A stretch of DNA of 32,000 nucleotides from assembly GCA_025839675.1 (NCBI GenBank), contig CP104013.1, forward strand, positions 5,430,001 through 5,462,000. Direction: 5' to 3'. The position numbers were made by a program, and so were the translations under genes. The notes beneath the pieces were generated by a model, which saw nothing but the letters and a program-made list of their open reading frames with translations, made no database searches and had not been told where the DNA came from. This document shows positions 1 through 32,000 of the stretch, one piece after another (the first letter of the stretch is position 1; the number at the start of each line of letters is the position of its first letter). Source of the DNA: Candidatus Lokiarchaeum ossiferum. GTDB lineage: Archaea > Asgardarchaeota > Lokiarchaeia > Sigyniarchaeales > Promethearchaeaceae.

Positions 1-291
1 TTTAGCGGATTCAAGAGTTTTCATATCTTCTAAAGCTGTAACAAATACTATGGGTGTATGATATTTTGTAGAAATTTCTTTAGCAGCATCGATTCCATTA
101 ATACTACCATCAAGTATAATATCCATTAAAATTAAATCCACTTCATTAACATTTTCGCGCATAAAGCTTAGGGCTTCTTCTCCAGATGAAACAGTAGCGA
201 CAGGATTGTACTTAGCTTTTTTCAGTAAAGATTCCAAAGCTAATGATGTAAGGCCTTCATCTTCCACAATTAAGATATTTTCATTAACCAT
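1..291 (-). CDS. Response-regulator receiver (CheY-like REC) domain protein; the C-terminus runs off the window
   Basis: It is absent from the ORF track because there is no stop inside the window. My minus-strand translation from ATG 289-291 is open to position 1: MVNENILIVEDEGLTSLALESLLKKAKYNPVATVSSGEEALSFMRENVNEVDLILMDIILDGSINGIDAAKEISTKYHTPIVFVTALEDMKTLESAK. It shows the acidic pocket (VEDE), the phospho-acceptor Asp context (DLILMDI) and the conserved Thr (FVTA) typical of REC domains. Confidence 0.8.
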   Translation of the reverse strand, partial: MVNENILIVEDEGLTSLALESLLKKAKYNPVATVSSGEEALSFMRENVNEVDLILMDIILDGSINGIDAAKEISTKYHTPIVFVTALEDMKTLESAK

Positions 292-336
292 TATGTGAAG
301 ATAGGAGATTTTTCCTTTTAATTGTTTAGAAGGAAT

Positions 337-347
337 AAAAAAGAAAA
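337..347 (-). terminator. Oligo-U tract (UUUUCUUUUUU on the minus strand), a likely archaeal terminator of the hdrA-vhuD transcript
   Basis: The plus strand reads aaaaaagaaaa at 337-347, about 29 nt downstream (minus sense) of the structured 3' UTR element and upstream of the next gene start at 291. Archaeal termination typically uses T-runs. Confidence 0.4.
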
Positions 348-375
348 TTATTGATAAATTATTTTGGTTCAATTG

Positions 376-453
376 CATATATGGGATACATCCTCGCAGG
401 ATTCATCCACCTTGCACTTGGTTTATAGCAAGGGTTCATCTGGGCCATATATG
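376..453 (-). promoter_or_regulatory. Candidate SECIS element(s) in the 3' UTR of the hdrA-vhuD operon: two GAUGAA-prefixed hairpins enclosed by a 9-bp helix
   Basis: The minus-strand RNA is CAUAUAUGG-CCCA-GAUGAA-CCCUUGC-UAUAAACCAAGU-GCAAGG-UG-GAUGAA-UCCU-GCG-AGGA-UGUAUC-CCAUAUAUG. The outer helix pairs 445-453 with 376-384 (9 perfect bp). Hairpin 1 spans 410-434 with an A-rich 12-nt loop. Hairpin 2 spans 391-401. The element begins 24 nt after the vhuD stop, and the two genes upstream carry five in-frame UGA codons. Confidence 0.55.
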
Positions 454-477
454 TCGAAGGTTTTTGTTGTATTTTCC

Positions 478-945
478 TTAGACTGTTTTTTTTTTGGCTT
501 TCTTGGCAGCAGCTTTTGCGGCAGCATCAATTTGATGCATTCTTAGTTTAGAAGGCCCTAACCGTCTGACTGTATTATCCATTTCAACTGCAAGTTGTCG
601 GAAGCGTTCTCCTTCAGCCGCACTGATAAAGATCATTTTCAAACGATCAGGTTCTAATCCTATAGTATGCATGATAGTTTTGAGATATTGGACTAATTTT
701 TGGGCATATTCATTGCCATTCACAAAATCACATTCTCCAATATGTCATCCACCTATGATGACTCCATCGGCTCCTTTATTAAAGGCTCGCATGACCATAT
801 CTGCTGATACTCTTGCCGTGCACATTACTCGAACTGGTCGAATACTTGCAGGATATTGGGCTCGAATGGTTCCGGCCATATCGCAGGCGCCGTAACCTCA
901 TTTCCAACATAAGAAAGCTATAATCCGTGGTTCAAAATTTTCCAT
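478..945 (-). CDS. vhuD: F420-non-reducing hydrogenase / heterodisulfide reductase-associated delta subunit (MvhD/VhuD family), a selenoprotein with two in-frame UGA (Sec) codons
   Basis: The ORF track shows only the C-terminal 81 aa (478..723). Reading the same frame upstream through TGA at 745-747 and 898-900 gives MENFEPRIIAFLCWK-U-GYGACDMAGTIRAQYPASIRPVRVMCTARVSADMVMRAFNKGADGVIIGG-U-HIGECDFVNGNEYAQKL... This is collinear with the MvhD motifs FCCNWCSYGGAD and GGCHxGDCHY, with U at Cys positions. GGGGGA lies upstream of ATG 943-945 (SD-like). The gene terminates with TAA. Confidence 0.85.
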
Positions 946-963
946 TTTCATTTATCCCCCTAA

Positions 964-2979
964 TTATGCCTTAGATTTCTCCATAAGGGCATCTTCCAAT
1001 ATTGCGTCAATTAAATCGCCGTATTGTTCATCACGATAGTATCGAATTGATATTGCCGAACTTGGGCACACTGATGCACAAAGACCGCATCCTCGGCAGA
1101 GGATTTCATCGACAAGCGCTCCATCTTCTTGAGTTATTCGAATTGCATTATAAGGACAAGCTTCCGCACACATTCCACATCGTGAGCATTTGGCTTCATC
1201 TGGTACGGCCCGAATAAGTTTAATTCGATATTCTCCATTGGATAATAACTTACCAATAGAAGAGGCTGCACCCTTTGCTTGCATAATGGATTCTGAAATG
1301 GCTTTAGGGCCATGACATGCACCTGATAATGCAATTCCGGGAACATCGGTGTCGACAGTGTTCAATCGCTGGTGGAATTCTTTTAAGAATCCGCTCGGAT
1401 GTTTTGACAGATTTAGGGCTTTATTCAATTTTCCAAAGGTATCCGAAGGCATCATCGCTGCAGATAACACAATTAAATCAAATTCATATTCTTTAATCGT
1501 TTTATCTGGGCTTAAGGTGTCCTCAAGCACCACTATGAGATTTTGGGTCTTTGGATCTTCGCGAACACGAGCTACCTTTGAGCGTATATATTTTACTCCG
1601 TCGCGTCTGGATTGGGTATAATATTCTTCATATCCCTTTCCTGCTGCGCGAATGTCAATATAAGATACAACTACTTCAAGATCTGGATCATGTGTTTTTA
1701 CAAGCTTAGCATTTTTAATGCTAACCATACAACATACTCCACTTGAGCAGTATACATTTCTATTGACATCCCGTGAGCCAACGCATTGGACAAATAAGAC
1801 GCTTTCTGGTGGTTTTCCATCCGATGGTCTATGTAAATGGCCGACTACTGGTCCATTGGGGGCGAGCATTCGTTCAAATTCGAGTTGTGTTACTACGTTC
1901 TCGTATTTGCCATAACCTAAATATCCATCAATTGGTTTGTATTCATCCCAACCTGTTGCTACAATTATTCCTCCTACTTTCACAGAGAAGAGTGTATCTT
2001 CTTGATCAAATTTAACGGCTGTAAGTTCACAAACGTTGGCACAATTGCCACATTTGATACATGCATCCATATCAATTTGAGCTCTCATTGGGACTGCTTG
2101 CGAGAATGCAACATATATTGCTTTTCGTTGTCCTAAGCCTTGATCGAATTCACTACGTGAAACAGCGGGGCACACATCAAAACATGCGCCACACCCATTG
2201 CAATCGGTATTTGTATATCGTGCCTTTTGCAAGATCTCAACTTCAAAGTTTCCTACATAGCCTTCTACTTTGGTAACTTCAGACAACGTTAAAAGTTCAA
2301 TATTTTCATTTCTTTGCACTTCTAACATGACAGGCCCCAAGATTCAGATACTACAATCATCGGTTGGGAATGTGCGGTCAAGCATACTCATTTTTCCACC
2401 AATTGTTGGATTTTGTTCAACTAAATACACTTTATGACCTTGGTTCGCAAGATCTAAAGCGGATTGTAGTCCAGCAACTCCTCCTCCAATGACTAAAACT
2501 GCATCCGATACAGGTACTACTCTTTCGGGTACTACTTCCAATCGGGCCGCTCGTGCAACTCCTGCTCGAACTTGTTCCTTAGCCATTTCCAAAGCTTTCG
2601 CTTTATCTTTTTGGTGGACAAAACTTGTGTGCTCTCGAATATTGACGAACTCCAAATATGAAGGGTCTAACCCGCAATCATTTAAAACTGCTTGGAAAAC
2701 CGGTTCATGTGTTTTTGGGGTTCAAGCCGCAATTACCACTCGATTAACATTGTATTCATCAATATATTTCTTAATGAAATCTGCTCCTGAGGTGGTTCAG
2801 AGAGATAAATTTTTATCCGCAATAACAACATTTGGCAAAGTTTTTGCATATTCTGCTAATGCTGCTATGTCTATTACACCAGCGATATTTACACCACAGT
2901 CACATGGGAAAACAGCAATTCGTATTTCATCTGGATTAGTACTCATTGTCGTATTCTCATTTTGTGTAGAATTTTGCAT
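964..2979 (-). CDS. hdrA: Heterodisulfide reductase subunit A (HdrA), a selenoprotein with three in-frame UGA (Sec) codons
   Basis: ORF-track fragments 2797..2979, 2344..2655 and 964..2340 share one frame and are separated only by TGA at 2797-2799, 2722-2724 and 2344-2346. The joined product reads ...FPCDCGVNIAG...DKNLSL-U-TTSGADFIKKYIDEYNVNRVVIAA-U-TPKTHEPVFQAVLNDCGLDPSYLEFVNIREH...VIGGGVAGL...FPTDDCSI-U-ILGPVMLEV... It is collinear with the HdrA motifs YxCSDPGQ, VVAACSPRxHEP and DCSMCILAPK. It also has the FAD GxGxxG motif, 4Fe-4S ferredoxin CxxCxxCxxxCP motifs, and FVQCVGSRD / YCSSGVCCM. The start could instead be ATG 2944-2946. Confidence 0.9.
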
Positions 2980-3628
2980 TTCAAATGAAAAGATATCTGA
3001 ATGCAGAATTCTGTGTTATATATATCGTTATGTTACTTATCCTTCCATGGATTTACTCTCATTTAACGAACATTGATAATAAGAGGATTCACTCCATATC
3101 ATCGGATAATACTGTGTGTATGAAATTTCCATTTCTATAAGAAATTTTTGCATTGACTCATAAGGAAAAAACTTAAATGAAATTTGGTTCCCAAATGAAA
3201 TCAAAGAAGAATATTTTTTTCGGATTTTTCCCATGGAGTCTGCATCAACCAAGTGGTCAAAAGGGAAGGAAAAAATCGGAGGAAGGGAAGTAAGCAAAGA
3301 TTTTGTGTCTACAAAAAGAAGGAAATCTATTGTTTCCTTTTCATATCCTGCATATACCCCAAACCTTGAATTTCGAGAAGATTATTCGCAGAATGAGAAT
3401 AGTTGGATCTTTCGTTATCAGTCTTTTAGTTATAGATTTGGATTTTAATTCTAAGTTTTTGATTTCTATTGTGCCCTTGCTAAACCATTCTTTGTTTGAC
3501 TAAAACAATTTTGAATAAAACTATCTTATGAAATGGTACGAACTATTAGAAATTGTATGGATAATTAGATATAAAGGATTGATTAATCAAAATGATATAG
3601 GAAGAATAAAAAATGGAGGAACCAATTT

Positions 3629-4669
3629 TTGAGTTATGAAGAAATGCCAGCAGGAACCGTTCCTGTTTTTTTTGTCTTGGTTTTCTCCACCTTTTCTTGT
3701 TTTCTGTTAACAATTATTCTGGCAATGAAATGGAAAGAAAGAAGACGTAGAAGTGTTTACTCATTGAGAAATTTGTTCTTTTCCTTATTCCTTGCATGTA
3801 TTTTCTTAATTTCTGCTATGATTCAAGGATATATCACCGGATATAAACTGATTTTTTATCGAATTGCTTATACCTTATTCATCGGTTTTTTGGCATGTTC
3901 TCTTTTCTTCTTAATTCAATTTGGTCAGGAGATATTCAATGTATTTAAGAAGTCGTATAACTACCATTTCATTTTTATTGCCATTTTAGTTATATTGCTT
4001 ATACTTCCCAACAATTATTATGGTTTTCCTTCTGATGGAAAAACAGACTTTGGCCCATCAATCCGGATTTTTTCTTCTACATTATTCGTTGTGTATCAAA
4101 CCTATCTCTATGCTTTATTGGCCATTAAATCATTTTCTGCCTATCTTCAAGTGTCAGATAGCTATGCAAAAATCGGTTTTATGTTTATCGGAATTTCGCA
4201 AGTTTCAATGTTAGCCAATCAATTTTTTCTTGTATTGGATGTGATAGCTTTTACATTTTGGGGAAATAAAGGTGGTTACTCTATTTTTACCACTATTGGG
4301 TGGATATTTGTAGGCTTGTTTACCTTTTCGAGTTATATGGGGCTTTTACTTCCTGGATTCTTGCACAGAAGAGAATTACCAAACACCTCATTAGAAAAAG
4401 TTAAATCTCAATTGATCGAAGAAGATCCTATCCAAGTCAAGATCGCTGAGATTCATGATAGATCCTTACTCGTAAGATGTCCAACTTGCAAGTTAACCAA
4501 AGAAATTGTGTTAAAAAGTGAATTAGTATATTCGATCAAAATTCAAGAAAAAGATATTATGTCCATTACTATTGAAGAAAATATCATATGTCCTCATAGA
4601 TTTCAAATATACTTGGACAAAAATCTTCAAATACGAGGGTTTACACCAATTGATTATTTTAAAGGTTAA
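3629..4669 (+). CDS. Seven-TM membrane protein with a C-terminal cytosolic CPTC...CxH zinc-ribbon-like module
   Basis: 346-aa ORF. I count about 7 hydrophobic helices within residues 10-245. The soluble tail contains RCPTCK...ICPHRFQIYLDKNLQIR. GGAGGA at 3614-3619 lies 9 nt upstream of the TTG start. Confidence 0.7.
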   Translation: MSYEEMPAGTVPVFFVLVFSTFSCFLLTIILAMKWKERRRRSVYSLRNLFFSLFLACIFLISAMIQGYITGYKLIFYRIAYTLFIGFLACSLFFLIQFGQEIFNVFKKSYNYHFIFIAILVILLILPNNYYGFPSDGKTDFGPSIRIFSSTLFVVYQTYLYALLAIKSFSAYLQVSDSYAKIGFMFIGISQVSMLANQFFLVLDVIAFTFWGNKGGYSIFTTIGWIFVGLFTFSSYMGLLLPGFLHRRELPNTSLEKVKSQLIEEDPIQVKIAEIHDRSLLVRCPTCKLTKEIVLKSELVYSIKIQEKDIMSITIEENIICPHRFQIYLDKNLQIRGFTPIDYFKG

Positions 4670-5077
4670 ATTACATTTTTATGTCACTATTCTACCGATT
4701 TTAAACTTTTTGACCAAGATTTTTGGATATTTTCTCCGTTCTGAATCATGATGAAAATGAATGTTTGTTTTTTTTATTTCCCTATTTAAGTTGTAGTATA
4801 GATTTCCTGCTTGTATTTAGAAAAAAATTTTTCTGAATTTGACATAATTAAAAAATCTCAATATTAAGTGAACAAAGTATGAAAATCTTTAAAAAATTGA
4901 ATTTTCGATTGAAGATATGCATCTTTGTCAATGGGAAAGGGGTGGGTATTTATGAAACATTTATGATTTTTATTAATATTGAAGGGGAAATGTTATAAGT
5001 AAGATTTAAGTTAATGATTTTAAGGGAAGTTTTTCCAAGAGATCCATTTCTACCCATAGCGGTTGGTGAAATCAAAA

Positions 5078-5767
5078 ATGAAGGAAATTATCTTTGAAAT
5101 AATTGAAAATTTACTCGATCTATCTGCTTTTGAATTGGAATATCGTCATCGAGCCAAATCAAATCCCTTCAGCGAGAAATGGATCAACTGTACTCGTTCA
5201 AGAGCCAGAATTAAGAAAGTAAAAAATTATTTATACTCTCAAATTAAAATTGTGTTAGATAGTGATAAAAGTCAAGAATTTTATGAAATTGCTTTGCGTC
5301 CTTTTATTCGTCAAACTTTAGAAGAAATACAGAAGTCTATTGTTGAATTTGGGGAATCTAAAGAAAATATTCTATACCAGGCAGTATTTTTTAAATTATC
5401 TTTAGATGATTTATTTATTTTATTTACGAATTTAATTGCTTGGGAACATCAAATCTATCCGGCATTATTAGAGCATGCCATTTTTGAATCATCGCATATT
5501 CGCGAGGAAATCGTTCCTACTGACGATTATTTGAGATATTATGTGCGATTTTTGGATGTGTTATCTTCCAGTGAAATAATCTCTCTCTTTGATTTAGATG
5601 CTCTAAAGAACACCATTCTATCTGATCAAGATCAAATTGATAAAAAACCATTAAGTTCTTTGCATTTGTTTGAAGATTGGCCAATGCTTAACTTGGAATC
5701 GTTTTCCCACCGTTTTCCGCATTTTAAAGAAAATTTAGCCCAAAAAATGGCCGACTCAAAATCCTAA
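5078..5767 (+). CDS. Hypothetical protein (predicted all-alpha; no motif recognised)
   Basis: The long ORF is 5063..5767. I prefer ATG 5078 because GGTGA lies 8 nt upstream. Coding is inferred from length and context only. Confidence 0.5.
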   Translation: MKEIIFEIIENLLDLSAFELEYRHRAKSNPFSEKWINCTRSRARIKKVKNYLYSQIKIVLDSDKSQEFYEIALRPFIRQTLEEIQKSIVEFGESKENILYQAVFFKLSLDDLFILFTNLIAWEHQIYPALLEHAIFESSHIREEIVPTDDYLRYYVRFLDVLSSSEIISLFDLDALKNTILSDQDQIDKKPLSSLHLFEDWPMLNLESFSHRFPHFKENLAQKMADSKS

Positions 5768-5823
5768 AAAACTATTCTCTCGATACCTTTATAAAGGGAA
5801 TTTATCTAAATTCTAGTAGGAAA

Positions 5824-6060
5824 ATGATTGCAGAGGTACATCCTTTCAAAACAGTTTTTGATGAAGAGTGGGATTATGAGTGGGCGGCAGATTGGAACAA
5901 AGTTTCAGCGATATTTACGACCATTGATGATTTGGAACGTCAGTTTGGAGCACTAGATGTGTCCGTTCTAAGGGAATTAACTCAACGGAAATTGATTTTA
6001 GATTTACAGAAATATGCTTATAGTCTTAGTAAAGTCATTGTTGATAAATATCAAGATTAA
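5824..6060 (+). CDS. Hypothetical small acidic protein
   Basis: 78-aa ORF with an ATG start, followed by a T9 tract. No motif recognised. Confidence 0.4.
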   Translation: MIAEVHPFKTVFDEEWDYEWAADWNKVSAIFTTIDDLERQFGALDVSVLRELTQRKLILDLQKYAYSLSKVIVDKYQD

Positions 6061-6089
6061 TTATTTGGGTGAAATCGCTTTGACTGCCC

Positions 6090-6098
6090 TTTTTTTTT
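6090..6098 (+). terminator. T9 tract downstream of the 5824..6060 ORF
   Basis: ccctttttttttgc lies 30 nt after the stop codon. This is the archaeal oligo-T terminator type. Confidence 0.4.
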
Positions 6099-6159
6099 GC
6101 TGTCCCCTTCGTTCTATTTCATTTTGATGACTTCATCTAATACTGGTCAAAGATTTTAG

Positions 6160-6174
6160 AAAAAAGTAAAAAAA
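6160..6174 (-). terminator. Two oligo-U runs (U7 and U6) downstream of ileS
   Basis: The plus strand reads aaaaaagtaaaaaaa, 13-27 nt beyond the ileS stop at 6187 (minus sense). Confidence 0.4.
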
Positions 6175-6186
6175 TAAAGAAACTCC

Positions 6187-9100
6187 TTAGTTTTTAATAA
6201 AATTGATGCGGATCAACCCCAATTTGTCTTTGGAAATGGATTGTGCACAATATCCGCATTTTCCTTCAGATCCACTTTTAATTGCATTAACCATTTTCTC
6301 TCGAATTACGGCGTAGCATGTACCATTTAAACAAACATTGAAATCTTGTGATATTCCTTCATTAATCGGTTCAGATACTTCTTTGGTTAAATTTAGGGGT
6401 TCAGCTGTCACTTTAGTAGTGATATTTTCCTTTAATTCATTCAAAGTTTCGTAAAGGAAGGGGTGTTCAGTAGACAAAGTTAGAGTTATTGATTCTCCAG
6501 TCTGCAATTTATGTTGCTTTCGTAAGAATTGGATCGTACGCAATAAATCTCGCAATATTCGTTCCTGTTGCAATTCTTTAGAGTCTTGTAAATCCAAATA
6601 TACTATGTATTCTCCTACGTCTTTGAATTTAAAGGTGTCATCAACTTTTTCATCTTTAACGATCGTCAATTCCTTCACATTACTCATTTCTTTGATCAAA
6701 TCTTGGAATGGAATTTCTTCCTTTTGATCTTTGGCTTTTATCAATAATCCTTTGGTAGGCCATCGCAATTTTATCTTATTTTCGGCTTTCAATGAACGTA
6801 CTTCATCAATGATGTGGCGAGTTGTTTGCATTTTGCGTTCAGCATTTTCATCGATTAAATCATCATCAATTTGGGGCCATTTGTCCAAATGAATTGATTC
6901 TCGGGTTTGTGTGGGAAGCATTGGGCGAAACATCTTTTGATATATTTCCTCAGTCAACATTGGATTTACAGGGGCCATAATCAAGCATAATCGGTGTAAA
7001 ACATACCAAAGCACTGCTAATGTATTATATTTGTTTGGATTTTCATTATTTACATCGATATCGTCCCGAATTAGGGAGATGTACCATCGAGACAGATCAT
7101 TTACAATGAACTCTTGGAGACGTGCAGGAATTGAGGGTAACTCGTAATTGTCAAATAGATCTGTCACTTCTTTAATTGTACTGTTCACTTTGGAAACTAT
7201 CCATCTATCTGGCGCGGATAATTTATTAATATCCATGGAATGCTTTTTTGGATCAAAGTTATTTAGCATCATTTTTTCTTGGGCAAATAAATAGGTATTC
7301 CAAAAGGTGTTAAGTACTTTGAAGGTGTCGGTATATTCCTTGTAGTCAAAGTTCATATCTTTTCCTGGAGGGGTAGCCATGACACTGTAGAATCGGAAGT
7401 TTTCTATTCCTTTGATATTAGACCAGCGTTTATCGTCTTTAATATATTTCTTTTGACGTTCTTTTCGATTCTTCTTTGGAGTTTTACTTTCCTTAGTCTT
7501 ATCAAATTTGGATGTGGTCAGAAGGGCTGCTTGTTTCCGTAAATGTTCCTTTTGAGATTCAGTCAAAATTTCCACTTCACCGCGAATAACATCAATTGGT
7601 TGGACTGCATTTCCTAAGGATTTGGACATTTTAACTCCATGTGAATTTACCCATCCATGCATATAACATGCTTTATAATTTTTCCGTTTAGATGAAAGCA
7701 TTGCTGCGCAAATCAATGAGTTGAACCATCCACGGATTTGATCTTTTCCTTCCAAGATGAAATCGGCTGGTTCCCAAGTGTCATAATGTTCATGACCGTC
7801 AACAAATTGTTGGGATGCCCACATCACTGATCCTGAATCTAACCAAACATCTGCTAAATCCGGGACCCGCTTCATGGTTCCTTTAGAACATTTTGGGCAT
7901 TTCCAAGTGACTTTGTCTATGATGGGAACGTGGAGATCTTCTGGACATTCACCCGCTTTTTCTTCCAATTCCTTCATCGATCCGATTACATCCATGTTAT
8001 CACAGGCTTCATCATCACATTGCCAAATGGATAATGGGATACCCCAGATTCTTTGGCGTGATATACACCAATCCCGTAATCCCATCAACCATGATTTAAA
8101 ATTGGTATCACCAGCATATTTTGGGATCCAAAAGATATCTTCATTTTCCTTTAACAATTCGTCACGTAATTTTGATGTTGCGAAGAACCATTGGTCGGTT
8201 GCTCGGTATACCAATTTGGTTTTGCATCTCCAACAGTGAGCGTACTCGTGTGCTATGGGTTCTTCGTGTACTAAAGTTTTTTTTTCTTTCAACATATCGA
8301 TAATTTCTCGATTAACTTCATGTACATACTTTCCTTTAAATAAATCTCCTGCTTCACTCGTGTATTCTCCATTCATATCTACTGGTGAGAAAATTGGTAT
8401 TCCATATTCCATTCCGACTTCAAAATCTTCTGGTCCATGACCTGGAGCTGAATGAACCAATCCTGATCCTCCTGTTTCTTGGACGTATTCTCGAGAAAGG
8501 ACTATTGTATGTACTAATGGTTGTTCTTTTTCTAATTCTGCATGGATGGGGACTTCTTTAGCGAATGGATGAATATATTGTTTACCTTCTAAGTCATAAC
8601 CGGTGTAACGCTCTCCATATTCAAACCCATCTTCTGTTTTTAAGGCCAAATTTAATTTGTTTTGTAATAAATCTGAAGTGGCGGCAATTCCCATGATCCA
8701 ATATTCATCCTTTACCCGCATTTTCACATACTCACTATCTGGATTTGCCATGATGTTTGTATTTGAGATTAGAGTCCAAGGTGTGGTTGTCCATATAACA
8801 TAAAATGTCTTTGGATCTTCAACCGATTGAAATTTGACAAAGATGGCGGTATCGGTGATATCATGATATTCATATTCATGTTTTGCCAAAGCAGTTCCGC
8901 ATCGAGGGCAACAATTTTGGGGGCGATATCCTTTATACAAATAATCATTTTCCCATGCCTTCTTCAATGTCCACCAAATTCCTTGAATATAGGTATTTCT
9001 CAGTGTGATATAGGGATTATCCCAGTTCCAGAAATTGCATCCCAATCTTGAAAATTGCTTATTCATAGTATCAATTTGGCTAACTGCATAATTTCTACAT

Positions 9101-9450
9101 TCGGAGACAAATTTATCCAATCCATATTCTAAGATCTCTTGTTTATTCTTTATACCTAATTTCTTTTCGATCATTACTTCTATAGGTAGTCCGTGTGTAT
9201 CATAACCAGGCGTATCAGTAACACGATATCCTTGCATACGCTTATATTTTATGACATAATCTTTTAAGATTTTATTCCAAGCAGTACCCAGATGAACATC
9301 ACCTGTGGTATAGGGGGGACCATCTAAGAAGAAGAATTTCTTTTCTTTGGGTTCATTTTGTTTAATAAGATCATATATCTTCTCATCTTCCCACCATTGT
9401 TGGATTCGTTCTTCAATTTCTAACGAGTTAAGTTTACCTAAGGATTCCAT
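6187..9450 (-). CDS. ileS: Isoleucyl-tRNA synthetase
   Basis: 1087 aa. It has a class I HIGH-type motif (PPYTTGDVHLGTAWNK), KMSKS (codons at 7618-7632), an editing-domain-sized CP1 insertion, and zinc-knuckle Cys pairs (CCPRCG, CWRCK, CPKC). Overall layout is that of an archaeal/eukaryal IleRS. Confidence 0.95.
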   Translation of the reverse strand: MESLGKLNSLEIEERIQQWWEDEKIYDLIKQNEPKEKKFFFLDGPPYTTGDVHLGTAWNKILKDYVIKYKRMQGYRVTDTPGYDTHGLPIEVMIEKKLGIKNKQEILEYGLDKFVSECRNYAVSQIDTMNKQFSRLGCNFWNWDNPYITLRNTYIQGIWWTLKKAWENDYLYKGYRPQNCCPRCGTALAKHEYEYHDITDTAIFVKFQSVEDPKTFYVIWTTTPWTLISNTNIMANPDSEYVKMRVKDEYWIMGIAATSDLLQNKLNLALKTEDGFEYGERYTGYDLEGKQYIHPFAKEVPIHAELEKEQPLVHTIVLSREYVQETGGSGLVHSAPGHGPEDFEVGMEYGIPIFSPVDMNGEYTSEAGDLFKGKYVHEVNREIIDMLKEKKTLVHEEPIAHEYAHCWRCKTKLVYRATDQWFFATSKLRDELLKENEDIFWIPKYAGDTNFKSWLMGLRDWCISRQRIWGIPLSIWQCDDEACDNMDVIGSMKELEEKAGECPEDLHVPIIDKVTWKCPKCSKGTMKRVPDLADVWLDSGSVMWASQQFVDGHEHYDTWEPADFILEGKDQIRGWFNSLICAAMLSSKRKNYKACYMHGWVNSHGVKMSKSLGNAVQPIDVIRGEVEILTESQKEHLRKQAALLTTSKFDKTKESKTPKKNRKERQKKYIKDDKRWSNIKGIENFRFYSVMATPPGKDMNFDYKEYTDTFKVLNTFWNTYLFAQEKMMLNNFDPKKHSMDINKLSAPDRWIVSKVNSTIKEVTDLFDNYELPSIPARLQEFIVNDLSRWYISLIRDDIDVNNENPNKYNTLAVLWYVLHRLCLIMAPVNPMLTEEIYQKMFRPMLPTQTRESIHLDKWPQIDDDLIDENAERKMQTTRHIIDEVRSLKAENKIKLRWPTKGLLIKAKDQKEEIPFQDLIKEMSNVKELTIVKDEKVDDTFKFKDVGEYIVYLDLQDSKELQQERILRDLLRTIQFLRKQHKLQTGESITLTLSTEHPFLYETLNELKENITTKVTAEPLNLTKEVSEPINEGISQDFNVCLNGTCYAVIREKMVNAIKSGSEGKCGYCAQSISKDKLGLIRINFIKN

Positions 9451-9611
9451 TTAGTTTTCCTCTGTGTTTATATTTTTTATTAACGAAAAAAGGATTGCAT
9501 GTCAAAAAAGTTTGATTTTTCTGAAAATTTCTATAAGGATGTTATTATAACCTAAAGAACAAAGTTATACCGAAAATGTGCATGGAAATGCTGCAATACC
9601 AGTTTGAATTT

Positions 9612-9734
9612 GCGTCTGTTATCAACTGATATTGAAGTTAAGCCAATGCTTAACTAACGAATAATAATAATAGCGTCGATGGGGATTTTAATGCACCCTT
9701 GATGGATATGAGAAGATAAAACTTTAACAGACGC
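9612..9734. other. Nested inverted repeats (possible structured RNA or 5' leader) in the 360-bp spacer upstream of ileS
   Basis: An outer 10-bp inverted repeat pairs gcgtctgtta (9612-9621) with taacagacgc (9725-9734). Inside it is a perfect 8-bp hairpin, agttaagc-caat-gcttaact (9636-9655). No ORF of 60 aa or more lies here. Confidence 0.25.
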
Positions 9735-9810
9735 TTGCATAACAAATAGAAGAAGGAGTACATTCATAAAAATTTGATTAAAAAGATTGTAAAATTGAAA
9801 AAAAAAGATA

Positions 9811-10029
9811 TTATTTATAGTGCATAAGTGCTTCCATTTGTTGTGTTTTAAAGGCTTGAAATCTTTCAGGTGTTAAATCTTGGTTTAAATCTTGTTCGTT
9901 GGTTAAAAATTGCTTTAATGCTTGTCGAACTGCTTCAGAACGACTTGGAAAGTATCCCATGTTGACCATTGTTTCTAAACAATCTAAATATTGATCTGGA
10001 ATGTTGATAGTAACGATTTTCATTGTCAT
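9811..10029 (-). CDS. Ribbon-helix-helix (CopG/Arc/MetJ-type) transcriptional regulator
   Basis: 72 aa. The N-terminal beta-strand plus helices pattern is KIVTINIPDQYLDCLETMVNMGYFPSRSEAVRQALKQFL, the canonical RHH signature with SRSE. GAGAGG lies upstream of the ATG (SD-like). Confidence 0.75.
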   Translation of the reverse strand: MTMKIVTINIPDQYLDCLETMVNMGYFPSRSEAVRQALKQFLTNEQDLNQDLTPERFQAFKTQQMEALMHYK

Positions 10030-10108
10030 GTGAACCTCTCGAGGTTGAGTTGGTAGTCGATAAATATATAAATTTTACCATCTAAAATCCAAATTTTGAA
10101 TATCTGGG

Positions 10109-10150
10109 TTTTGTCGGTAAAATTCTTCGATATTCTTTTTTTGTCGGCAA
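10109..10150. promoter_or_regulatory. Direct repeat TTTTGTCGG(T/C)AA x2 with 30-bp periodicity, a candidate operator in the divergent RHH / nreA promoter region
   Basis: ttttgtcggtaa at 10109-10120 and ttttgtcggcaa at 10139-10150. They lie 80-120 bp upstream of the RHH gene start (10029). Confidence 0.3.
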
Positions 10151-10410
10151 CCCTATTAAAACATTTTTACACTTGTAGAACCTTTTCCCATTAACATTTA
10201 ATGTCTCGCTACTATTAGGATGTTAAAGAAAAAACATCGAGTTTAAATAGAAGACCAAATACATTTAAAATTTCTTGTTAGCTCTACAACATCTTCAAAG
10301 AAAGACAATTTCTTTGAATTATAATACACCATGATAGAGATCTTTATTAAAAAGGAGAGTCATTTTTATATGATTATCGATTTTCGATTTTTCAGCAGAG
10401 ATAGTTATTG

Positions 10411-11766
10411 ATGATGTCATCAGAATCCGATTCAGTGAACATTTGTATAAAATGTAAGGGGGCACGGTTATTGTGCGGAAAATCACAATGTCCTATCTTG
10501 ATGAAAAATTCTATTTTAAAGAGTACTTTGACAATTGATCCAAAAGAAATTAAATCCAATCAGAATATTTTTGGCGCTTCTCCTCCCGCTGTCTTTGTTG
10601 GACATGTGGGATATCCTAGGGTGAATATTGGTCCTTTACTTCCTATTGGGGAATATGCAGTGGAAAAAAATACGGGATTTTTAGATTCACCGGAATCTTG
10701 GTTTGGGAAACCCCTTGAGGAAATCGTAAAGTATCGATCAGGGATGGTTCGTTCAAATTTCTCCATTGGAGTACGTTATCAAGATAATATTGATAAAATT
10801 CTTGGTGATTTAAACCGAACCAATCGTAAAATGCTAGAATCAACCCAGGAATTAACCATGGCTTCAAATTCTGTTGATACTGAAGCAAAATTGTCACATA
10901 TTCGTGTTTCTATGCGATATGATAGCAGCAGTGCGCCCAACGGCCCATCGGGCAGAGCAGAAAAAATTGATGTAATTGATAATGTTAAGGTTTTAAAACC
11001 GGTGGATAAGGTCATCTCCGATAAAGATTTGAAATCATCAGAAGCTATCTATGGCTATCTCTATAAATCGGATGATATATCGACAACTTCTATGCAACGT
11101 TTATTATCTGCTGGATTATTAGGAGTGAAAAAAAATCGTCGATTAGTCCCAACTCGTTGGGCGATCACTGCTGTTGACACAATTATCAGTAAGAGTGTTG
11201 CGAAATCAATAAAGCATTATCCCAGTATAGATAAGTATTACACATTCACCAATGATTATCTTGATAACCATTTTATAATATTATTTATGCCCGGTCCATG
11301 GGCTTTCGAAATGAACGAACATTGGCATTCTGAGTCCATTTGGAATCAAGATATTTTTGGCTTATATCCTACTAATATTGCTGAACCGGTAATCGTTAAT
11401 GATTACGAGCTCGAAAATGGAAGGAAAAAGTATGCGGATAATATTACAGGGGCTTATTATGCTGCACGTAAAGAAATTGTGGAATTCTTATCGAAATCTC
11501 GCCGCCAATCGCGAGCCATTGTATTTCGTGAAATCCGTGGAGGATATATACTTCCTTTAGGTGTGTGGGTAATTCGAGAAACGGTGAGACAAGCCTTGCA
11601 AAACGGATGGAAAGGATCCAATGTGATCCAACATGAATCTCTAAAGGATGCTTTACAAGTAATAAATAATCGTTTTAAAGTACCCTTAAAACACTGGTTA
11701 AAAGCAAGTAAATTAGTTCCCTATTCAAAAACTCAAAAACGCTTAGATTTTTGGATAAAAAATTAA
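10411..11766 (+). CDS. nreA: Archaeal Nre-family DNA repair protein (NreA-like) with a C-terminal PCNA-interacting PIP box
   Basis: The N-terminal CIKCKGARLLCGKSQCP motif is characteristic of the Nre N-terminal domain, and the size (about 450 aa) fits. The extreme C-terminus, QKRLDFW (11734-11754), matches the PIP consensus Qxx[LIM]xx[FY][FYW]. The ORF track starts at TTG 10408; ATG is at 10411. Confidence 0.6.
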   Translation: MMSSESDSVNICIKCKGARLLCGKSQCPILMKNSILKSTLTIDPKEIKSNQNIFGASPPAVFVGHVGYPRVNIGPLLPIGEYAVEKNTGFLDSPESWFGKPLEEIVKYRSGMVRSNFSIGVRYQDNIDKILGDLNRTNRKMLESTQELTMASNSVDTEAKLSHIRVSMRYDSSSAPNGPSGRAEKIDVIDNVKVLKPVDKVISDKDLKSSEAIYGYLYKSDDISTTSMQRLLSAGLLGVKKNRRLVPTRWAITAVDTIISKSVAKSIKHYPSIDKYYTFTNDYLDNHFIILFMPGPWAFEMNEHWHSESIWNQDIFGLYPTNIAEPVIVNDYELENGRKKYADNITGAYYAARKEIVEFLSKSRRQSRAIVFREIRGGYILPLGVWVIRETVRQALQNGWKGSNVIQHESLKDALQVINNRFKVPLKHWLKASKLVPYSKTQKRLDFWIKN

Positions 11767-11890
11767 AAATGCGTTTTGACATATTTGGTATTTTACTCCA
11801 AACCTTAAGCTTTAAAGGAGTAGATTTCCCAATTTAATTAGAAATATATCGAATGACTTATTAAAAAAATAAAAACTCCTTGACCCAACC

Positions 11891-12436
11891 ATGAGTGCTG
11901 CTTCCCTTACTAATCCCGTTGAAATTTTGAAGTTACTTAATTCTAAATTGGAGGAAGATAAATCTCTTGGATATGAAGCTTTTCTTAGGCGTACTCATTG
12001 GTTTTCTGGTACAACGGCGAATGATCTGAAACGTTTTGCATGCAATCAATTGAATGTCAAACCTCGGGATGTTCTTGCATCTATTAAAAATATTGAACCT
12101 GCATTTCTCTGGGCAAGTCAAGATGGTCTTGAAACAGCAAAACTTAAAATGGTTGAAGCCGCCCATGCCTATTCAAAAATAATTGAAGCAAGCCTCCCTC
12201 CGGTAATAGTGTGGAATTTTTTTGATTCTCAAGCCATTCGCCTAATTGTTCATGATGGTCATCATCGAACTTACTATGCTCATAGGAATGGGATTCGGAT
12301 TCCAGCAGTGATCTTAGAACCTTTAGGCAATTATTCCAAGATGGAAGATAAGTTTCGCTATGCCTTCCAGATTAGAACCCGGGTAATCGATTTACCTGTA
12401 TCTAGAACAAAACATTTTGATATTGTCACAAGATAA
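11891..12436 (+). CDS. ParB/Srx-fold (ParB-like nuclease domain) protein, paralog 1
   Basis: 181 aa. The core PPVIVW...LIVHDGHHRTYYAHRNGIRIPAVILE matches the ParB N-terminal domain pattern (x-D-G-h-H-R-x-x-A...ipa). Confidence 0.6.
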   Translation: MSAASLTNPVEILKLLNSKLEEDKSLGYEAFLRRTHWFSGTTANDLKRFACNQLNVKPRDVLASIKNIEPAFLWASQDGLETAKLKMVEAAHAYSKIIEASLPPVIVWNFFDSQAIRLIVHDGHHRTYYAHRNGIRIPAVILEPLGNYSKMEDKFRYAFQIRTRVIDLPVSRTKHFDIVTR

Positions 12437-12459
12437 TAATCCATGAAAAATGATGAGAG

Positions 12460-13077
12460 ATGTTAATGAAATCCTACGAAATTGACTGGCAACATATTGA
12501 AGTGGAACAATTCTCCCGGGAGCATTTAAAACATTTCACTACTGTTGATATAAAGAAGATGTTTCTAAGGGAGAAGGTTCCTATGGTTCCTGAATTAGCA
12601 TATCTTTCATTTCTCATGCATAGTGCTTGGGGTGTTAACTTTGATATCCAGCGAGGTGTTGATCGAACCCTTTTGCAATTGAGATTGCCTTTATTTGAAG
12701 GTAAAGGTTTAAGTTGGAAAGAAAGACGGTTAAATCCTGAAAAAATTTGGGCTTCAGAAGATTCCTTAGATTTTGATAAAGTTGAAATGGTTACCGCTGC
12801 GATTAAATACATGCTTAAAACTAACAAACCCATACCTCCGGTAGTTGTTTGGCTCATTAAAACTGAATCAAAGTATAATTTAGTACAACACGATGGGCAT
12901 CATAGAACTTATGTTTGTAATAAATTGGGAATTCGTGTTCCTGCAGTAGTTTTAGAATATTGGATAGATAATCGAGAAAATCCCCTCTTGCATAAAAGGT
13001 TGCATTACCGAGAAATCGATACATACGTAACTGAAATGCCCATAGTTAAACGACAATTTTCTGAAGCACGAAAATAA
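12460..13077 (+). CDS. ParB/Srx-fold (ParB-like nuclease domain) protein, paralog 2
   Basis: 205 aa. The core PPVVVW...LVQHDGHHRTYVCNKLGIRVPAVVLE, plus the upstream WASEDSLD block, is collinear with paralog 1 (WASQDGLE). Confidence 0.6.
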   Translation: MLMKSYEIDWQHIEVEQFSREHLKHFTTVDIKKMFLREKVPMVPELAYLSFLMHSAWGVNFDIQRGVDRTLLQLRLPLFEGKGLSWKERRLNPEKIWASEDSLDFDKVEMVTAAIKYMLKTNKPIPPVVVWLIKTESKYNLVQHDGHHRTYVCNKLGIRVPAVVLEYWIDNRENPLLHKRLHYREIDTYVTEMPIVKRQFSEARK

Positions 13078-13144
13078 AATAATTTAGGAAAAACATTAAA
13101 TCTATTATCTCAGAATTTTTAATTTGTGAAGTATTACAGTTGTA

Positions 13145-13933
13145 TTGATCAGTATGGATTATTCTGAAAAATATACTTATGCAGTGGAAATGCTTTCGTC
13201 TTTCAAAAATTACTTAGAAGTCAAAGATTTCCGCAAATTCTTGCTTCTTATCTTAAATTTAGAATCTATGGGTCCAGAAGCTATGTTAAAACAGCTTGGA
13301 ATGGGTTCCAAAGGGAAAACAATTTTACCATACAACCCCGAAAAGAAAATGTACTTTACTAAAGTGATGTCTGGCTTTTCGTTAAATCATCAACTCACTA
13401 TTTATTCACCGATTGAAAGGATCAATACCAAATTTGTGAATAAATCCAATTCAGAGTTATTTACAAAATACTTGACAGAATTTGAACGGAAGAAGTTATT
13501 ACCTGGAAAATTTATGTTAATTAATCCAGAGGTAATTGATCAATCACACAAAGCGCTCTCTGAAAAAAATTCTCCTAAAATCTCTACTCCAGGAATAGAA
13601 TCCTTATATTTAAATTTACGGGAGTTAATTGCCACACAAAACATAAAGTTTATTTTCTTGCTTGAAGCCGATAAGGCAGATATAGCATTCATCATGAATA
13701 TGAATGTTGAACCAAGTCATGATTCTGAAAATTCTATCCAATATTTCGATGTTTACGTTGATGAAAAGAAAGAAATGCGGGATCACACTTTTATTCGAAT
13801 GAAAAATGGAGATTCGGATTCTGATGAAATAACTATGGAATTTTTGGATGAAATCAAGGATATGTCCCATTCTGATTTATTTGACTCGCATTTTACCATC
13901 ATTGTTCCTATTTCTTCCATGGACATGCCTTAA
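13145..13933 (+). CDS. Hypothetical protein
   Basis: 262-aa ORF (TTG 13145; alternative ATG 13154), followed by a T8 tract. No motif recognised. Confidence 0.5.
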   Translation: MISMDYSEKYTYAVEMLSSFKNYLEVKDFRKFLLLILNLESMGPEAMLKQLGMGSKGKTILPYNPEKKMYFTKVMSGFSLNHQLTIYSPIERINTKFVNKSNSELFTKYLTEFERKKLLPGKFMLINPEVIDQSHKALSEKNSPKISTPGIESLYLNLRELIATQNIKFIFLLEADKADIAFIMNMNVEPSHDSENSIQYFDVYVDEKKEMRDHTFIRMKNGDSDSDEITMEFLDEIKDMSHSDLFDSHFTIIVPISSMDMP

Positions 13934-13939
13934 ATCTCA

Positions 13940-13947
13940 TTTTTTTT
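13940..13947 (+). terminator. T8 tract after the 13145..13933 ORF
   Basis: ctcattttttttcat lies 7 nt after the TAA stop. Confidence 0.4.
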
Positions 13948-14059
13948 CATATTTTCAATAATCTAATTTTATTCGTCAAGTGAACGTACCACATTTATTA
14001 GCTTGTGTTTCCTTTAATTAATTGATCATTTTTCTAAAACTGGAAAATTAGAATAAAAT

Positions 14060-14419
14060 ATGATAAAAAAGCAGCTTTTTCGGATTTACACCGAACATGA
14101 CTACACCCGAATTAACGATACTAAATTATGTCTGGAGTTATTAGAAGAAATTGCAAAGGACAATGGTACCGATATTTCCCATATCTATTCCGTTAAAATA
14201 TATCCTATCGGCTTGTCTGCACTCATTTTACATGGACCTTCAAACCCACTCACAACTGTTGAACATATTTTGATTAAAAAGGATTATTCACAACCAGCTG
14301 GTTTGAGAAATTATGAGTGTATTGGGAAATTGTATAAAAAAGTCTGGTTGAGTCCTGATAAGACAACAGTTTTTGCAATTTATCGAATTGAATCCAGTCA
14401 ACCTTTAATCTATATTTGA
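14060..14419 (+). CDS. Hypothetical protein
   Basis: 119-aa ORF with an ATG start and a TGA stop. No motif recognised. Confidence 0.45.
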   Translation: MIKKQLFRIYTEHDYTRINDTKLCLELLEEIAKDNGTDISHIYSVKIYPIGLSALILHGPSNPLTTVEHILIKKDYSQPAGLRNYECIGKLYKKVWLSPDKTTVFAIYRIESSQPLIYI

Positions 14420-14461
14420 TACTTTCAAATCTTTTTTATTTGGCCTCCCCAAATTAATTCT

Positions 14462-15106
14462 ATGGGAAAAAAAATTATAGTTATTATGGGTAGTCCCCGA
14501 AAAAATGGTTTAACGGCCTCCCTTACGTCTCATTTTGCAACAAAAATTGATAATTTAAATTCTCTTGAAACCCTTACGGAGGATCATAAAATTGAAGTTG
14601 AAATTTTAAATTTGGTTGACTTTACGGTTGGCCACTGTATAGCGTGTGATTCTTGTTTGCGAAAGCCAAATGTGTGTCCCCTTTCTGAAAAAGATGATAT
14701 GGGTGTTCTGGATAAAAAAATGCAAGAAGCGGATGCAATCTTGGTGGGATCTCCTTCTTATTTCTTTAATGTTCCTGGAATTCTTAAAGATTTAATTGAT
14801 CGCTCTCGTCCTTTAAAAATGGGGAAATATAAACTAAAGGATAAACTTTTCTCAGTGGTATCTGCTTCCGGATTACAAAATGGAGGGCATAATGCTGTTT
14901 TGGATGTCCTAACTCATTGGGCATTGATTCAAGGGATGATCGTTATCAGTGCTTTAGGGCATCCTGTGATTGTATCTAATTTTCCTTCCGAATCTGGGCA
15001 AATGTTAGGTATTAAAGAATTTCGCAAACCATCAGACTTAGGTGAACCTTCACAATATGCTGTGGAGGCCCTCGCAACTCGATTTCATGATCTTCTTAAT
15101 AAATAG
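14462..15106 (+). CDS. Iron-sulfur flavoprotein / NAD(P)H-dependent FMN reductase family (flavodoxin-like fold)
   Basis: It has the N-terminal KIIVIMGSPRKNGLT motif. The compact Cys cluster CIACDSCLRKPNVC (CX2CX2CX6C) is typical of archaeal Isf proteins. It also has DAILVGSPSYFFNVPGILKDLIDR. Confidence 0.75.
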   Translation: MGKKIIVIMGSPRKNGLTASLTSHFATKIDNLNSLETLTEDHKIEVEILNLVDFTVGHCIACDSCLRKPNVCPLSEKDDMGVLDKKMQEADAILVGSPSYFFNVPGILKDLIDRSRPLKMGKYKLKDKLFSVVSASGLQNGGHNAVLDVLTHWALIQGMIVISALGHPVIVSNFPSESGQMLGIKEFRKPSDLGEPSQYAVEALATRFHDLLNK

Positions 15107-15117
15107 AGAAAAAATGT

Positions 15118-16227
15118 TTAGAGTGTTTCAATGAACCCTTTTTTTGTAAATCCTTCAAGTATTTCTGGTAATTTATGGAGCTCAAATGTTAAAAGGCGAT
15201 CACGGGCAATATTTTGTAATTCACTGATTATTTTATCAATGGACATGTTCCCATTTTTTCGAAGCAATCTTAAGGTGTGCTTTTCAGTAACATCTGGAAG
15301 ATTTTCTGCTTGTCTAATGTGAGTTTTTTCATTATACAAAAATAATTTTCCTTCCAGTTTTTTATGGATCATTTTCATAATATCCTCTTCGGAAGAATCC
15401 TCCACGGATAAATGCGTTATTTTAAATTCATTTCTTCTCCGCATAACTCCAATCATCGCAGAAGTGAACATATCTTGATGTTGTTCATCACTCTTTTTCA
15501 AAAATTTAATTACTTTATCAATTTTCTCGTTTTCCATGTCTTTAATATCATCAGAAAATTTGCGAAGATAATCTATATAGTTTTTTGTATAGATGGCTTG
15601 AAGTTTAATCGATCCCTTCATCAACAATTTCATAATTGTCTCCAAGGGTTCGGCATCACTGTCTCCAAAAGGTTTGTAGACGCTAAGATTATAAATTACA
15701 TTAAACACAGTGTGATTTTGTAACCGTTCTTTTTGATTTTCACTAAATTCTAAATATCGCTCAGGGGTAAAAATGTTTGTGGTTTCTATTATATCGGGAA
15801 ACAATTTTGCCAGCAGATTGAAGATGACCACAAATCGTTCCTGTGAAGGATCATTTTCAATCAATACCAAATGACTCTCAATATAACAAGCATAAATTAA
15901 GGACCGTAAATCTTTTTCTGAAATAAATTTTAAAACATTTTTCATATCTAAATTAACAGAATCAGCTTTCGTTAGTGCATCATTCTTAATTTTATTGGCC
16001 TTCTTTGCCTCATCTTGTAAACTAAATTCGAGTACGAGGTAATCCCGAACGGCAAAGTTTTTATCGATGTAAGCATAAAATTCATGCTCACAGACCATTC
16101 CCGAAGGAATATAAACAGATGTTGCACCGGTTTCTTTTTTTTTTATAATATCAACTGGAGCGGCAATTTTTTTACTTTTTGAACATGTTGGACATATAAT
16201 ATTGACTTTCTTGATGTTAGTTGACAT
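15118..16227 (-). CDS. Soluble protein with an N-terminal CPTC...CxH zinc-ribbon-like module and a possible C-terminal winged-helix domain
   Basis: 369 aa. Residues 8-68 (ICPTCSKSKKI...VCEHEFYAYIDKNFAVR) are collinear with the tail of the 7TM protein at 4460-4666. The C-terminal segment LRLLRKNGNMSIDKIISELQNIARDRLLTFELHKLPEILEGFTKKGFIE looks wHTH-like; that is an inference. Confidence 0.6.
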   Translation of the reverse strand: MSTNIKKVNIICPTCSKSKKIAAPVDIIKKKETGATSVYIPSGMVCEHEFYAYIDKNFAVRDYLVLEFSLQDEAKKANKIKNDALTKADSVNLDMKNVLKFISEKDLRSLIYACYIESHLVLIENDPSQERFVVIFNLLAKLFPDIIETTNIFTPERYLEFSENQKERLQNHTVFNVIYNLSVYKPFGDSDAEPLETIMKLLMKGSIKLQAIYTKNYIDYLRKFSDDIKDMENEKIDKVIKFLKKSDEQHQDMFTSAMIGVMRRRNEFKITHLSVEDSSEEDIMKMIHKKLEGKLFLYNEKTHIRQAENLPDVTEKHTLRLLRKNGNMSIDKIISELQNIARDRLLTFELHKLPEILEGFTKKGFIETL

Positions 16228-16310
16228 ATTTACTTCTAACCCTTATTTTGTTTCCTAACCTTTATAGGTTTTTTTTTTACAGTATTGAATTTAACAATTC
16301 AGTAGGACGT

Positions 16311-17687
16311 TCATTTTTTTTGAAGAAAGCTTTTGATTGAAGGGATTTTCTCTTGAAATTCGGATAATACCCCAATGAAAGGTTTTTCAGTTAAATTCTC
16401 CAAAATTCTCTTTATACCGTACAATTTGGTTTCTTTTAGCTCTAAATTCCCTTCTGCTAAAAATGAAATGTAGTAACCTTTGACCTCAGAAAATAGTATA
16501 AATCTATATCTCTGAAATCCTAATTTAACTGAAATCCAGTGAGGCATAAGTGTTGTATTGGCTATTGTATTCGCCGCAATTGCTTCGATTTTAGCGGTGA
16601 TAAGCGCTTCTTTTAACTCTATTAAATTTTCCTCCGCATCAGGATCATCAAGATCAATGGGTGGCAACCCAGTGATTTCTAGATGACTGGAGATCAAACT
16701 TGAAATGACTCCGATTGATTGATAACTTAGCCCAAAATAATCTATTCGCAAGAAATCATCAACCGATTGGAGAGTATTTGGTGAAAAGATATCATCGAAC
16801 TTCACATATTCTTCCAACATATACAATACTCGCTTTTCAAAATTCTGAGTTAACTTGTACAATTCAATTTTTGATAGTATTGATGGGTCTCTTGATTGCA
16901 AAAGTTCATGAAATGCCACTTTCATCTGATTTAGCAACCAAGCCGCTTTTTTATCTTGAAAATTACCAAATATCATGAATAGTAGTTGGGGGCTTCCCAA
17001 ATAGTAACAAATTTCTTCAGCTCCACCTTTTGGAGGTGCTAATAACATGCGATCCAACTCCCCACTTAAAATAGATGTTGCAATATAATCTAAATTGGAC
17101 CCCAATTCCAAAAAATATTCATATTTTGAATTTGATGAAAAGAGATTTTGGCGTTCTTTGGTTATTATCCCCATAAATTTCATGAATTCCCCATGATTTC
17201 CCAAAAAAATTTTGTCTTGGCTGAGATCAGCTTTAAACTTTGTTTTTGCCTTGACCCGCACCCGGTGATCAGAATCTGAGATTTTTGATTTGGAAATAGC
17301 AATATTACCTACATTTTCATTAGGTTGGTACGCTTGATTTGAAAAGATAACTCCTTTTTTTGTGTTTATCTTGAGATTTCTAGTCAAATCATCAGCTTTC
17401 TTCATCTCAGATGCTGTTGGAGGAAGAAGTGTATTAAATACTGGTTTTTTTGTCGAGATCTTGTTTTTCCGGTTCGAACAATCACTCTGGTGAATGGAAA
17501 TGTTGAATAATGACGCACTATTTTCTGTTGAAGTTGTGAAATTCCCTTCTTTTTTTTCATTTTCCTCTACTAAAACACTTGAATCGAATGCGCATTTGCA
17601 ATTTGGACAATAAATTGGATAAGGAGAATATGCGATATAATTGCACTCTGGACACTTTTTTTTTTTAGTTTTATCCGAAAATAACAT
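16311..17687 (-). CDS. Zinc-ribbon protein (CPEC...CPNC) with a low-complexity linker and a C-terminal globular region of about 300 aa of unknown function
   Basis: 458 aa. The N-terminus KKCPECNYIAYSPYPIYCPNCKCAF is a classical 4-Cys zinc ribbon. An S/N/K-rich stretch follows. There is no oligo-U tract in the 83-bp gap to the downstream gene at 15118..16227. Confidence 0.6.
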   Translation of the reverse strand: MLFSDKTKKKKCPECNYIAYSPYPIYCPNCKCAFDSSVLVEENEKKEGNFTTSTENSASLFNISIHQSDCSNRKNKISTKKPVFNTLLPPTASEMKKADDLTRNLKINTKKGVIFSNQAYQPNENVGNIAISKSKISDSDHRVRVKAKTKFKADLSQDKIFLGNHGEFMKFMGIITKERQNLFSSNSKYEYFLELGSNLDYIATSILSGELDRMLLAPPKGGAEEICYYLGSPQLLFMIFGNFQDKKAAWLLNQMKVAFHELLQSRDPSILSKIELYKLTQNFEKRVLYMLEEYVKFDDIFSPNTLQSVDDFLRIDYFGLSYQSIGVISSLISSHLEITGLPPIDLDDPDAEENLIELKEALITAKIEAIAANTIANTTLMPHWISVKLGFQRYRFILFSEVKGYYISFLAEGNLELKETKLYGIKRILENLTEKPFIGVLSEFQEKIPSIKSFLQKK

Positions 17688-17924
17688 CTATTAGTTCTTA
17701 TGTGGGTATTGACCAATAAAAAAGTTCCTTCAAAATTCAGAAAAATGAACAAAATTGGTCAGACTTTTCAATACAGGATTACGTTTTTTGATGGTAGAAT
17801 TCTTATCATACGATAACCTAAATTTCCCAAAAGTAATGGAAAAAAAGGGAAATAGGTGGAGAGACTCTTAATTCGCATTTTTTGAATGGATATGACATAT
17901 TTCTTGATCTTTTATTCTTTATGT

Positions 17925-19247
17925 TTATTCTTTCAAGACATTTTCCATATGTTGAATTCTTTTATCCAAAACTTCTTGAGTCCCGATATCAGTTCGATGA
18001 AACAACGCGCCTGAGACAAACTTAGTTCCTTCCTCAGCAATTTTTTCAGCTTCACTTAAAGTATTGGCAATTCCTATTATTCCTATAGCCCTTGATGTGG
18101 ATGAATAAACTTTTCCATTTTCTTCACTCACAGAAGCATAATATAATTTTGCCCCTATTTTTTCTAATGCCTCCTTATCAACAATAATTTCGGAGTGGGA
18201 AACTGGGTTAACTGGATATCCTTCAGGTACCAAGTATTTGCAAACCGTGGCTTTTTGTTCAAATTCTAAAGGTTTCAGAAGTGTGCCTGCCAAAATATCC
18301 TGACAAACGGTGACAAAATTTGATTTCATAATCGTTAGAATGTTCATTGCTTCTGGATCACCGAATCGGATGTTAAATTCAACAATTTTTAGCCCTTTTT
18401 GAGTTTTCATGAATTGACCGTAAAGAATACCTTTATATTCCTGTTTAGTTTCTTCAGCAATGGCTGCAACTACTTTATGCATTTGATCATTTGCATAGGA
18501 TACATCCTCTTTGCTCACGAATGGAAGTAAATTGTCACCCATGGAATAGGATCCCATTCCTCCCGTATTTGGGCCTTCATCTCCGTTGTAGGCTCGTTTA
18601 TTATCTTGGACTAGGGGAGTTCCCACTACATTTTTCCCATCTACGAAACAGATGTAAGTAAATTCTTCCCCATCAAGTTTTTCTTCGATGATAACTCTTC
18701 CATTTTCATCAAATATTTCATTACAATATGTGTAAATATCTTCTTCAGAATGTAAGTGATCTCCCCATACCTTAACACCTTTTCCGCCAGTCAAGCCATC
18801 CGGTTTTACAACAACATTTTCTTTTCCAATTTTATGGACAAAGTCTTTAATTTCGTCCATATCTTTGAATTGTTTAAACATGATGTTAGATTCGATTTTG
18901 TATTTTTCCAAAAGGGAACGCATGAAAATTTTGGATCCTTCCAATTGAGCACATTCGATAGTTGGACCAACCGTTGGGATATCTTGAGCTTGTAGAGCAT
19001 TGGCAACGCCAATAACTAGTGGGGCTTCGGGACCAACAATTGCAAAATCGACTTTATTTAACTTGGCATAGTCTATCATTGCTGAAAAATTACTAAGATT
19101 GTCGATGATTATCTCATCATTGCATAGTCGTGCGATAGCAGGATTTTTTTTGCTCATAAATGCACAAATTGTGGCGCCTCCTTTTATCAAGGCTTCTGCC
19201 ATAACATGTTCACGTGCTCCATTTCCTATTAAAAGTACTTTTACCAT
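17925..19247 (-). CDS. purD: Phosphoribosylamine-glycine ligase (GAR synthetase)
   Basis: 440 aa. It has MVKVLLIGNGAREHVMAEAL at the N-terminus, an ATP-grasp core (VVVKPDGLTGGKGV, EEKLDGEEF, EFNIRFGDPE) and the C-terminal SSTSRAIGI motif. Confidence 0.93.
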   Translation of the reverse strand: MVKVLLIGNGAREHVMAEALIKGGATICAFMSKKNPAIARLCNDEIIIDNLSNFSAMIDYAKLNKVDFAIVGPEAPLVIGVANALQAQDIPTVGPTIECAQLEGSKIFMRSLLEKYKIESNIMFKQFKDMDEIKDFVHKIGKENVVVKPDGLTGGKGVKVWGDHLHSEEDIYTYCNEIFDENGRVIIEEKLDGEEFTYICFVDGKNVVGTPLVQDNKRAYNGDEGPNTGGMGSYSMGDNLLPFVSKEDVSYANDQMHKVVAAIAEETKQEYKGILYGQFMKTQKGLKIVEFNIRFGDPEAMNILTIMKSNFVTVCQDILAGTLLKPLEFEQKATVCKYLVPEGYPVNPVSHSEIIVDKEALEKIGAKLYYASVSEENGKVYSSTSRAIGIIGIANTLSEAEKIAEEGTKFVSGALFHRTDIGTQEVLDKRIQHMENVLKE

Positions 19248-19281
19248 TATTTTTTCACTGATGCTTCTAATGTTTGAGAAT

Positions 19282-19290
19282 AAAAAAAAA
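19282..19290 (-). terminator. U9 tract between the YciI-like gene and purD
   Basis: The plus strand has A9 at 19282-19290, 15 nt downstream (minus sense) of the stop at 19305. Confidence 0.35.
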
Positions 19291-19304
19291 CAAATATTGA
19301 TCCT

Positions 19305-19598
19305 TTAACAATTTGCTTTATTCGAAACAATTTTTAATTTCCACTCATAAAGTTTGTACTTATAGGCTTTGGTCACAATTAGGGGATCTGATTCACTTAT
19401 CTTCCTTGCTTCATTTAAATTTGCAGTTTGGAATAGAATCATACCTCCAGGTACATTTTGAAATCCTCCTCCTATTAATTTTATTTCAGATGTAATTTGA
19501 GTGAGATATTGCAAGTGATTTTTATATATTTCTTCAGTCAGATGTATATTGTCATTTTTTTCATCTATTCGTACGAACCAAATCTCTTCTTCTTTCAT
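19305..19598 (-). CDS. YciI-like (dimeric alpha/beta barrel) family protein
   Basis: 97 aa. The pattern HLQYL...GGGF...GGMILFQTANLNEARKISESDPLIVTKAYKYKLYEW resembles the YciI signature (Hxxyl...G...G...a.s.eeA...DPf...w). Confidence 0.5.
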   Translation of the reverse strand: MKEEEIWFVRIDEKNDNIHLTEEIYKNHLQYLTQITSEIKLIGGGFQNVPGGMILFQTANLNEARKISESDPLIVTKAYKYKLYEWKLKIVSNKANC

Positions 19599-19673
19599 TT
19601 TAAATTAAACCTTCAATTTTCTTCATGATTGGTAAAAGGTTATATATTATTTGGATTTTAATGTAAAATAACT

Positions 19674-20432
19674 ATGAAAATTATTTCTTGGAACGTAAAC
19701 GGTATAAACTCATCTATCAAAAAAGGGTTTTTTAAATTCATTGAATCCGAAAAAGCTGAGATTTATTGCTTACAGGAAATCAAAGTTTCAGAAAAAACCA
19801 TCGATAAATCCTTTCAAGCACCTGAAGGATATCAGATGTACTGGAATCAAGCAGAACGGAAAGGATATAGTGGAACTATGGTTTTAACTAATGTAGAACC
19901 TTTAACGGTTCAATTTGGGATGGGGATCGATGAATTTGATACTGAAGGTCGTTTATTAACTTTAGAATTTGACAATTTCTATCTAATCAATGCTTATATT
20001 CCTAACGCCGGTAGGGGACTGCCCCGTCTTGATTTTAAACTCGATTATAATCAAAAATTATATGCTTTTATGGAAAACCTCCAAAAAGAAAAAAATGTTA
20101 TTCTTTGTGGTGATTTAAATGTTGCCCACAAGGAAATCGATCTAACTAATCCCAAATCAAATAAGAAAAACGCTGGTTTTACTATTGAAGAACGCAATTC
20201 TTTTACAGAATTGTTGGATCTTGGATATATTGATAGTTTTCGAGAGTTTGAATCTGAAGGAGGACATTATACTTGGTGGTCTTATCGAAATGATGCTCGG
20301 GCAAGAAATATCGGCTGGCGTCTTGATTATTTTGTAGTAAATGCCGAATTTATGCCAAAAATTAGTCAGAGCTCTATTTTATCTGATGTAATTGGGTCCG
20401 ATCACTGTCCAATAAAGTTGGAATTGAAATAA
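19674..20432 (+). CDS. xth: Exodeoxyribonuclease III / AP endonuclease (EEP fold)
   Basis: 252 aa. Motifs: MKIISWNVNGI, CLQEIK, GYSGT, GDLNVAH, WWSYR, SDHCPI. This is the full set of ExoIII/APE1 catalytic motifs. Confidence 0.92.
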   Translation: MKIISWNVNGINSSIKKGFFKFIESEKAEIYCLQEIKVSEKTIDKSFQAPEGYQMYWNQAERKGYSGTMVLTNVEPLTVQFGMGIDEFDTEGRLLTLEFDNFYLINAYIPNAGRGLPRLDFKLDYNQKLYAFMENLQKEKNVILCGDLNVAHKEIDLTNPKSNKKNAGFTIEERNSFTELLDLGYIDSFREFESEGGHYTWWSYRNDARARNIGWRLDYFVVNAEFMPKISQSSILSDVIGSDHCPIKLELK

Positions 20433-20436
20433 GCAC

Positions 20437-20444
20437 TTTTTTTT
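20437..20444 (+). terminator. T8 tract after xth
   Basis: gcacttttttttaat lies 5 nt after the TAA stop. Confidence 0.4.
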
Positions 20445-20481
20445 AATTTATTGCAGTTCGAACTCATTGTAGGTTGAGAAA

Positions 20482-21441
20482 TTGAAGAAAATTTACTGCA
20501 TCGGATCTATAAATCAAGATAATTATCAAATCGATTCTGAAAATCACATCTTTTTAGGAGGTAGTGCATGTAATACTGCTTTTTTTTTAAATACCTTGAT
20601 GGAAAAGGATAAATTCTCCGTTTTTTTAGTTGGGATAGTTGGAACGGATTCAGAAGGAGATTTTATTAATTCTCAGCTTGAGAAAAAGGGTTTTAACCTA
20701 AAATATATTGAAAAAATTGTTGGGAGATCTGGTTCAAATCAAATTTATGTTGATATAAATGGTGAACGAAGAATAGCTCGGTTGAAGTCAAATTCAGCAG
20801 CATTAAAAAAATATCTACAATCCTTGGATTTTCAAGAAATGGGGGAAAATCCACTAGTTCATTACAAAGGAGACCTTCAAAATCTTTCAATTATTTTAAA
20901 AAAGTTGAATGAAATTCTTTCTTGTGATATTTCAGGTTTAATTCACAATTTTGATGAAACAAGCTCTCATGATATTGCCGAATTTAAAAAAATAATGATA
21001 AATGTTCTGCAAAGAAAGAAAATACATATTTTATTTGGAAATCATGAAGAATTCAATAAGCTATCTACACTGCTAGGCGAAAATCCAATTTCATTCGAAA
21101 AATGGCAGAAAAATATCACTTTATTGCAAAATAATATGTGCATTCTTCGTTCTTACTTCAATGCAGATGTTATCGCGCTTAAACAAGGTCGAATTGGTGC
21201 AAAAGTGTTTGATTCTAATATTGCGTATGTTAGTGCTGCATTAAGCGTCGATGTTAAAGATTCTACTGGTGCTGGTGATGCTTTTAATGCGGGATTTCTC
21301 TTTGGATATCTCAGTGATTTTTCTTTAAAAAAATGCTTGGAATATGCCACAGTTTTGGGGTCTTTAAATTGTACCCAATTTGGAGGACAATCGCTAAAAA
21401 TTTCAGTCAAAGAGTTAAATAATTTTGTGAAAAATCTTTAA
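20482..21441 (+). CDS. PfkB-family carbohydrate/nucleoside kinase (ribokinase-like)
   Basis: 319 aa. It has the N-terminal IYCIGSINQD and the C-terminal PfkB signature DSTGAGDAFNAGFLFG. TTG start. The substrate cannot be assigned. Confidence 0.8.
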   Translation: MKKIYCIGSINQDNYQIDSENHIFLGGSACNTAFFLNTLMEKDKFSVFLVGIVGTDSEGDFINSQLEKKGFNLKYIEKIVGRSGSNQIYVDINGERRIARLKSNSAALKKYLQSLDFQEMGENPLVHYKGDLQNLSIILKKLNEILSCDISGLIHNFDETSSHDIAEFKKIMINVLQRKKIHILFGNHEEFNKLSTLLGENPISFEKWQKNITLLQNNMCILRSYFNADVIALKQGRIGAKVFDSNIAYVSAALSVDVKDSTGAGDAFNAGFLFGYLSDFSLKKCLEYATVLGSLNCTQFGGQSLKISVKELNNFVKNL

Positions 21442-21473
21442 TACCATAAAAGAGAATAGTCAATAGAGAAGAA

Positions 21474-21842
21474 ATGATCTCGGATATCAGAACCCAATTT
21501 CAAAGTTTCACACTATTCACATATATTTATTTCAGCTTAGCAATAATATTCCTATTGGTTGCCTATTTTTCAATTCCAAAAATGAACAGATCCCTTGCTG
21601 GAAAAGTAATCTCTTTAATTCTGGTGATCTGGGCTTTTACTCTAATTAATTTTCCATTTTTGTGGATTCTGATAGCATTATCTGTTGGACTACTTTATTC
21701 TATTTTTAATGATTCTCGATTGCAACAATTATTCATTATAGATGAAGATATTTTATTTGTGGATAAAAAACCGCAAGTTTGGGAGAAATTTGAAGTGCCT
21801 CCAGAACTGAGAGTAAATAATCCGGAGGGCCTTGAATCATGA
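21474..21842 (+). CDS. Small membrane protein (3 predicted TM helices plus a soluble tail)
   Basis: 122-aa ORF. Its TGA stop overlaps the ATG of the next gene (ATGA at 21839-21842). Confidence 0.5.
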   Translation: MISDIRTQFQSFTLFTYIYFSLAIIFLLVAYFSIPKMNRSLAGKVISLILVIWAFTLINFPFLWILIALSVGLLYSIFNDSRLQQLFIIDEDILFVDKKPQVWEKFEVPPELRVNNPEGLES

Positions 21843-23293
21843 ATTCATATCTTTTATTAAATTCACCCTTAATTATTCTCTGTATTGGGCTTATATTGGC
21901 AATTCCAGATCGTAAAAAATTACAGAAGGGGTATCTTTCAACACTTATTTCTCTTATTCTGGCATTTTGTGCCAATACATTAAATCTTGTCTTCATTTTA
22001 ACTGATAATTCTCTGATATTGAATGAGAACAATTTATCCGTTTCCAGTTCTCCTCTCACTTATTGGATTGCCGAAATGTTCTTGTTTGTAGAAATTTTAT
22101 TCTATATAACTGGAAAAAACCCGATGCAAGTTTTTCATTCTCAATCACAATTTAATTTTATATTCTTAATGTTTGCAATTGGAATCCTTGGGATGATTTC
22201 TACTTTGAATCTTGCAATATTGGGTATGTTCTTACTTTGGACTCAAGTCTGTATCTATTATTTATTCTTTTTTGGGACTTACAAAAAAAACTTGAACACT
22301 ATTCGTATGTATAAGCAAATTATGATTATATCAACCATTATTTTGTTCAGTACTTTGGGTTTTCTTTATTTTATTGCGGGGACACTCAATATCTTGAGTT
22401 TAATCGTTTTATATACTACTTTCTCCCAAACCTCCCAAATAATAATTTTCCTTGGAATAATTCTGGGCGTAGGATTAAATTGTGGATTTTTCCCTATTTT
22501 GAATGGTCATCTCAAACAATACTACCTCGAATCGAATTTTATGAATCTATGGCTATATTCAACAATATTTGTTCCTGCATTAGCCTTTATTAGTTTGCGA
22601 TTGTTCTCAATTTTTTCTTTTTCCCAATCAAACCTGTATATCATCGGCGTTTTGTTGGCCGCGGTTTCTGGAGTATATTTTCTTCTTAATATTATTTATC
22701 AAGTATTCAAAAAAAATGTCCATGAAAAACGATGGATTTATCTGTTATTTGGAAATTTTTCCAGTTTAGAATATTTTGTTTACCTTTTAATTGGTCTCCA
22801 TTTAATTCCCATTAATTTGGATATAATAATGCTAAAAAATACCCTTATTTTTAATCTATTTTTGATTAGTATTATTGGAAAAGCTTTAATTTACGAAACA
22901 TTAACTCCAATCTTCCCACTTTTTGACAATTTCTATCTCAAAAATGTATCCCGTTTATTCAAAACCAATACATTTCATGCAATATTCTTGTGTATCCTTC
23001 CCCTTTTCTTCTTTTCTCCATATTTATCTGGTTATCAGTTAATCCAAGAATTATTGATTCTGTTTTTAGAAGATTTTCCTCAGATTTCTGTATTTTCTTG
23101 GCTTTCATTTGGGATAATTGGTGGATTCTTTATAGCACTTCTATTAATAATCGGGAAAATTATTACAGAGTGCTTAATTGGGACTAGTAAAAATGATGAA
23201 AAAATTAAAGTCGAAATGCACTCATCAATGACTTATTTAACGCCAATTATATTACTCGGGTCCTTCATTATTTTATTCATTTTTGTACCATAA
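21839..23293 (+). CDS. Polytopic membrane protein (about 14 TM helices), function unknown
   Basis: 484 aa and almost entirely hydrophobic. It is translationally coupled to the upstream small membrane protein. Any resemblance to antiporter-like (NuoN/Mrp) subunits is too weak to call. Confidence 0.55.
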   Translation: MNSYLLLNSPLIILCIGLILAIPDRKKLQKGYLSTLISLILAFCANTLNLVFILTDNSLILNENNLSVSSSPLTYWIAEMFLFVEILFYITGKNPMQVFHSQSQFNFIFLMFAIGILGMISTLNLAILGMFLLWTQVCIYYLFFFGTYKKNLNTIRMYKQIMIISTIILFSTLGFLYFIAGTLNILSLIVLYTTFSQTSQIIIFLGIILGVGLNCGFFPILNGHLKQYYLESNFMNLWLYSTIFVPALAFISLRLFSIFSFSQSNLYIIGVLLAAVSGVYFLLNIIYQVFKKNVHEKRWIYLLFGNFSSLEYFVYLLIGLHLIPINLDIIMLKNTLIFNLFLISIIGKALIYETLTPIFPLFDNFYLKNVSRLFKTNTFHAIFLCILPLFFFSPYLSGYQLIQELLILFLEDFPQISVFSWLSFGIIGGFFIALLLIIGKIITECLIGTSKNDEKIKVEMHSSMTYLTPIILLGSFIILFIFVP

Positions 23294-23370
23294 GATATTG
23301 CTTCCAAAGTTTTTTCTTATATTCTTCATTTATTACAACATTCAAAGTAAATTTATTTAGAAATCTATAA

Positions 23371-24822
23371 GTGAAAACTATGTTTGGAACATGTGGAATA
23401 AGGAAAATTTATTCAAGTTATGATAAATCTGAAAAAACTTTTACTCCATCAATGGCAGTTAGACTTGGGCTTGCGTTAGGTACTTTCTTAGATATGCAAG
23501 GTAAGCGTGAAGTCATTATTGGCCGAGATGTGCGAACTACATCCAAAGCGATTGAATATGCTTTAGTGAGTGGATTAATGAGTTCGGGGTGTAAAGTTTT
23601 CACAATTGGAATGGTAACTACTCCAACATTATGTATGTCCATTGACTTCTTACGGGCTGATCTTGGTGTTATGATCACAGCATCCCATAATCCTCCTCAA
23701 TATATTGGTGTAAAATTATTCGGCCCGGGGGGGTTAGGTTTATCTCCTGAGGAAGAGCAATCCATTGAAAAAATTTATCAAGATCGCAGCTTTATGTCAA
23801 AGGCTTGGTATGAACAAGGGTCCGTCTCTGAGGTTCAGCGGATCAATGAAACTCATGTTAAAAAAATTCTCAAAAAGACTAAGTTCAAAGCAACTCGTAA
23901 TATAAAAGTTCTTGTAGATCCAGGTAATGGTTCTGGATCGCATATTGGGCCCATGTTACTTAACCGGATGGGTTTGAAATACATTACGTTGAATTCTCAG
24001 CCTGATGGGACCTTTCCTGGACGATATTCAGAACCGAGCGAGAAAAACTTAAAATACTTAAGACATTTTGTAGCAACGTCTCACGAAATTGATTTAGGCA
24101 TTGCTTTCGATGGTGATGCGGATCGTGTTGTATTCGTTGATGAAACTGGGCTAATAATTGAACCCATTCGTGTACTTACCTTTTTAGCTCGTGAATATGT
24201 GAAAGATAAATATCCTGATCCCACAAAACGTATCAATTTATCTGTTGCGACTCCTGTAAACTCTTCAGGTGTAATAGAGCATGTATTGGAACCTTTAGGT
24301 GTTAAAGTATACAGAACTAAAGTGGGTGATATCAACGTATCCTTAACGATGAATGAGCATCATGGGTTTATGGGAGGCGAAAATTGTGGAGTGTATATCC
24401 AGCCTGAATTTTCGGGACATAACGGCCCCGATACGTTAATGGCAATTGTGCTTTTATTGAAATATTTAGGAAAATATGATGTGAAAATTAGCGAATTATT
24501 AGAAGAAATTCCCGAATTTTCATATAGCAAAGGAGAATTGCATTTAAAACACGATCAAATCTTTTCTTTGGAGAATTATAAAAATATCAGGGATGAATTG
24601 ATCCCCCTGTTAGAAAATTCGGGTTTTTCATCTTTTCAAGAAACTTATGTTGATGGATTACACATTCGGTTCAATAGTGGATGGATTTTAATTCGAAAAT
24701 CTGGAACAACTCCTATTATGCGCCTTACAGTAGAAGGTCATAATGATGCAGTTGCTTCAAAAATTCAAGAGATTGGGGAAAAAGTAATCAAAAAATTGAT
24801 CGATATTGTCGATTCTGATTAA
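23371..24822 (+). CDS. glmM: Phosphoglucosamine mutase / phosphomannomutase (alpha-D-phosphohexomutase family)
   Basis: It has the active-site Ser loop ITASHNPPQYIGVKL, the Mg-binding loop FDGDADR, the sugar-binding GGENCG and the phosphate-binding RKSGTTP. GTG at 23371; alternative ATG at 23380 (MFGTCGIRK). Substrate specificity (GlcN vs Glc/Man) cannot be determined from sequence alone. Confidence 0.85.
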   Translation: MKTMFGTCGIRKIYSSYDKSEKTFTPSMAVRLGLALGTFLDMQGKREVIIGRDVRTTSKAIEYALVSGLMSSGCKVFTIGMVTTPTLCMSIDFLRADLGVMITASHNPPQYIGVKLFGPGGLGLSPEEEQSIEKIYQDRSFMSKAWYEQGSVSEVQRINETHVKKILKKTKFKATRNIKVLVDPGNGSGSHIGPMLLNRMGLKYITLNSQPDGTFPGRYSEPSEKNLKYLRHFVATSHEIDLGIAFDGDADRVVFVDETGLIIEPIRVLTFLAREYVKDKYPDPTKRINLSVATPVNSSGVIEHVLEPLGVKVYRTKVGDINVSLTMNEHHGFMGGENCGVYIQPEFSGHNGPDTLMAIVLLLKYLGKYDVKISELLEEIPEFSYSKGELHLKHDQIFSLENYKNIRDELIPLLENSGFSSFQETYVDGLHIRFNSGWILIRKSGTTPIMRLTVEGHNDAVASKIQEIGEKVIKKLIDIVDSD

Positions 24823-24831
24823 AATATAGTT

Positions 24832-25551
24832 TTATTTTTTTTTCTCTGATATATGCTGTTGAAGCTTTTTTTTCAATCGTGATTGATAGGATTTTTTTGC
24901 AGTTTCTGATACGGGCTTTTTTGAGGGCTCTTTTTGCTTATCGGTCATATTTAGGATGATTCTGAGATAATTTTCTGCAGAAGCTGTTATTTTTCCTTCT
25001 TTAACCGCGGTGTTCCACTTCTTTATGAGAACATGTTCCGAAAGAATTTCCTTCACTGCTTGTTGTCCATCCTTTAACCAAGGTTCAGCAATAATTTCCG
25101 GAGAATTATCACTTATACCAGGGCAATATTCTAAAGATTTTTCTGTATATCGCATGTGAATATCAATTTTCTTTTTGCCACTTTTATCCGCTATAGAATG
25201 AAAATTAAATGGAAAAGTTCGACAAATTGAGGGTCGGGCTTTATAGATTTTACATTTATTATGCTTATTTAGAAAAATACATCTTCCATCTTCTTGTTTT
25301 CGTAATCCCAAAAAAGCGCCCCCATTTTCTGTTTGAATTGGTGGGACAACCATTTGCTTTAATTGTTGCTCAGTGGGATCTTCTTCAAACATATAAAATC
25401 CAACAAAGTTGAGAAAATCTGAAAGAGTGTATTTTTTCTCATATTCCATCCGTAAAATGTCGGTATAGGTAAGATTTACTATTGTATTTTTGTCCGAACA
25501 ACATTTTCCGCACTTTATACATTCAAAATGGTAAGTTTTATCATTCTTCAT
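24832..25551 (-). CDS. YkgJ-type CxxCxxCC zinc/iron-chelating domain protein with a lysine-rich C-terminal tail
   Basis: 239 aa. It has FECIKCGKCCSD at the N-terminus and later CKIYKARPSICRTFPF, the UPF0153/YkgJ pattern. The tail is KQKEPSKKP...RLKKKLQQHISEKKK. Confidence 0.6.
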   Translation of the reverse strand: MKNDKTYHFECIKCGKCCSDKNTIVNLTYTDILRMEYEKKYTLSDFLNFVGFYMFEEDPTEQQLKQMVVPPIQTENGGAFLGLRKQEDGRCIFLNKHNKCKIYKARPSICRTFPFNFHSIADKSGKKKIDIHMRYTEKSLEYCPGISDNSPEIIAEPWLKDGQQAVKEILSEHVLIKKWNTAVKEGKITASAENYLRIILNMTDKQKEPSKKPVSETAKKSYQSRLKKKLQQHISEKKK

Positions 25552-25605
25552 AAATATACTTATACTAACCTATCCCAAAATTTGAGTTTTTGGAATTTAC
25601 TGTGG

Positions 25606-26304
25606 ATGAAAATGTTTGATAAAATAGCATCGGATTGGGCACGAAAACGTCAAAAGCCTTGGAAACCCCTTGTAATACTTCTAGATAAATGTGTGCCTAT
25701 TTGGCATCAAAATTTTTATCATTCGATAGCCAGAAATCATTGTCTTTTTATTGATCTTGGCGCTGGATCAGGAAGGCATTCCAATTATTTCCTTCAGTTT
25801 TGTTCTCGGCTTATTGATTTAGATCAATCAAGAGAAATGCTTCAAAAAAATTCCACAAATTCATTGAAAATTCAAGCCCATATGGACAATTTACCCTTCC
25901 GTGAGCAGAAATTTGATGGTATTTGTTCAATTGCAGCTCTTCATCATGTCAAGGGAATATCAAATCGAAAGAAAGTAATCGATGAAATTAATCGAATAGG
26001 TTTACCCAATTCTCTTGTTTGTATAACCGTTTGGCGTTTTTATCAGAAAAGATTTCTTGACGCTTTCATTTCTCAGCTTAAAATGGCCATGAATGGAGAT
26101 TTAGATCATGAAATCGGGGATATAATGATTCCTTGGACTATTTCACAGAAAGGCCAAAATTTGACCATTAAAAGATTTTATCACCTTTATAGATCTACTG
26201 AATTTAGTCAATTAGTCCGAAAATTTTACCGTCTTCAAAAAGGGGTCATGGGAAATAATAATCAAAAAACAAACTTCTACTTCATTGGGATTATTCCTCA
26301 ATAA
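25606..26304 (+). CDS. Trm9-like class I SAM-dependent methyltransferase (probable tRNA wobble-uridine carboxymethyl methyltransferase)
   Basis: Collinear matches to Trm9/ALKBH8-MT motifs: FDKIASDWARKRQKPWKP (vs VYxxIAxHFSxTRYKPWP), SAM motif I IDLGAGSGR, SIAALHH, ITVW, DIMIPW and KRFYHLYRSTEF (vs RYYHLYREGEL). ATG 25606 is chosen because the 25528 start would overlap the divergent gene. Confidence 0.6.
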   Translation: MKMFDKIASDWARKRQKPWKPLVILLDKCVPIWHQNFYHSIARNHCLFIDLGAGSGRHSNYFLQFCSRLIDLDQSREMLQKNSTNSLKIQAHMDNLPFREQKFDGICSIAALHHVKGISNRKKVIDEINRIGLPNSLVCITVWRFYQKRFLDAFISQLKMAMNGDLDHEIGDIMIPWTISQKGQNLTIKRFYHLYRSTEFSQLVRKFYRLQKGVMGNNNQKTNFYFIGIIPQ

Positions 26305-26357
26305 TTCATTTTTCTATTTTGAGAACATATTTACGATCGCATCATTGATCACTTATT

Positions 26358-26558
26358 ATGTCTAAATGTACAAACTGTGGAGCTGAGCTTAGAAGTACTG
26401 AAGGGTTTTGTCAAGAATGTGGAACGACTATTAAAGCGGGAAAAACACGTTCTAAAAGAAATTCGGGAACAAAACTCACTTTCGGTTTTTGGTTAAATTT
26501 GATAATTGCAGCTGGAATTGCCGCCGGATTTTTTTATTTAATTTGGCGTTTCCGTTAA
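26358..26558 (+). CDS. Small zinc-ribbon protein with a C-terminal TM anchor
   Basis: 66 aa. It has CTNCGAEL...FCQECGT followed by the hydrophobic helix FGFWLNLIIAAGIAAGFFYLIW. Confidence 0.55.
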   Translation: MSKCTNCGAELRSTEGFCQECGTTIKAGKTRSKRNSGTKLTFGFWLNLIIAAGIAAGFFYLIWRFR

Positions 26559-26598
26559 AAATGGACAAAAATTTTGAAAAAATTATTCATGGGGGTTT

Positions 26599-27102
26599 TT
26601 AGGAACCATGGCATTGAAGGGAGTCCATTATATCTAGTATTGTTTTTTCATAAGTAGGAAAGACATTACCCAAACAAATAGCATGAATTTCAAAAAGACG
26701 ATGGGTTAATTCGCAGAAAATGATCCCGTGCATTATTTTTGATCCATAAAATCTTCGATGCATTACTTGCTGTCGATTTCCCCACCAAATTGTCATTTCA
26801 TGGCTCAAATGCCATTTATTTTCTTTTTTCGTGGCGATTACTTCAATTTCTCCAAACATTCTGATTGTTTCTTTAACTTTTAACCCTTGATGGTATTGGG
26901 CTGGTTCAACTTCTTCCCAAGAAATTTGCACTTTCGCTTCAGGTCCCCAAACCTCATCCGCACTTTTGATAGAAGAAAAATTTATGAGTCCCTTTGTTTT
27001 ATCTCCTTCTTCGAGAACATTTGCTGTTGAAAATAAATTTGATATTCGATTTATTTGAATACGTGTATTTTCATTAAGATATTTCCAAGTTTCTTTAGCC
27101 AT
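26599..27102 (-). CDS. Hypothetical protein
   Basis: 167-aa ORF with an ATG start. No motif recognised. Confidence 0.45.
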   Translation of the reverse strand: MAKETWKYLNENTRIQINRISNLFSTANVLEEGDKTKGLINFSSIKSADEVWGPEAKVQISWEEVEPAQYHQGLKVKETIRMFGEIEVIATKKENKWHLSHEMTIWWGNRQQVMHRRFYGSKIMHGIIFCELTHRLFEIHAICLGNVFPTYEKTILDIMDSLQCHGS

Positions 27103-27187
27103 TTTTATTAGTCAACATATTTATTTTTATCTACTGTCCTAAAAATGCTTGGCTTTAGAATTATTATTAAAAAAATAGCAAAATTTG

Positions 27188-27197
27188 AAAAAAAAAA
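27188..27197 (-). terminator. U10 tract downstream of the eL13-like gene
   Basis: The plus strand has A10 at 27188-27197, 46 nt beyond the stop at 27243 (minus sense). Confidence 0.4.
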
Positions 27198-27242
27198 TTG
27201 ATCTGAAATGGAAAGCCTTGGGAATCAAAGGAATTAAAAACT

Positions 27243-27686
27243 TTATTTTAACATTGCCAAAAGATCTGCTTTCTTCAGCTTGGTAAGAGATGCTTCAGTT
27301 TCTTGGGAAATCTTTTGGGATAAAATGTAGTCAATAATTTCAGCCTTTTTGTTTTTCATTGTAGGAACTTCTACAGAAGGGGTAGCAACTTCGATCTTTT
27401 TTGGTGTATCTTGCACTTTTTTTATCGGCTCTTCTTTTTTGATAACTTTCTTCTTAGGTTGCTCAATCTTCTTGTTTGCTGGTGATTTTGTTTCTTTCTT
27501 CGATACCATTATGCCTTTAAAACCTTTAGGCATTTTTATTTCTAAAGATTTCAAAATTGTAACATTTTCTTCAAAACAGCTTTTTCGTCGTTTATCTATG
27601 CACAAGTCATTCTTCTGAGCGACTGTCATATTTAATCCTGCGGATTGTAATTCCTTTCGAGAAAAGGAAGGTAATTCTGTGGTCAT
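27243..27686 (-). CDS. Protein with an N-terminal ribosomal protein eL13 (L13e)-like domain and a lysine-rich extension
   Basis: The N-terminus FSRKELQSAGLNMTVAQKNDLCIDKRRKSCFEENVTILKSL is collinear with the eukaryotic eL13 core [45 protein letters not shown] (FS-x2-EL-x2-AG-[IL]...A...[IV]D-x-RR...NV-x2-LK). A K/E/P-rich stretch of about 90 aa follows. Confidence 0.5.
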   Translation of the reverse strand: MTTELPSFSRKELQSAGLNMTVAQKNDLCIDKRRKSCFEENVTILKSLEIKMPKGFKGIMVSKKETKSPANKKIEQPKKKVIKKEEPIKKVQDTPKKIEVATPSVEVPTMKNKKAEIIDYILSQKISQETEASLTKLKKADLLAMLK

Positions 27687-27819
27687 ATGTTATGAAAGAG
27701 ATCATTACACTAAAATTTTATCATATAATAAATGAAACGTACTAATTTTCTACATAATCTTCCGTTTGAAAGCAAAATCACCCCAAAGATTAATTTAGTA
27801 ATATTTTTATTGAAATATT

Positions 27820-29115
27820 GTGCAGAAAAAAAAAATTCATGCTCTTACTTCTATTTTATTATTCATTTTGCCCCTATTTCTTACTACTAATAATTTAGAT
27901 GTCGGGAATGCATTATTTCAAAGAGATGATGTGCCCAATGATTCCTTAAATTTAAAAATGAATTACTCAATTGATTATTCCACAACTAATCCTTCCATTT
28001 TTAAACTTTGGAATGTAGTTATCAATTCTTGGACTTCAAATGATTCTGAAGATTCTATTAGTTTTCAAGAAAACGTTATTTTCAATAATCGAAGTTCTGC
28101 AGAATATTCTGTTCATAGTTTTGATGCTTTTGATATTTATAATAATTCTTATGACTATTATGAACAAGAAATGGAAAATCAAGAGTTTTTAAATTCATTT
28201 CATCTTGAATATCTTTCAAATATGACACTTCAATCTTATTCATGGAATATTCCAGAATCTATAAAGTTAAATGACTATAACACATCTTCTTCATTATATC
28301 AATTTTATACATCTTCTCAACCTTATTGTGAAGCAAACGATACATCTATTATCTCAAAAGCAGAAGAATTGAAAGGTAGCGAAACCTCTTTGGTTTCTAT
28401 TGCTCAAAAAATATTTCTCTATTTGTGTTCGGAAATGACCTATGTTCTTTTAGATGATCCCATCGGAGCAAAAAACGCCTTAAAATCGATGAAAGGGGAT
28501 TGTTCTGAATTTTCTTCTTTAATGGTTGCATTATTACGTGCTTCTGGTATTCCTGCTCGAAAAGTCTTAGGTTTTGCTCTGATTGATGGAGATATTAACA
28601 ATGCTCAACCAAAAAATGATATAAAAGTGGGGGATACATGGTCTTATTCTTATTCAGATCAAAATATTCCAGGTCATGCTTGGGTTCAATATTATGTCCC
28701 GGGGTATGGTTGGATTTCTGCAGATCCTACGTGGGGGCACAGTAATTATGAAAATGGGGCAGAAAATGCATTATTATATTTTAATTCAATTGATTGTGTT
28801 CATATTATAACAACAATCGGAGATTTCTACGGTGAAGGAATTGATCCGGAACTTCTTATATTTGACCGCGATCAATCTGGTATTCCAGAATTTCCTTTTG
28901 TTTATCCCATTGGTAACGCAAGTGCGTTCAATTTTGATTTGAGTATTTCCTTTTATGCTTATAATTTTTCAAAACCCATAGTAAATGATTTTTCTGGGTT
29001 GGGAAATCTCCTTTATCTTGTTTCGTCTTCCTCGCTAATTCTCGTAATCATTCTCATTGTTTATAATAAGCGTAAGAAGAAAAAAAATTATGCCACCTAT
29101 TATAAAAATATTTAA
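27820..29115 (+). CDS. Transglutaminase-like (papain-fold Cys-His-Asp) surface protein with an N-terminal signal/anchor and a C-terminal TM anchor
   Basis: 431 aa. Catalytic core: GDCSEFSSLMVALLRASGIPAR ... GHAWVQYYVPGYGWISADPT. There is a hydrophobic N-terminus, many N-x-S/T sequons, and a C-terminal hydrophobic helix followed by KRKKKK. GTG start. Confidence 0.8.
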   Translation: MQKKKIHALTSILLFILPLFLTTNNLDVGNALFQRDDVPNDSLNLKMNYSIDYSTTNPSIFKLWNVVINSWTSNDSEDSISFQENVIFNNRSSAEYSVHSFDAFDIYNNSYDYYEQEMENQEFLNSFHLEYLSNMTLQSYSWNIPESIKLNDYNTSSSLYQFYTSSQPYCEANDTSIISKAEELKGSETSLVSIAQKIFLYLCSEMTYVLLDDPIGAKNALKSMKGDCSEFSSLMVALLRASGIPARKVLGFALIDGDINNAQPKNDIKVGDTWSYSYSDQNIPGHAWVQYYVPGYGWISADPTWGHSNYENGAENALLYFNSIDCVHIITTIGDFYGEGIDPELLIFDRDQSGIPEFPFVYPIGNASAFNFDLSISFYAYNFSKPIVNDFSGLGNLLYLVSSSSLILVIILIVYNKRKKKKNYATYYKNI

Positions 29116-29167
29116 AGAAGAAGAGGTAACATAGAATTATTCAACAATCTAACTGTGAGGTAAAATC

Positions 29168-29824
29168 TTGGTCCGCATAAATATGTCTGGTGAGTTATTT
29201 TGGAAGATAGTTTTTTATGGAAGTGCAGGAACAGGAAAAACTACCATTATTGATACTTTACATAGAAAGACACTCGAAAATCCGGATTATAATCTCGAAC
29301 CCACCGGTCAAGTCACAAAAATTGCGAAAGCTAGTGGGGCCACGTTGTATTTTGATAGAGGCATTTTTCAATCCAGAATTCAAACAAATATTTTTTATCA
29401 CATTTTCACAGTAGCTGGACAGGAAAATTTAGCTCCTTTACGAAAGAAAATTCTCGATGGTGTTGATGCCATCGCTTTTGTTTTTGACGGGCAAAGATCA
29501 ATGTTAGACCGTAATCTAAAATCTCTTGATGAATTGAAAGAAACTTTGGGTCCCGCACTTATCCATGATATCCCAGTACTTATTTTAATCAATAAACAAG
29601 ATCTTCCCGATTCATTGAAACAAGAAGATGTATTTGAGATATTTTCTCGTCCAAATTTTCCTATATCTCAAAAAGAACTAGAACATCAAAATTTTGTAGG
29701 GTTCTTTGAAACTTGCGCACTTTATTCAAAGGAAATGAATATTTGTTCGAGTTTTATTGAATTAATTGAACAATTGTCTACGGACCCAAAATTGATCCCT
29801 AAACATCTAATCCAAAAAATTTAA
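29168..29824 (+). CDS. MglA-type small GTPase (Ras superfamily)
   Basis: G1 is YGSAGTGKTT. G3 is TVAGQE, with Thr in place of the usual Asp, as in MglA (TxxGQ). G4 is NKQD. ATLYFD and VDAIAFVFD blocks are as in MglA. GAGGT lies 6 nt upstream of TTG 29168 (alternative ATG 29183). Confidence 0.75.
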   Translation: MVRINMSGELFWKIVFYGSAGTGKTTIIDTLHRKTLENPDYNLEPTGQVTKIAKASGATLYFDRGIFQSRIQTNIFYHIFTVAGQENLAPLRKKILDGVDAIAFVFDGQRSMLDRNLKSLDELKETLGPALIHDIPVLILINKQDLPDSLKQEDVFEIFSRPNFPISQKELEHQNFVGFFETCALYSKEMNICSSFIELIEQLSTDPKLIPKHLIQKI

Positions 29825-29831
29825 TCTTCCC

Positions 29832-29846
29832 AGTGTTATTAACACT
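29832..29846. terminator. Short inverted repeat between the convergent GTPase genes
   Basis: agtgtt-att-aacact sits in the 27-nt gap between the stops at 29824 and 29852. It could act as a bidirectional hairpin. Weak. Confidence 0.25.
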
Positions 29847-29851
29847 ATAGA

Positions 29852-31255
29852 TTATAAATAGGTTTCAATCAATGAATTGATTCGATTTTTGAATTCTGGC
29901 ATCAATTGATTTATATTGTTAATTTCAGTATCTTGATTTCTTAATAAACACAAAAGATAGACATCAATGTTATTCAAAGGTAGCTTGTAGAAAGTAATGA
30001 TATCATTGTCCATCTGCCACGTGGCTGTATTATGTTTAAGTAATCGGAACTCAGAAAATGTTTTAAACAAATTTTGAAAATGAGGTGCGGACATTTCTGA
30101 AACTTGACTGGAAACTTTATTTGTCGAGAAATCAGAAAGAATTACACTATTCTCATTGATTAATAAGAGTGCTTGAGCATTAATTTCCTGTGCAAACCAT
30201 TTCAATTGTTCGCGCAAAATCTCCCTATTTGGGGACATGAGCGAAATCCCTTCTGAAAAAGACTTATTGAGACTATAAGCGTTAAAGATTGATGTGTTAA
30301 AAAATTTGACTCGAAAATCCTTGGAATTTTCAAGTATTCGATTTTTAAGCAATTCAATTTTTTTTGTTAACTCATGATCTTCTTTGATATCAGGATCAGC
30401 TTTGTGAAAATTAACAACAATTGGTGGGTGTTGTTTAAAGGATCGAAATATATTTAAAATTTGAAAGAGAAATTCTAAGGCTTCCACATAACGCGTTTCA
30501 TCTCTGATATCAATTAAAAAATTTAATAAATTGGTATCGAAGAGATAAAGATCGGCTTGTTTCAGAAAATTCTGCCGGTATTTTAGCTGTCCGCCCACAT
30601 CCCATTCGAGTAAACTTTGCCCCAACATTTGATCTTGGGAACGTTCGATTCCTTTAGTGGGCTTTATTCCTGTTAGTTCACTATATCGTTGCTTAATAGC
30701 TCTTAGATAACTTGTCTTTCCGCTCGCATCCAAACCAGTAAATAATAATTTCAATTTTCGTGCATTGCTTATCGGTGAATTTACGTTTGAAACAAATTTA
30801 TCCACTTTTTCTAAAAGTTCCACCATAAATTCTTTTGAATCTTTTAGATAATTATCATGAGTTATTTTATCTGCTGTTTCTGAGAAATATATTGATAAAT
30901 CCTTCATATTCTCATATAAGAACGCTGCATGATTTTCATCAACAAGAATTGAAATTGTGGAGGCTTTTGCTTGGCCGCGAGCTTCCTTATCGTGGATAAG
31001 GAAGAAATATGTTAATCCGGTGAGACATAAATCTGGAAATGGTAAGATACCGAAATATTTGATGGAATCAAAAACTTGCCCTTCTTGGTAGATTTGTTCT
31101 CCCATGAGAAGTGAAATAGTTTTCATTGAAATGTTGATCTTATGGATTTCTGACATGTCTTCTGGAAAAGTTACCACGGGGGTGGGACCTTCATACTCAA
31201 AGACGGCAAAAATCAAACCCTTTATTATATTCGTTAACGATATTGCAGTTCCCAA
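29852..31255 (-). CDS. Multidomain GTPase: N-terminal longin-like domain, Arf/Arl-like GTPase domain, C-terminal roadblock-like domain
   Basis: 467 aa. The central domain carries Arf-family signatures: G1 GLDASGKT (Arf: GLDAAGKT), PTKG, and G3 WDVGGQ (identical to Arf). G4 is degenerate (FHKAD). The N-terminal ~130 aa (LIFAVFEYEGPTPVVTFPED...YFGILPFPD...) and C-terminal ~130 aa have alternating beta/alpha patterns suggestive of longin and roadblock folds; that is an inference. TTG start with GAGGGG 6 nt upstream. Confidence 0.7.
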   Translation of the reverse strand: MGTAISLTNIIKGLIFAVFEYEGPTPVVTFPEDMSEIHKINISMKTISLLMGEQIYQEGQVFDSIKYFGILPFPDLCLTGLTYFFLIHDKEARGQAKASTISILVDENHAAFLYENMKDLSIYFSETADKITHDNYLKDSKEFMVELLEKVDKFVSNVNSPISNARKLKLLFTGLDASGKTSYLRAIKQRYSELTGIKPTKGIERSQDQMLGQSLLEWDVGGQLKYRQNFLKQADLYLFDTNLLNFLIDIRDETRYVEALEFLFQILNIFRSFKQHPPIVVNFHKADPDIKEDHELTKKIELLKNRILENSKDFRVKFFNTSIFNAYSLNKSFSEGISLMSPNREILREQLKWFAQEINAQALLLINENSVILSDFSTNKVSSQVSEMSAPHFQNLFKTFSEFRLLKHNTATWQMDNDIITFYKLPLNNIDVYLLCLLRNQDTEINNINQLMPEFKNRINSLIETYL

Positions 31256-31337
31256 TATTACCCCTCAACATTTCAATCTAGAAAATGATCTATGTATCAC
31301 ATTATATTTCCTTCTATTTTATTTTATTTGTATCAAT

Positions 31338-32000
31338 ATGTCAGATGTTGATCGATTATTGAAGGATTTAATTAAGAATCTATACCTTTTATACGAGTTT
31401 GAGAAACCTTCCAATTATCCTATAAATTTTGATTCGGGTTTATCACTCTTAGACACACCTACGAAAGAAAAAAAGAATGAAATATCGAAAAAAAACTCTC
31501 GTAACTTTCAATTGAAGAAACAAACTTCCTCACAAAGCCAAATAAAATTTCAAAAAAGTATGATTCAAAAATTGATGGATAATACTTATAGATTTGTCCC
31601 TGAAAATCGCATCTTTAAGAATTATTTTCACTGTTTTCAATATGTTTCCACGAAGTACTCTATGGAGTCAATCATTGATTCATTTTCTTGGCAAGAATTT
31701 GAAAAATTCATTGTGACTGCTTTAAATCATTATGGTTTTCATGCTTTTCGGACATTTCGGTATACTATCAATGAAAAACGCCACGAAGTGGATATTATCG
31801 CACGTGAAAACCGCAAAATTCTATTTATTGATGCAAAACATTGGAGTTCCCGTACTGTGAATATGGGTGCTTTGAAAAAAGCAGCAGTAGATCAAAAATT
31901 GCGTGCTTTAAATCTAATCACTGATAGGGTTTTATGCGGGAAATTACTTGAAAACTTGCAATATTTACCTCAATCTAAATTTAGATCCTTCCAAATTTTT
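31338..32000 (+). CDS. PD-(D/E)xK restriction-endonuclease-like (Mrr-cat type) domain protein; the 3' end runs off the window
   Basis: It is absent from the ORF track because there is no stop in the window. My translation from ATG 31338 is open for 221 codons. The C-terminal part, SWQEFEKFIVTALNHYGFHAF...HEVDIIARENRKILFIDAKHW, matches the Mrr-like nuclease pattern (W-x-EFE...G...D-[IV]-x-A...[DE]-x-K). Confidence 0.55.
   Translation, partial: MSDVDRLLKDLIKNLYLLYEFEKPSNYPINFDSGLSLLDTPTKEKKNEISKKNSRNFQLKKQTSSQSQIKFQKSMIQKLMDNTYRFVPENRIFKNYFHCFQYVSTKYSMESIIDSFSWQEFEKFIVTALNHYGFHAFRTFRYTINEKRHEVDIIARENRKILFIDAKHWSSRTVNMGALKKAAVDQKLRALNLITDRVLCGKLLENLQYLPQSKFRSFQIF

Follow-up and report, generated by a model that had tools for sequence, protein, structure and literature searches.

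The 3' untranslated region of a bicistronic hdrA-vhuD mRNA in the window (the whole 32,000-nucleotide stretch of DNA that was analysed, whose positions are used throughout) very probably contains a single SECIS of the Lokiarchaeota type, that is, the Asgard, eukaryote-like type I, set within a conserved three-way junction. That this element is more than a chance fold is indicated decisively, at the level of sequence comparison, by its conservation and by compensatory changes in approximately 90 related loci. The predicted junction, which is formed by helix I, the SECIS arm, and an accessory arm of 4–5 bp, is conserved as a whole, with compensatory changes in all three helices.

The hdrA-vhuD gene pair

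The two selenoprotein genes are located on the minus strand and were delimited by translation (Table 1). Three in-frame UGA (Sec) codons were found in hdrA (2799-2797, 2724-2722, and 2346-2344), which ends at a UAA (966-964), and two in vhuD (900-898 and 747-745), which ends at a UAA at 480-478. Both of the vhuD Sec positions are TGA in 79 related loci, and both are Cys in the CNWC.../GCH type. A multi-Sec HdrA encoded upstream of VhuD is the arrangement described in Mariotti 2016 (PMC4989117). The 18-nt spacing that the initial annotation gave for the two genes is correct for the second AUG of vhuD, the first AUG being only 12 nt past the hdrA stop. Neighbouring genes in the window, including those for an Nre protein and a Gtr1/RagA-Arf-like GTPase, fit an Asgard genome, and no tRNA was found in the 32-kb window.

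Table 1. Features of the hdrA-vhuD locus and its 3' element, in window positions
Feature	Position	Strand	Evidence or remarks
hdrA selenoprotein gene	964..2979	(-)	translation; ORF fragments end at in-frame TGAs
vhuD/mvhD-type selenoprotein gene, PF02662 family	478..951	(-)	translation; homologues carry PF02662
helix I, 5' strand CAUAUAUGG, candidate C helix of kink-turn	445..453	(-)	pairing, RNAfold, relatives
5' junction linker CCCAG	440..444	(-)	NNCAG/NNCAA in most of group C
SECIS core, 5' half, AUGA	436..439	(-)	sequence; core of relatives
SECIS arm	408..435	(-)	stem ACCCUUGC / GCAAGGUG, apical loop UAUAAACCAAGU
SECIS core, 3' half, GA	406..407	(-)	sequence; relatives
accessory arm (hairpin 2), UGA-AUCC(U)-GCG-(A)GGAU-G	389..405	(-)	4-5 bp, loop with G-Y
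linker UAUC, just before helix I 3' strand	388-385	(-)	
helix I, 3' strand CCAUAUAUG	376..384	(-)	pairing, RNAfold, relatives
oligo-U tract UUUUCUUUUUU, likely archaeal transcription termination signal	337..347	(-)	function inferred

Structure of the element in the window

The initial annotation had described a 78-nt element beginning 24 nt after the vhuD stop, in which a perfect 9-bp helix encloses two hairpins, each directly preceded by GAUGAA, and which is followed 29 nt later by an oligo-U stretch. All of these features are present in the sequence: the element occupies 453-376 of the minus strand, 24 nt past the UAA; the two strands of helix I form nine pairs with no mismatch; GAUGAA occurs at 440-435 and again at 407-402; and the U-tract starts 29 nt past helix I. 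The tract is probably the transcript end of the bicistronic mRNA, and a run of at least five Ts within 80 nt past the element was found in 55% of the relatives described below versus 16% of windows drawn at random from their loci.

Hairpin 1 is formed by CCCUUGC (434-428) and GCAAGG (415-410) around a 12-nt loop. Its stem, read as the SECIS arm, contains six Watson-Crick pairs with A.G and C.U positions adjoining the core, and the 12-nt apical loop is A-rich with AG(U) at its 3' end. Hairpin 2 is AUCCU-GCG-AGGAU (402-390), and the C and A of the 5' junction linker are invariant in A8. When the minus-strand region was folded with RNAfold, as the initial annotation had proposed, all three helices were recovered without constraints. 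The significance of this single-sequence fold is modest on its own, with a z-score of − 2.4 for 91 nt (2 of 200 shuffles folded as well) and an overall range of − 2.0 to − 2.4. In the minimum free energy (MFE) fold of the window element, the GA of the core is paired into an extended hairpin 2 stem through a GGAUG/UAUCC lower stem, a pairing that competes with the kink-turn.

Comparison with published SECIS definitions

The lokiSECIS of Mariotti 2016 (PMC4989117) consists of AUGA, a 9-bp stem, an 11-nt loop, and then GA; loop bases 1–5 are A-rich and the last is G, usually after A. It is positioned near the stop codon, and in every hdrA-vhuD tandem one element past vhuD is presumed to act on as many as six UGAs across approximately 2 kb. 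In the window, AUGA directly precedes the stem (439-436) and GA directly follows it (407-406), with 28 nt between them instead of 29, a departure of one nucleotide. The 28-nt arm can be read as nine stem positions with a 10-nt loop or as 6 bp with a 12-nt loop; the nine positions comprise six Watson-Crick pairs plus A.G, C.U, and U.U, and the corresponding loop, AUAAACCAAG, starts A-rich and ends in AG. A single element was found near the vhuD stop, its core beginning 41 nt past the stop, and none past hdrA. This vhuD 3' element was the sole significant match in the window to covariance model R2 (see below) and the sole plausible match to the strict lokiSECIS pattern. A further pattern match, GUGA...AA at 30403(+), is antisense to a coding region and was judged to be due to chance.

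A survey of more than 400 Asgard genomes (Huang, Xiao, and Zhang; Huang 2024, PMC11227280) found eSECIS-like structures in 85% of Asgard selenoprotein genes and reported that hdrA and frhD(vhuD) nearly always share one such structure. Its type I eSECIS-like model specifies a GA_[G/A]A core, an upper stem of 7–15 bp with at most two mismatches, and an apical loop of 8–20 nt without a ministem. The window arm has a GA_GA core, eight stem positions with two mismatches, and a 12-nt loop. Hairpin 1, which the initial annotation had read as a eukaryote-type AUGA...GA core with an A-rich loop, fits both the lokiSECIS and the Asgard type I definitions, and the proposal that the UTR past vhuD provides the SECIS for all five UGAs is supported.

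The window element resembles this class in its AUGA...GA core, its short stem, its A-rich loop ending in AG, its location just past the vhuD stop, its occurrence as one element per hdrA-vhuD pair with multiple UGAs, its confinement to Sec-encoding genes, and its failure to match the eukaryotic, bacterial, and euryarchaeal SECIS models. It differs in its 28-nt rather than 29-nt spacing and in its A.G, C.U, and U.U stem positions, and AGGA and AAGA cores also occur in its sequence group. Searches with Rfam yielded no SECIS or other credible family, either across the whole window at the gathering threshold or in 250-560 at E ≤ 10, which is explained by the statement in Mariotti 2016 (PMC4989117) that Lokiarchaeal elements are undetected by any existing SECIS tool.

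With form 1 eukaryotic SECIS, the element shares a 3' UTR location and action at a distance, the order of helix I, internal loop, AUGA/GA quartet, helix II, and a loop with unpaired As, and an expected kink-turn-like core. The differences are a far shorter helix II (8–9 positions), a hairpin on the 3' strand of the internal loop, and the lack of a match to the Rfam SECIS models even at E ≤ 10. SBP2 is described as not known in Lokiarchaeota in the text of Mariotti 2016 (PMC4989117). The euryarchaeal SECIS of Methanococcus and Methanopyrus, with its GAA_A internal loop, is likewise located in the 3' UTR, whereas the window element has neither the conserved GAA_A loop nor a G-C-only upper stem. 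The euryarchaeal vhuD versions also carry AUGA and GAC/AAC around an extra stem (Mariotti 2016, PMC4989117), to which the group B and PrxL elements described below, reading GA-C past the stem, bear a likeness.

Related loci and their three sequence groups

Alignment scans with VhuD of GTDB genomes and JGI metagenomes yielded 160 loci, and ten further loci came from look-ups of the closest proteins. In the VhuD search, many homologues were translated with W at the Sec positions, the TGA having been called as Trp. The 160 scanned loci plus the window comprised 79 Sec/Sec and at least 48 Cys/Cys types. From these, 86 distinct 3' UTR elements were assembled, anchored on the AUGA...GA core, and sorted into three groups. 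Group A (n = 38) has AUGUGUU / AACACAU as helix I, AGAA after the GA, and AUGG-NNGCA-CCAU as hairpin 2. Group B (n = 34) has ACCGAA / UUCGGU, CUA, and ACC...GGU in the same places. In group C (n = 14), to which the window belongs, helix I differs in almost every member, the GA is followed by UG-N, and hairpin 2 reads [AG]UC[CU]-NGYRN-GGAU-G.

The core is AUGA_GA in 80 of the 86 relatives and AUGA_AA in two, with AGGA, AAGA, and GUGA as other variants; AUGA and GA are spaced by 29 nt in 66 of the 86, by 28 nt in eight, by 30 nt in 11, and by 31 nt in one. The layout common to groups A, B, and C is helix I, a 2–6 nt linker, the core tetranucleotide, a SECIS arm of 28–31 nt, GA, a 0–4 nt linker, a 4–6 bp hairpin with mostly a 5-nt loop, a 0–5 nt linker, and the second strand of helix I. 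The helix I sequences themselves are unrelated across lineages (CAUAUAUGG, CUCGAUGG, AAUGCAG, CUCAAAUUC, AAGGUAA, AUGUGUU, ACCGAA, and AAUCCC). In the MAG of the Hermodarchaeota isolate DZ1M.436, a group A element (L003) and a group B element (L004) occur together, and in another locus (L086) the whole junction has shifted approximately 230 nt downstream as a unit. A single MAFFT alignment of 78 elements placed the AUGA cores of the groups out of register and was unusable. Pair counts from the N-padded segmentation would be circular, as that segmentation is fitted to the structure.

Conservation of the three-way junction

In unconstrained MFE folds of a fixed window around the core, the junction topology, scored as a SECIS stem with a helix enclosing it and a hairpin in between, was present in 67 of the 86 elements versus 27% with dinucleotide-shuffled flanks. 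RNAalifold on the per-group MAFFT alignments found the SECIS stem, in groups A and C also hairpin 2, and never helix I, which was missed because the linker lengths vary; therefore, named structures and a permutation test were used. A first, loose helix score with a 45-nt 3' window discriminated poorly and was replaced by a score restricted to the expected geometry. With the latter, none of 5000 permutations reached the complementarity observed between each element's own 5' and 3' flanks, either for group C alone or for all 86.

Pair counts were made by naming the three helices on sequence-only MAFFT alignments that had not been fitted to the structure, with sliding of the pairing partners by 1–3 columns as the control; over all three alignments, slid partners paired in at most 51% of cells. 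In group B, 84.7% of cells were paired (best slid value 45%), and 16 of 19 pairs had changed on both sides, including four of six in helix I and three of four in hairpin 2, the latter being 89% paired. Group A was 92.0% paired (versus 49% at best), with both-side changes at 13 of 22 pairs and at five of nine in helix I; hairpin 2 of this group was 98.7% paired and essentially invariant. For the window and its five closest relatives, 81.6% of cells were paired (versus 45% at best) and nine of 21 pairs had changed on both sides; the four real pairs of hairpin 2 always form, and helix I was 92.6% paired, with both-side changes at four of its nine pairs (U-A to G-C and A-U to C-G).

The SECIS stem covaries in every group. 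Hairpin 2 was found independently by RNAalifold in the 14 group C sequences, with pairs distributed as AU:8 GU:5 GC:1 and CG:9 UG:3 GC:1 UA:1, and 94% of elements versus 31% of shuffles scored at least 4 for a stem within the 22 nt past the GA. Its loop contains G-C or G-U in 85 of the 86. A T-loop or GNRA reading of this loop was rejected, positions 1 and 5 being too variable. Covariation of the proposed helices, on which the initial annotation had staked its reading, was thus observed as compensatory change in helix I, the SECIS stem, and hairpin 2.

These comparisons bear on whether the structure is a fortuitous and functionless local fold of an AU-rich 3' UTR. Such a reading would accommodate the low single-sequence z-score (only − 2.0 to − 2.4) and the loosely similar topology that shuffled flanks still give in 27% of cases; it is already refuted by the conservation, the covariation, and the specificity to Sec-type genes reported next, and its probability is negligible.

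Specificity to selenoprotein genes

Covariance model R2 was trained on 16 group C relatives, excluding the window, and omits helix I. In the window it matched 444-385(-) at full length (57 bits, E = 1.5e-11), the next match in the 32 kb scoring 10 bits, and nothing further was found with it in 672 kb that included Cys-type loci. The strict lokiSECIS pattern gave 70 matches at the 3' ends of Sec-type vhuD genes and none past Cys-type genes. Among the loci examined, the element is confined to genes of the Sec type: neither the strict pattern nor R2 found one past the Cys-type mvhD genes, a comparison that the initial annotation had singled out.

R2 missed the elements of groups A and B, and model R1, built from group B, missed that of the window even when run with filters off. 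Since the covariance models are not transferable between groups, the shared architecture rests on the per-group covariation analyses and on our own segmentation.

The second hairpin as an accessory arm

The initial annotation had found attractive, though unproven, a tandem of two SECIS elements, one per cistron, in which hairpin 1 would be of the eukaryote type and hairpin 2 an independent SECIS of the archaeal GAA type or the AUGA type. Both hairpins in the window do follow GAUGAA, the alternative pairing GGAU-GAA-UCCU-GCG-AGGA-UGU-AUCC can be drawn, the MFE fold contains the GGAUG/UAUCC lower stem, and an eaSECIS-like structure is reported downstream of an eSECIS-like one in approximately 3% of Asgard selenoprotein genes (Huang 2024, PMC11227280). 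The relatives, however, do not conserve what such a SECIS would need. AUGA precedes hairpin 2 in four of the 86 (four of 14 in group C and none of 72 in groups A and B), the others having AUGG or AUGC (group C), AGAA, or CUA, and the GAA is replaced by GGA, GAG, GCG, or GCA. The features of a classical archaeal SECIS with a GAA internal loop are also lacking in the window itself: the 3' bulge is UGU and not A, and the upper stem UCCU/AGGA, which includes U-A pairs, is not G-C only. As an AUGA-type element, hairpin 2 would have no 3' GA partner, and its loop of 3–8 nt has no run of As. The six closest relatives show no covariation in the lower stem GGAU/AUCC and pair it in 50% of cells; of its four pairs, two are formed in the window only, and the stem would consume the GA of the SECIS core. 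In addition, the GAA_A eaSECIS-like folds were judged non-conserved and probably non-functional in the text of Huang 2024 (PMC11227280). The tandem reading is largely refuted by comparison and is highly unlikely; given the unconserved AUGA and GAA, the missing 3' GA and A bulge, the short loop, and the half-paired lower stem, hairpin 2 is therefore better described as a conserved arm and not as a SECIS.

The assignment of one hairpin to each cistron fails on other selenoprotein genes as well. In a Helarchaeota MAG (L026), a Cys-type mvhD is followed by a Sec-containing hdrA without a following vhuD. A SECIS of identical layout is present here, its AUGA containing the UGA stop codon of this hdrA, with AGUCAA/UUGACU as helix I and CCCCU-CAUGCA-AGGGG as hairpin 2. 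PrxL selenoprotein queries from the Huang 2024 supplement led through homologues to loci in four Lokiarchaeia genomes, and the junction was present in the 3' UTR at all four; here, helix I (AAUCCC/GGGAUU) spans the stop codon and is followed by AUGA, the stem, an A-rich loop ending in AG, GA, CA, and hairpin 2 as ACCYUGUGNGGGU. Model R1, made from group B vhuD elements only, matched the PrxL elements at E ~1e-8 to 1e-6 and the lone hdrA element at 3e-7. These elements include hairpin 2, which is therefore also present in single-cistron genes that have one or two Sec codons, and the junction, as judged from these sequences, is confined neither to vhuD nor to one hairpin per cistron.

Proposed mechanism and likeness to k-junctions

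We infer that sheared G.A pairs arranged in tandem within the AUGA...GA core would produce a kink-turn below a short stem with an A-rich loop, and that the SECIS arm would let a Sec-specific elongation factor with Sec-tRNA(Sec) decode the five UGAs (three in hdrA and two in vhuD, the farthest approximately 2.4 kb away) as selenocysteine. The SECIS arm is one arm of the conserved three-way junction, which helix I closes. The strand facing the kink-turn loop carries the small second hairpin, inserted past the 3' GA and ahead of helix I, a topology shared with k-junctions. Helix I and the third arm may hold the kink-turn in shape and insulate it from the AU-rich flanks, may form part of the surface for an archaeal SECIS-binding factor, or both; they might pre-organise the kink-turn platform or extend it. 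We know of no archaeal SECIS-binding protein.

The order of helix I, loop, (AU)GA, SECIS arm, GA, hairpin 2, and helix I agrees with that of the k-junction as defined by Wang, Daldrop, Huang, and Lilley in 2014 (PMC4005666), an example of which is the TPP riboswitch junction; the agreement is one of secondary-structure topology only. The window element differs from k-junctions in having a bulged-strand loop of 5–9 nt, counting the A-U of AUGA, versus 3–4, in the linkers of 0–4 nt that flank its third helix, and in being a predicted recoding signal as opposed to a ligand sensor such as the TPP riboswitch.

How much of the junction the signal requires may be framed in two ways. In one, the SECIS arm alone is the functional SECIS, and the rest of the junction, helix I with hairpin 2, is a generic 3'-end module contributing to mRNA stability, termination context, or folding insulation but playing no specific part in Sec decoding. 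Consistent with this, the helix I sequences are free to vary while pairing, an oligo-U tract follows in 55% of relatives versus a 16% background, and the published models take the lokiSECIS hairpin alone as the conserved unit (Mariotti 2016, PMC4989117). Against it, the arm always sits between the 3' GA and helix I, set off by linkers of 0–5 nt, its size is narrow (4–6 bp, mostly 5-nt loops) and its loop G-Y near-invariant (85 of 86), the geometry is retained across three gene families and across sequence groups with nothing else in common, and the junction of L086 moved approximately 230 nt downstream as a unit; such a geometry would be needless for a mere stabiliser, and we consider this reading unlikely. 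In the other, which we hold to be possible if rather doubtful, the Lokiarchaeal SECIS would be an obligatory three-way, k-junction-like RNA in which helix I and the third arm with its G-Y loop are required, either fixing the kink-turn or being read by a SECIS-binding factor.

Implications for Asgard selenoprotein synthesis

The SECIS, its place past vhuD, its sharing with hdrA, and its association with several distant UGAs in two cistrons are already published (2016; surveyed in 2024). In the main texts of Mariotti 2016 and Huang 2024, as distinct from their figures and from the supplements of the former, the closing helix and second hairpin that make up the three-way junction are undescribed, the words junction, hairpin, and helix being absent there or used otherwise, and a full-text literature search for SECIS with three-way junction returned nothing relevant. 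Huang 2024 (PMC11227280) only mentions a 'lower stem' and an 'internal loop' that lack conserved nucleotides. What the window adds is a member of a slightly shorter sequence group in which AGGA and AAGA cores also occur, and what the comparison adds is the placement of the SECIS arm in a three-way junction in three vhuD groups, four PrxL genes, and one lone hdrA. This placement, the covariation of helix I and the third arm, and the coexistence in one MAG of sequence groups that share only their architecture suggest that the reader of the signal recognises shape.

A better-defined minimal element would be useful for binding assays, structure work, heterologous reporters, and search models for Asgard selenoproteins. 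If the junction is obligatory, this would account for the part of the signal that hairpin-only models miss, and it might help explain the failure of Lokiarchaeal SECIS in Methanococcus, such an element having been reported as non-functional in M. maripaludis (Peiter 2025). It would also mean that an extra arm, later lost, was present on the path to the internal loop of the eukaryotic SECIS.

Variation in the SECIS core

The AUGA tetranucleotide was reported as invariant in lokiSECIS elements by Mariotti 2016 (PMC4989117), whereas the sequence group to which the window's element belongs (group C) also contained AGGA cores, found at four loci of relatives (L164, L170, L083, and L084), and an AAGA core, found at a fifth (L162). 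The core U was replaced by G or A in some members of this group while the GA was retained. Adjoining the tandem G.A pairs of the window's element, an A at position 435 lies opposite a G at position 408, and the same apposition was present in 6/6 sequences of the alignment of the window with its five closest relatives (columns 27/55). A third purine-purine apposition, at position 3b.3n in kink-turn nomenclature, is therefore conserved.

Displaced, reordered, and broken elements

At locus L086, whose vhuD has Sec at the first of the two positions and Cys at the other, the entire three-way junction was displaced downstream of its usual distance from the stop codon (table) and comprised an AUGA_AA core, a helix I of CUCUAC/GUAGAG, and a hairpin 2 of CGUCC-CGCAA-GGAUG. 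The order of genes was reversed relative to the window in a Helarchaeota MAG (L026), in which the UGA stop codon of hdrA falls within the AUGA of the SECIS, the core again being AUGA_AA. Two loci with Sec/Sec vhuD genes, L130 (~870-980; contig SDBU01044168) and L138 (contig LAZR01007147), had SECIS elements that were interrupted shortly into the A-rich loop, AUGACUCUUAUAAAAAA|GGGGAUUUC..., and no intact SECIS element was found within the following 400 nt of either, which could reflect rearrangement or insertion, or decay of the locus. L148 carried a second SECIS with no evident ORF upstream on the same strand, and this copy may be what is left of a duplication of the vhuD 3' end.

Coordinates of features in the window and at the loci of relatives
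Sequence	Feature	Position	Strand	Details
Window	CheY-like response-regulator receiver domain gene	291-1	-	PF00072, E = 3e-17; extends beyond window end
Window	467-aa GTPase	31255-29852	-	Matches Gtr1/RagA and Arf-family
Window	GUGA...AA match to loose lokiSECIS pattern	30403-30440	+	7/8 stem pairs
L086	Three-way junction	1130-1230	+	~230 nt past vhuD stop (usually 0-50 nt)
L026 (Meg19_1012_Bin_504)	Cys-type mvhD, then Sec-containing hdrA	4376-6400	+	
L148	Second SECIS, complete group-B three-way junction	1718-1830	+	~1 kb downstream of vhuD SECIS

Other features of the window

The receiver domain gene is the next one downstream of hdrA-vhuD and lies on the same strand. Near the opposite end, the 467-aa protein is an Asgard-type 'eukaryotic signature' GTPase, and several ORFs of 350-480 aa near its gene had no Pfam match. 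The GUGA...AA match, antisense to the GTPase gene, was considered as a second lokiSECIS and judged to be a chance occurrence.

Database translations of Sec-type VhuD

Among the database matches (P0001-P0057, P0121-P0161), many Sec-type VhuD proteins have W in place of TGA, including 54 of the best 120 VhuD matches, which bear W at both Sec positions. Gene calling seems to have read TGA as Trp, as a result of which these selenoproteins are mis-translated rather than truncated.

Follow-up and report, generated by a model that had tools for sequence, protein, structure and literature searches.

Two neighbouring genes of Lokiarchaeum ossiferum, hdrA and vhuD (mvhD), are interrupted by in-frame TGA codons, and GenBank annotation of the species carries them in pieces: hdrA as fragments of 60, 80 and 454 aa, vhuD as fragments of 44 and 81 aa. 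The locus raises the question of whether these genes are broken, or whether the TGAs are translated, and as what. A sequence-only reading had proposed that five UGAs encode selenocysteine (Sec). We analysed the locus within a 32-kb window (the whole stretch of DNA under study). Translation of both frames confirmed the five in-frame UGAs at the positions that had been claimed. hdrA is a single 672-codon frame with internal TGAs only at amino acids 61, 86 and 212; vhuD has 158 codons, with TGAs at amino acids 18 and 69. The features of the locus are listed below.

3016..3025, minus strand: candidate TATA box ATATATATAA, ~40 nt 5′ of the hdrA ATG (read from sequence)
964..2979, minus strand: hdrA, 671 aa, TAA stop (translation, structure alignment, Pfam/NCBIfam)
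2797..2799, minus strand: hdrA UGA codon 61, predicted Sec, N-terminal domain; aligned to Cys46 of 5ODC_A
2722..2724, minus strand: hdrA UGA codon 86, predicted Sec; aligned to Cys71 of 5ODC_A, homologous to VhuD Sec69
2344..2346, minus strand: hdrA UGA codon 212, predicted Sec, canonical HdrA Sec site (DCxxU); aligned to X (Sec) of 9SFI_A
952..963, minus strand: hdrA-vhuD spacer, 12 nt, with a GGGGG ribosome-binding motif at 960..956 (read from sequence)
478..951, minus strand: vhuD/mvhD, 157 aa, FlpD family [2Fe-2S] subunit, TAA stop (translation, 8RVU_F, PF02662)
898..900, minus strand: vhuD UGA codon 18, predicted Sec, CxxU motif; aligned to Cys in 8RVU_F
745..747, minus strand: vhuD UGA codon 69, predicted Sec, motif GG-U-H-IGE-C; aligned to Cys in 8RVU_F
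334..347, minus strand: T-rich run UUUUCUUUUUUAUU past the SECIS-like element described below, likely an archaeal transcription terminator (read from sequence)

The 12-nt spacer implies that both genes would be co-transcribed on one bicistronic mRNA; the 2016 Lokiarchaeota study found hdrA and vhuD equally tightly paired in every Loki case (PMC4989117). With the T-rich run as terminator, the SECIS-like element would stay on the operon mRNA.

The joined hdrA product matched 9SFI_A (E 3e-206) and 5ODC_A (E 1.2e-191) over its full length. This end-to-end alignment, together with the Pfam Fer4 and FAD domains, revealed the four-domain architecture of HdrA: an N-terminal MvhD-like Fe-S domain, an FAD/thioredoxin-reductase-like domain with the CxxU pair, an inserted ferredoxin, and a C-terminal 2x[4Fe-4S] ferredoxin. 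Scores against the NCBIfam methanogen models were below cut-off (NF040770, 757.7 vs 1100; NF041778, 564.9 vs 1400); for this reason the product is named, on its sequence, as an HdrA-family protein and not as a proven subunit of CoB-CoM heterodisulfide reductase. No hdrBC (CCG-domain) partner genes were found among the 26 window ORFs scanned; HdrBC partners may be encoded elsewhere in the genome. VhuD matched 8RVU_F (E 1e-36) and contained the FlpD domain (PF02662, 152.8 bits vs cut-off 22.3), and it scored 139.8 bits against the strict VhuD model NF045873 (cut-off 215). The window contained no hydrogenase genes (vhuAGU linkage). The name vhuD is used here for a Sec-containing MvhD homologue and nothing stricter. 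A metagenome scan with a VhuD C-terminal peptide, a low-complexity query (KAAAKKAK), gave one distant locus among the matches listed.

The UGAs had been said to fall at conserved cysteines, and the alignments bear this out. Cys lies opposite all three HdrA positions in the solved structure 5ODC_A, and nearly all relatives (86-88 for hdrA, 59-60 for vhuD) have Cys or TGA in the five columns: 78 Cys and 8 TGA at HdrA column 61; 79 and 7 at column 86; 65 and 19, with 4 other, at column 212; 48 and 11, with 1 Ser, at VhuD column 18; and 48 and 11 at VhuD column 69. Switching between TGA and TGT/TGC was observed among orthologues at these columns, and VhuD columns 15, 44 and 74 were Cys in all relatives. 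HdrA codon 212 is the counterpart of Cys197 in M. thermolithotrophicus and of Sec197 in M. maripaludis (PMC13518236, PMC9012536), a demonstrated Sec in Methanococcus that is present in the M. maripaludis cryo-EM structure (PMC13518236). VhuD codon 18 corresponds to Cys16 of M. marburgensis MvhD (PMC13580544). Alignment of the HdrA N-domain with VhuD paired HdrA 28 and 86 with VhuD 18 and 69. Several MAGs and P. syntrophicum MK-D1, whose genome is closed, share the pattern of three HdrA and two VhuD Sec (3+2); Harpocratesius had 2+2, more distant Loki 1+2, and all other lineages Cys. The chance that five random stops would all fall on Cys/Sec positions is ~1e-7 (28/671 codons + 6/157). Relative to CP163304.1, a strain ~1% diverged, there were 24 synonymous codon changes and 1 non-synonymous change, and 5/5 TGAs were kept. 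The genes are under purifying selection across the TGAs.

A SECIS-like element was present in the vhuD 3′ UTR. Its parts are listed below.

376..453, minus strand: SECIS-like element of the eukaryote-like 'lokiSECIS' type (fold, conservation, covariance model)
453-445 paired with 384-376, minus strand: closing helix P1
442-441, minus strand: invariant CA
439-436, minus strand: core AUGA
434-427 paired with 416-409, minus strand: stem P2
426-417, minus strand: apical loop, with invariant AAAC at 424-421
407-404, minus strand: core GAUG
402-390, minus strand: conserved mini-hairpin P3 with an NGCRA loop

Between the vhuD stop and the AUGA core are 38 nt, and the recoded codons lie 308 to 2,360 nt upstream of that core. 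Long-range decoding from the sole 3′ UTR, as proposed, would span 2.36 kb here; this model has been published already and is no new implication. The fold had a z-score of -2.69, and a covariance model of the element gave one match in the 32-kb window (81 bits; next best 12.3 bits) and, in related loci, matches solely behind Sec-type genes. In the alignment, 89.6% of cells were paired vs 34-43% in slid controls, and 18/20 pairs had changes on both sides. Relatives show no change in the core or in the AAAC loop motif, and the stem covaries; relative to the strain ~1% diverged elsewhere, 0/186 bases of the 3′ UTR differed. The stem in the window comprises 6 Watson-Crick pairs flanked by mismatches, with 28 nt between the core halves. 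The element has the lokiSECIS/eSECIS characteristics (AUGA...GA core, stem of 7-15 bp, adenine-first apical loop), and its stem and loop lengths fit the type I model published in ISME J in 2024 (PMC11227280).

No Rfam SECIS family matched the window, either with gathering thresholds or in permissive mode; the searches yielded only chance-level snoRNA/IRES matches. The lack of a match is no surprise, since lokiSECIS also escapes published tools (PMC4989117). Other SECIS types were considered. A bacterial-type SECIS (hairpin ~11 nt 3′ of the UGA) was rejected, as none of the five sites gave a significant fold (z -1.59, -1.42, -0.60, +0.39 and -1.13). The Methanococcales type (GAA_A internal bulge, G-C-rich upper helix) was not found and had no Rfam match. 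P3 is not a Methanococcus-type GAA_A SECIS, because the GAA before it is not conserved: the GAA of the window is GAG, GGG, GGA, GCG or GCA in relatives.

Three explanations other than selenocysteine were weighed. If the genes were pseudogenes, or the TGAs sequencing or assembly errors, no full-length protein would be made; the GenBank annotation of a near-identical genome, which splits both genes, agrees with this. However, the same TGAs occur in independent assemblies, two closed genomes among them, which counts against the assembly errors that the sequence-only reading had named as a refutation. All five TGAs are on conserved Cys columns, each fragment is 58-90% identical to MK-D1 in addition to the 24:1 excess of synonymous changes, and frameshifts, TAA and TAG are absent inside the frames. 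This explanation is effectively refuted, and we leave it next to no probability. Termination at each UGA, with the pieces as separately made subunits, would resemble some HdrA homologues in other archaea that are naturally split or without domains (PMC9012536). Here, however, the TGAs are not followed by a start codon or a ribosome-binding site. They would cut folded domains at Cys positions active in metal binding or redox chemistry, the places of the cuts differ among close orthologues, and the stretch from codon 61 to codon 86 would give a piece of 24 aa, too short to fold by itself. Split genes are therefore extremely unlikely.

Translation of UGA at these sites into an amino acid other than Sec, such as Cys or Trp, whether through a suppressor tRNA, a near-cognate tRNA or a partly reassigned code, is very unlikely. 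In its favor, Cys would be functionally acceptable at every site, and Sec machinery was not seen within the window: Sec machinery genes were absent from it, and ARAGORN detected no tRNA-Sec, nor any tRNA at all, in its 32 kb. On the other hand, three other window genes end in TGA. These stops (14419, 16311 and 21842), cited in the sequence-only reading as plain stops, are all real; of the 27 window ORFs, 23 have TAA as stop codon, 3 have TGA and 1 has TAG, and no other coding frame in the window spans a TGA. The recoded TGAs are confined to genes with the conserved SECIS-like element behind them. For MK-D1, of the sister genus, the published catalogue lists SelD, VhuU and PrxL of the Sec type (PMC11227280 supplement), and position 212 is the demonstrated Methanococcus Sec (PMC13518236). 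Site-specific recoding without a reassigned code, as originally proposed, is thus supported by Sec/Cys alternation, purifying selection, the TGA stops and the single SECIS-like element. A SelD search, whose query was an MK-D1 fragment copied from a gapped supplement alignment, gave one 129-aa match, which is uninformative on L. ossiferum. Indirect support for Sec machinery in the genome comes from two points: the Sec trait is reported in 85.9% of Lokiarchaeia/Helarchaeales genomes (PMC11227280), and the same species carries another hdrA locus of the Sec type, whose SECIS is the same. A sixth selenoprotein, formed by ORF 14060-14419 with its TGA stop and the FMN reductase ORF 14462-15106, was rejected because the linker is non-coding-like and the reductase has a normal N-terminus (MGKKI...GSPR, profile position 2); these are two separate genes.

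The locus is very probably a bicistronic hdrA-vhuD (mvhD) selenoprotein operon in which five UGAs are decoded as Sec under the direction of one 3′-UTR SECIS. In the proposed mechanism, the archaeal Sec-specific elongation factor would deliver Sec-tRNA(Sec) to the five UGAs, one kink-turn-type SECIS in the 3′ UTR would direct decoding of all of them, and the products would be a full-length electron-bifurcating HdrA-type flavoprotein and its MvhD-type [2Fe-2S] partner. Judging from the sequence, selenium would very probably be inserted. The positions to which the Sec residues align suggest that they probably serve in redox relay or as ligands, around the mobile [4Fe-4S] cluster of the N-terminus, the [2Fe-2S] cluster of VhuD and the CxxU pair close to the FAD: U212 corresponds to HdrA Cys/Sec197, VhuD U18 to MvhD Cys16, and HdrA U86 and amino acid 28 to VhuD U69 and U18. 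The N-terminal HdrA cluster is bound by N-domain cysteines and Cys197 of the partner subunit (PMC9012536); residue numbers of its N-domain Cys ligands were not found in the open-access literature. The 2016 paper, which predates any HdrA structure, took these Sec sites not to be cluster ligands (PMC4989117).

We tentatively suggest a joint, more specific proposal, which we consider possible though doubtful: a three-helix hdrA SECIS characteristic of the Lokiarchaeum/Promethearchaeum/Harpocratesius clade, combined with two or more seleniums around the 'shuttle' [4Fe-4S] cluster. Such a SECIS would go beyond the simple AUGA-stem-loop-GA hairpin described in print. The three helices would be the covarying closing helix, the kink-turn hairpin and the sequence-invariant mini-hairpin GAUG-NN-UCC-NGCRA-GGA-UG, with its GNRA-like loop. 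The Sec sites in homologous positions of two MvhD-fold domains, plus U212 (= Cys197), would place seleniums near the shuttle cluster. If the proposal is true, the three-helix unit could be the platform from which as many as five UGAs are decoded over distances of up to 2.4 kb.

The phenomenon itself is already known: it was described for Lokiarchaeota in 2016 by Mariotti et al. (PMC4989117) and catalogued again in the 2024 ISME J paper (PMC11227280), whose dataset does not include Lokiarchaeum ossiferum ('ossiferum' does not occur in the supplementary files). The value of the present locus is therefore practical, in annotation, in the RNA element and in a structural hypothesis. The broken hdrA/vhuD records of Lokiarchaeum ossiferum in GenBank are correctable. 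The RNA element is defined and strongly covarying, comes from organisms now cultured, and would lend itself to the Methanococcus SECIS reporter system. The structure-informed hypothesis concerns the role of the extra Sec residues in flavin-based electron bifurcation. Coming from a cultivated lineage, the locus cleanly illustrates the most extreme Sec recoding known in prokaryotes (five UGAs, two cistrons, one distal eukaryote-like SECIS), and it bears on the origin of eukaryotic-style Sec decoding in Asgard archaea. Three Sec in HdrA, which had been taken as near the known extreme, are not so: PMC4989117 gives up to four Sec over five positions for Lokiarchaeota HdrA and two Sec for VhuD, with one shared lokiSECIS for up to six UGAs over ~2 kb, and MK-D1 has 3+2 (PMC11227280).

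Comparison with the eukaryotic SECIS (RF00031; kink-turn AUGA/GA quartet, AAR apical motif) showed both likeness and difference. The quartet A.G, U.U, G.A, A.G can form here (AUGA vs GAUG), and the unpaired apical-loop adenines, the 3′ UTR location and the action at a distance are shared. However, helix II is much shorter here, an extra hairpin lies on the 3′ side of the internal loop, and there is no Rfam match. No SBP2 is known in Loki (PMC4989117). Methanococcales and Methanopyrus share the canonical HdrA Sec (DCxxU), the two VhuD Sec positions and the hdrA-vhuD linkage; however, they have a GAA_A-bulge archaeal SECIS and a single HdrA Sec, and their genes are grouped with those of the vhu hydrogenase, the products acting together with HdrBC in methanogenesis, whereas no such partners were found in the window.

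The Loki pairs of the 2016 paper come from another Lokiarchaeum (sp. GC14_75) (PMC4989117). In these pairs as in the present one, vhuD follows hdrA on the same strand after a very short spacer, and the stop of hdrA is UAA, not UGA. HdrA has several Sec, of which one is always at the canonical site near residue 200, and VhuD has two. Just past vhuD is one SECIS, with an AUGA...GA core and an A-rich loop whose last base is G. The 2016 lokiSECIS has 9 bp and 11 nt, whereas in this clade the core halves are 28 nt apart, with 6 Watson-Crick pairs plus mismatches and a 10-12-nt loop; the covarying closing helix and conserved 3′ mini-hairpin are present here and are not part of the lokiSECIS description in the sections of that paper used here. 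P. syntrophicum MK-D1, although of a different genus, has orthologues ~81% (HdrA) and 73% (VhuD) identical, Sec at the same 3+2 positions (PMC11227280 supplement) and the same SECIS architecture.

Retranslation on the minus strand yielded two adjacent genes, and the five TGA coordinates proposed in the sequence-only reading were exact:

2979..964, minus strand: hdrA, 672 codons in a single frame, TAA end (translation)
2799-2797, 2724-2722 and 2346-2344, minus strand: TGA codons 61, 86 and 212 of hdrA, its sole internal stops (translation)
951..478, minus strand: vhuD, 158 codons, TAA end (translation)
900-898 and 747-745, minus strand: internal TGA codons 18 and 69 of vhuD (translation)

The twelve-base spacer between the genes contains a GGGGG ribosome-binding motif. 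TGA ends 3 of the 27 ORFs in the window, including all three that had been named as evidence that it serves as a plain stop elsewhere. The only other window site where TGA links two ORFs in frame was 14060-15106 (+), where a 119-aa ORF with a TGA end is followed, with no stop between, by an in-frame FMN-reductase ORF. This join was judged coincidental, and the site was taken as two separate genes, because the reductase has a normal N-terminus of its own and the 14-codon linker looks non-coding.

Translations with X placed at the TGA positions were compared with structures and families. The long protein aligned end-to-end with the solved HdrA subunits 9SFI_A (E 3e-206) and 5ODC_A (E 1.2e-191), and also with HdrA subunits 8RVU_a and 7BKB_A. 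Codons 61 and 86 fell on Cys in 9SFI_A and 5ODC_A; codon 212 fell on Cys197 of 5ODC_A and on X (Sec) of 9SFI_A. The short protein aligned with MvhD-type subunits, e.g. 8RVU_F (E 1e-36), where Cys stood opposite each of its two X. Every UGA of the joined translations was matched to Cys or, at 212 in 9SFI_A, to Sec. Pfam assigned FlpD (PF02662, 152.8 bits) to the short protein, and a FAD-binding domain and four Fer4 stretches to the long one. Both proteins matched the methanogen-specific NCBIfam HdrA and VhuD models below cut-off, and Pfam scanning of 26 window ORFs revealed no hdrBC or hydrogenase genes; the proteins are therefore best called "HdrA-family flavoprotein" and "Sec-containing MvhD homologue", with no role in CoM-S-S-CoB reduction implied. 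The C-terminal HdrA fragment clusters with UYP48336.1 and was reported as 100% identical to XEO79897.1, with one difference, I350T (both entries annotated as Candidatus Lokiarchaeum ossiferum).

Codons at the five columns were scored in 80 hdrA loci from species-representative genomes and 11 from exact-protein look-ups.

Codons of related loci at the five window TGA columns
HdrA 61: Cys 78, TGA 8, other 0
HdrA 86: Cys 79, TGA 7, other 0
HdrA 212: Cys 65, TGA 19, other 4
VhuD 18: Cys 48, TGA 11, other 1 (Ser)
VhuD 69: Cys 48, TGA 11, other 0

The earlier claim that the UGAs occupy conserved Cys positions holds, the columns being Cys or TGA in nearly all relatives scored. The relatives swap Sec and Cys at columns otherwise fixed as Cys, the usual hallmark of a selenoprotein. 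The TGA pattern tracked phylogenetic distance. All five TGAs (3+2) recurred in L003, the closed Promethearchaeum syntrophicum MK-D1 genome, in the Promethearchaeum MAGs L004 and L005, and in the near-identical Lokiarchaeum genome CP163304.1 (L082). L006 and L085 had the same three hdrA TGAs, with vhuD truncated at the contig end. TGA stood at HdrA 61 and 212, and TGT/TGC at 86, in Harpocratesius and two relatives; other loci had TGA at HdrA 86 and 212, or at 212 alone. Heimdall-, Hod-, Hermod- and Jord-archaeal loci, methanogen loci and most bacterial loci had Cys at all columns. Seven related loci (L087, L089, L090, L092 and others) had an extra TGA at HdrA column 28, the second Cys of the N-terminal CxC motif, which is Cys in the window (2898-2896). 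Three bacterial hdrA homologues had TGA at column 212 (L015, Anaerolineaceae; L022, Desulfobacterales; L029, Bacillota), L029 also at VhuD column 69; all three are presumably selenoproteins of the bacterial-SECIS kind.

GenBank gives five CDSs for the two genes in CP163304.1 (locus L082, 2850-5351; hdrA 60, 80 and 454 aa, vhuD 44 and 81 aa) and leaves unannotated vhuD codons 1-17 and the 24 aa that separate Sec61 from Sec86. The window and this genome differ at 56 of 5,828 aligned bases. Codon differences in hdrA and vhuD are 24 synonymous and 1 non-synonymous, all five TGAs are retained, and identity to MK-D1 is 58-90% for every fragment between TGAs. For practical purposes, this bias, retention and conservation exclude pseudogenes and assembly errors.

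Rfam returned no family match for the recoding signal; the 2016 Lokiarchaeota study reports that SECIS tools of that time likewise found none (PMC4989117). The vhuD 3′ UTR has a closed fold (z = -2.69) with AUGA, 28 nt and GAUG in order, an arrangement present 3′ of vhuD in all close relatives:

453..376, minus strand: SECIS-like element
347..334, minus strand: T-run, 3′ of the element

Invariant positions in a 14-sequence alignment of vhuD-trailing and paralogue-trailing copies
5′ side: CA-N-AUGA
apical loop: AAAC
after the stem: GAUG
next, mini-hairpin: UC..GCRA..GA

The quartet of the eukaryotic SECIS core (A.G, U.U, G.A, A.G) can form here via GAUG. A three-helix covariance model (closing helix P1, stem P2, 3′ mini-hairpin P3) gave the window element 81 bits. 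The runner-up scored only 12.3 bits (32 kb, both strands, filters off); therefore, there is no second element within or between hdrA and vhuD. In 344 kb of related loci, matches were restricted to 3′ of Sec-type genes, except for one degenerate partial copy in MK-D1. In the model-fitted alignment 89.6% of cells were paired (34-43% with partners slid), both partners varied in 18 of 20 pairs, and none of 500 shuffles reached the observed values, figures somewhat inflated by the fit to the model. RNAalifold found P2 and P3 independently on a plain MAFFT alignment, and compensatory changes in P1 were visible in raw sequences (AUAUAUGG/CCAUAUAU, CUCGAUGG/CCAUCGAG, CAAUUAG/CUAAUUG). The UTR showed 0 differences in 186 bases between two strains with 1-1.5% divergence in flanking DNA. 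No significant local hairpin was found 3′ of any of the five UGAs. The AUGA core is 38 nt past the vhuD stop, and its distances from the five UGAs upstream of it are 308, 461, 1,907, 2,285 and 2,360 nt.

The MK-D1 copy (L003 6831-6906, 29.6 bits) lies ~0.9 kb downstream of the real vhuD SECIS, repeats the 3′ half (CUUUGAGCGAGAAAGAUGAGUCCUGCAAGGAUG...CCAUA) and lacks AUGA. Two small ORFs (6086-6427 and 6469-6708, minus strand) lie between the copies, an arrangement that resembles a partly duplicated element on the flank of a cassette insertion. A weak C/D-box snoRNA-like Rfam match inside hdrA (SNORD58, 1390-1463, minus strand, 24 bits, E 0.064, gathering score 42) is probably due to chance.

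A second Sec-type hdrA clade (L008, L089, L090, L092), which includes a Lokiarchaeum ossiferum paralogue (P0023/P0125), has no vhuD after hdrA. TGA is present at the canonical site in all, and at column 28 too in L089, L090 and L092. Each has its own three-helix SECIS copy directly 3′ of hdrA:

L089: 4484-4569
L090: 4413-4498
L092: 4407-4492
L008: 5422-5507

In L089, L090 and L092, the neighbours are a convergent gene for a ~970-aa Fdh/NuoG-like molybdopterin protein and a divergent CCG-domain/TPR gene. L007 (Promethearchaeia ABR02), an hdrA-vhuD pair with 1+2 Sec from a more distant Loki, carries at ~5844-5885 a textbook lokiSECIS, AAUGA-CUCUUGCGA-GAAAAUAUUAG-UCGCAAGAC-GA. Its AUGA overlaps the vhuD UGA stop, and the hairpin after it is a different one, of 7 bp; our clade-specific model did not detect this lokiSECIS.

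Sec/Cys alternation, retained TGAs, ordinary TGA stops and the single covarying element support the site-specific UGA-to-Sec recoding proposed earlier. The best-supported reading of the sequence is that a single 3′-UTR kink-turn SECIS directs Sec at five UGAs: hdrA and vhuD would share one bicistronic mRNA, and all five UGAs would be read as Sec through this element. HdrA position 212 is equivalent to Sec197, whose Cys-Sec pair in the M. maripaludis super-assembly sits between FAD and the N-terminal cluster (PMC13518236); an earlier structural study had the Cys197 equivalent ligating the N-terminal cluster of the partner subunit (PMC9012536). The MvhD counterpart of VhuD U18 is Cys16, and those of the residues adjoining U69 are His68 and Asp71; all three have been discussed within the [2Fe-2S]-to-FAD path (PMC13580544). 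The HdrA N-domain and VhuD aligned weakly (E 0.034) and in register (C26-C15, C28-U18, U61-C44, U86-U69), which makes HdrA column 28 homologous to VhuD Sec18; the Sec sites therefore recur at homologous positions in the two MvhD-fold domains. The HdrA N-domain has only four conserved Cys positions. If the shuttle cluster is bound by three N-domain cysteines and Cys197′, U212 and at least one of U61/U86 would be selenium ligands, an inference drawn from the literature.

Other window genes encode Arf/Rag-type GTPases, an archaeal Nre and an L13e-like protein:

29168-29824, plus strand: Arf/Gtr1-RagA-type small GTPase
29852-31255, minus strand: Arf/Gtr1-RagA-type small GTPase, 467 aa, with an N-terminal extension and a weak Folliculin-family match

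Such GTPases are typical Asgard eukaryotic-signature proteins, and gene content outside hdrA-vhuD fits an Asgard genome.

For Lokiarchaeota, Mariotti et al. 2016 described HdrA with up to four Sec, a two-Sec VhuD, hdrA and vhuD invariably in tandem with tiny spacers between them, hdrA stops that are always UAA or UAG, and one lokiSECIS, behind vhuD only, serving up to six UGAs over ~2 kb (PMC4989117). A 2024 ISME J study catalogued 1,439 Asgard selenoproteins, and its sequence files include MK-D1 HdrA with X at exactly these three positions and VhuD with the same two X (PMC11227280). L. ossiferum is absent from that dataset, and we found no discussion of it as a Sec user in the searchable literature. 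With the operon published in 2016 and the MK-D1 orthologue catalogued in 2024, the window adds no more than one further orthologue to a described operon, and the phenomenon is already published. Three small differences from the two studies were noted. The core spacing of the element is 28 nt rather than 29 nt, and neither study, in the passages available, mentions a closing helix or the invariant 3′ mini-hairpin. The 2016 description pairs all Loki hdrA with vhuD; in contrast, the second-clade Sec-type hdrA paralogues stand without vhuD and carry their own copy of the element.

Follow-up and report, generated by a model that had tools for sequence, protein, structure and literature searches.

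The DNA analysed here is a 32,000-nt stretch of the genome of Candidatus Lokiarchaeum ossiferum (CP104013.1, positions 5,430,001-5,462,000), referred to below as the window. Two of its genes, on opposite strands, encode a polytopic membrane protein and a soluble protein that share a small, putatively zinc-binding module, located at the C-terminus of the former and the N-terminus of the latter. The features considered are the following (+, forward strand; -, reverse strand).

3629..4669, +: gene for a 346-aa polytopic membrane protein with about seven transmembrane (TM) segments, 100% identical to a Ca. Lokiarchaeum ossiferum hypothetical protein
3629..4363, +: TM core of that protein, residues 1-245, with six strong hydrophobic segments and one weak one
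4460..4666, +: putative zinc module, copy 1 (7-TM tail), residues 278-346 of the 346-aa protein
4478-4480, 4487-4489, 4589-4591 and 4595-4597, +: putative metal ligands of copy 1, C284, C287, C321 and H323, respectively
4610-4624, +: Y-L-D-K-N motif of copy 1
4634-4636, +: R336 of copy 1
15118..16227, -: gene for a 369-aa soluble protein consisting of the module, a long helix, a DENN-like alpha/beta core, a helical region and a winged-helix-like end
15121..15345, -: C-terminal helix-strand-helix-helix-strand region of the 369-aa protein, about residues 295-369, tentatively winged-helix-like
15538..15945, -: alpha/beta core in the 369-aa model, about residues 95-230
16024..16206, -: putative zinc module, copy 2 (369-aa N-terminus), residues 8-68
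16192-16194, 16183-16185, 16090-16092 and 16084-16086, -: putative metal ligands of copy 2, C12, C15, C46 and H48, respectively
16057-16071, -: Y-I-D-K-N motif of copy 2
16311..17687, -: upstream neighbour gene encoding a 458-aa protein with a classical CxxC...CPxC zinc ribbon, a linker and two conserved domains

The first-pass annotation had aligned the two segments collinearly with one 3-residue gap, and BLASTP agrees: residues 284-338 of the 7-TM protein align with residues 12-63 of the 369-aa protein with 19 of 55 positions identical, that one gap, and an E-value of 4e-8 as a single comparison; the peptides that the annotation quoted lie where it had placed them. A six-frame regular-expression scan of the window for C..C...C.H...D[KR]N finds the pattern in these two places only, and an HMM of the module, run against the same six frames, gives two matches (90.6 and 65.5 bits), with the third at 5.7 bits. 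Chance similarity of the two segments is ruled out by non-circular HMM tests, for which E-values were scaled to 1.84e9 sequences. An HMM built from the modules of the 369-aa family alone recovers the 7-TM tail at 39.5 bits (E 3.8e-5); with another, built from 135 modules outside both families, the scores are 65.5 bits for the 7-TM tail (E 3.4e-13) and 90.6 bits for the 369-aa N-terminus (E 4.9e-21). Judged by these sequence comparisons, the two segments are homologous and represent a single domain of Asgard archaea, about 65 residues long. Their placement in separate known zinc-ribbon families, which had been named as a possible outcome of profile searches, did not materialize; the profile tests show mutual homology instead, and no named family.

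The gene for the 346-aa membrane protein has a TTG start with GGAGG 10 nt upstream, and an alternative ATG at 3644 yields the 341-aa version given by NCBI. On a simple hydrophobicity scale the weaker TM segment falls at about residues 146-168. The positive-inside rule indicates an N-out/C-in topology, with a K/R-rich loop (residues 32-48) after TM1 and the residues HRR after the last TM segment. The original description as a 7TM protein with a cytosolic tail is plausible on this basis; the inside location of the tail is what the rule supports, and the count of seven includes a segment that is weak on the scale used. No family in Pfam, NCBIfam, or the PDB is matched by the TM core, the best scores being those of ExoD (E 0.037) and the TM region of YnaI (E 0.011). 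The orthologue P0037 keeps the module (CPTC...CPHRFQIYLD, with NH replacing KN), and P0038, a complete gene for a more distant homologue that consists of the TM core alone, lacks it, which makes the module an accreted domain. A split arrangement, with 7-TM protein and module encoded by a gene pair, was considered and rejected, as there is no module ORF near P0038.

The profile search that had been proposed for defining the family reveals far more than two members. When 1.84 billion representative proteins were searched exhaustively with HMMER, a 14-sequence module profile, in which both window sequences were included, returned 681 proteins (50%-identity cluster representatives) at E <=1e-3 and 332 at E <=1e-10, in many architectures. 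Among 179 module copies, each position of C-P-x-C is 100% conserved, the second Cys is present in 99%, the His in 99%, and the Phe in 97%; the Asp of the DKN motif is found in 100%, Lys in 79% with Arg in a further 9%, Asn in 87%, and the Arg in 99%; the Tyr after the Arg is found in 83% and the downstream acidic residue (D/E) in 96%. The three Cys and one His that were said to be shared by the two window proteins thus belong to a single homologous Cys2-Cys-His module, in which the ligands are nearly absolute. The accompanying Y-x-DKN-x3-R block had been called invariant, which is accurate for the Asp and very nearly so for the Arg, but too strong for the Lys and Asn. Conservation in orthologues, in which the motif could have been missing, is evident both in P0037 and in 30 members of the 369-aa family: in an alignment of the latter, there is little or no variation in the ligands and in the Y-x-D-x-N...R-D-Y block, with C12, P13, C15, C46, F50, Y51, Y53, D55, N57, and R61 invariant and H48 conserved in at least 90%.

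Two peptide patterns from one subgroup, searched against species-representative genomes, give 279 confirmed loci. The 80 of these that were listed comprise 56 from Promethearchaeota/-ia (the former Lokiarchaeota), 8 from Hodarchaeota, 3 from Hermodarchaeota, 1 from Thorarchaeota, and 12 from entries named 'uncultured archaeon'. All organism-named matches among those listed are from Asgard archaea, mostly Lokiarchaeota, and the named members of the 369-aa family are all from Lokiarchaeia, including Promethearchaeum syntrophicum. As far as the organism-named matches listed show, the module is a conserved, Asgard-restricted domain.

The AlphaFold2 model of the 7-TM tail (60-sequence alignment; mean pLDDT 94.6) has the order beta-beta-alpha-beta-beta-beta: strand 2-7, the CPTC, strand 14-19, helix 21-29, strand 34-39, the C-x-H at 45-47, strand 49-54, the D-K-N turn, and strand 59-64. 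The element order is identical at the N-terminus of the 369-aa model, so that the predicted layout of the module is beta1-[CPxC]-beta2-alpha-beta3-[CxH]-beta4-[DKN turn]-beta5. The presence of four Cys/His residues on two zinc-knuckle-like turns points to a single tetrahedral metal site. In the models, one metal ion would be held by the Cys pair of the first hairpin together with the Cys and His ahead of strand 4, and this ion is most likely zinc.

The first-pass annotation did not recognize the module as a named domain, and the libraries searched agree. Pfam 2025, NCBIfam 2026, and PADLOC give nothing above cut-off for the module in either protein, in 144 family members, or in subgroups; Foldseek with the module model gives no match at E <0.05 in either the PDB (best E 0.44) or BFVD (best E 0.056). 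No specific prior description was found in the literature searched, and earlier Asgard surveys may have drawn the module as a generic 'Zn ribbon'. By its kind the module, unnamed in these libraries, would be a small zinc-stabilized interaction domain.

Zinc-ribbon-like metal knuckle domains are the closest in kind. The module resembles zinc ribbons such as Elf1, the TFIIB type, and Pfam Zn_ribbon in its small size, in a C-P-x-C knuckle near the N-terminus that the model places on a beta-hairpin (in the module invariant and located between strands 1 and 2), in a second putative ligand pair ahead of another strand, and in having four ligands that probably bind one zinc ion. It differs from them in its second knuckle, which is C-x-H rather than CxxC and lies just before strand 4, in the helix and extra strand inserted between the knuckles, and in the F-x2-[YF]-x-D-K-N-[FL]-x-[VI]-R-[GD]-Y-x3-D block, which only the module has. 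Profile matching does not bear out the likeness: all matches to curated zinc-ribbon profiles are sub-threshold (best Pfam E 0.007-0.3), including Zn_Ribbon_YjdM (E 0.007) and Zn_ribbon_Elf1 (E 0.16), and Brz, at E 1.4e-5 in one of the 144 module proteins, is likewise below cut-off. A profile search of PDB sequences returns only insignificant knuckle matches, for example Elf1 (E 0.78) and a TMEM106B peptide. The likeness of 'C-x-[DH]-RFQIYLD' to the CSL/Kti11 zinc finger amounts to 8 bits with the knuckle order reversed, and was dismissed as coincidence.

Mis18 proteins have zinc-binding Yippee-like domains, and Mss4 is a regulator of Rab. The best PDB match of the module in Foldseek is to a chain of a Mis18 complex (9a8g_B), which at E 0.44, TM 0.33, and rmsd 13 A is non-significant and is not evidence of a relationship to zinc-binding beta folds of the Mss4/Yippee/Mis18 type. 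A different sort of likeness is to adaptor domains that bind homotypically in eukaryotic signalling (death fold, TIR, PB1, and SAM), with which the module shares the logic of its distribution (receptor tails, cytosolic effectors, tandem copies, and stand-alone forms) but no sequence or structural relationship.

The 369-aa protein is 100% identical to an L. ossiferum hypothetical protein, and its family is conserved across Lokiarchaeia (35 matches, all annotated as 'hypothetical'). In its AlphaFold2 model (30-sequence alignment; pLDDT 85.7), a long helix (residues 70-90) follows the module and leads to the alpha/beta core. The four best matches of the full model in a Foldseek search of the PDB are to DENND1B (3tw8, E 1.8e-4 and 1.8e-3) and DENND1A (6ekk, E 2e-3 and 8e-3), with probabilities of 0.96-1.0 and TM-scores of only 0.27-0.30; the matches that follow (E 0.13-1.9) include single chains from entries for the active FLCN GAP complex (8dhb_J, E 0.13), the C9orf72-SMCR8-WDR41 complex (7mge_B), and the lysosomal folliculin complex (6nzd_I). 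Most of the Foldseek likeness to DENN-family proteins probably comes from the alpha/beta core. A Pfam signal for DENN, uDENN, dDENN, or Folliculin is absent from the 30 family members at E-values up to 10, and a profile search of PDB sequences retrieves no DENN protein.

That the best structural matches are all to the DENN family argues for a DENN-like protein. On the model, a DENN-like GTPase regulator is a likelier identity for the 369-aa protein than the putative DNA-binding protein of the first-pass annotation, and the protein is probably not a transcription factor. In the wHTH-like C-terminus reported at the same time, the secondary-structure order fits that of a winged helix (H-S-H-H-S-S), but the profile matches are weak (2ia0, E 0.064; MCM4_WHD, E 1.4, in one member). 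The family plausibly belongs among the Asgard DENN-domain proteins treated by Liu, Makarova et al. (bioRxiv 10.1101/2020.10.19.343400); the conserved operon described there, with genes for a LAMTOR1-like roadblock protein, a Rab-like GTPase, and a DENN protein, differs from the gene context in the window.

Of 181 module proteins that were retrieved, 151 have the module at the N-terminus, 12 at the C-terminus, and 4 internally; 9 consist of the module alone and 5 have it in tandem. Clustering of the non-module parts of these proteins gives the following partner groups, beside many singletons.

Group A: the 369-aa family and shorter relatives, 42 proteins
Group B: a family of about 280 aa, 38 proteins
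Group C: 32 proteins, 130-305 aa long, with a conserved EIYEEFWEFIDDDN..F.EFI..D.RRK motif at the end
Group D: the module with an unidentified domain, 12 proteins
7-TM group: 3 proteins

The core of the ~280-aa family is weakly linked to that of the 369-aa family (hhalign E 0.05), and it is proposed that the module forms the N-terminal lobe of both as DENN-like families. Among the singletons, Pfam identifies an Arf-like GTPase, the module, and a Ras-like GTPase in one protein (P0188) and a direct fusion of the module to a Ras/Rab-like GTPase in another (L078:3007-3720; Ras E 1.6e-39); other partners are PAS domains, a RING finger, a PARP catalytic domain, and, as ectodomains, Ig-like and NosD or beta-helix domains. 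In five type-I membrane proteins (P0193, P0225, P0231, P0237, and P0245) the module is C-terminal and follows a single TM segment behind an ectodomain, and wherever topology can be read from sequence the module is predicted to be cytoplasmic. The module is a mobile one, fused promiscuously to many partners, among them DENN-like cores and small GTPases. A roadblock domain had been suspected in a group of 'module plus unknown domain' proteins (A8); neither the PDB profile search nor Pfam supports it.

The first-pass annotation had suggested, as a speculation, that the two window proteins would fit a pair made up of a membrane sensor and an effector. With the module present in 681 clusters and many architectures, the two genes 11 kb apart among unrelated or housekeeping genes, and P0038 devoid of the module, such a private pairing is not upheld. 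The distribution of the module among sequenced proteins is consistent with the broader form of that idea, in which a common interaction module would link membrane proteins to effectors in the cytosol.

The gene neighbourhoods are for the most part uninformative. At 80 loci encoding the commonest module proteins the neighbours are mostly housekeeping genes and GTPase genes are not enriched (three GTPase-like ORFs, one of them a fusion), and the neighbourhoods of group C are neither GTPase-enriched nor otherwise telling. In group B, two syntenic loci from two lineages each carry a tandem pair of paralogous module-plus-core genes, which follows a gene whose product is about 160 aa long and contains several hydrophobic segments. 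One of these loci is near an ESCRT cluster; three other group-B loci have single module genes. The tandem paralogues recall the paired longin-DENN heterodimers of eukaryotes.

Small GTPases, longin/roadblock proteins, and DENN proteins have expanded greatly in Asgard archaea, in ways that are poorly understood, and they are central to ideas on the origin of eukaryotic membrane trafficking. Our preferred reading, held tentatively and with a probability of about 0.45, is that the module is a zinc-stabilized protein-docking module of the small-GTPase/DENN networks of these organisms. The docking surface would surround the invariant Asp and Arg and the conserved K-N...[GD]-Y...D residues, and through it carriers of the module would be recruited to membrane-associated regulatory assemblies of the small-GTPase/DENN type, the contact being made with a second copy of the module or with a shared partner, for instance a small GTPase. 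The module would take the place of the eukaryotic uDENN/longin lobe in the 369-aa protein; in the 7-TM protein it would serve as a handle that plugs the membrane protein into the same GTPase/DENN network. The link to GTPases draws on the DENND1B/1A matches of the 369-aa model and the two GTPase fusions, and cytoplasmic docking on the five type-I C-terminal tails, the tandem and stand-alone forms, and the paired group-B paralogues. Against the docking model stand a DENN assignment that comes from Foldseek alone at TM 0.27-0.30, the failure of the module by itself to retrieve a longin, the weakness of the link between the ~280-aa and 369-aa family cores, and the lack of GTPase-enriched neighbourhoods at the 80 loci; the PAS, RING, and PARP partners indicate further that the module is not confined to GTPase biology.

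That same diversity of partners, ectodomain receptors included, and the lack of a conserved gene neighbourhood for the commonest family would also be expected of a purely structural metal-stapled cap, or of a redox or metal sensor, with no shared partner and a wide spread due to easy domain shuffling. We consider such a role unlikely: several polar residues other than the ligands are nearly invariant in all architectures (D 100%, R 99%, K/R 88%, N 87%, and D/E 96%), and, if exposed at the surface, they would fit a conserved binding site better than a simple staple. The resemblance to zinc ribbons invites another interpretation, namely that the module binds nucleic acid and that the 369-aa protein is a regulator of transcription or of nucleic acids that also uses its C-terminal winged helix; the weak profile likeness between the module and the zinc ribbon of Elf1 (E 0.78), the sub-threshold matches to several Zn_ribbon Pfam families, and the winged-helix-like C-terminus with its weak match to an Lrp/AsnC-type HTH (2ia0) all lean in that direction. 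Yet the ribbon matches are all non-significant and cover the CPxC knuckle only, the module is found on membrane-protein tails and beside GTPases, the 369-aa core best matches DENN-family folds, and winged helices also serve as protein-protein modules, so that we regard a nucleic-acid-binding role as improbable, the most doubtful of the readings weighed here.

The relationship to the longin lobe can be taken more literally. The longin/uDENN fold is beta-beta-alpha-beta-beta-beta-alpha-alpha and has about 120 aa. Like the uDENN/longin lobe of DENND1A/B, folliculin, and SMCR8/C9orf72, the module of the 369-aa family is N-terminal to a DENN-like core, and its element order, beta-beta-alpha-beta-beta-beta followed by a long helix, corresponds to the start of a longin domain; equivalence of the two is a hypothesis that these features suggest. 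The module could then be a miniaturized, metal-stapled longin that is derived from the longin lobe and acts on a GTPase, for example through its invariant Arg, and the existence of GTPase fusions would suit this. However, the module has a putative metal site and only half or so of the residues of a longin, the 7-TM tail lacks the C-terminal helices, and the module also occurs far from DENN cores, on membrane tails, beside GTPases, and alone. In a Foldseek search of the PDB the module by itself retrieves neither a longin nor a roadblock domain, and hhalign of the module against the FLCN-like longin region encoded in the window finds nothing. Descent from a longin thus appears quite unlikely. 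We put at the same low level the more specific proposal that the module is an Asgard-specific replacement of the longin lobe in DENN-type regulators and acts as a homotypic or GTPase-binding handle, by which 7-TM and type-I receptors with the module in their tails would directly recruit small GTPases and DENN-like regulators that carry the same module.

This handle proposal, if true, would give the archaea related to eukaryotes a relay from receptors to small GTPases whose fold has no counterpart among solved structures; were the module merely a generic zinc-ribbon staple, the gain would be one of annotation only. In either case the observation is broader than the sharing between two proteins that was first noticed, and concerns a large, conserved, unnamed family whose function has to be inferred. 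Across at least 681 clusters, one unnamed, putatively metal-binding domain physically links DENN-like proteins, GTPase domains, and the cytosolic tails of membrane proteins, and this gives a concrete handle on the wiring of the network in the cultivated L. ossiferum. The module is also a candidate for a new Pfam/InterPro family, which would improve the annotation of hundreds of 'hypothetical' Asgard proteins.

In L. ossiferum, P. syntrophicum, and a further Loki MAG, the gene for the 458-aa zinc-ribbon protein directly precedes the 369-aa gene and has the same orientation. Synteny extends beyond this pair (Nre, several small genes of unknown function, and purD), so the adjacency of the two genes is in itself weak functional evidence. 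The 458-aa protein lacks the module, and its candidacy as a paralogous partner was rejected, as hhalign finds no relationship to the 369-aa family and its profile matches are to generic zinc ribbons. The spacer of 83 bp between the two genes contains a TATA-like sequence (cctataaagg), which makes separate transcription of the 369-aa gene possible.

Synteny around the module finding is broad rather than specific, because the block formed by the archaeal Nre gene and three conserved small genes is not limited to L. ossiferum: P. syntrophicum and a further Loki genome also have it beside the gene for the 369-aa DENN-like module protein. Neighbouring genes in the window are:

10408..11766, + strand, archaeal Nre gene
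11891..13933, + strand, three conserved small genes (181, 205, and 262 aa) downstream of Nre
16311..17687, - strand, gene for a 458-aa protein, directly upstream of the 369-aa gene

The 458-aa gene holds this upstream position in every Lokiarchaeia case compared (L. ossiferum, P. syntrophicum, and another Loki genome). In its product a variable linker joins a classical zinc ribbon (CxxC...CPxC) to two strongly conserved domains; a family and structural assignment was sought for it and none was obtained, and the 181-, 205-, and 262-aa genes likewise received no family assignment. Two further ORFs in the window have no match in Pfam or NCBIfam:

5063..5767, + strand, 234-aa ORF, the closest one downstream of the 7-TM gene
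21839..23293, + strand, 484-aa ORF

Across the whole window (1..32000), including a stretch of ~950 bp (9451-10407) that lacks an ORF of at least 100 aa, ARAGORN found no tRNA gene and no Rfam family reached the gathering threshold.

The commonest module proteins, of 130-305 aa (P0122, P0123, P0129, and ~30 others), carry a conserved acidic/aromatic motif at the C-terminal end, L-[KR]-E-I-Y-E-E-F-W-E-F-I-D-D-D-N-x2-F-x-E-F-I-x2-D-x-R-R-K. At two retrieved loci, paralogous module-plus-core genes (~283 aa each) lie in tandem:

L091:4440-6847, tandem module-plus-core genes
L088:4257-6926, tandem module-plus-core genes

Identity within the pairs is 43% and 65%, and each pair is preceded by a conserved gene whose ~160-aa product has several hydrophobic segments; in L091, Snf7, Vps4, and ESCRT-II genes lie ~1.5-3.5 kb from the tandem locus. 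In their arrangement the pairs are reminiscent of eukaryotic paired longin-DENN heterodimers.

Two adjoining GTPase genes lie near the window end:

29168..29824, + strand, 218-aa Arf/Rag-like small GTPase
29852..31255, - strand, 467-aa protein with a central GTPase domain (Gtr1/RagA-type match)

The Gtr1/RagA-type domain spans residues 169-382 of the 467-aa protein (E 1e-22). The N-terminal part of this protein matches Pfam Folliculin weakly (E 5e-4); it also includes the stretch 'EYEGPTP', which is similar to the GP motif that PMC12290439 describes in longins of the FLCN/SMCR8 type. At L085:267-2663, a 311-aa Gtr1/RagA-like GTPase is encoded on the opposite strand 0.7 kb away from the gene for P0038, the 7-TM core homologue that lacks the module.

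Follow-up and report, generated by a model that had tools for sequence, protein, structure and literature searches.

The closest solved structure to the G domain and roadblock of the protein described here is LokiRagO (PDB 8yl2) of Lokiarchaeota, a RagA-like GTPase that forms a homotetramer and has an HKxD motif at G4. LokiRagM (8zla/9m28) is a further Lokiarchaeal relative. The layout in which longin, GTPase and roadblock follow one another on a single chain is already catalogued in Asgard archaea, and the present protein is a further example. Numerous longin modules serve as GEFs or platforms rather than as GAPs. A Gly-Pro "GP motif" together with an arginine is the signature of the longin GAPs and of one class of Asgard longins (PMC12290439); the GTPase partners of these Asgard GAP-type longins were left open in that work. 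For Promethearchaeum syntrophicum MK-D1, the available text of Tran et al. 2024 (Commun Biol, PMC10933270) labels WP_147663355.1 "LGR" among the Rag-like GTPases. The same text describes the MK-D1 longin-GTPases as being without an intrinsic switch-I arginine and states that they "may require GAPs"; the portion available makes no mention of a GAP-type signature for the LGR longin.

The window analyzed here is the whole 32,000-nt stretch of the Candidatus Lokiarchaeum ossiferum contig. Its minus strand carries a gene (29852..31255) for a longin-GTPase-roadblock, Rag-like protein, LGR, identified from the ORF list, Pfam and full-length orthologues. The open reading frame given for this region by the initial annotation is real. 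It encodes 467 aa, starts with TTG and ends with a TAA stop at 29852-29854, and every string quoted from it could be located (TFPED at residues 29-33, ILPFPD at 70-75, GLDASGKT at 174-181, WDVGGQ at 218-223 and FHKAD at 283-287). The TTG start is supported because orthologues align from residue ~1-10. A Shine-Dalgarno-like GAGGGG, read from the sequence, lies 5 nt upstream of it (31261..31266, minus strand). The N-terminus, MGTAIS, looks like a myristoylation motif; orthologues do not conserve it, and it was rejected as such. With a divergent gene upstream and a convergent gene downstream, the LGR gene is monocistronic.

LGR belongs to a large family. Its full-length homologues, ~470 aa long, number more than 500; the family occurs in at least 136 species genomes of Promethearchaeota (Lokiarchaeia), and public databases annotate its members as "ADP-ribosylation factor-like protein". 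The MK-D1 protein WP_147663355.1 is 54% identical to LGR over the full length (471 versus 467 aa) and has the same domain order. Both genes are also flanked by an Mrr/NERD-like gene on the upstream side and a transglutaminase-like gene on the downstream side. Judged by this identity and shared synteny, LGR is the orthologue of the published LGR. The three-part arrangement, singled out earlier as a case for structural follow-up, is thus not novel, the MK-D1 orthologue having already been labeled LGR in the available part of PMC10933270. The layout is not a chance fusion, given the more than 500 full-length homologues and a highly conserved N-domain.

That N-terminal domain (residues ~8-158; 30782..31234, minus strand) is the best conserved part of the protein, with 28 invariant positions among 63 sequences. 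In the AF2 model it adopts a bb-a-bbb-aa topology over residues 11-157 at a pLDDT of 86. Foldseek matches the N-domain model to the Lokiarchaeal longin crystal structure 8yqg (TM 0.72), followed by NPRL2 (E 1e-5), Lst4 and C9orf72/SMCR8 (7mge_C), with further matches to Npr2 (8adl_S) and FLCN (6nzd_H, 6ulg_L). All of the eukaryotic proteins named are longins of GAP complexes, and the longin-like character and DENN/folliculin likeness first noticed by eye are borne out in this form. AF2, Foldseek and the Pfam Folliculin family together place the domain in the folliculin/NPRL2/SMCR8 type. Folliculin (PF11704) is the sole Pfam family matched by all 25 family N-domains examined (25/25 at E <= 1, best 4.6e-6); the score of LGR itself, 21.5 bits, is just below the gathering cut-off of 23.3. 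A search of PDB sequences with the N-domain profile (E <= 10) returned coiled-coil noise only and did not retrieve FLCN, NPRL2 or SMCR8, so the link to GAP longins rests on fold, Pfam and motifs. Pfam finds no DENN match in LGR, and the longin is followed by the G domain and roadblock without an NPRL-specific domain. Since the DENN/NPRL C-terminal domain is absent, LGR shares only the longin module with these proteins and is no orthologue of FLCN or NPRL2.

The two features that distinguish GAP longins are both found in this domain. Gly23-Pro24, where longin strand 2 begins (31184..31189, minus strand), aligns with G20-P21 of NPRL2 and is invariant in 63/63 orthologues. Arg93, a candidate arginine finger, sits in the loop between strands 4 and 5 within D-x-x-A-R-G (30977..30979, minus strand) and is likewise invariant (63/63). 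When LGR residues 84-107 are aligned by hhalign onto FLCN 155-179, Arg93 falls opposite FLCN R164. The reference sequences of FLCN and NPRL2 were verified against PDB chains; their alignments to the LGR longin are short local matches, with weak pairwise E values of 0.011 and 0.062. Among 148 representative proteins with an LGR-type longin, the GP motif is retained in 121/135 aligned domains and the arginine in ~103/136. A linker of about 9 residues (159-166) with low pLDDT joins the longin to the G domain.

These features bear on what the longin does. It could be a GEF, a platform or an effector-type partner rather than a GAP, holding or sensing the nucleotide state as in Mon1-Ccz1, TRAPP, DENN or SRX-SR-beta, with the arginine and GP motif playing structural parts. 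Such a role would fit the generic use of longin and roadblock domains as GTPase platforms, the predominance of GEFs among known longin regulators (PMC3747258, PMC12290439), the GEF function that Liu et al. put forward for FLCN-like modules of Asgard archaea, and the weak Pfam similarity to SRPRB in the G domain of LGR. However, the best structural neighbors are NPRL2, Lst4, SMCR8/C9orf72, Npr2 and FLCN, and longins of the SNARE, TRAPP, Mon1/Ccz1 and SRX kinds do not occur among the best 50 Foldseek matches. Both GAP-distinguishing motifs, moreover, are invariant in LGR orthologues. We therefore regard a non-GAP longin as rather unlikely.

The G domain (residues 167-340; 30236..30757, minus strand) is that of a Rag/Arf-type small GTPase by Pfam and PDB sequence matches. 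Its P-loop, GLDASGKTS (G1, residues 174-182; 30710..30736, minus strand), has G174, L175, G179, K180 and S182 invariant. The G3 motif DVGGQ (residues 219-223; 30587..30601, minus strand) contains the catalytic Gln223, and W218, G222 and Q223 are invariant. G4 reads HKAD (residues 284-287; 30395..30406, minus strand), a Rag-type HKxD in which K285 and D287 are invariant, and G5 reads TSIF (residues 321-324; 30284..30295, minus strand), a Rag-type TSI[WF] with T321, S322 and F324 conserved or invariant. With these motifs and Thr200 of switch I in place, the LGR G domain is, on its sequence, catalytically complete. G4 had been called degenerate in the initial annotation. This is wrong: HKAD aligns with HKMD of Gtr1 and with HKFD/HKID of 8yl2/8zla, and HKxD is the Rag/Gtr form of the motif. 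Position 284 is N in 33/63 and H in 29/63 orthologues, giving [N/H]KxD overall. TSIF aligns with TSIW of Gtr1.

Is the protein then a Rag-type GTPase or an Arf-family membrane switch of the ArfR type? The Arf signatures reported for the central domain, GLDASGKT and WDVGGQ, are present, public annotations name Arf-like proteins, and on the G domain alone the two Pfam families tie (Gtr1_RagA 58.0 bits, Arf 55.9 bits). The Rag assignment comes from the G4 and G5 motifs and the roadblock. On the full protein, Gtr1_RagA scores 81.2 bits (cut-off 22) against 54.1 bits for Arf (cut-off 22.3), and its match spans LGR 169-382 (model positions 1-219/232), past the G domain. PDB sequence matches run from 8yl2 (1.3e-38) to Gtr1 (~6e-12) and Arf (~3e-9); NCBIfam gives a sub-threshold small_GTP match only. 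An Arf-type N-terminal amphipathic helix is absent, the longin domain standing in its place, and the G domain leads into a roadblock CRD, the two together superposing on Rag/Gtr structures. An Arf-type switch is thus distinctly improbable.

This C-terminal roadblock (residues 344-467; 29855..30226, minus strand) occupies the position of the Rag CRD. Its topology in the AF2 model is a-bb-a-bbb-a over residues 344-464. Foldseek superposes the full-length model on LokiRagO (8yl2) with TMt 0.85 and on RagA/C and Gtr1/2 with TMt 0.75-0.81, over alignments of 294-313 columns that correspond to the G domain plus CRD. The last 127 aa taken alone match no Pfam family, Robl_LC7 included, so the evidence for the roadblock is its AF2 topology together with the two-domain superposition. 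On that basis the Rag-style C-terminal domain suggested earlier holds, and the proposed check with AlphaFold and Foldseek upholds longin, G-domain and roadblock folds alike. The identity and three-part architecture of LGR are, in our judgment, close to certain.

Longin and roadblock might instead be purely oligomerization modules that build higher-order assemblies, the N-domain having no part in catalysis. The entry for 8yl2 describes a homotetramer and that for 8yqg a longin dimer, and the available text of Tran et al. (PMC10933270) reports AF2 dimers for related MK-D1 proteins, with typical roadblock or longin dimer contacts predicted. Oligomerization alone, though, leaves unexplained why Arg93, in a surface loop, and Gly23-Pro24 are invariant in proteins only 42% identical, and why the arginine and GP motif are retained whatever partner is fused to the longin. 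We consider this reading improbable.

The neighborhood of the LGR gene is shared across 80 species genomes. A transglutaminase-like gene directly adjoins it in 54/69 loci, MK-D1 included. A RagO-type gene lies upstream in 48/55 loci of relatives; the present window ends at 32000. In MK-D1, the 8yl2 protein itself is the product of the second gene upstream of the LGR orthologue. Across the phylum, the LGR and LokiRagO genes are thus kept together in one block, which suggests a RagA/RagC-like pair.

Downstream, the window differs from most of these loci. A GTPase gene on the plus strand ends at 29824, converging on LGR with the two stops 27 nt apart, and the solved structures that its product matches best are those of MglA (3t12, E 7.6e-18). 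The pairing with an MglA-type GTPase that had been pointed out is therefore present as described, and it recurs in four loci (L007, L008, L009 and L012); coupling between the two genes does not follow from it. Only 4/80 species loci have the arrangement, all inside a clade of 54-70% identity. In most loci the transglutaminase-like gene stands directly against the LGR gene, and MK-D1, another genus, has no MglA-like gene between them. Convergent genes are not co-transcribed, and the MglA-like gene instead lies on the same strand as the transglutaminase-like gene and trails it. Being lineage-restricted and convergent, the pairing offers no evidence of coupling, and a functional pair of LGR and the MglA-like GTPase is barely credible.

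Taken together, the data are best explained by an LGR orthologue in three parts that carries a putative built-in GAP, a reading we hold to be probable as a whole. For its mechanistic component, an arginine-finger GAP working within a Rag-like dimer, the case is close to evenly balanced, if anything slightly less likely than not. In this mechanism, roadblock domains would pair as in RagA/C, Gtr1/2 and LokiRagO, placing two G domains side by side. The longins would likewise form a dimer, for which FLCN-FNIP2, NPRL2-NPRL3 and the Lokiarchaeal 8yqg are precedents. The invariant Arg93, adjoining the invariant Gly23-Pro24, could then be offered as an arginine finger to the nucleotide pocket of a G domain, whether that of its own chain (in cis), that of the dimer partner or that of the syntenic LokiRagO-type paralogue. 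LGR would be a Rag-like switch carrying its own GAP, and docking of the longin would set the lifetime of the GTP state.

A more tentative extension is that LGR represents a self-contained, ancestor-like form of the circuit that joins Rag to FLCN/GATOR1 in eukaryotes, and in which the longin supplies the Arg93 finger. Here Arg93 would act in an LGR dimer or in a heterodimer of LGR with its LokiRagO paralogue. If so, the fusion would be "Rosetta-stone" evidence that Asgard longins of the FLCN/SMCR8/NPRL2 type are GAPs for Rag-like GTPases, and the partnership of longin GAP and Rag would be older than eukaryotes.

LGR can thus be set against several known systems. LokiRagO is ~31-36% identical to it and therefore a paralogue, a different protein; it has no longin, only an N-terminal tail of ~40 residues, where LGR has the full domain. 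Rag/Gtr GTPases (RagA-D, Gtr1/2) resemble LGR in having a roadblock CRD behind the G domain, an HKxD, a TSIW-type motif and a Gtr1_RagA match. They differ in identity (~20%), in lacking an N-terminal longin and in relying on GAPs, FLCN-FNIP and GATOR1, that are separate proteins, and the P-loop of LGR is Arf-like, unlike theirs. Arf-family members are single-domain proteins, whereas LGR has a 158-residue longin before and a roadblock after its G domain. In bacterial MglA-MglB, a Ras-like GTPase and its roadblock GAP, the GTPase works with a regulator of the roadblock/longin superfamily, as that of LGR may do; the regulator-like modules are fused in LGR and separate in MglA-MglB, and LGR is of Rag/Arf type with DxxGQ in place of the MglA TxxGQ. 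The longins of FLCN-FNIP2, GATOR1 (NPRL2-NPRL3), C9orf72-SMCR8 and the Asgard FLCN/SMCR8-type proteins (PMC12290439) share with LGR the fold, the GP motif and the strand 4-5 arginine. In LGR, by contrast, the longin is joined by direct fusion to the GTPase presumed to be its substrate, and sequence similarity to these complexes is marginal. The GAP-longin hallmarks of LGR and its block with LokiRagO are apparently not spelled out in the literature searched, in which nothing relevant on 8yl2, 8zla, 9m28 or 8yqg turned up. A widespread, positionally conserved family carries both the GP motif and an arginine matching FLCN R164, the two hallmarks of longin GAPs in eukaryotes, so that a single protein and a single point mutant would be enough to test which GTPase the Asgard GAP-type longins target. 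Confirmation would move the Rag-FLCN/GATOR1 logic of nutrient signaling back to before eukaryogenesis.

The gene for the longin-GTPase-roadblock (LGR) protein is an ORF of 467 aa with a TTG start (29852..31255, minus strand). A Shine-Dalgarno-like GAGGGG lies 5 nt upstream of the start (31261-31266, minus strand). The ORF and all motif strings quoted in the initial annotation are present in the sequence. The public gene call, P0001, is 441 aa and starts at GTG/Val27, so that the first longin strand and Gly23-Pro24, which is invariant, are missing from it (31177-31255, minus strand, is the stretch concerned). Because LGR orthologues align from residue ~1-10 and GAGGGG stands ahead of the TTG at 31255, the start in the public call probably lies 26 codons too far downstream. 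The gene is monocistronic. An AT-rich intergenic region of 82 nt separates it from a divergent gene cut by the window end (31338-32000, plus strand), whose positional counterparts in related loci give weak Pfam Mrr_cat/NERD matches.

A full-length AlphaFold2 model was built from a 63-sequence alignment (pLDDT 78.7). It shows bb-a-bbb-aa at residues 11-157, a Ras-like G domain at 167-340 and a-bb-a-bbb-a at 344-464; in this model the first is a longin topology and the last a roadblock topology. Searched with Foldseek against the PDB, the G domain and C-domain together match 8yl2, titled 'Homo Tetrameric RagA-like small GTPase from Asgard Lokiarchaeota (LokiRagO)', over ~300 columns (TMt 0.85), and RagA/C and Gtr1/2 over ~300 columns (TMt 0.75-0.81). 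Arf/Arl matches rank after Rag/Gtr and cover the G domain only. Residues 1-158 were also modelled separately (pLDDT 86.2). The best match of this N-domain is 8yqg (TM 0.72), titled 'Longin domain from a Lokiarchaeota Roadblock-Longin protein'. It is followed by 9o5d_D, 9o5a_H, 9v0j_A and 7t3b_B, whose lengths and entries fit NPRL2, and then by the Lst4 longin, 7mge_C (C9orf72-SMCR8 complex), Npr2 (8adl_S) and FLCN (6nzd_H, 6ulg_L); the identities of 8adl_S, 6nzd_H and 6ulg_L were verified. No SNARE, TRAPP, adaptor or SRX longin is among the top 50 matches. The longin and roadblock folds proposed for the flanking regions, and the GTPase between them, are thus each borne out by topology and Foldseek matches, and the LGR identity is close to certain.

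The central domain had been described as carrying an Arf signature, which is fair, since the isolated G domain scores about equally against Pfam Gtr1_RagA (58.0 bits) and Arf (55.9 bits). On the full protein the highest-scoring match is Gtr1_RagA (81.2 bits, residues 169-382), with Arf at 54.1 bits. Against PDB sequences, LGR matches the Lokiarchaeal 8yl2 (E 1.3e-38) and 8zla (E 8.8e-26), Gtr1/RagA (E ~1e-11) and Arf (E ~3e-9). The G4 motif FHKAD, previously read as degenerate, is no such thing: HKAD aligns with HKMD of Gtr1 and with HKFD/HKID of the two Lokiarchaeal Rag structures. K285 and D287 are invariant among 63 LGR orthologues, and residue 284 is N in 33 and H in 29. G5, TSIF, corresponds to Rag TSIW. 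Given G4, G5 and the roadblock, 'Rag-like' is a better label than 'Arf'. Gln223 and Thr200 are invariant among the orthologues, so the G domain looks catalytically complete from its sequence. Two further arginines are conserved. Arg205 (30641-30643, minus strand), 5 residues past the switch-I Thr, is invariant (63/63) and has no Gtr1 counterpart; Arg227 (30575-30577, minus strand), in switch II within GGQxxYR, is kept in 62/63.

Conservation along the protein is highest in the N-domain. G23-P24 (the GP motif), at the start of longin strand 2, and R93, in a D-x-x-A-R-G motif in the strand 4-5 loop, are both invariant (63/63). A GP motif plus an Arg at these places marks out the longin GAPs FLCN, NPRL2 and SMCR8, together with one class of Asgard longins (PMC12290439, Traffic 2025). 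By hhalign, LGR 11-34 falls on NPRL2 7-31, with the GP motif on G20-P21 (E 0.062), and LGR 84-107 on FLCN 155-179, with R93 on R164 (E 0.011); both matches are short, local and statistically weak. All 380 residues of the human NPRL2 reference agree with 6ces_N, and the human FLCN reference differs from 6ulg_L at one position, outside the region used. Pfam Folliculin is the only family common to all 25 N-domains tested (best 4.6e-6). The LGR N-domain scores 21.5 bits, below the cut-off of 23.3, and in the full-protein scan Folliculin appears below threshold at residues 81-135. By signature, the LGR N-domain is a GAP-type longin.

When 1.84 billion representative proteins were searched exhaustively with a profile, only 188 carried this longin type. 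They comprise LGR proteins, Ras/Rab-like G-domain fusions, proteins with the longin behind another N-terminal domain, a TrmB HTH fusion and the longin alone. Among aligned domains, 121/135 retain GP and about 103/136 the Arg. As an N-terminal fusion the longin precedes Ras/Rab-like G domains (Pfam Ras 130-157 bits) or a TrmB HTH domain. Two-domain proteins with the longin as C-terminal half are possibly roadblock-longin proteins like 8yqg. Examples of these various arrangements are P0140 and P0147 (about 340-350 aa), P0154 (518 aa), and P0152 and P0168 (about 275-290 aa). These varied fusions indicate a module reused with different partners.

More than 500 full-length LGR homologues of ~470 aa were found, and LGR is encoded in 136 species-representative genomes. 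Practically all of the 80 loci retrieved belong to Promethearchaeota. Among loci with enough flank, a LokiRagO-type G-roadblock gene lies 1-3 genes upstream on the same strand in 48/55, an Mrr/NERD-like gene upstream on the opposite strand in 63/72, and a convergent transglutaminase-like gene downstream in 59/69 (54 directly adjacent); a methyltransferase gene follows further downstream. The block, RagO-type (+), Mrr/NERD-like (-), LGR (+), transglutaminase-like (-), methyltransferase (-), recurs in ~80 Promethearchaeota species, for example at 3922-8645 of the MK-D1 (Promethearchaeum syntrophicum) locus L015; the stretch concerned in the window is 27820-32000. LGR and transglutaminase-like genes are frequently <=40 nt apart or overlapping. 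In MK-D1, 8yl2 is the crystallised product of the second gene upstream of the LGR orthologue (E 4.5e-221). LGR and RagO are paralogues (31-36% identity), and the conserved block suggests that they may be partners.

Some loci vary. Immediately upstream of RagO, a few have a second, divergent LGR-like gene of ~510 aa on the opposite strand (L010, 406-1938, minus strand; L013, 496-2040, minus strand), with ~28-29% identity to the query, or 39% in L042 and L059 (partial); a locus can therefore hold three Rag-like paralogues. In L083 the orthologue is split into adjacent ORFs (5896-6669 and 6673-7395), which could reflect a stop codon, frameshift or assembly error, and may be a pseudogene. L028 (DATKTW010000091.1), titled 'Candidatus Nanopelagicaceae bacterium', carries the full RagO-Mrr-LGR-transglutaminase-methyltransferase block and is probably a mis-binned Lokiarchaeial contig. 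L024, L031, L049, L056, L063, L067, L069 and L085 have the same block at 42-45% identity but are titled Hermod-, Hod- or Thorarchaeota, labels that may also be unreliable.

In the window, an MglA-like GTPase gene (29168..29824, plus strand) is convergent with LGR, the stop codons 27 nt apart, as initially noted. Its product best matches MglA among solved structures (3t12, E 7.6e-18) and has the MglA-type T-V-A-G-Q instead of DxxGQ. The gene follows the 431-aa transglutaminase-like gene (27820-29115, plus strand) after a 52-nt gap, and the two look like a small operon. The suggestion of a meaningful LGR-MglA pairing does not hold. An MglA-like gene lies between the LGR and transglutaminase-like genes in only 4/80 loci (L007, L008, L009 and L012), all from close relatives of the window's organism. 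The gene therefore looks like an insertion specific to that lineage and not a conserved partner.

The three folds, the complete set of G motifs, the GAP-type signature, orthology and synteny are firm. By analogy, we tentatively propose a built-in GAP, to which we give slightly less than an even chance. LGR would dimerise through its roadblock, as in Rag/Gtr and LokiRagO, and its longins could pair as in FLCN-FNIP2, NPRL2-NPRL3 and 8yqg. Arg93 would then be the candidate arginine finger delivered to a Rag-like nucleotide pocket, which could lie in cis, on the other chain of the dimer or on the RagO paralogue of the conserved block. The main rival to a built-in GAP is that the longin acts as a GEF or platform.

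The LGR architecture is already known from Tran et al. 2024 (PMC10933270) and Liu et al. (2020 preprint), and the window's protein is a new orthologue of a published Asgard family. Tran et al. surveyed MK-D1 small GTPases, and their Supplementary Figure 6 names WP_147663355.1 'LGR'; it is the positional orthologue of our gene (54% identical). They also presented homodimer models for GTPases that contain a longin, and remarked that those of MK-D1, without an intrinsic switch-I arginine, 'may require GAPs'. Liu et al. reported Rag-family fusions and FLCN/NPRL2-like longins in Asgard archaea. PMC12290439 raises whether the partners of the longins with this signature are ArfR or Rag/Gtr GTPases; the words 'fused' and 'GTPase domain' are absent from its text. 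Added here to the published LGR are an explicit GAP-longin signature and phylum-wide LGR-RagO synteny, both of which open a cheap, direct experimental test.
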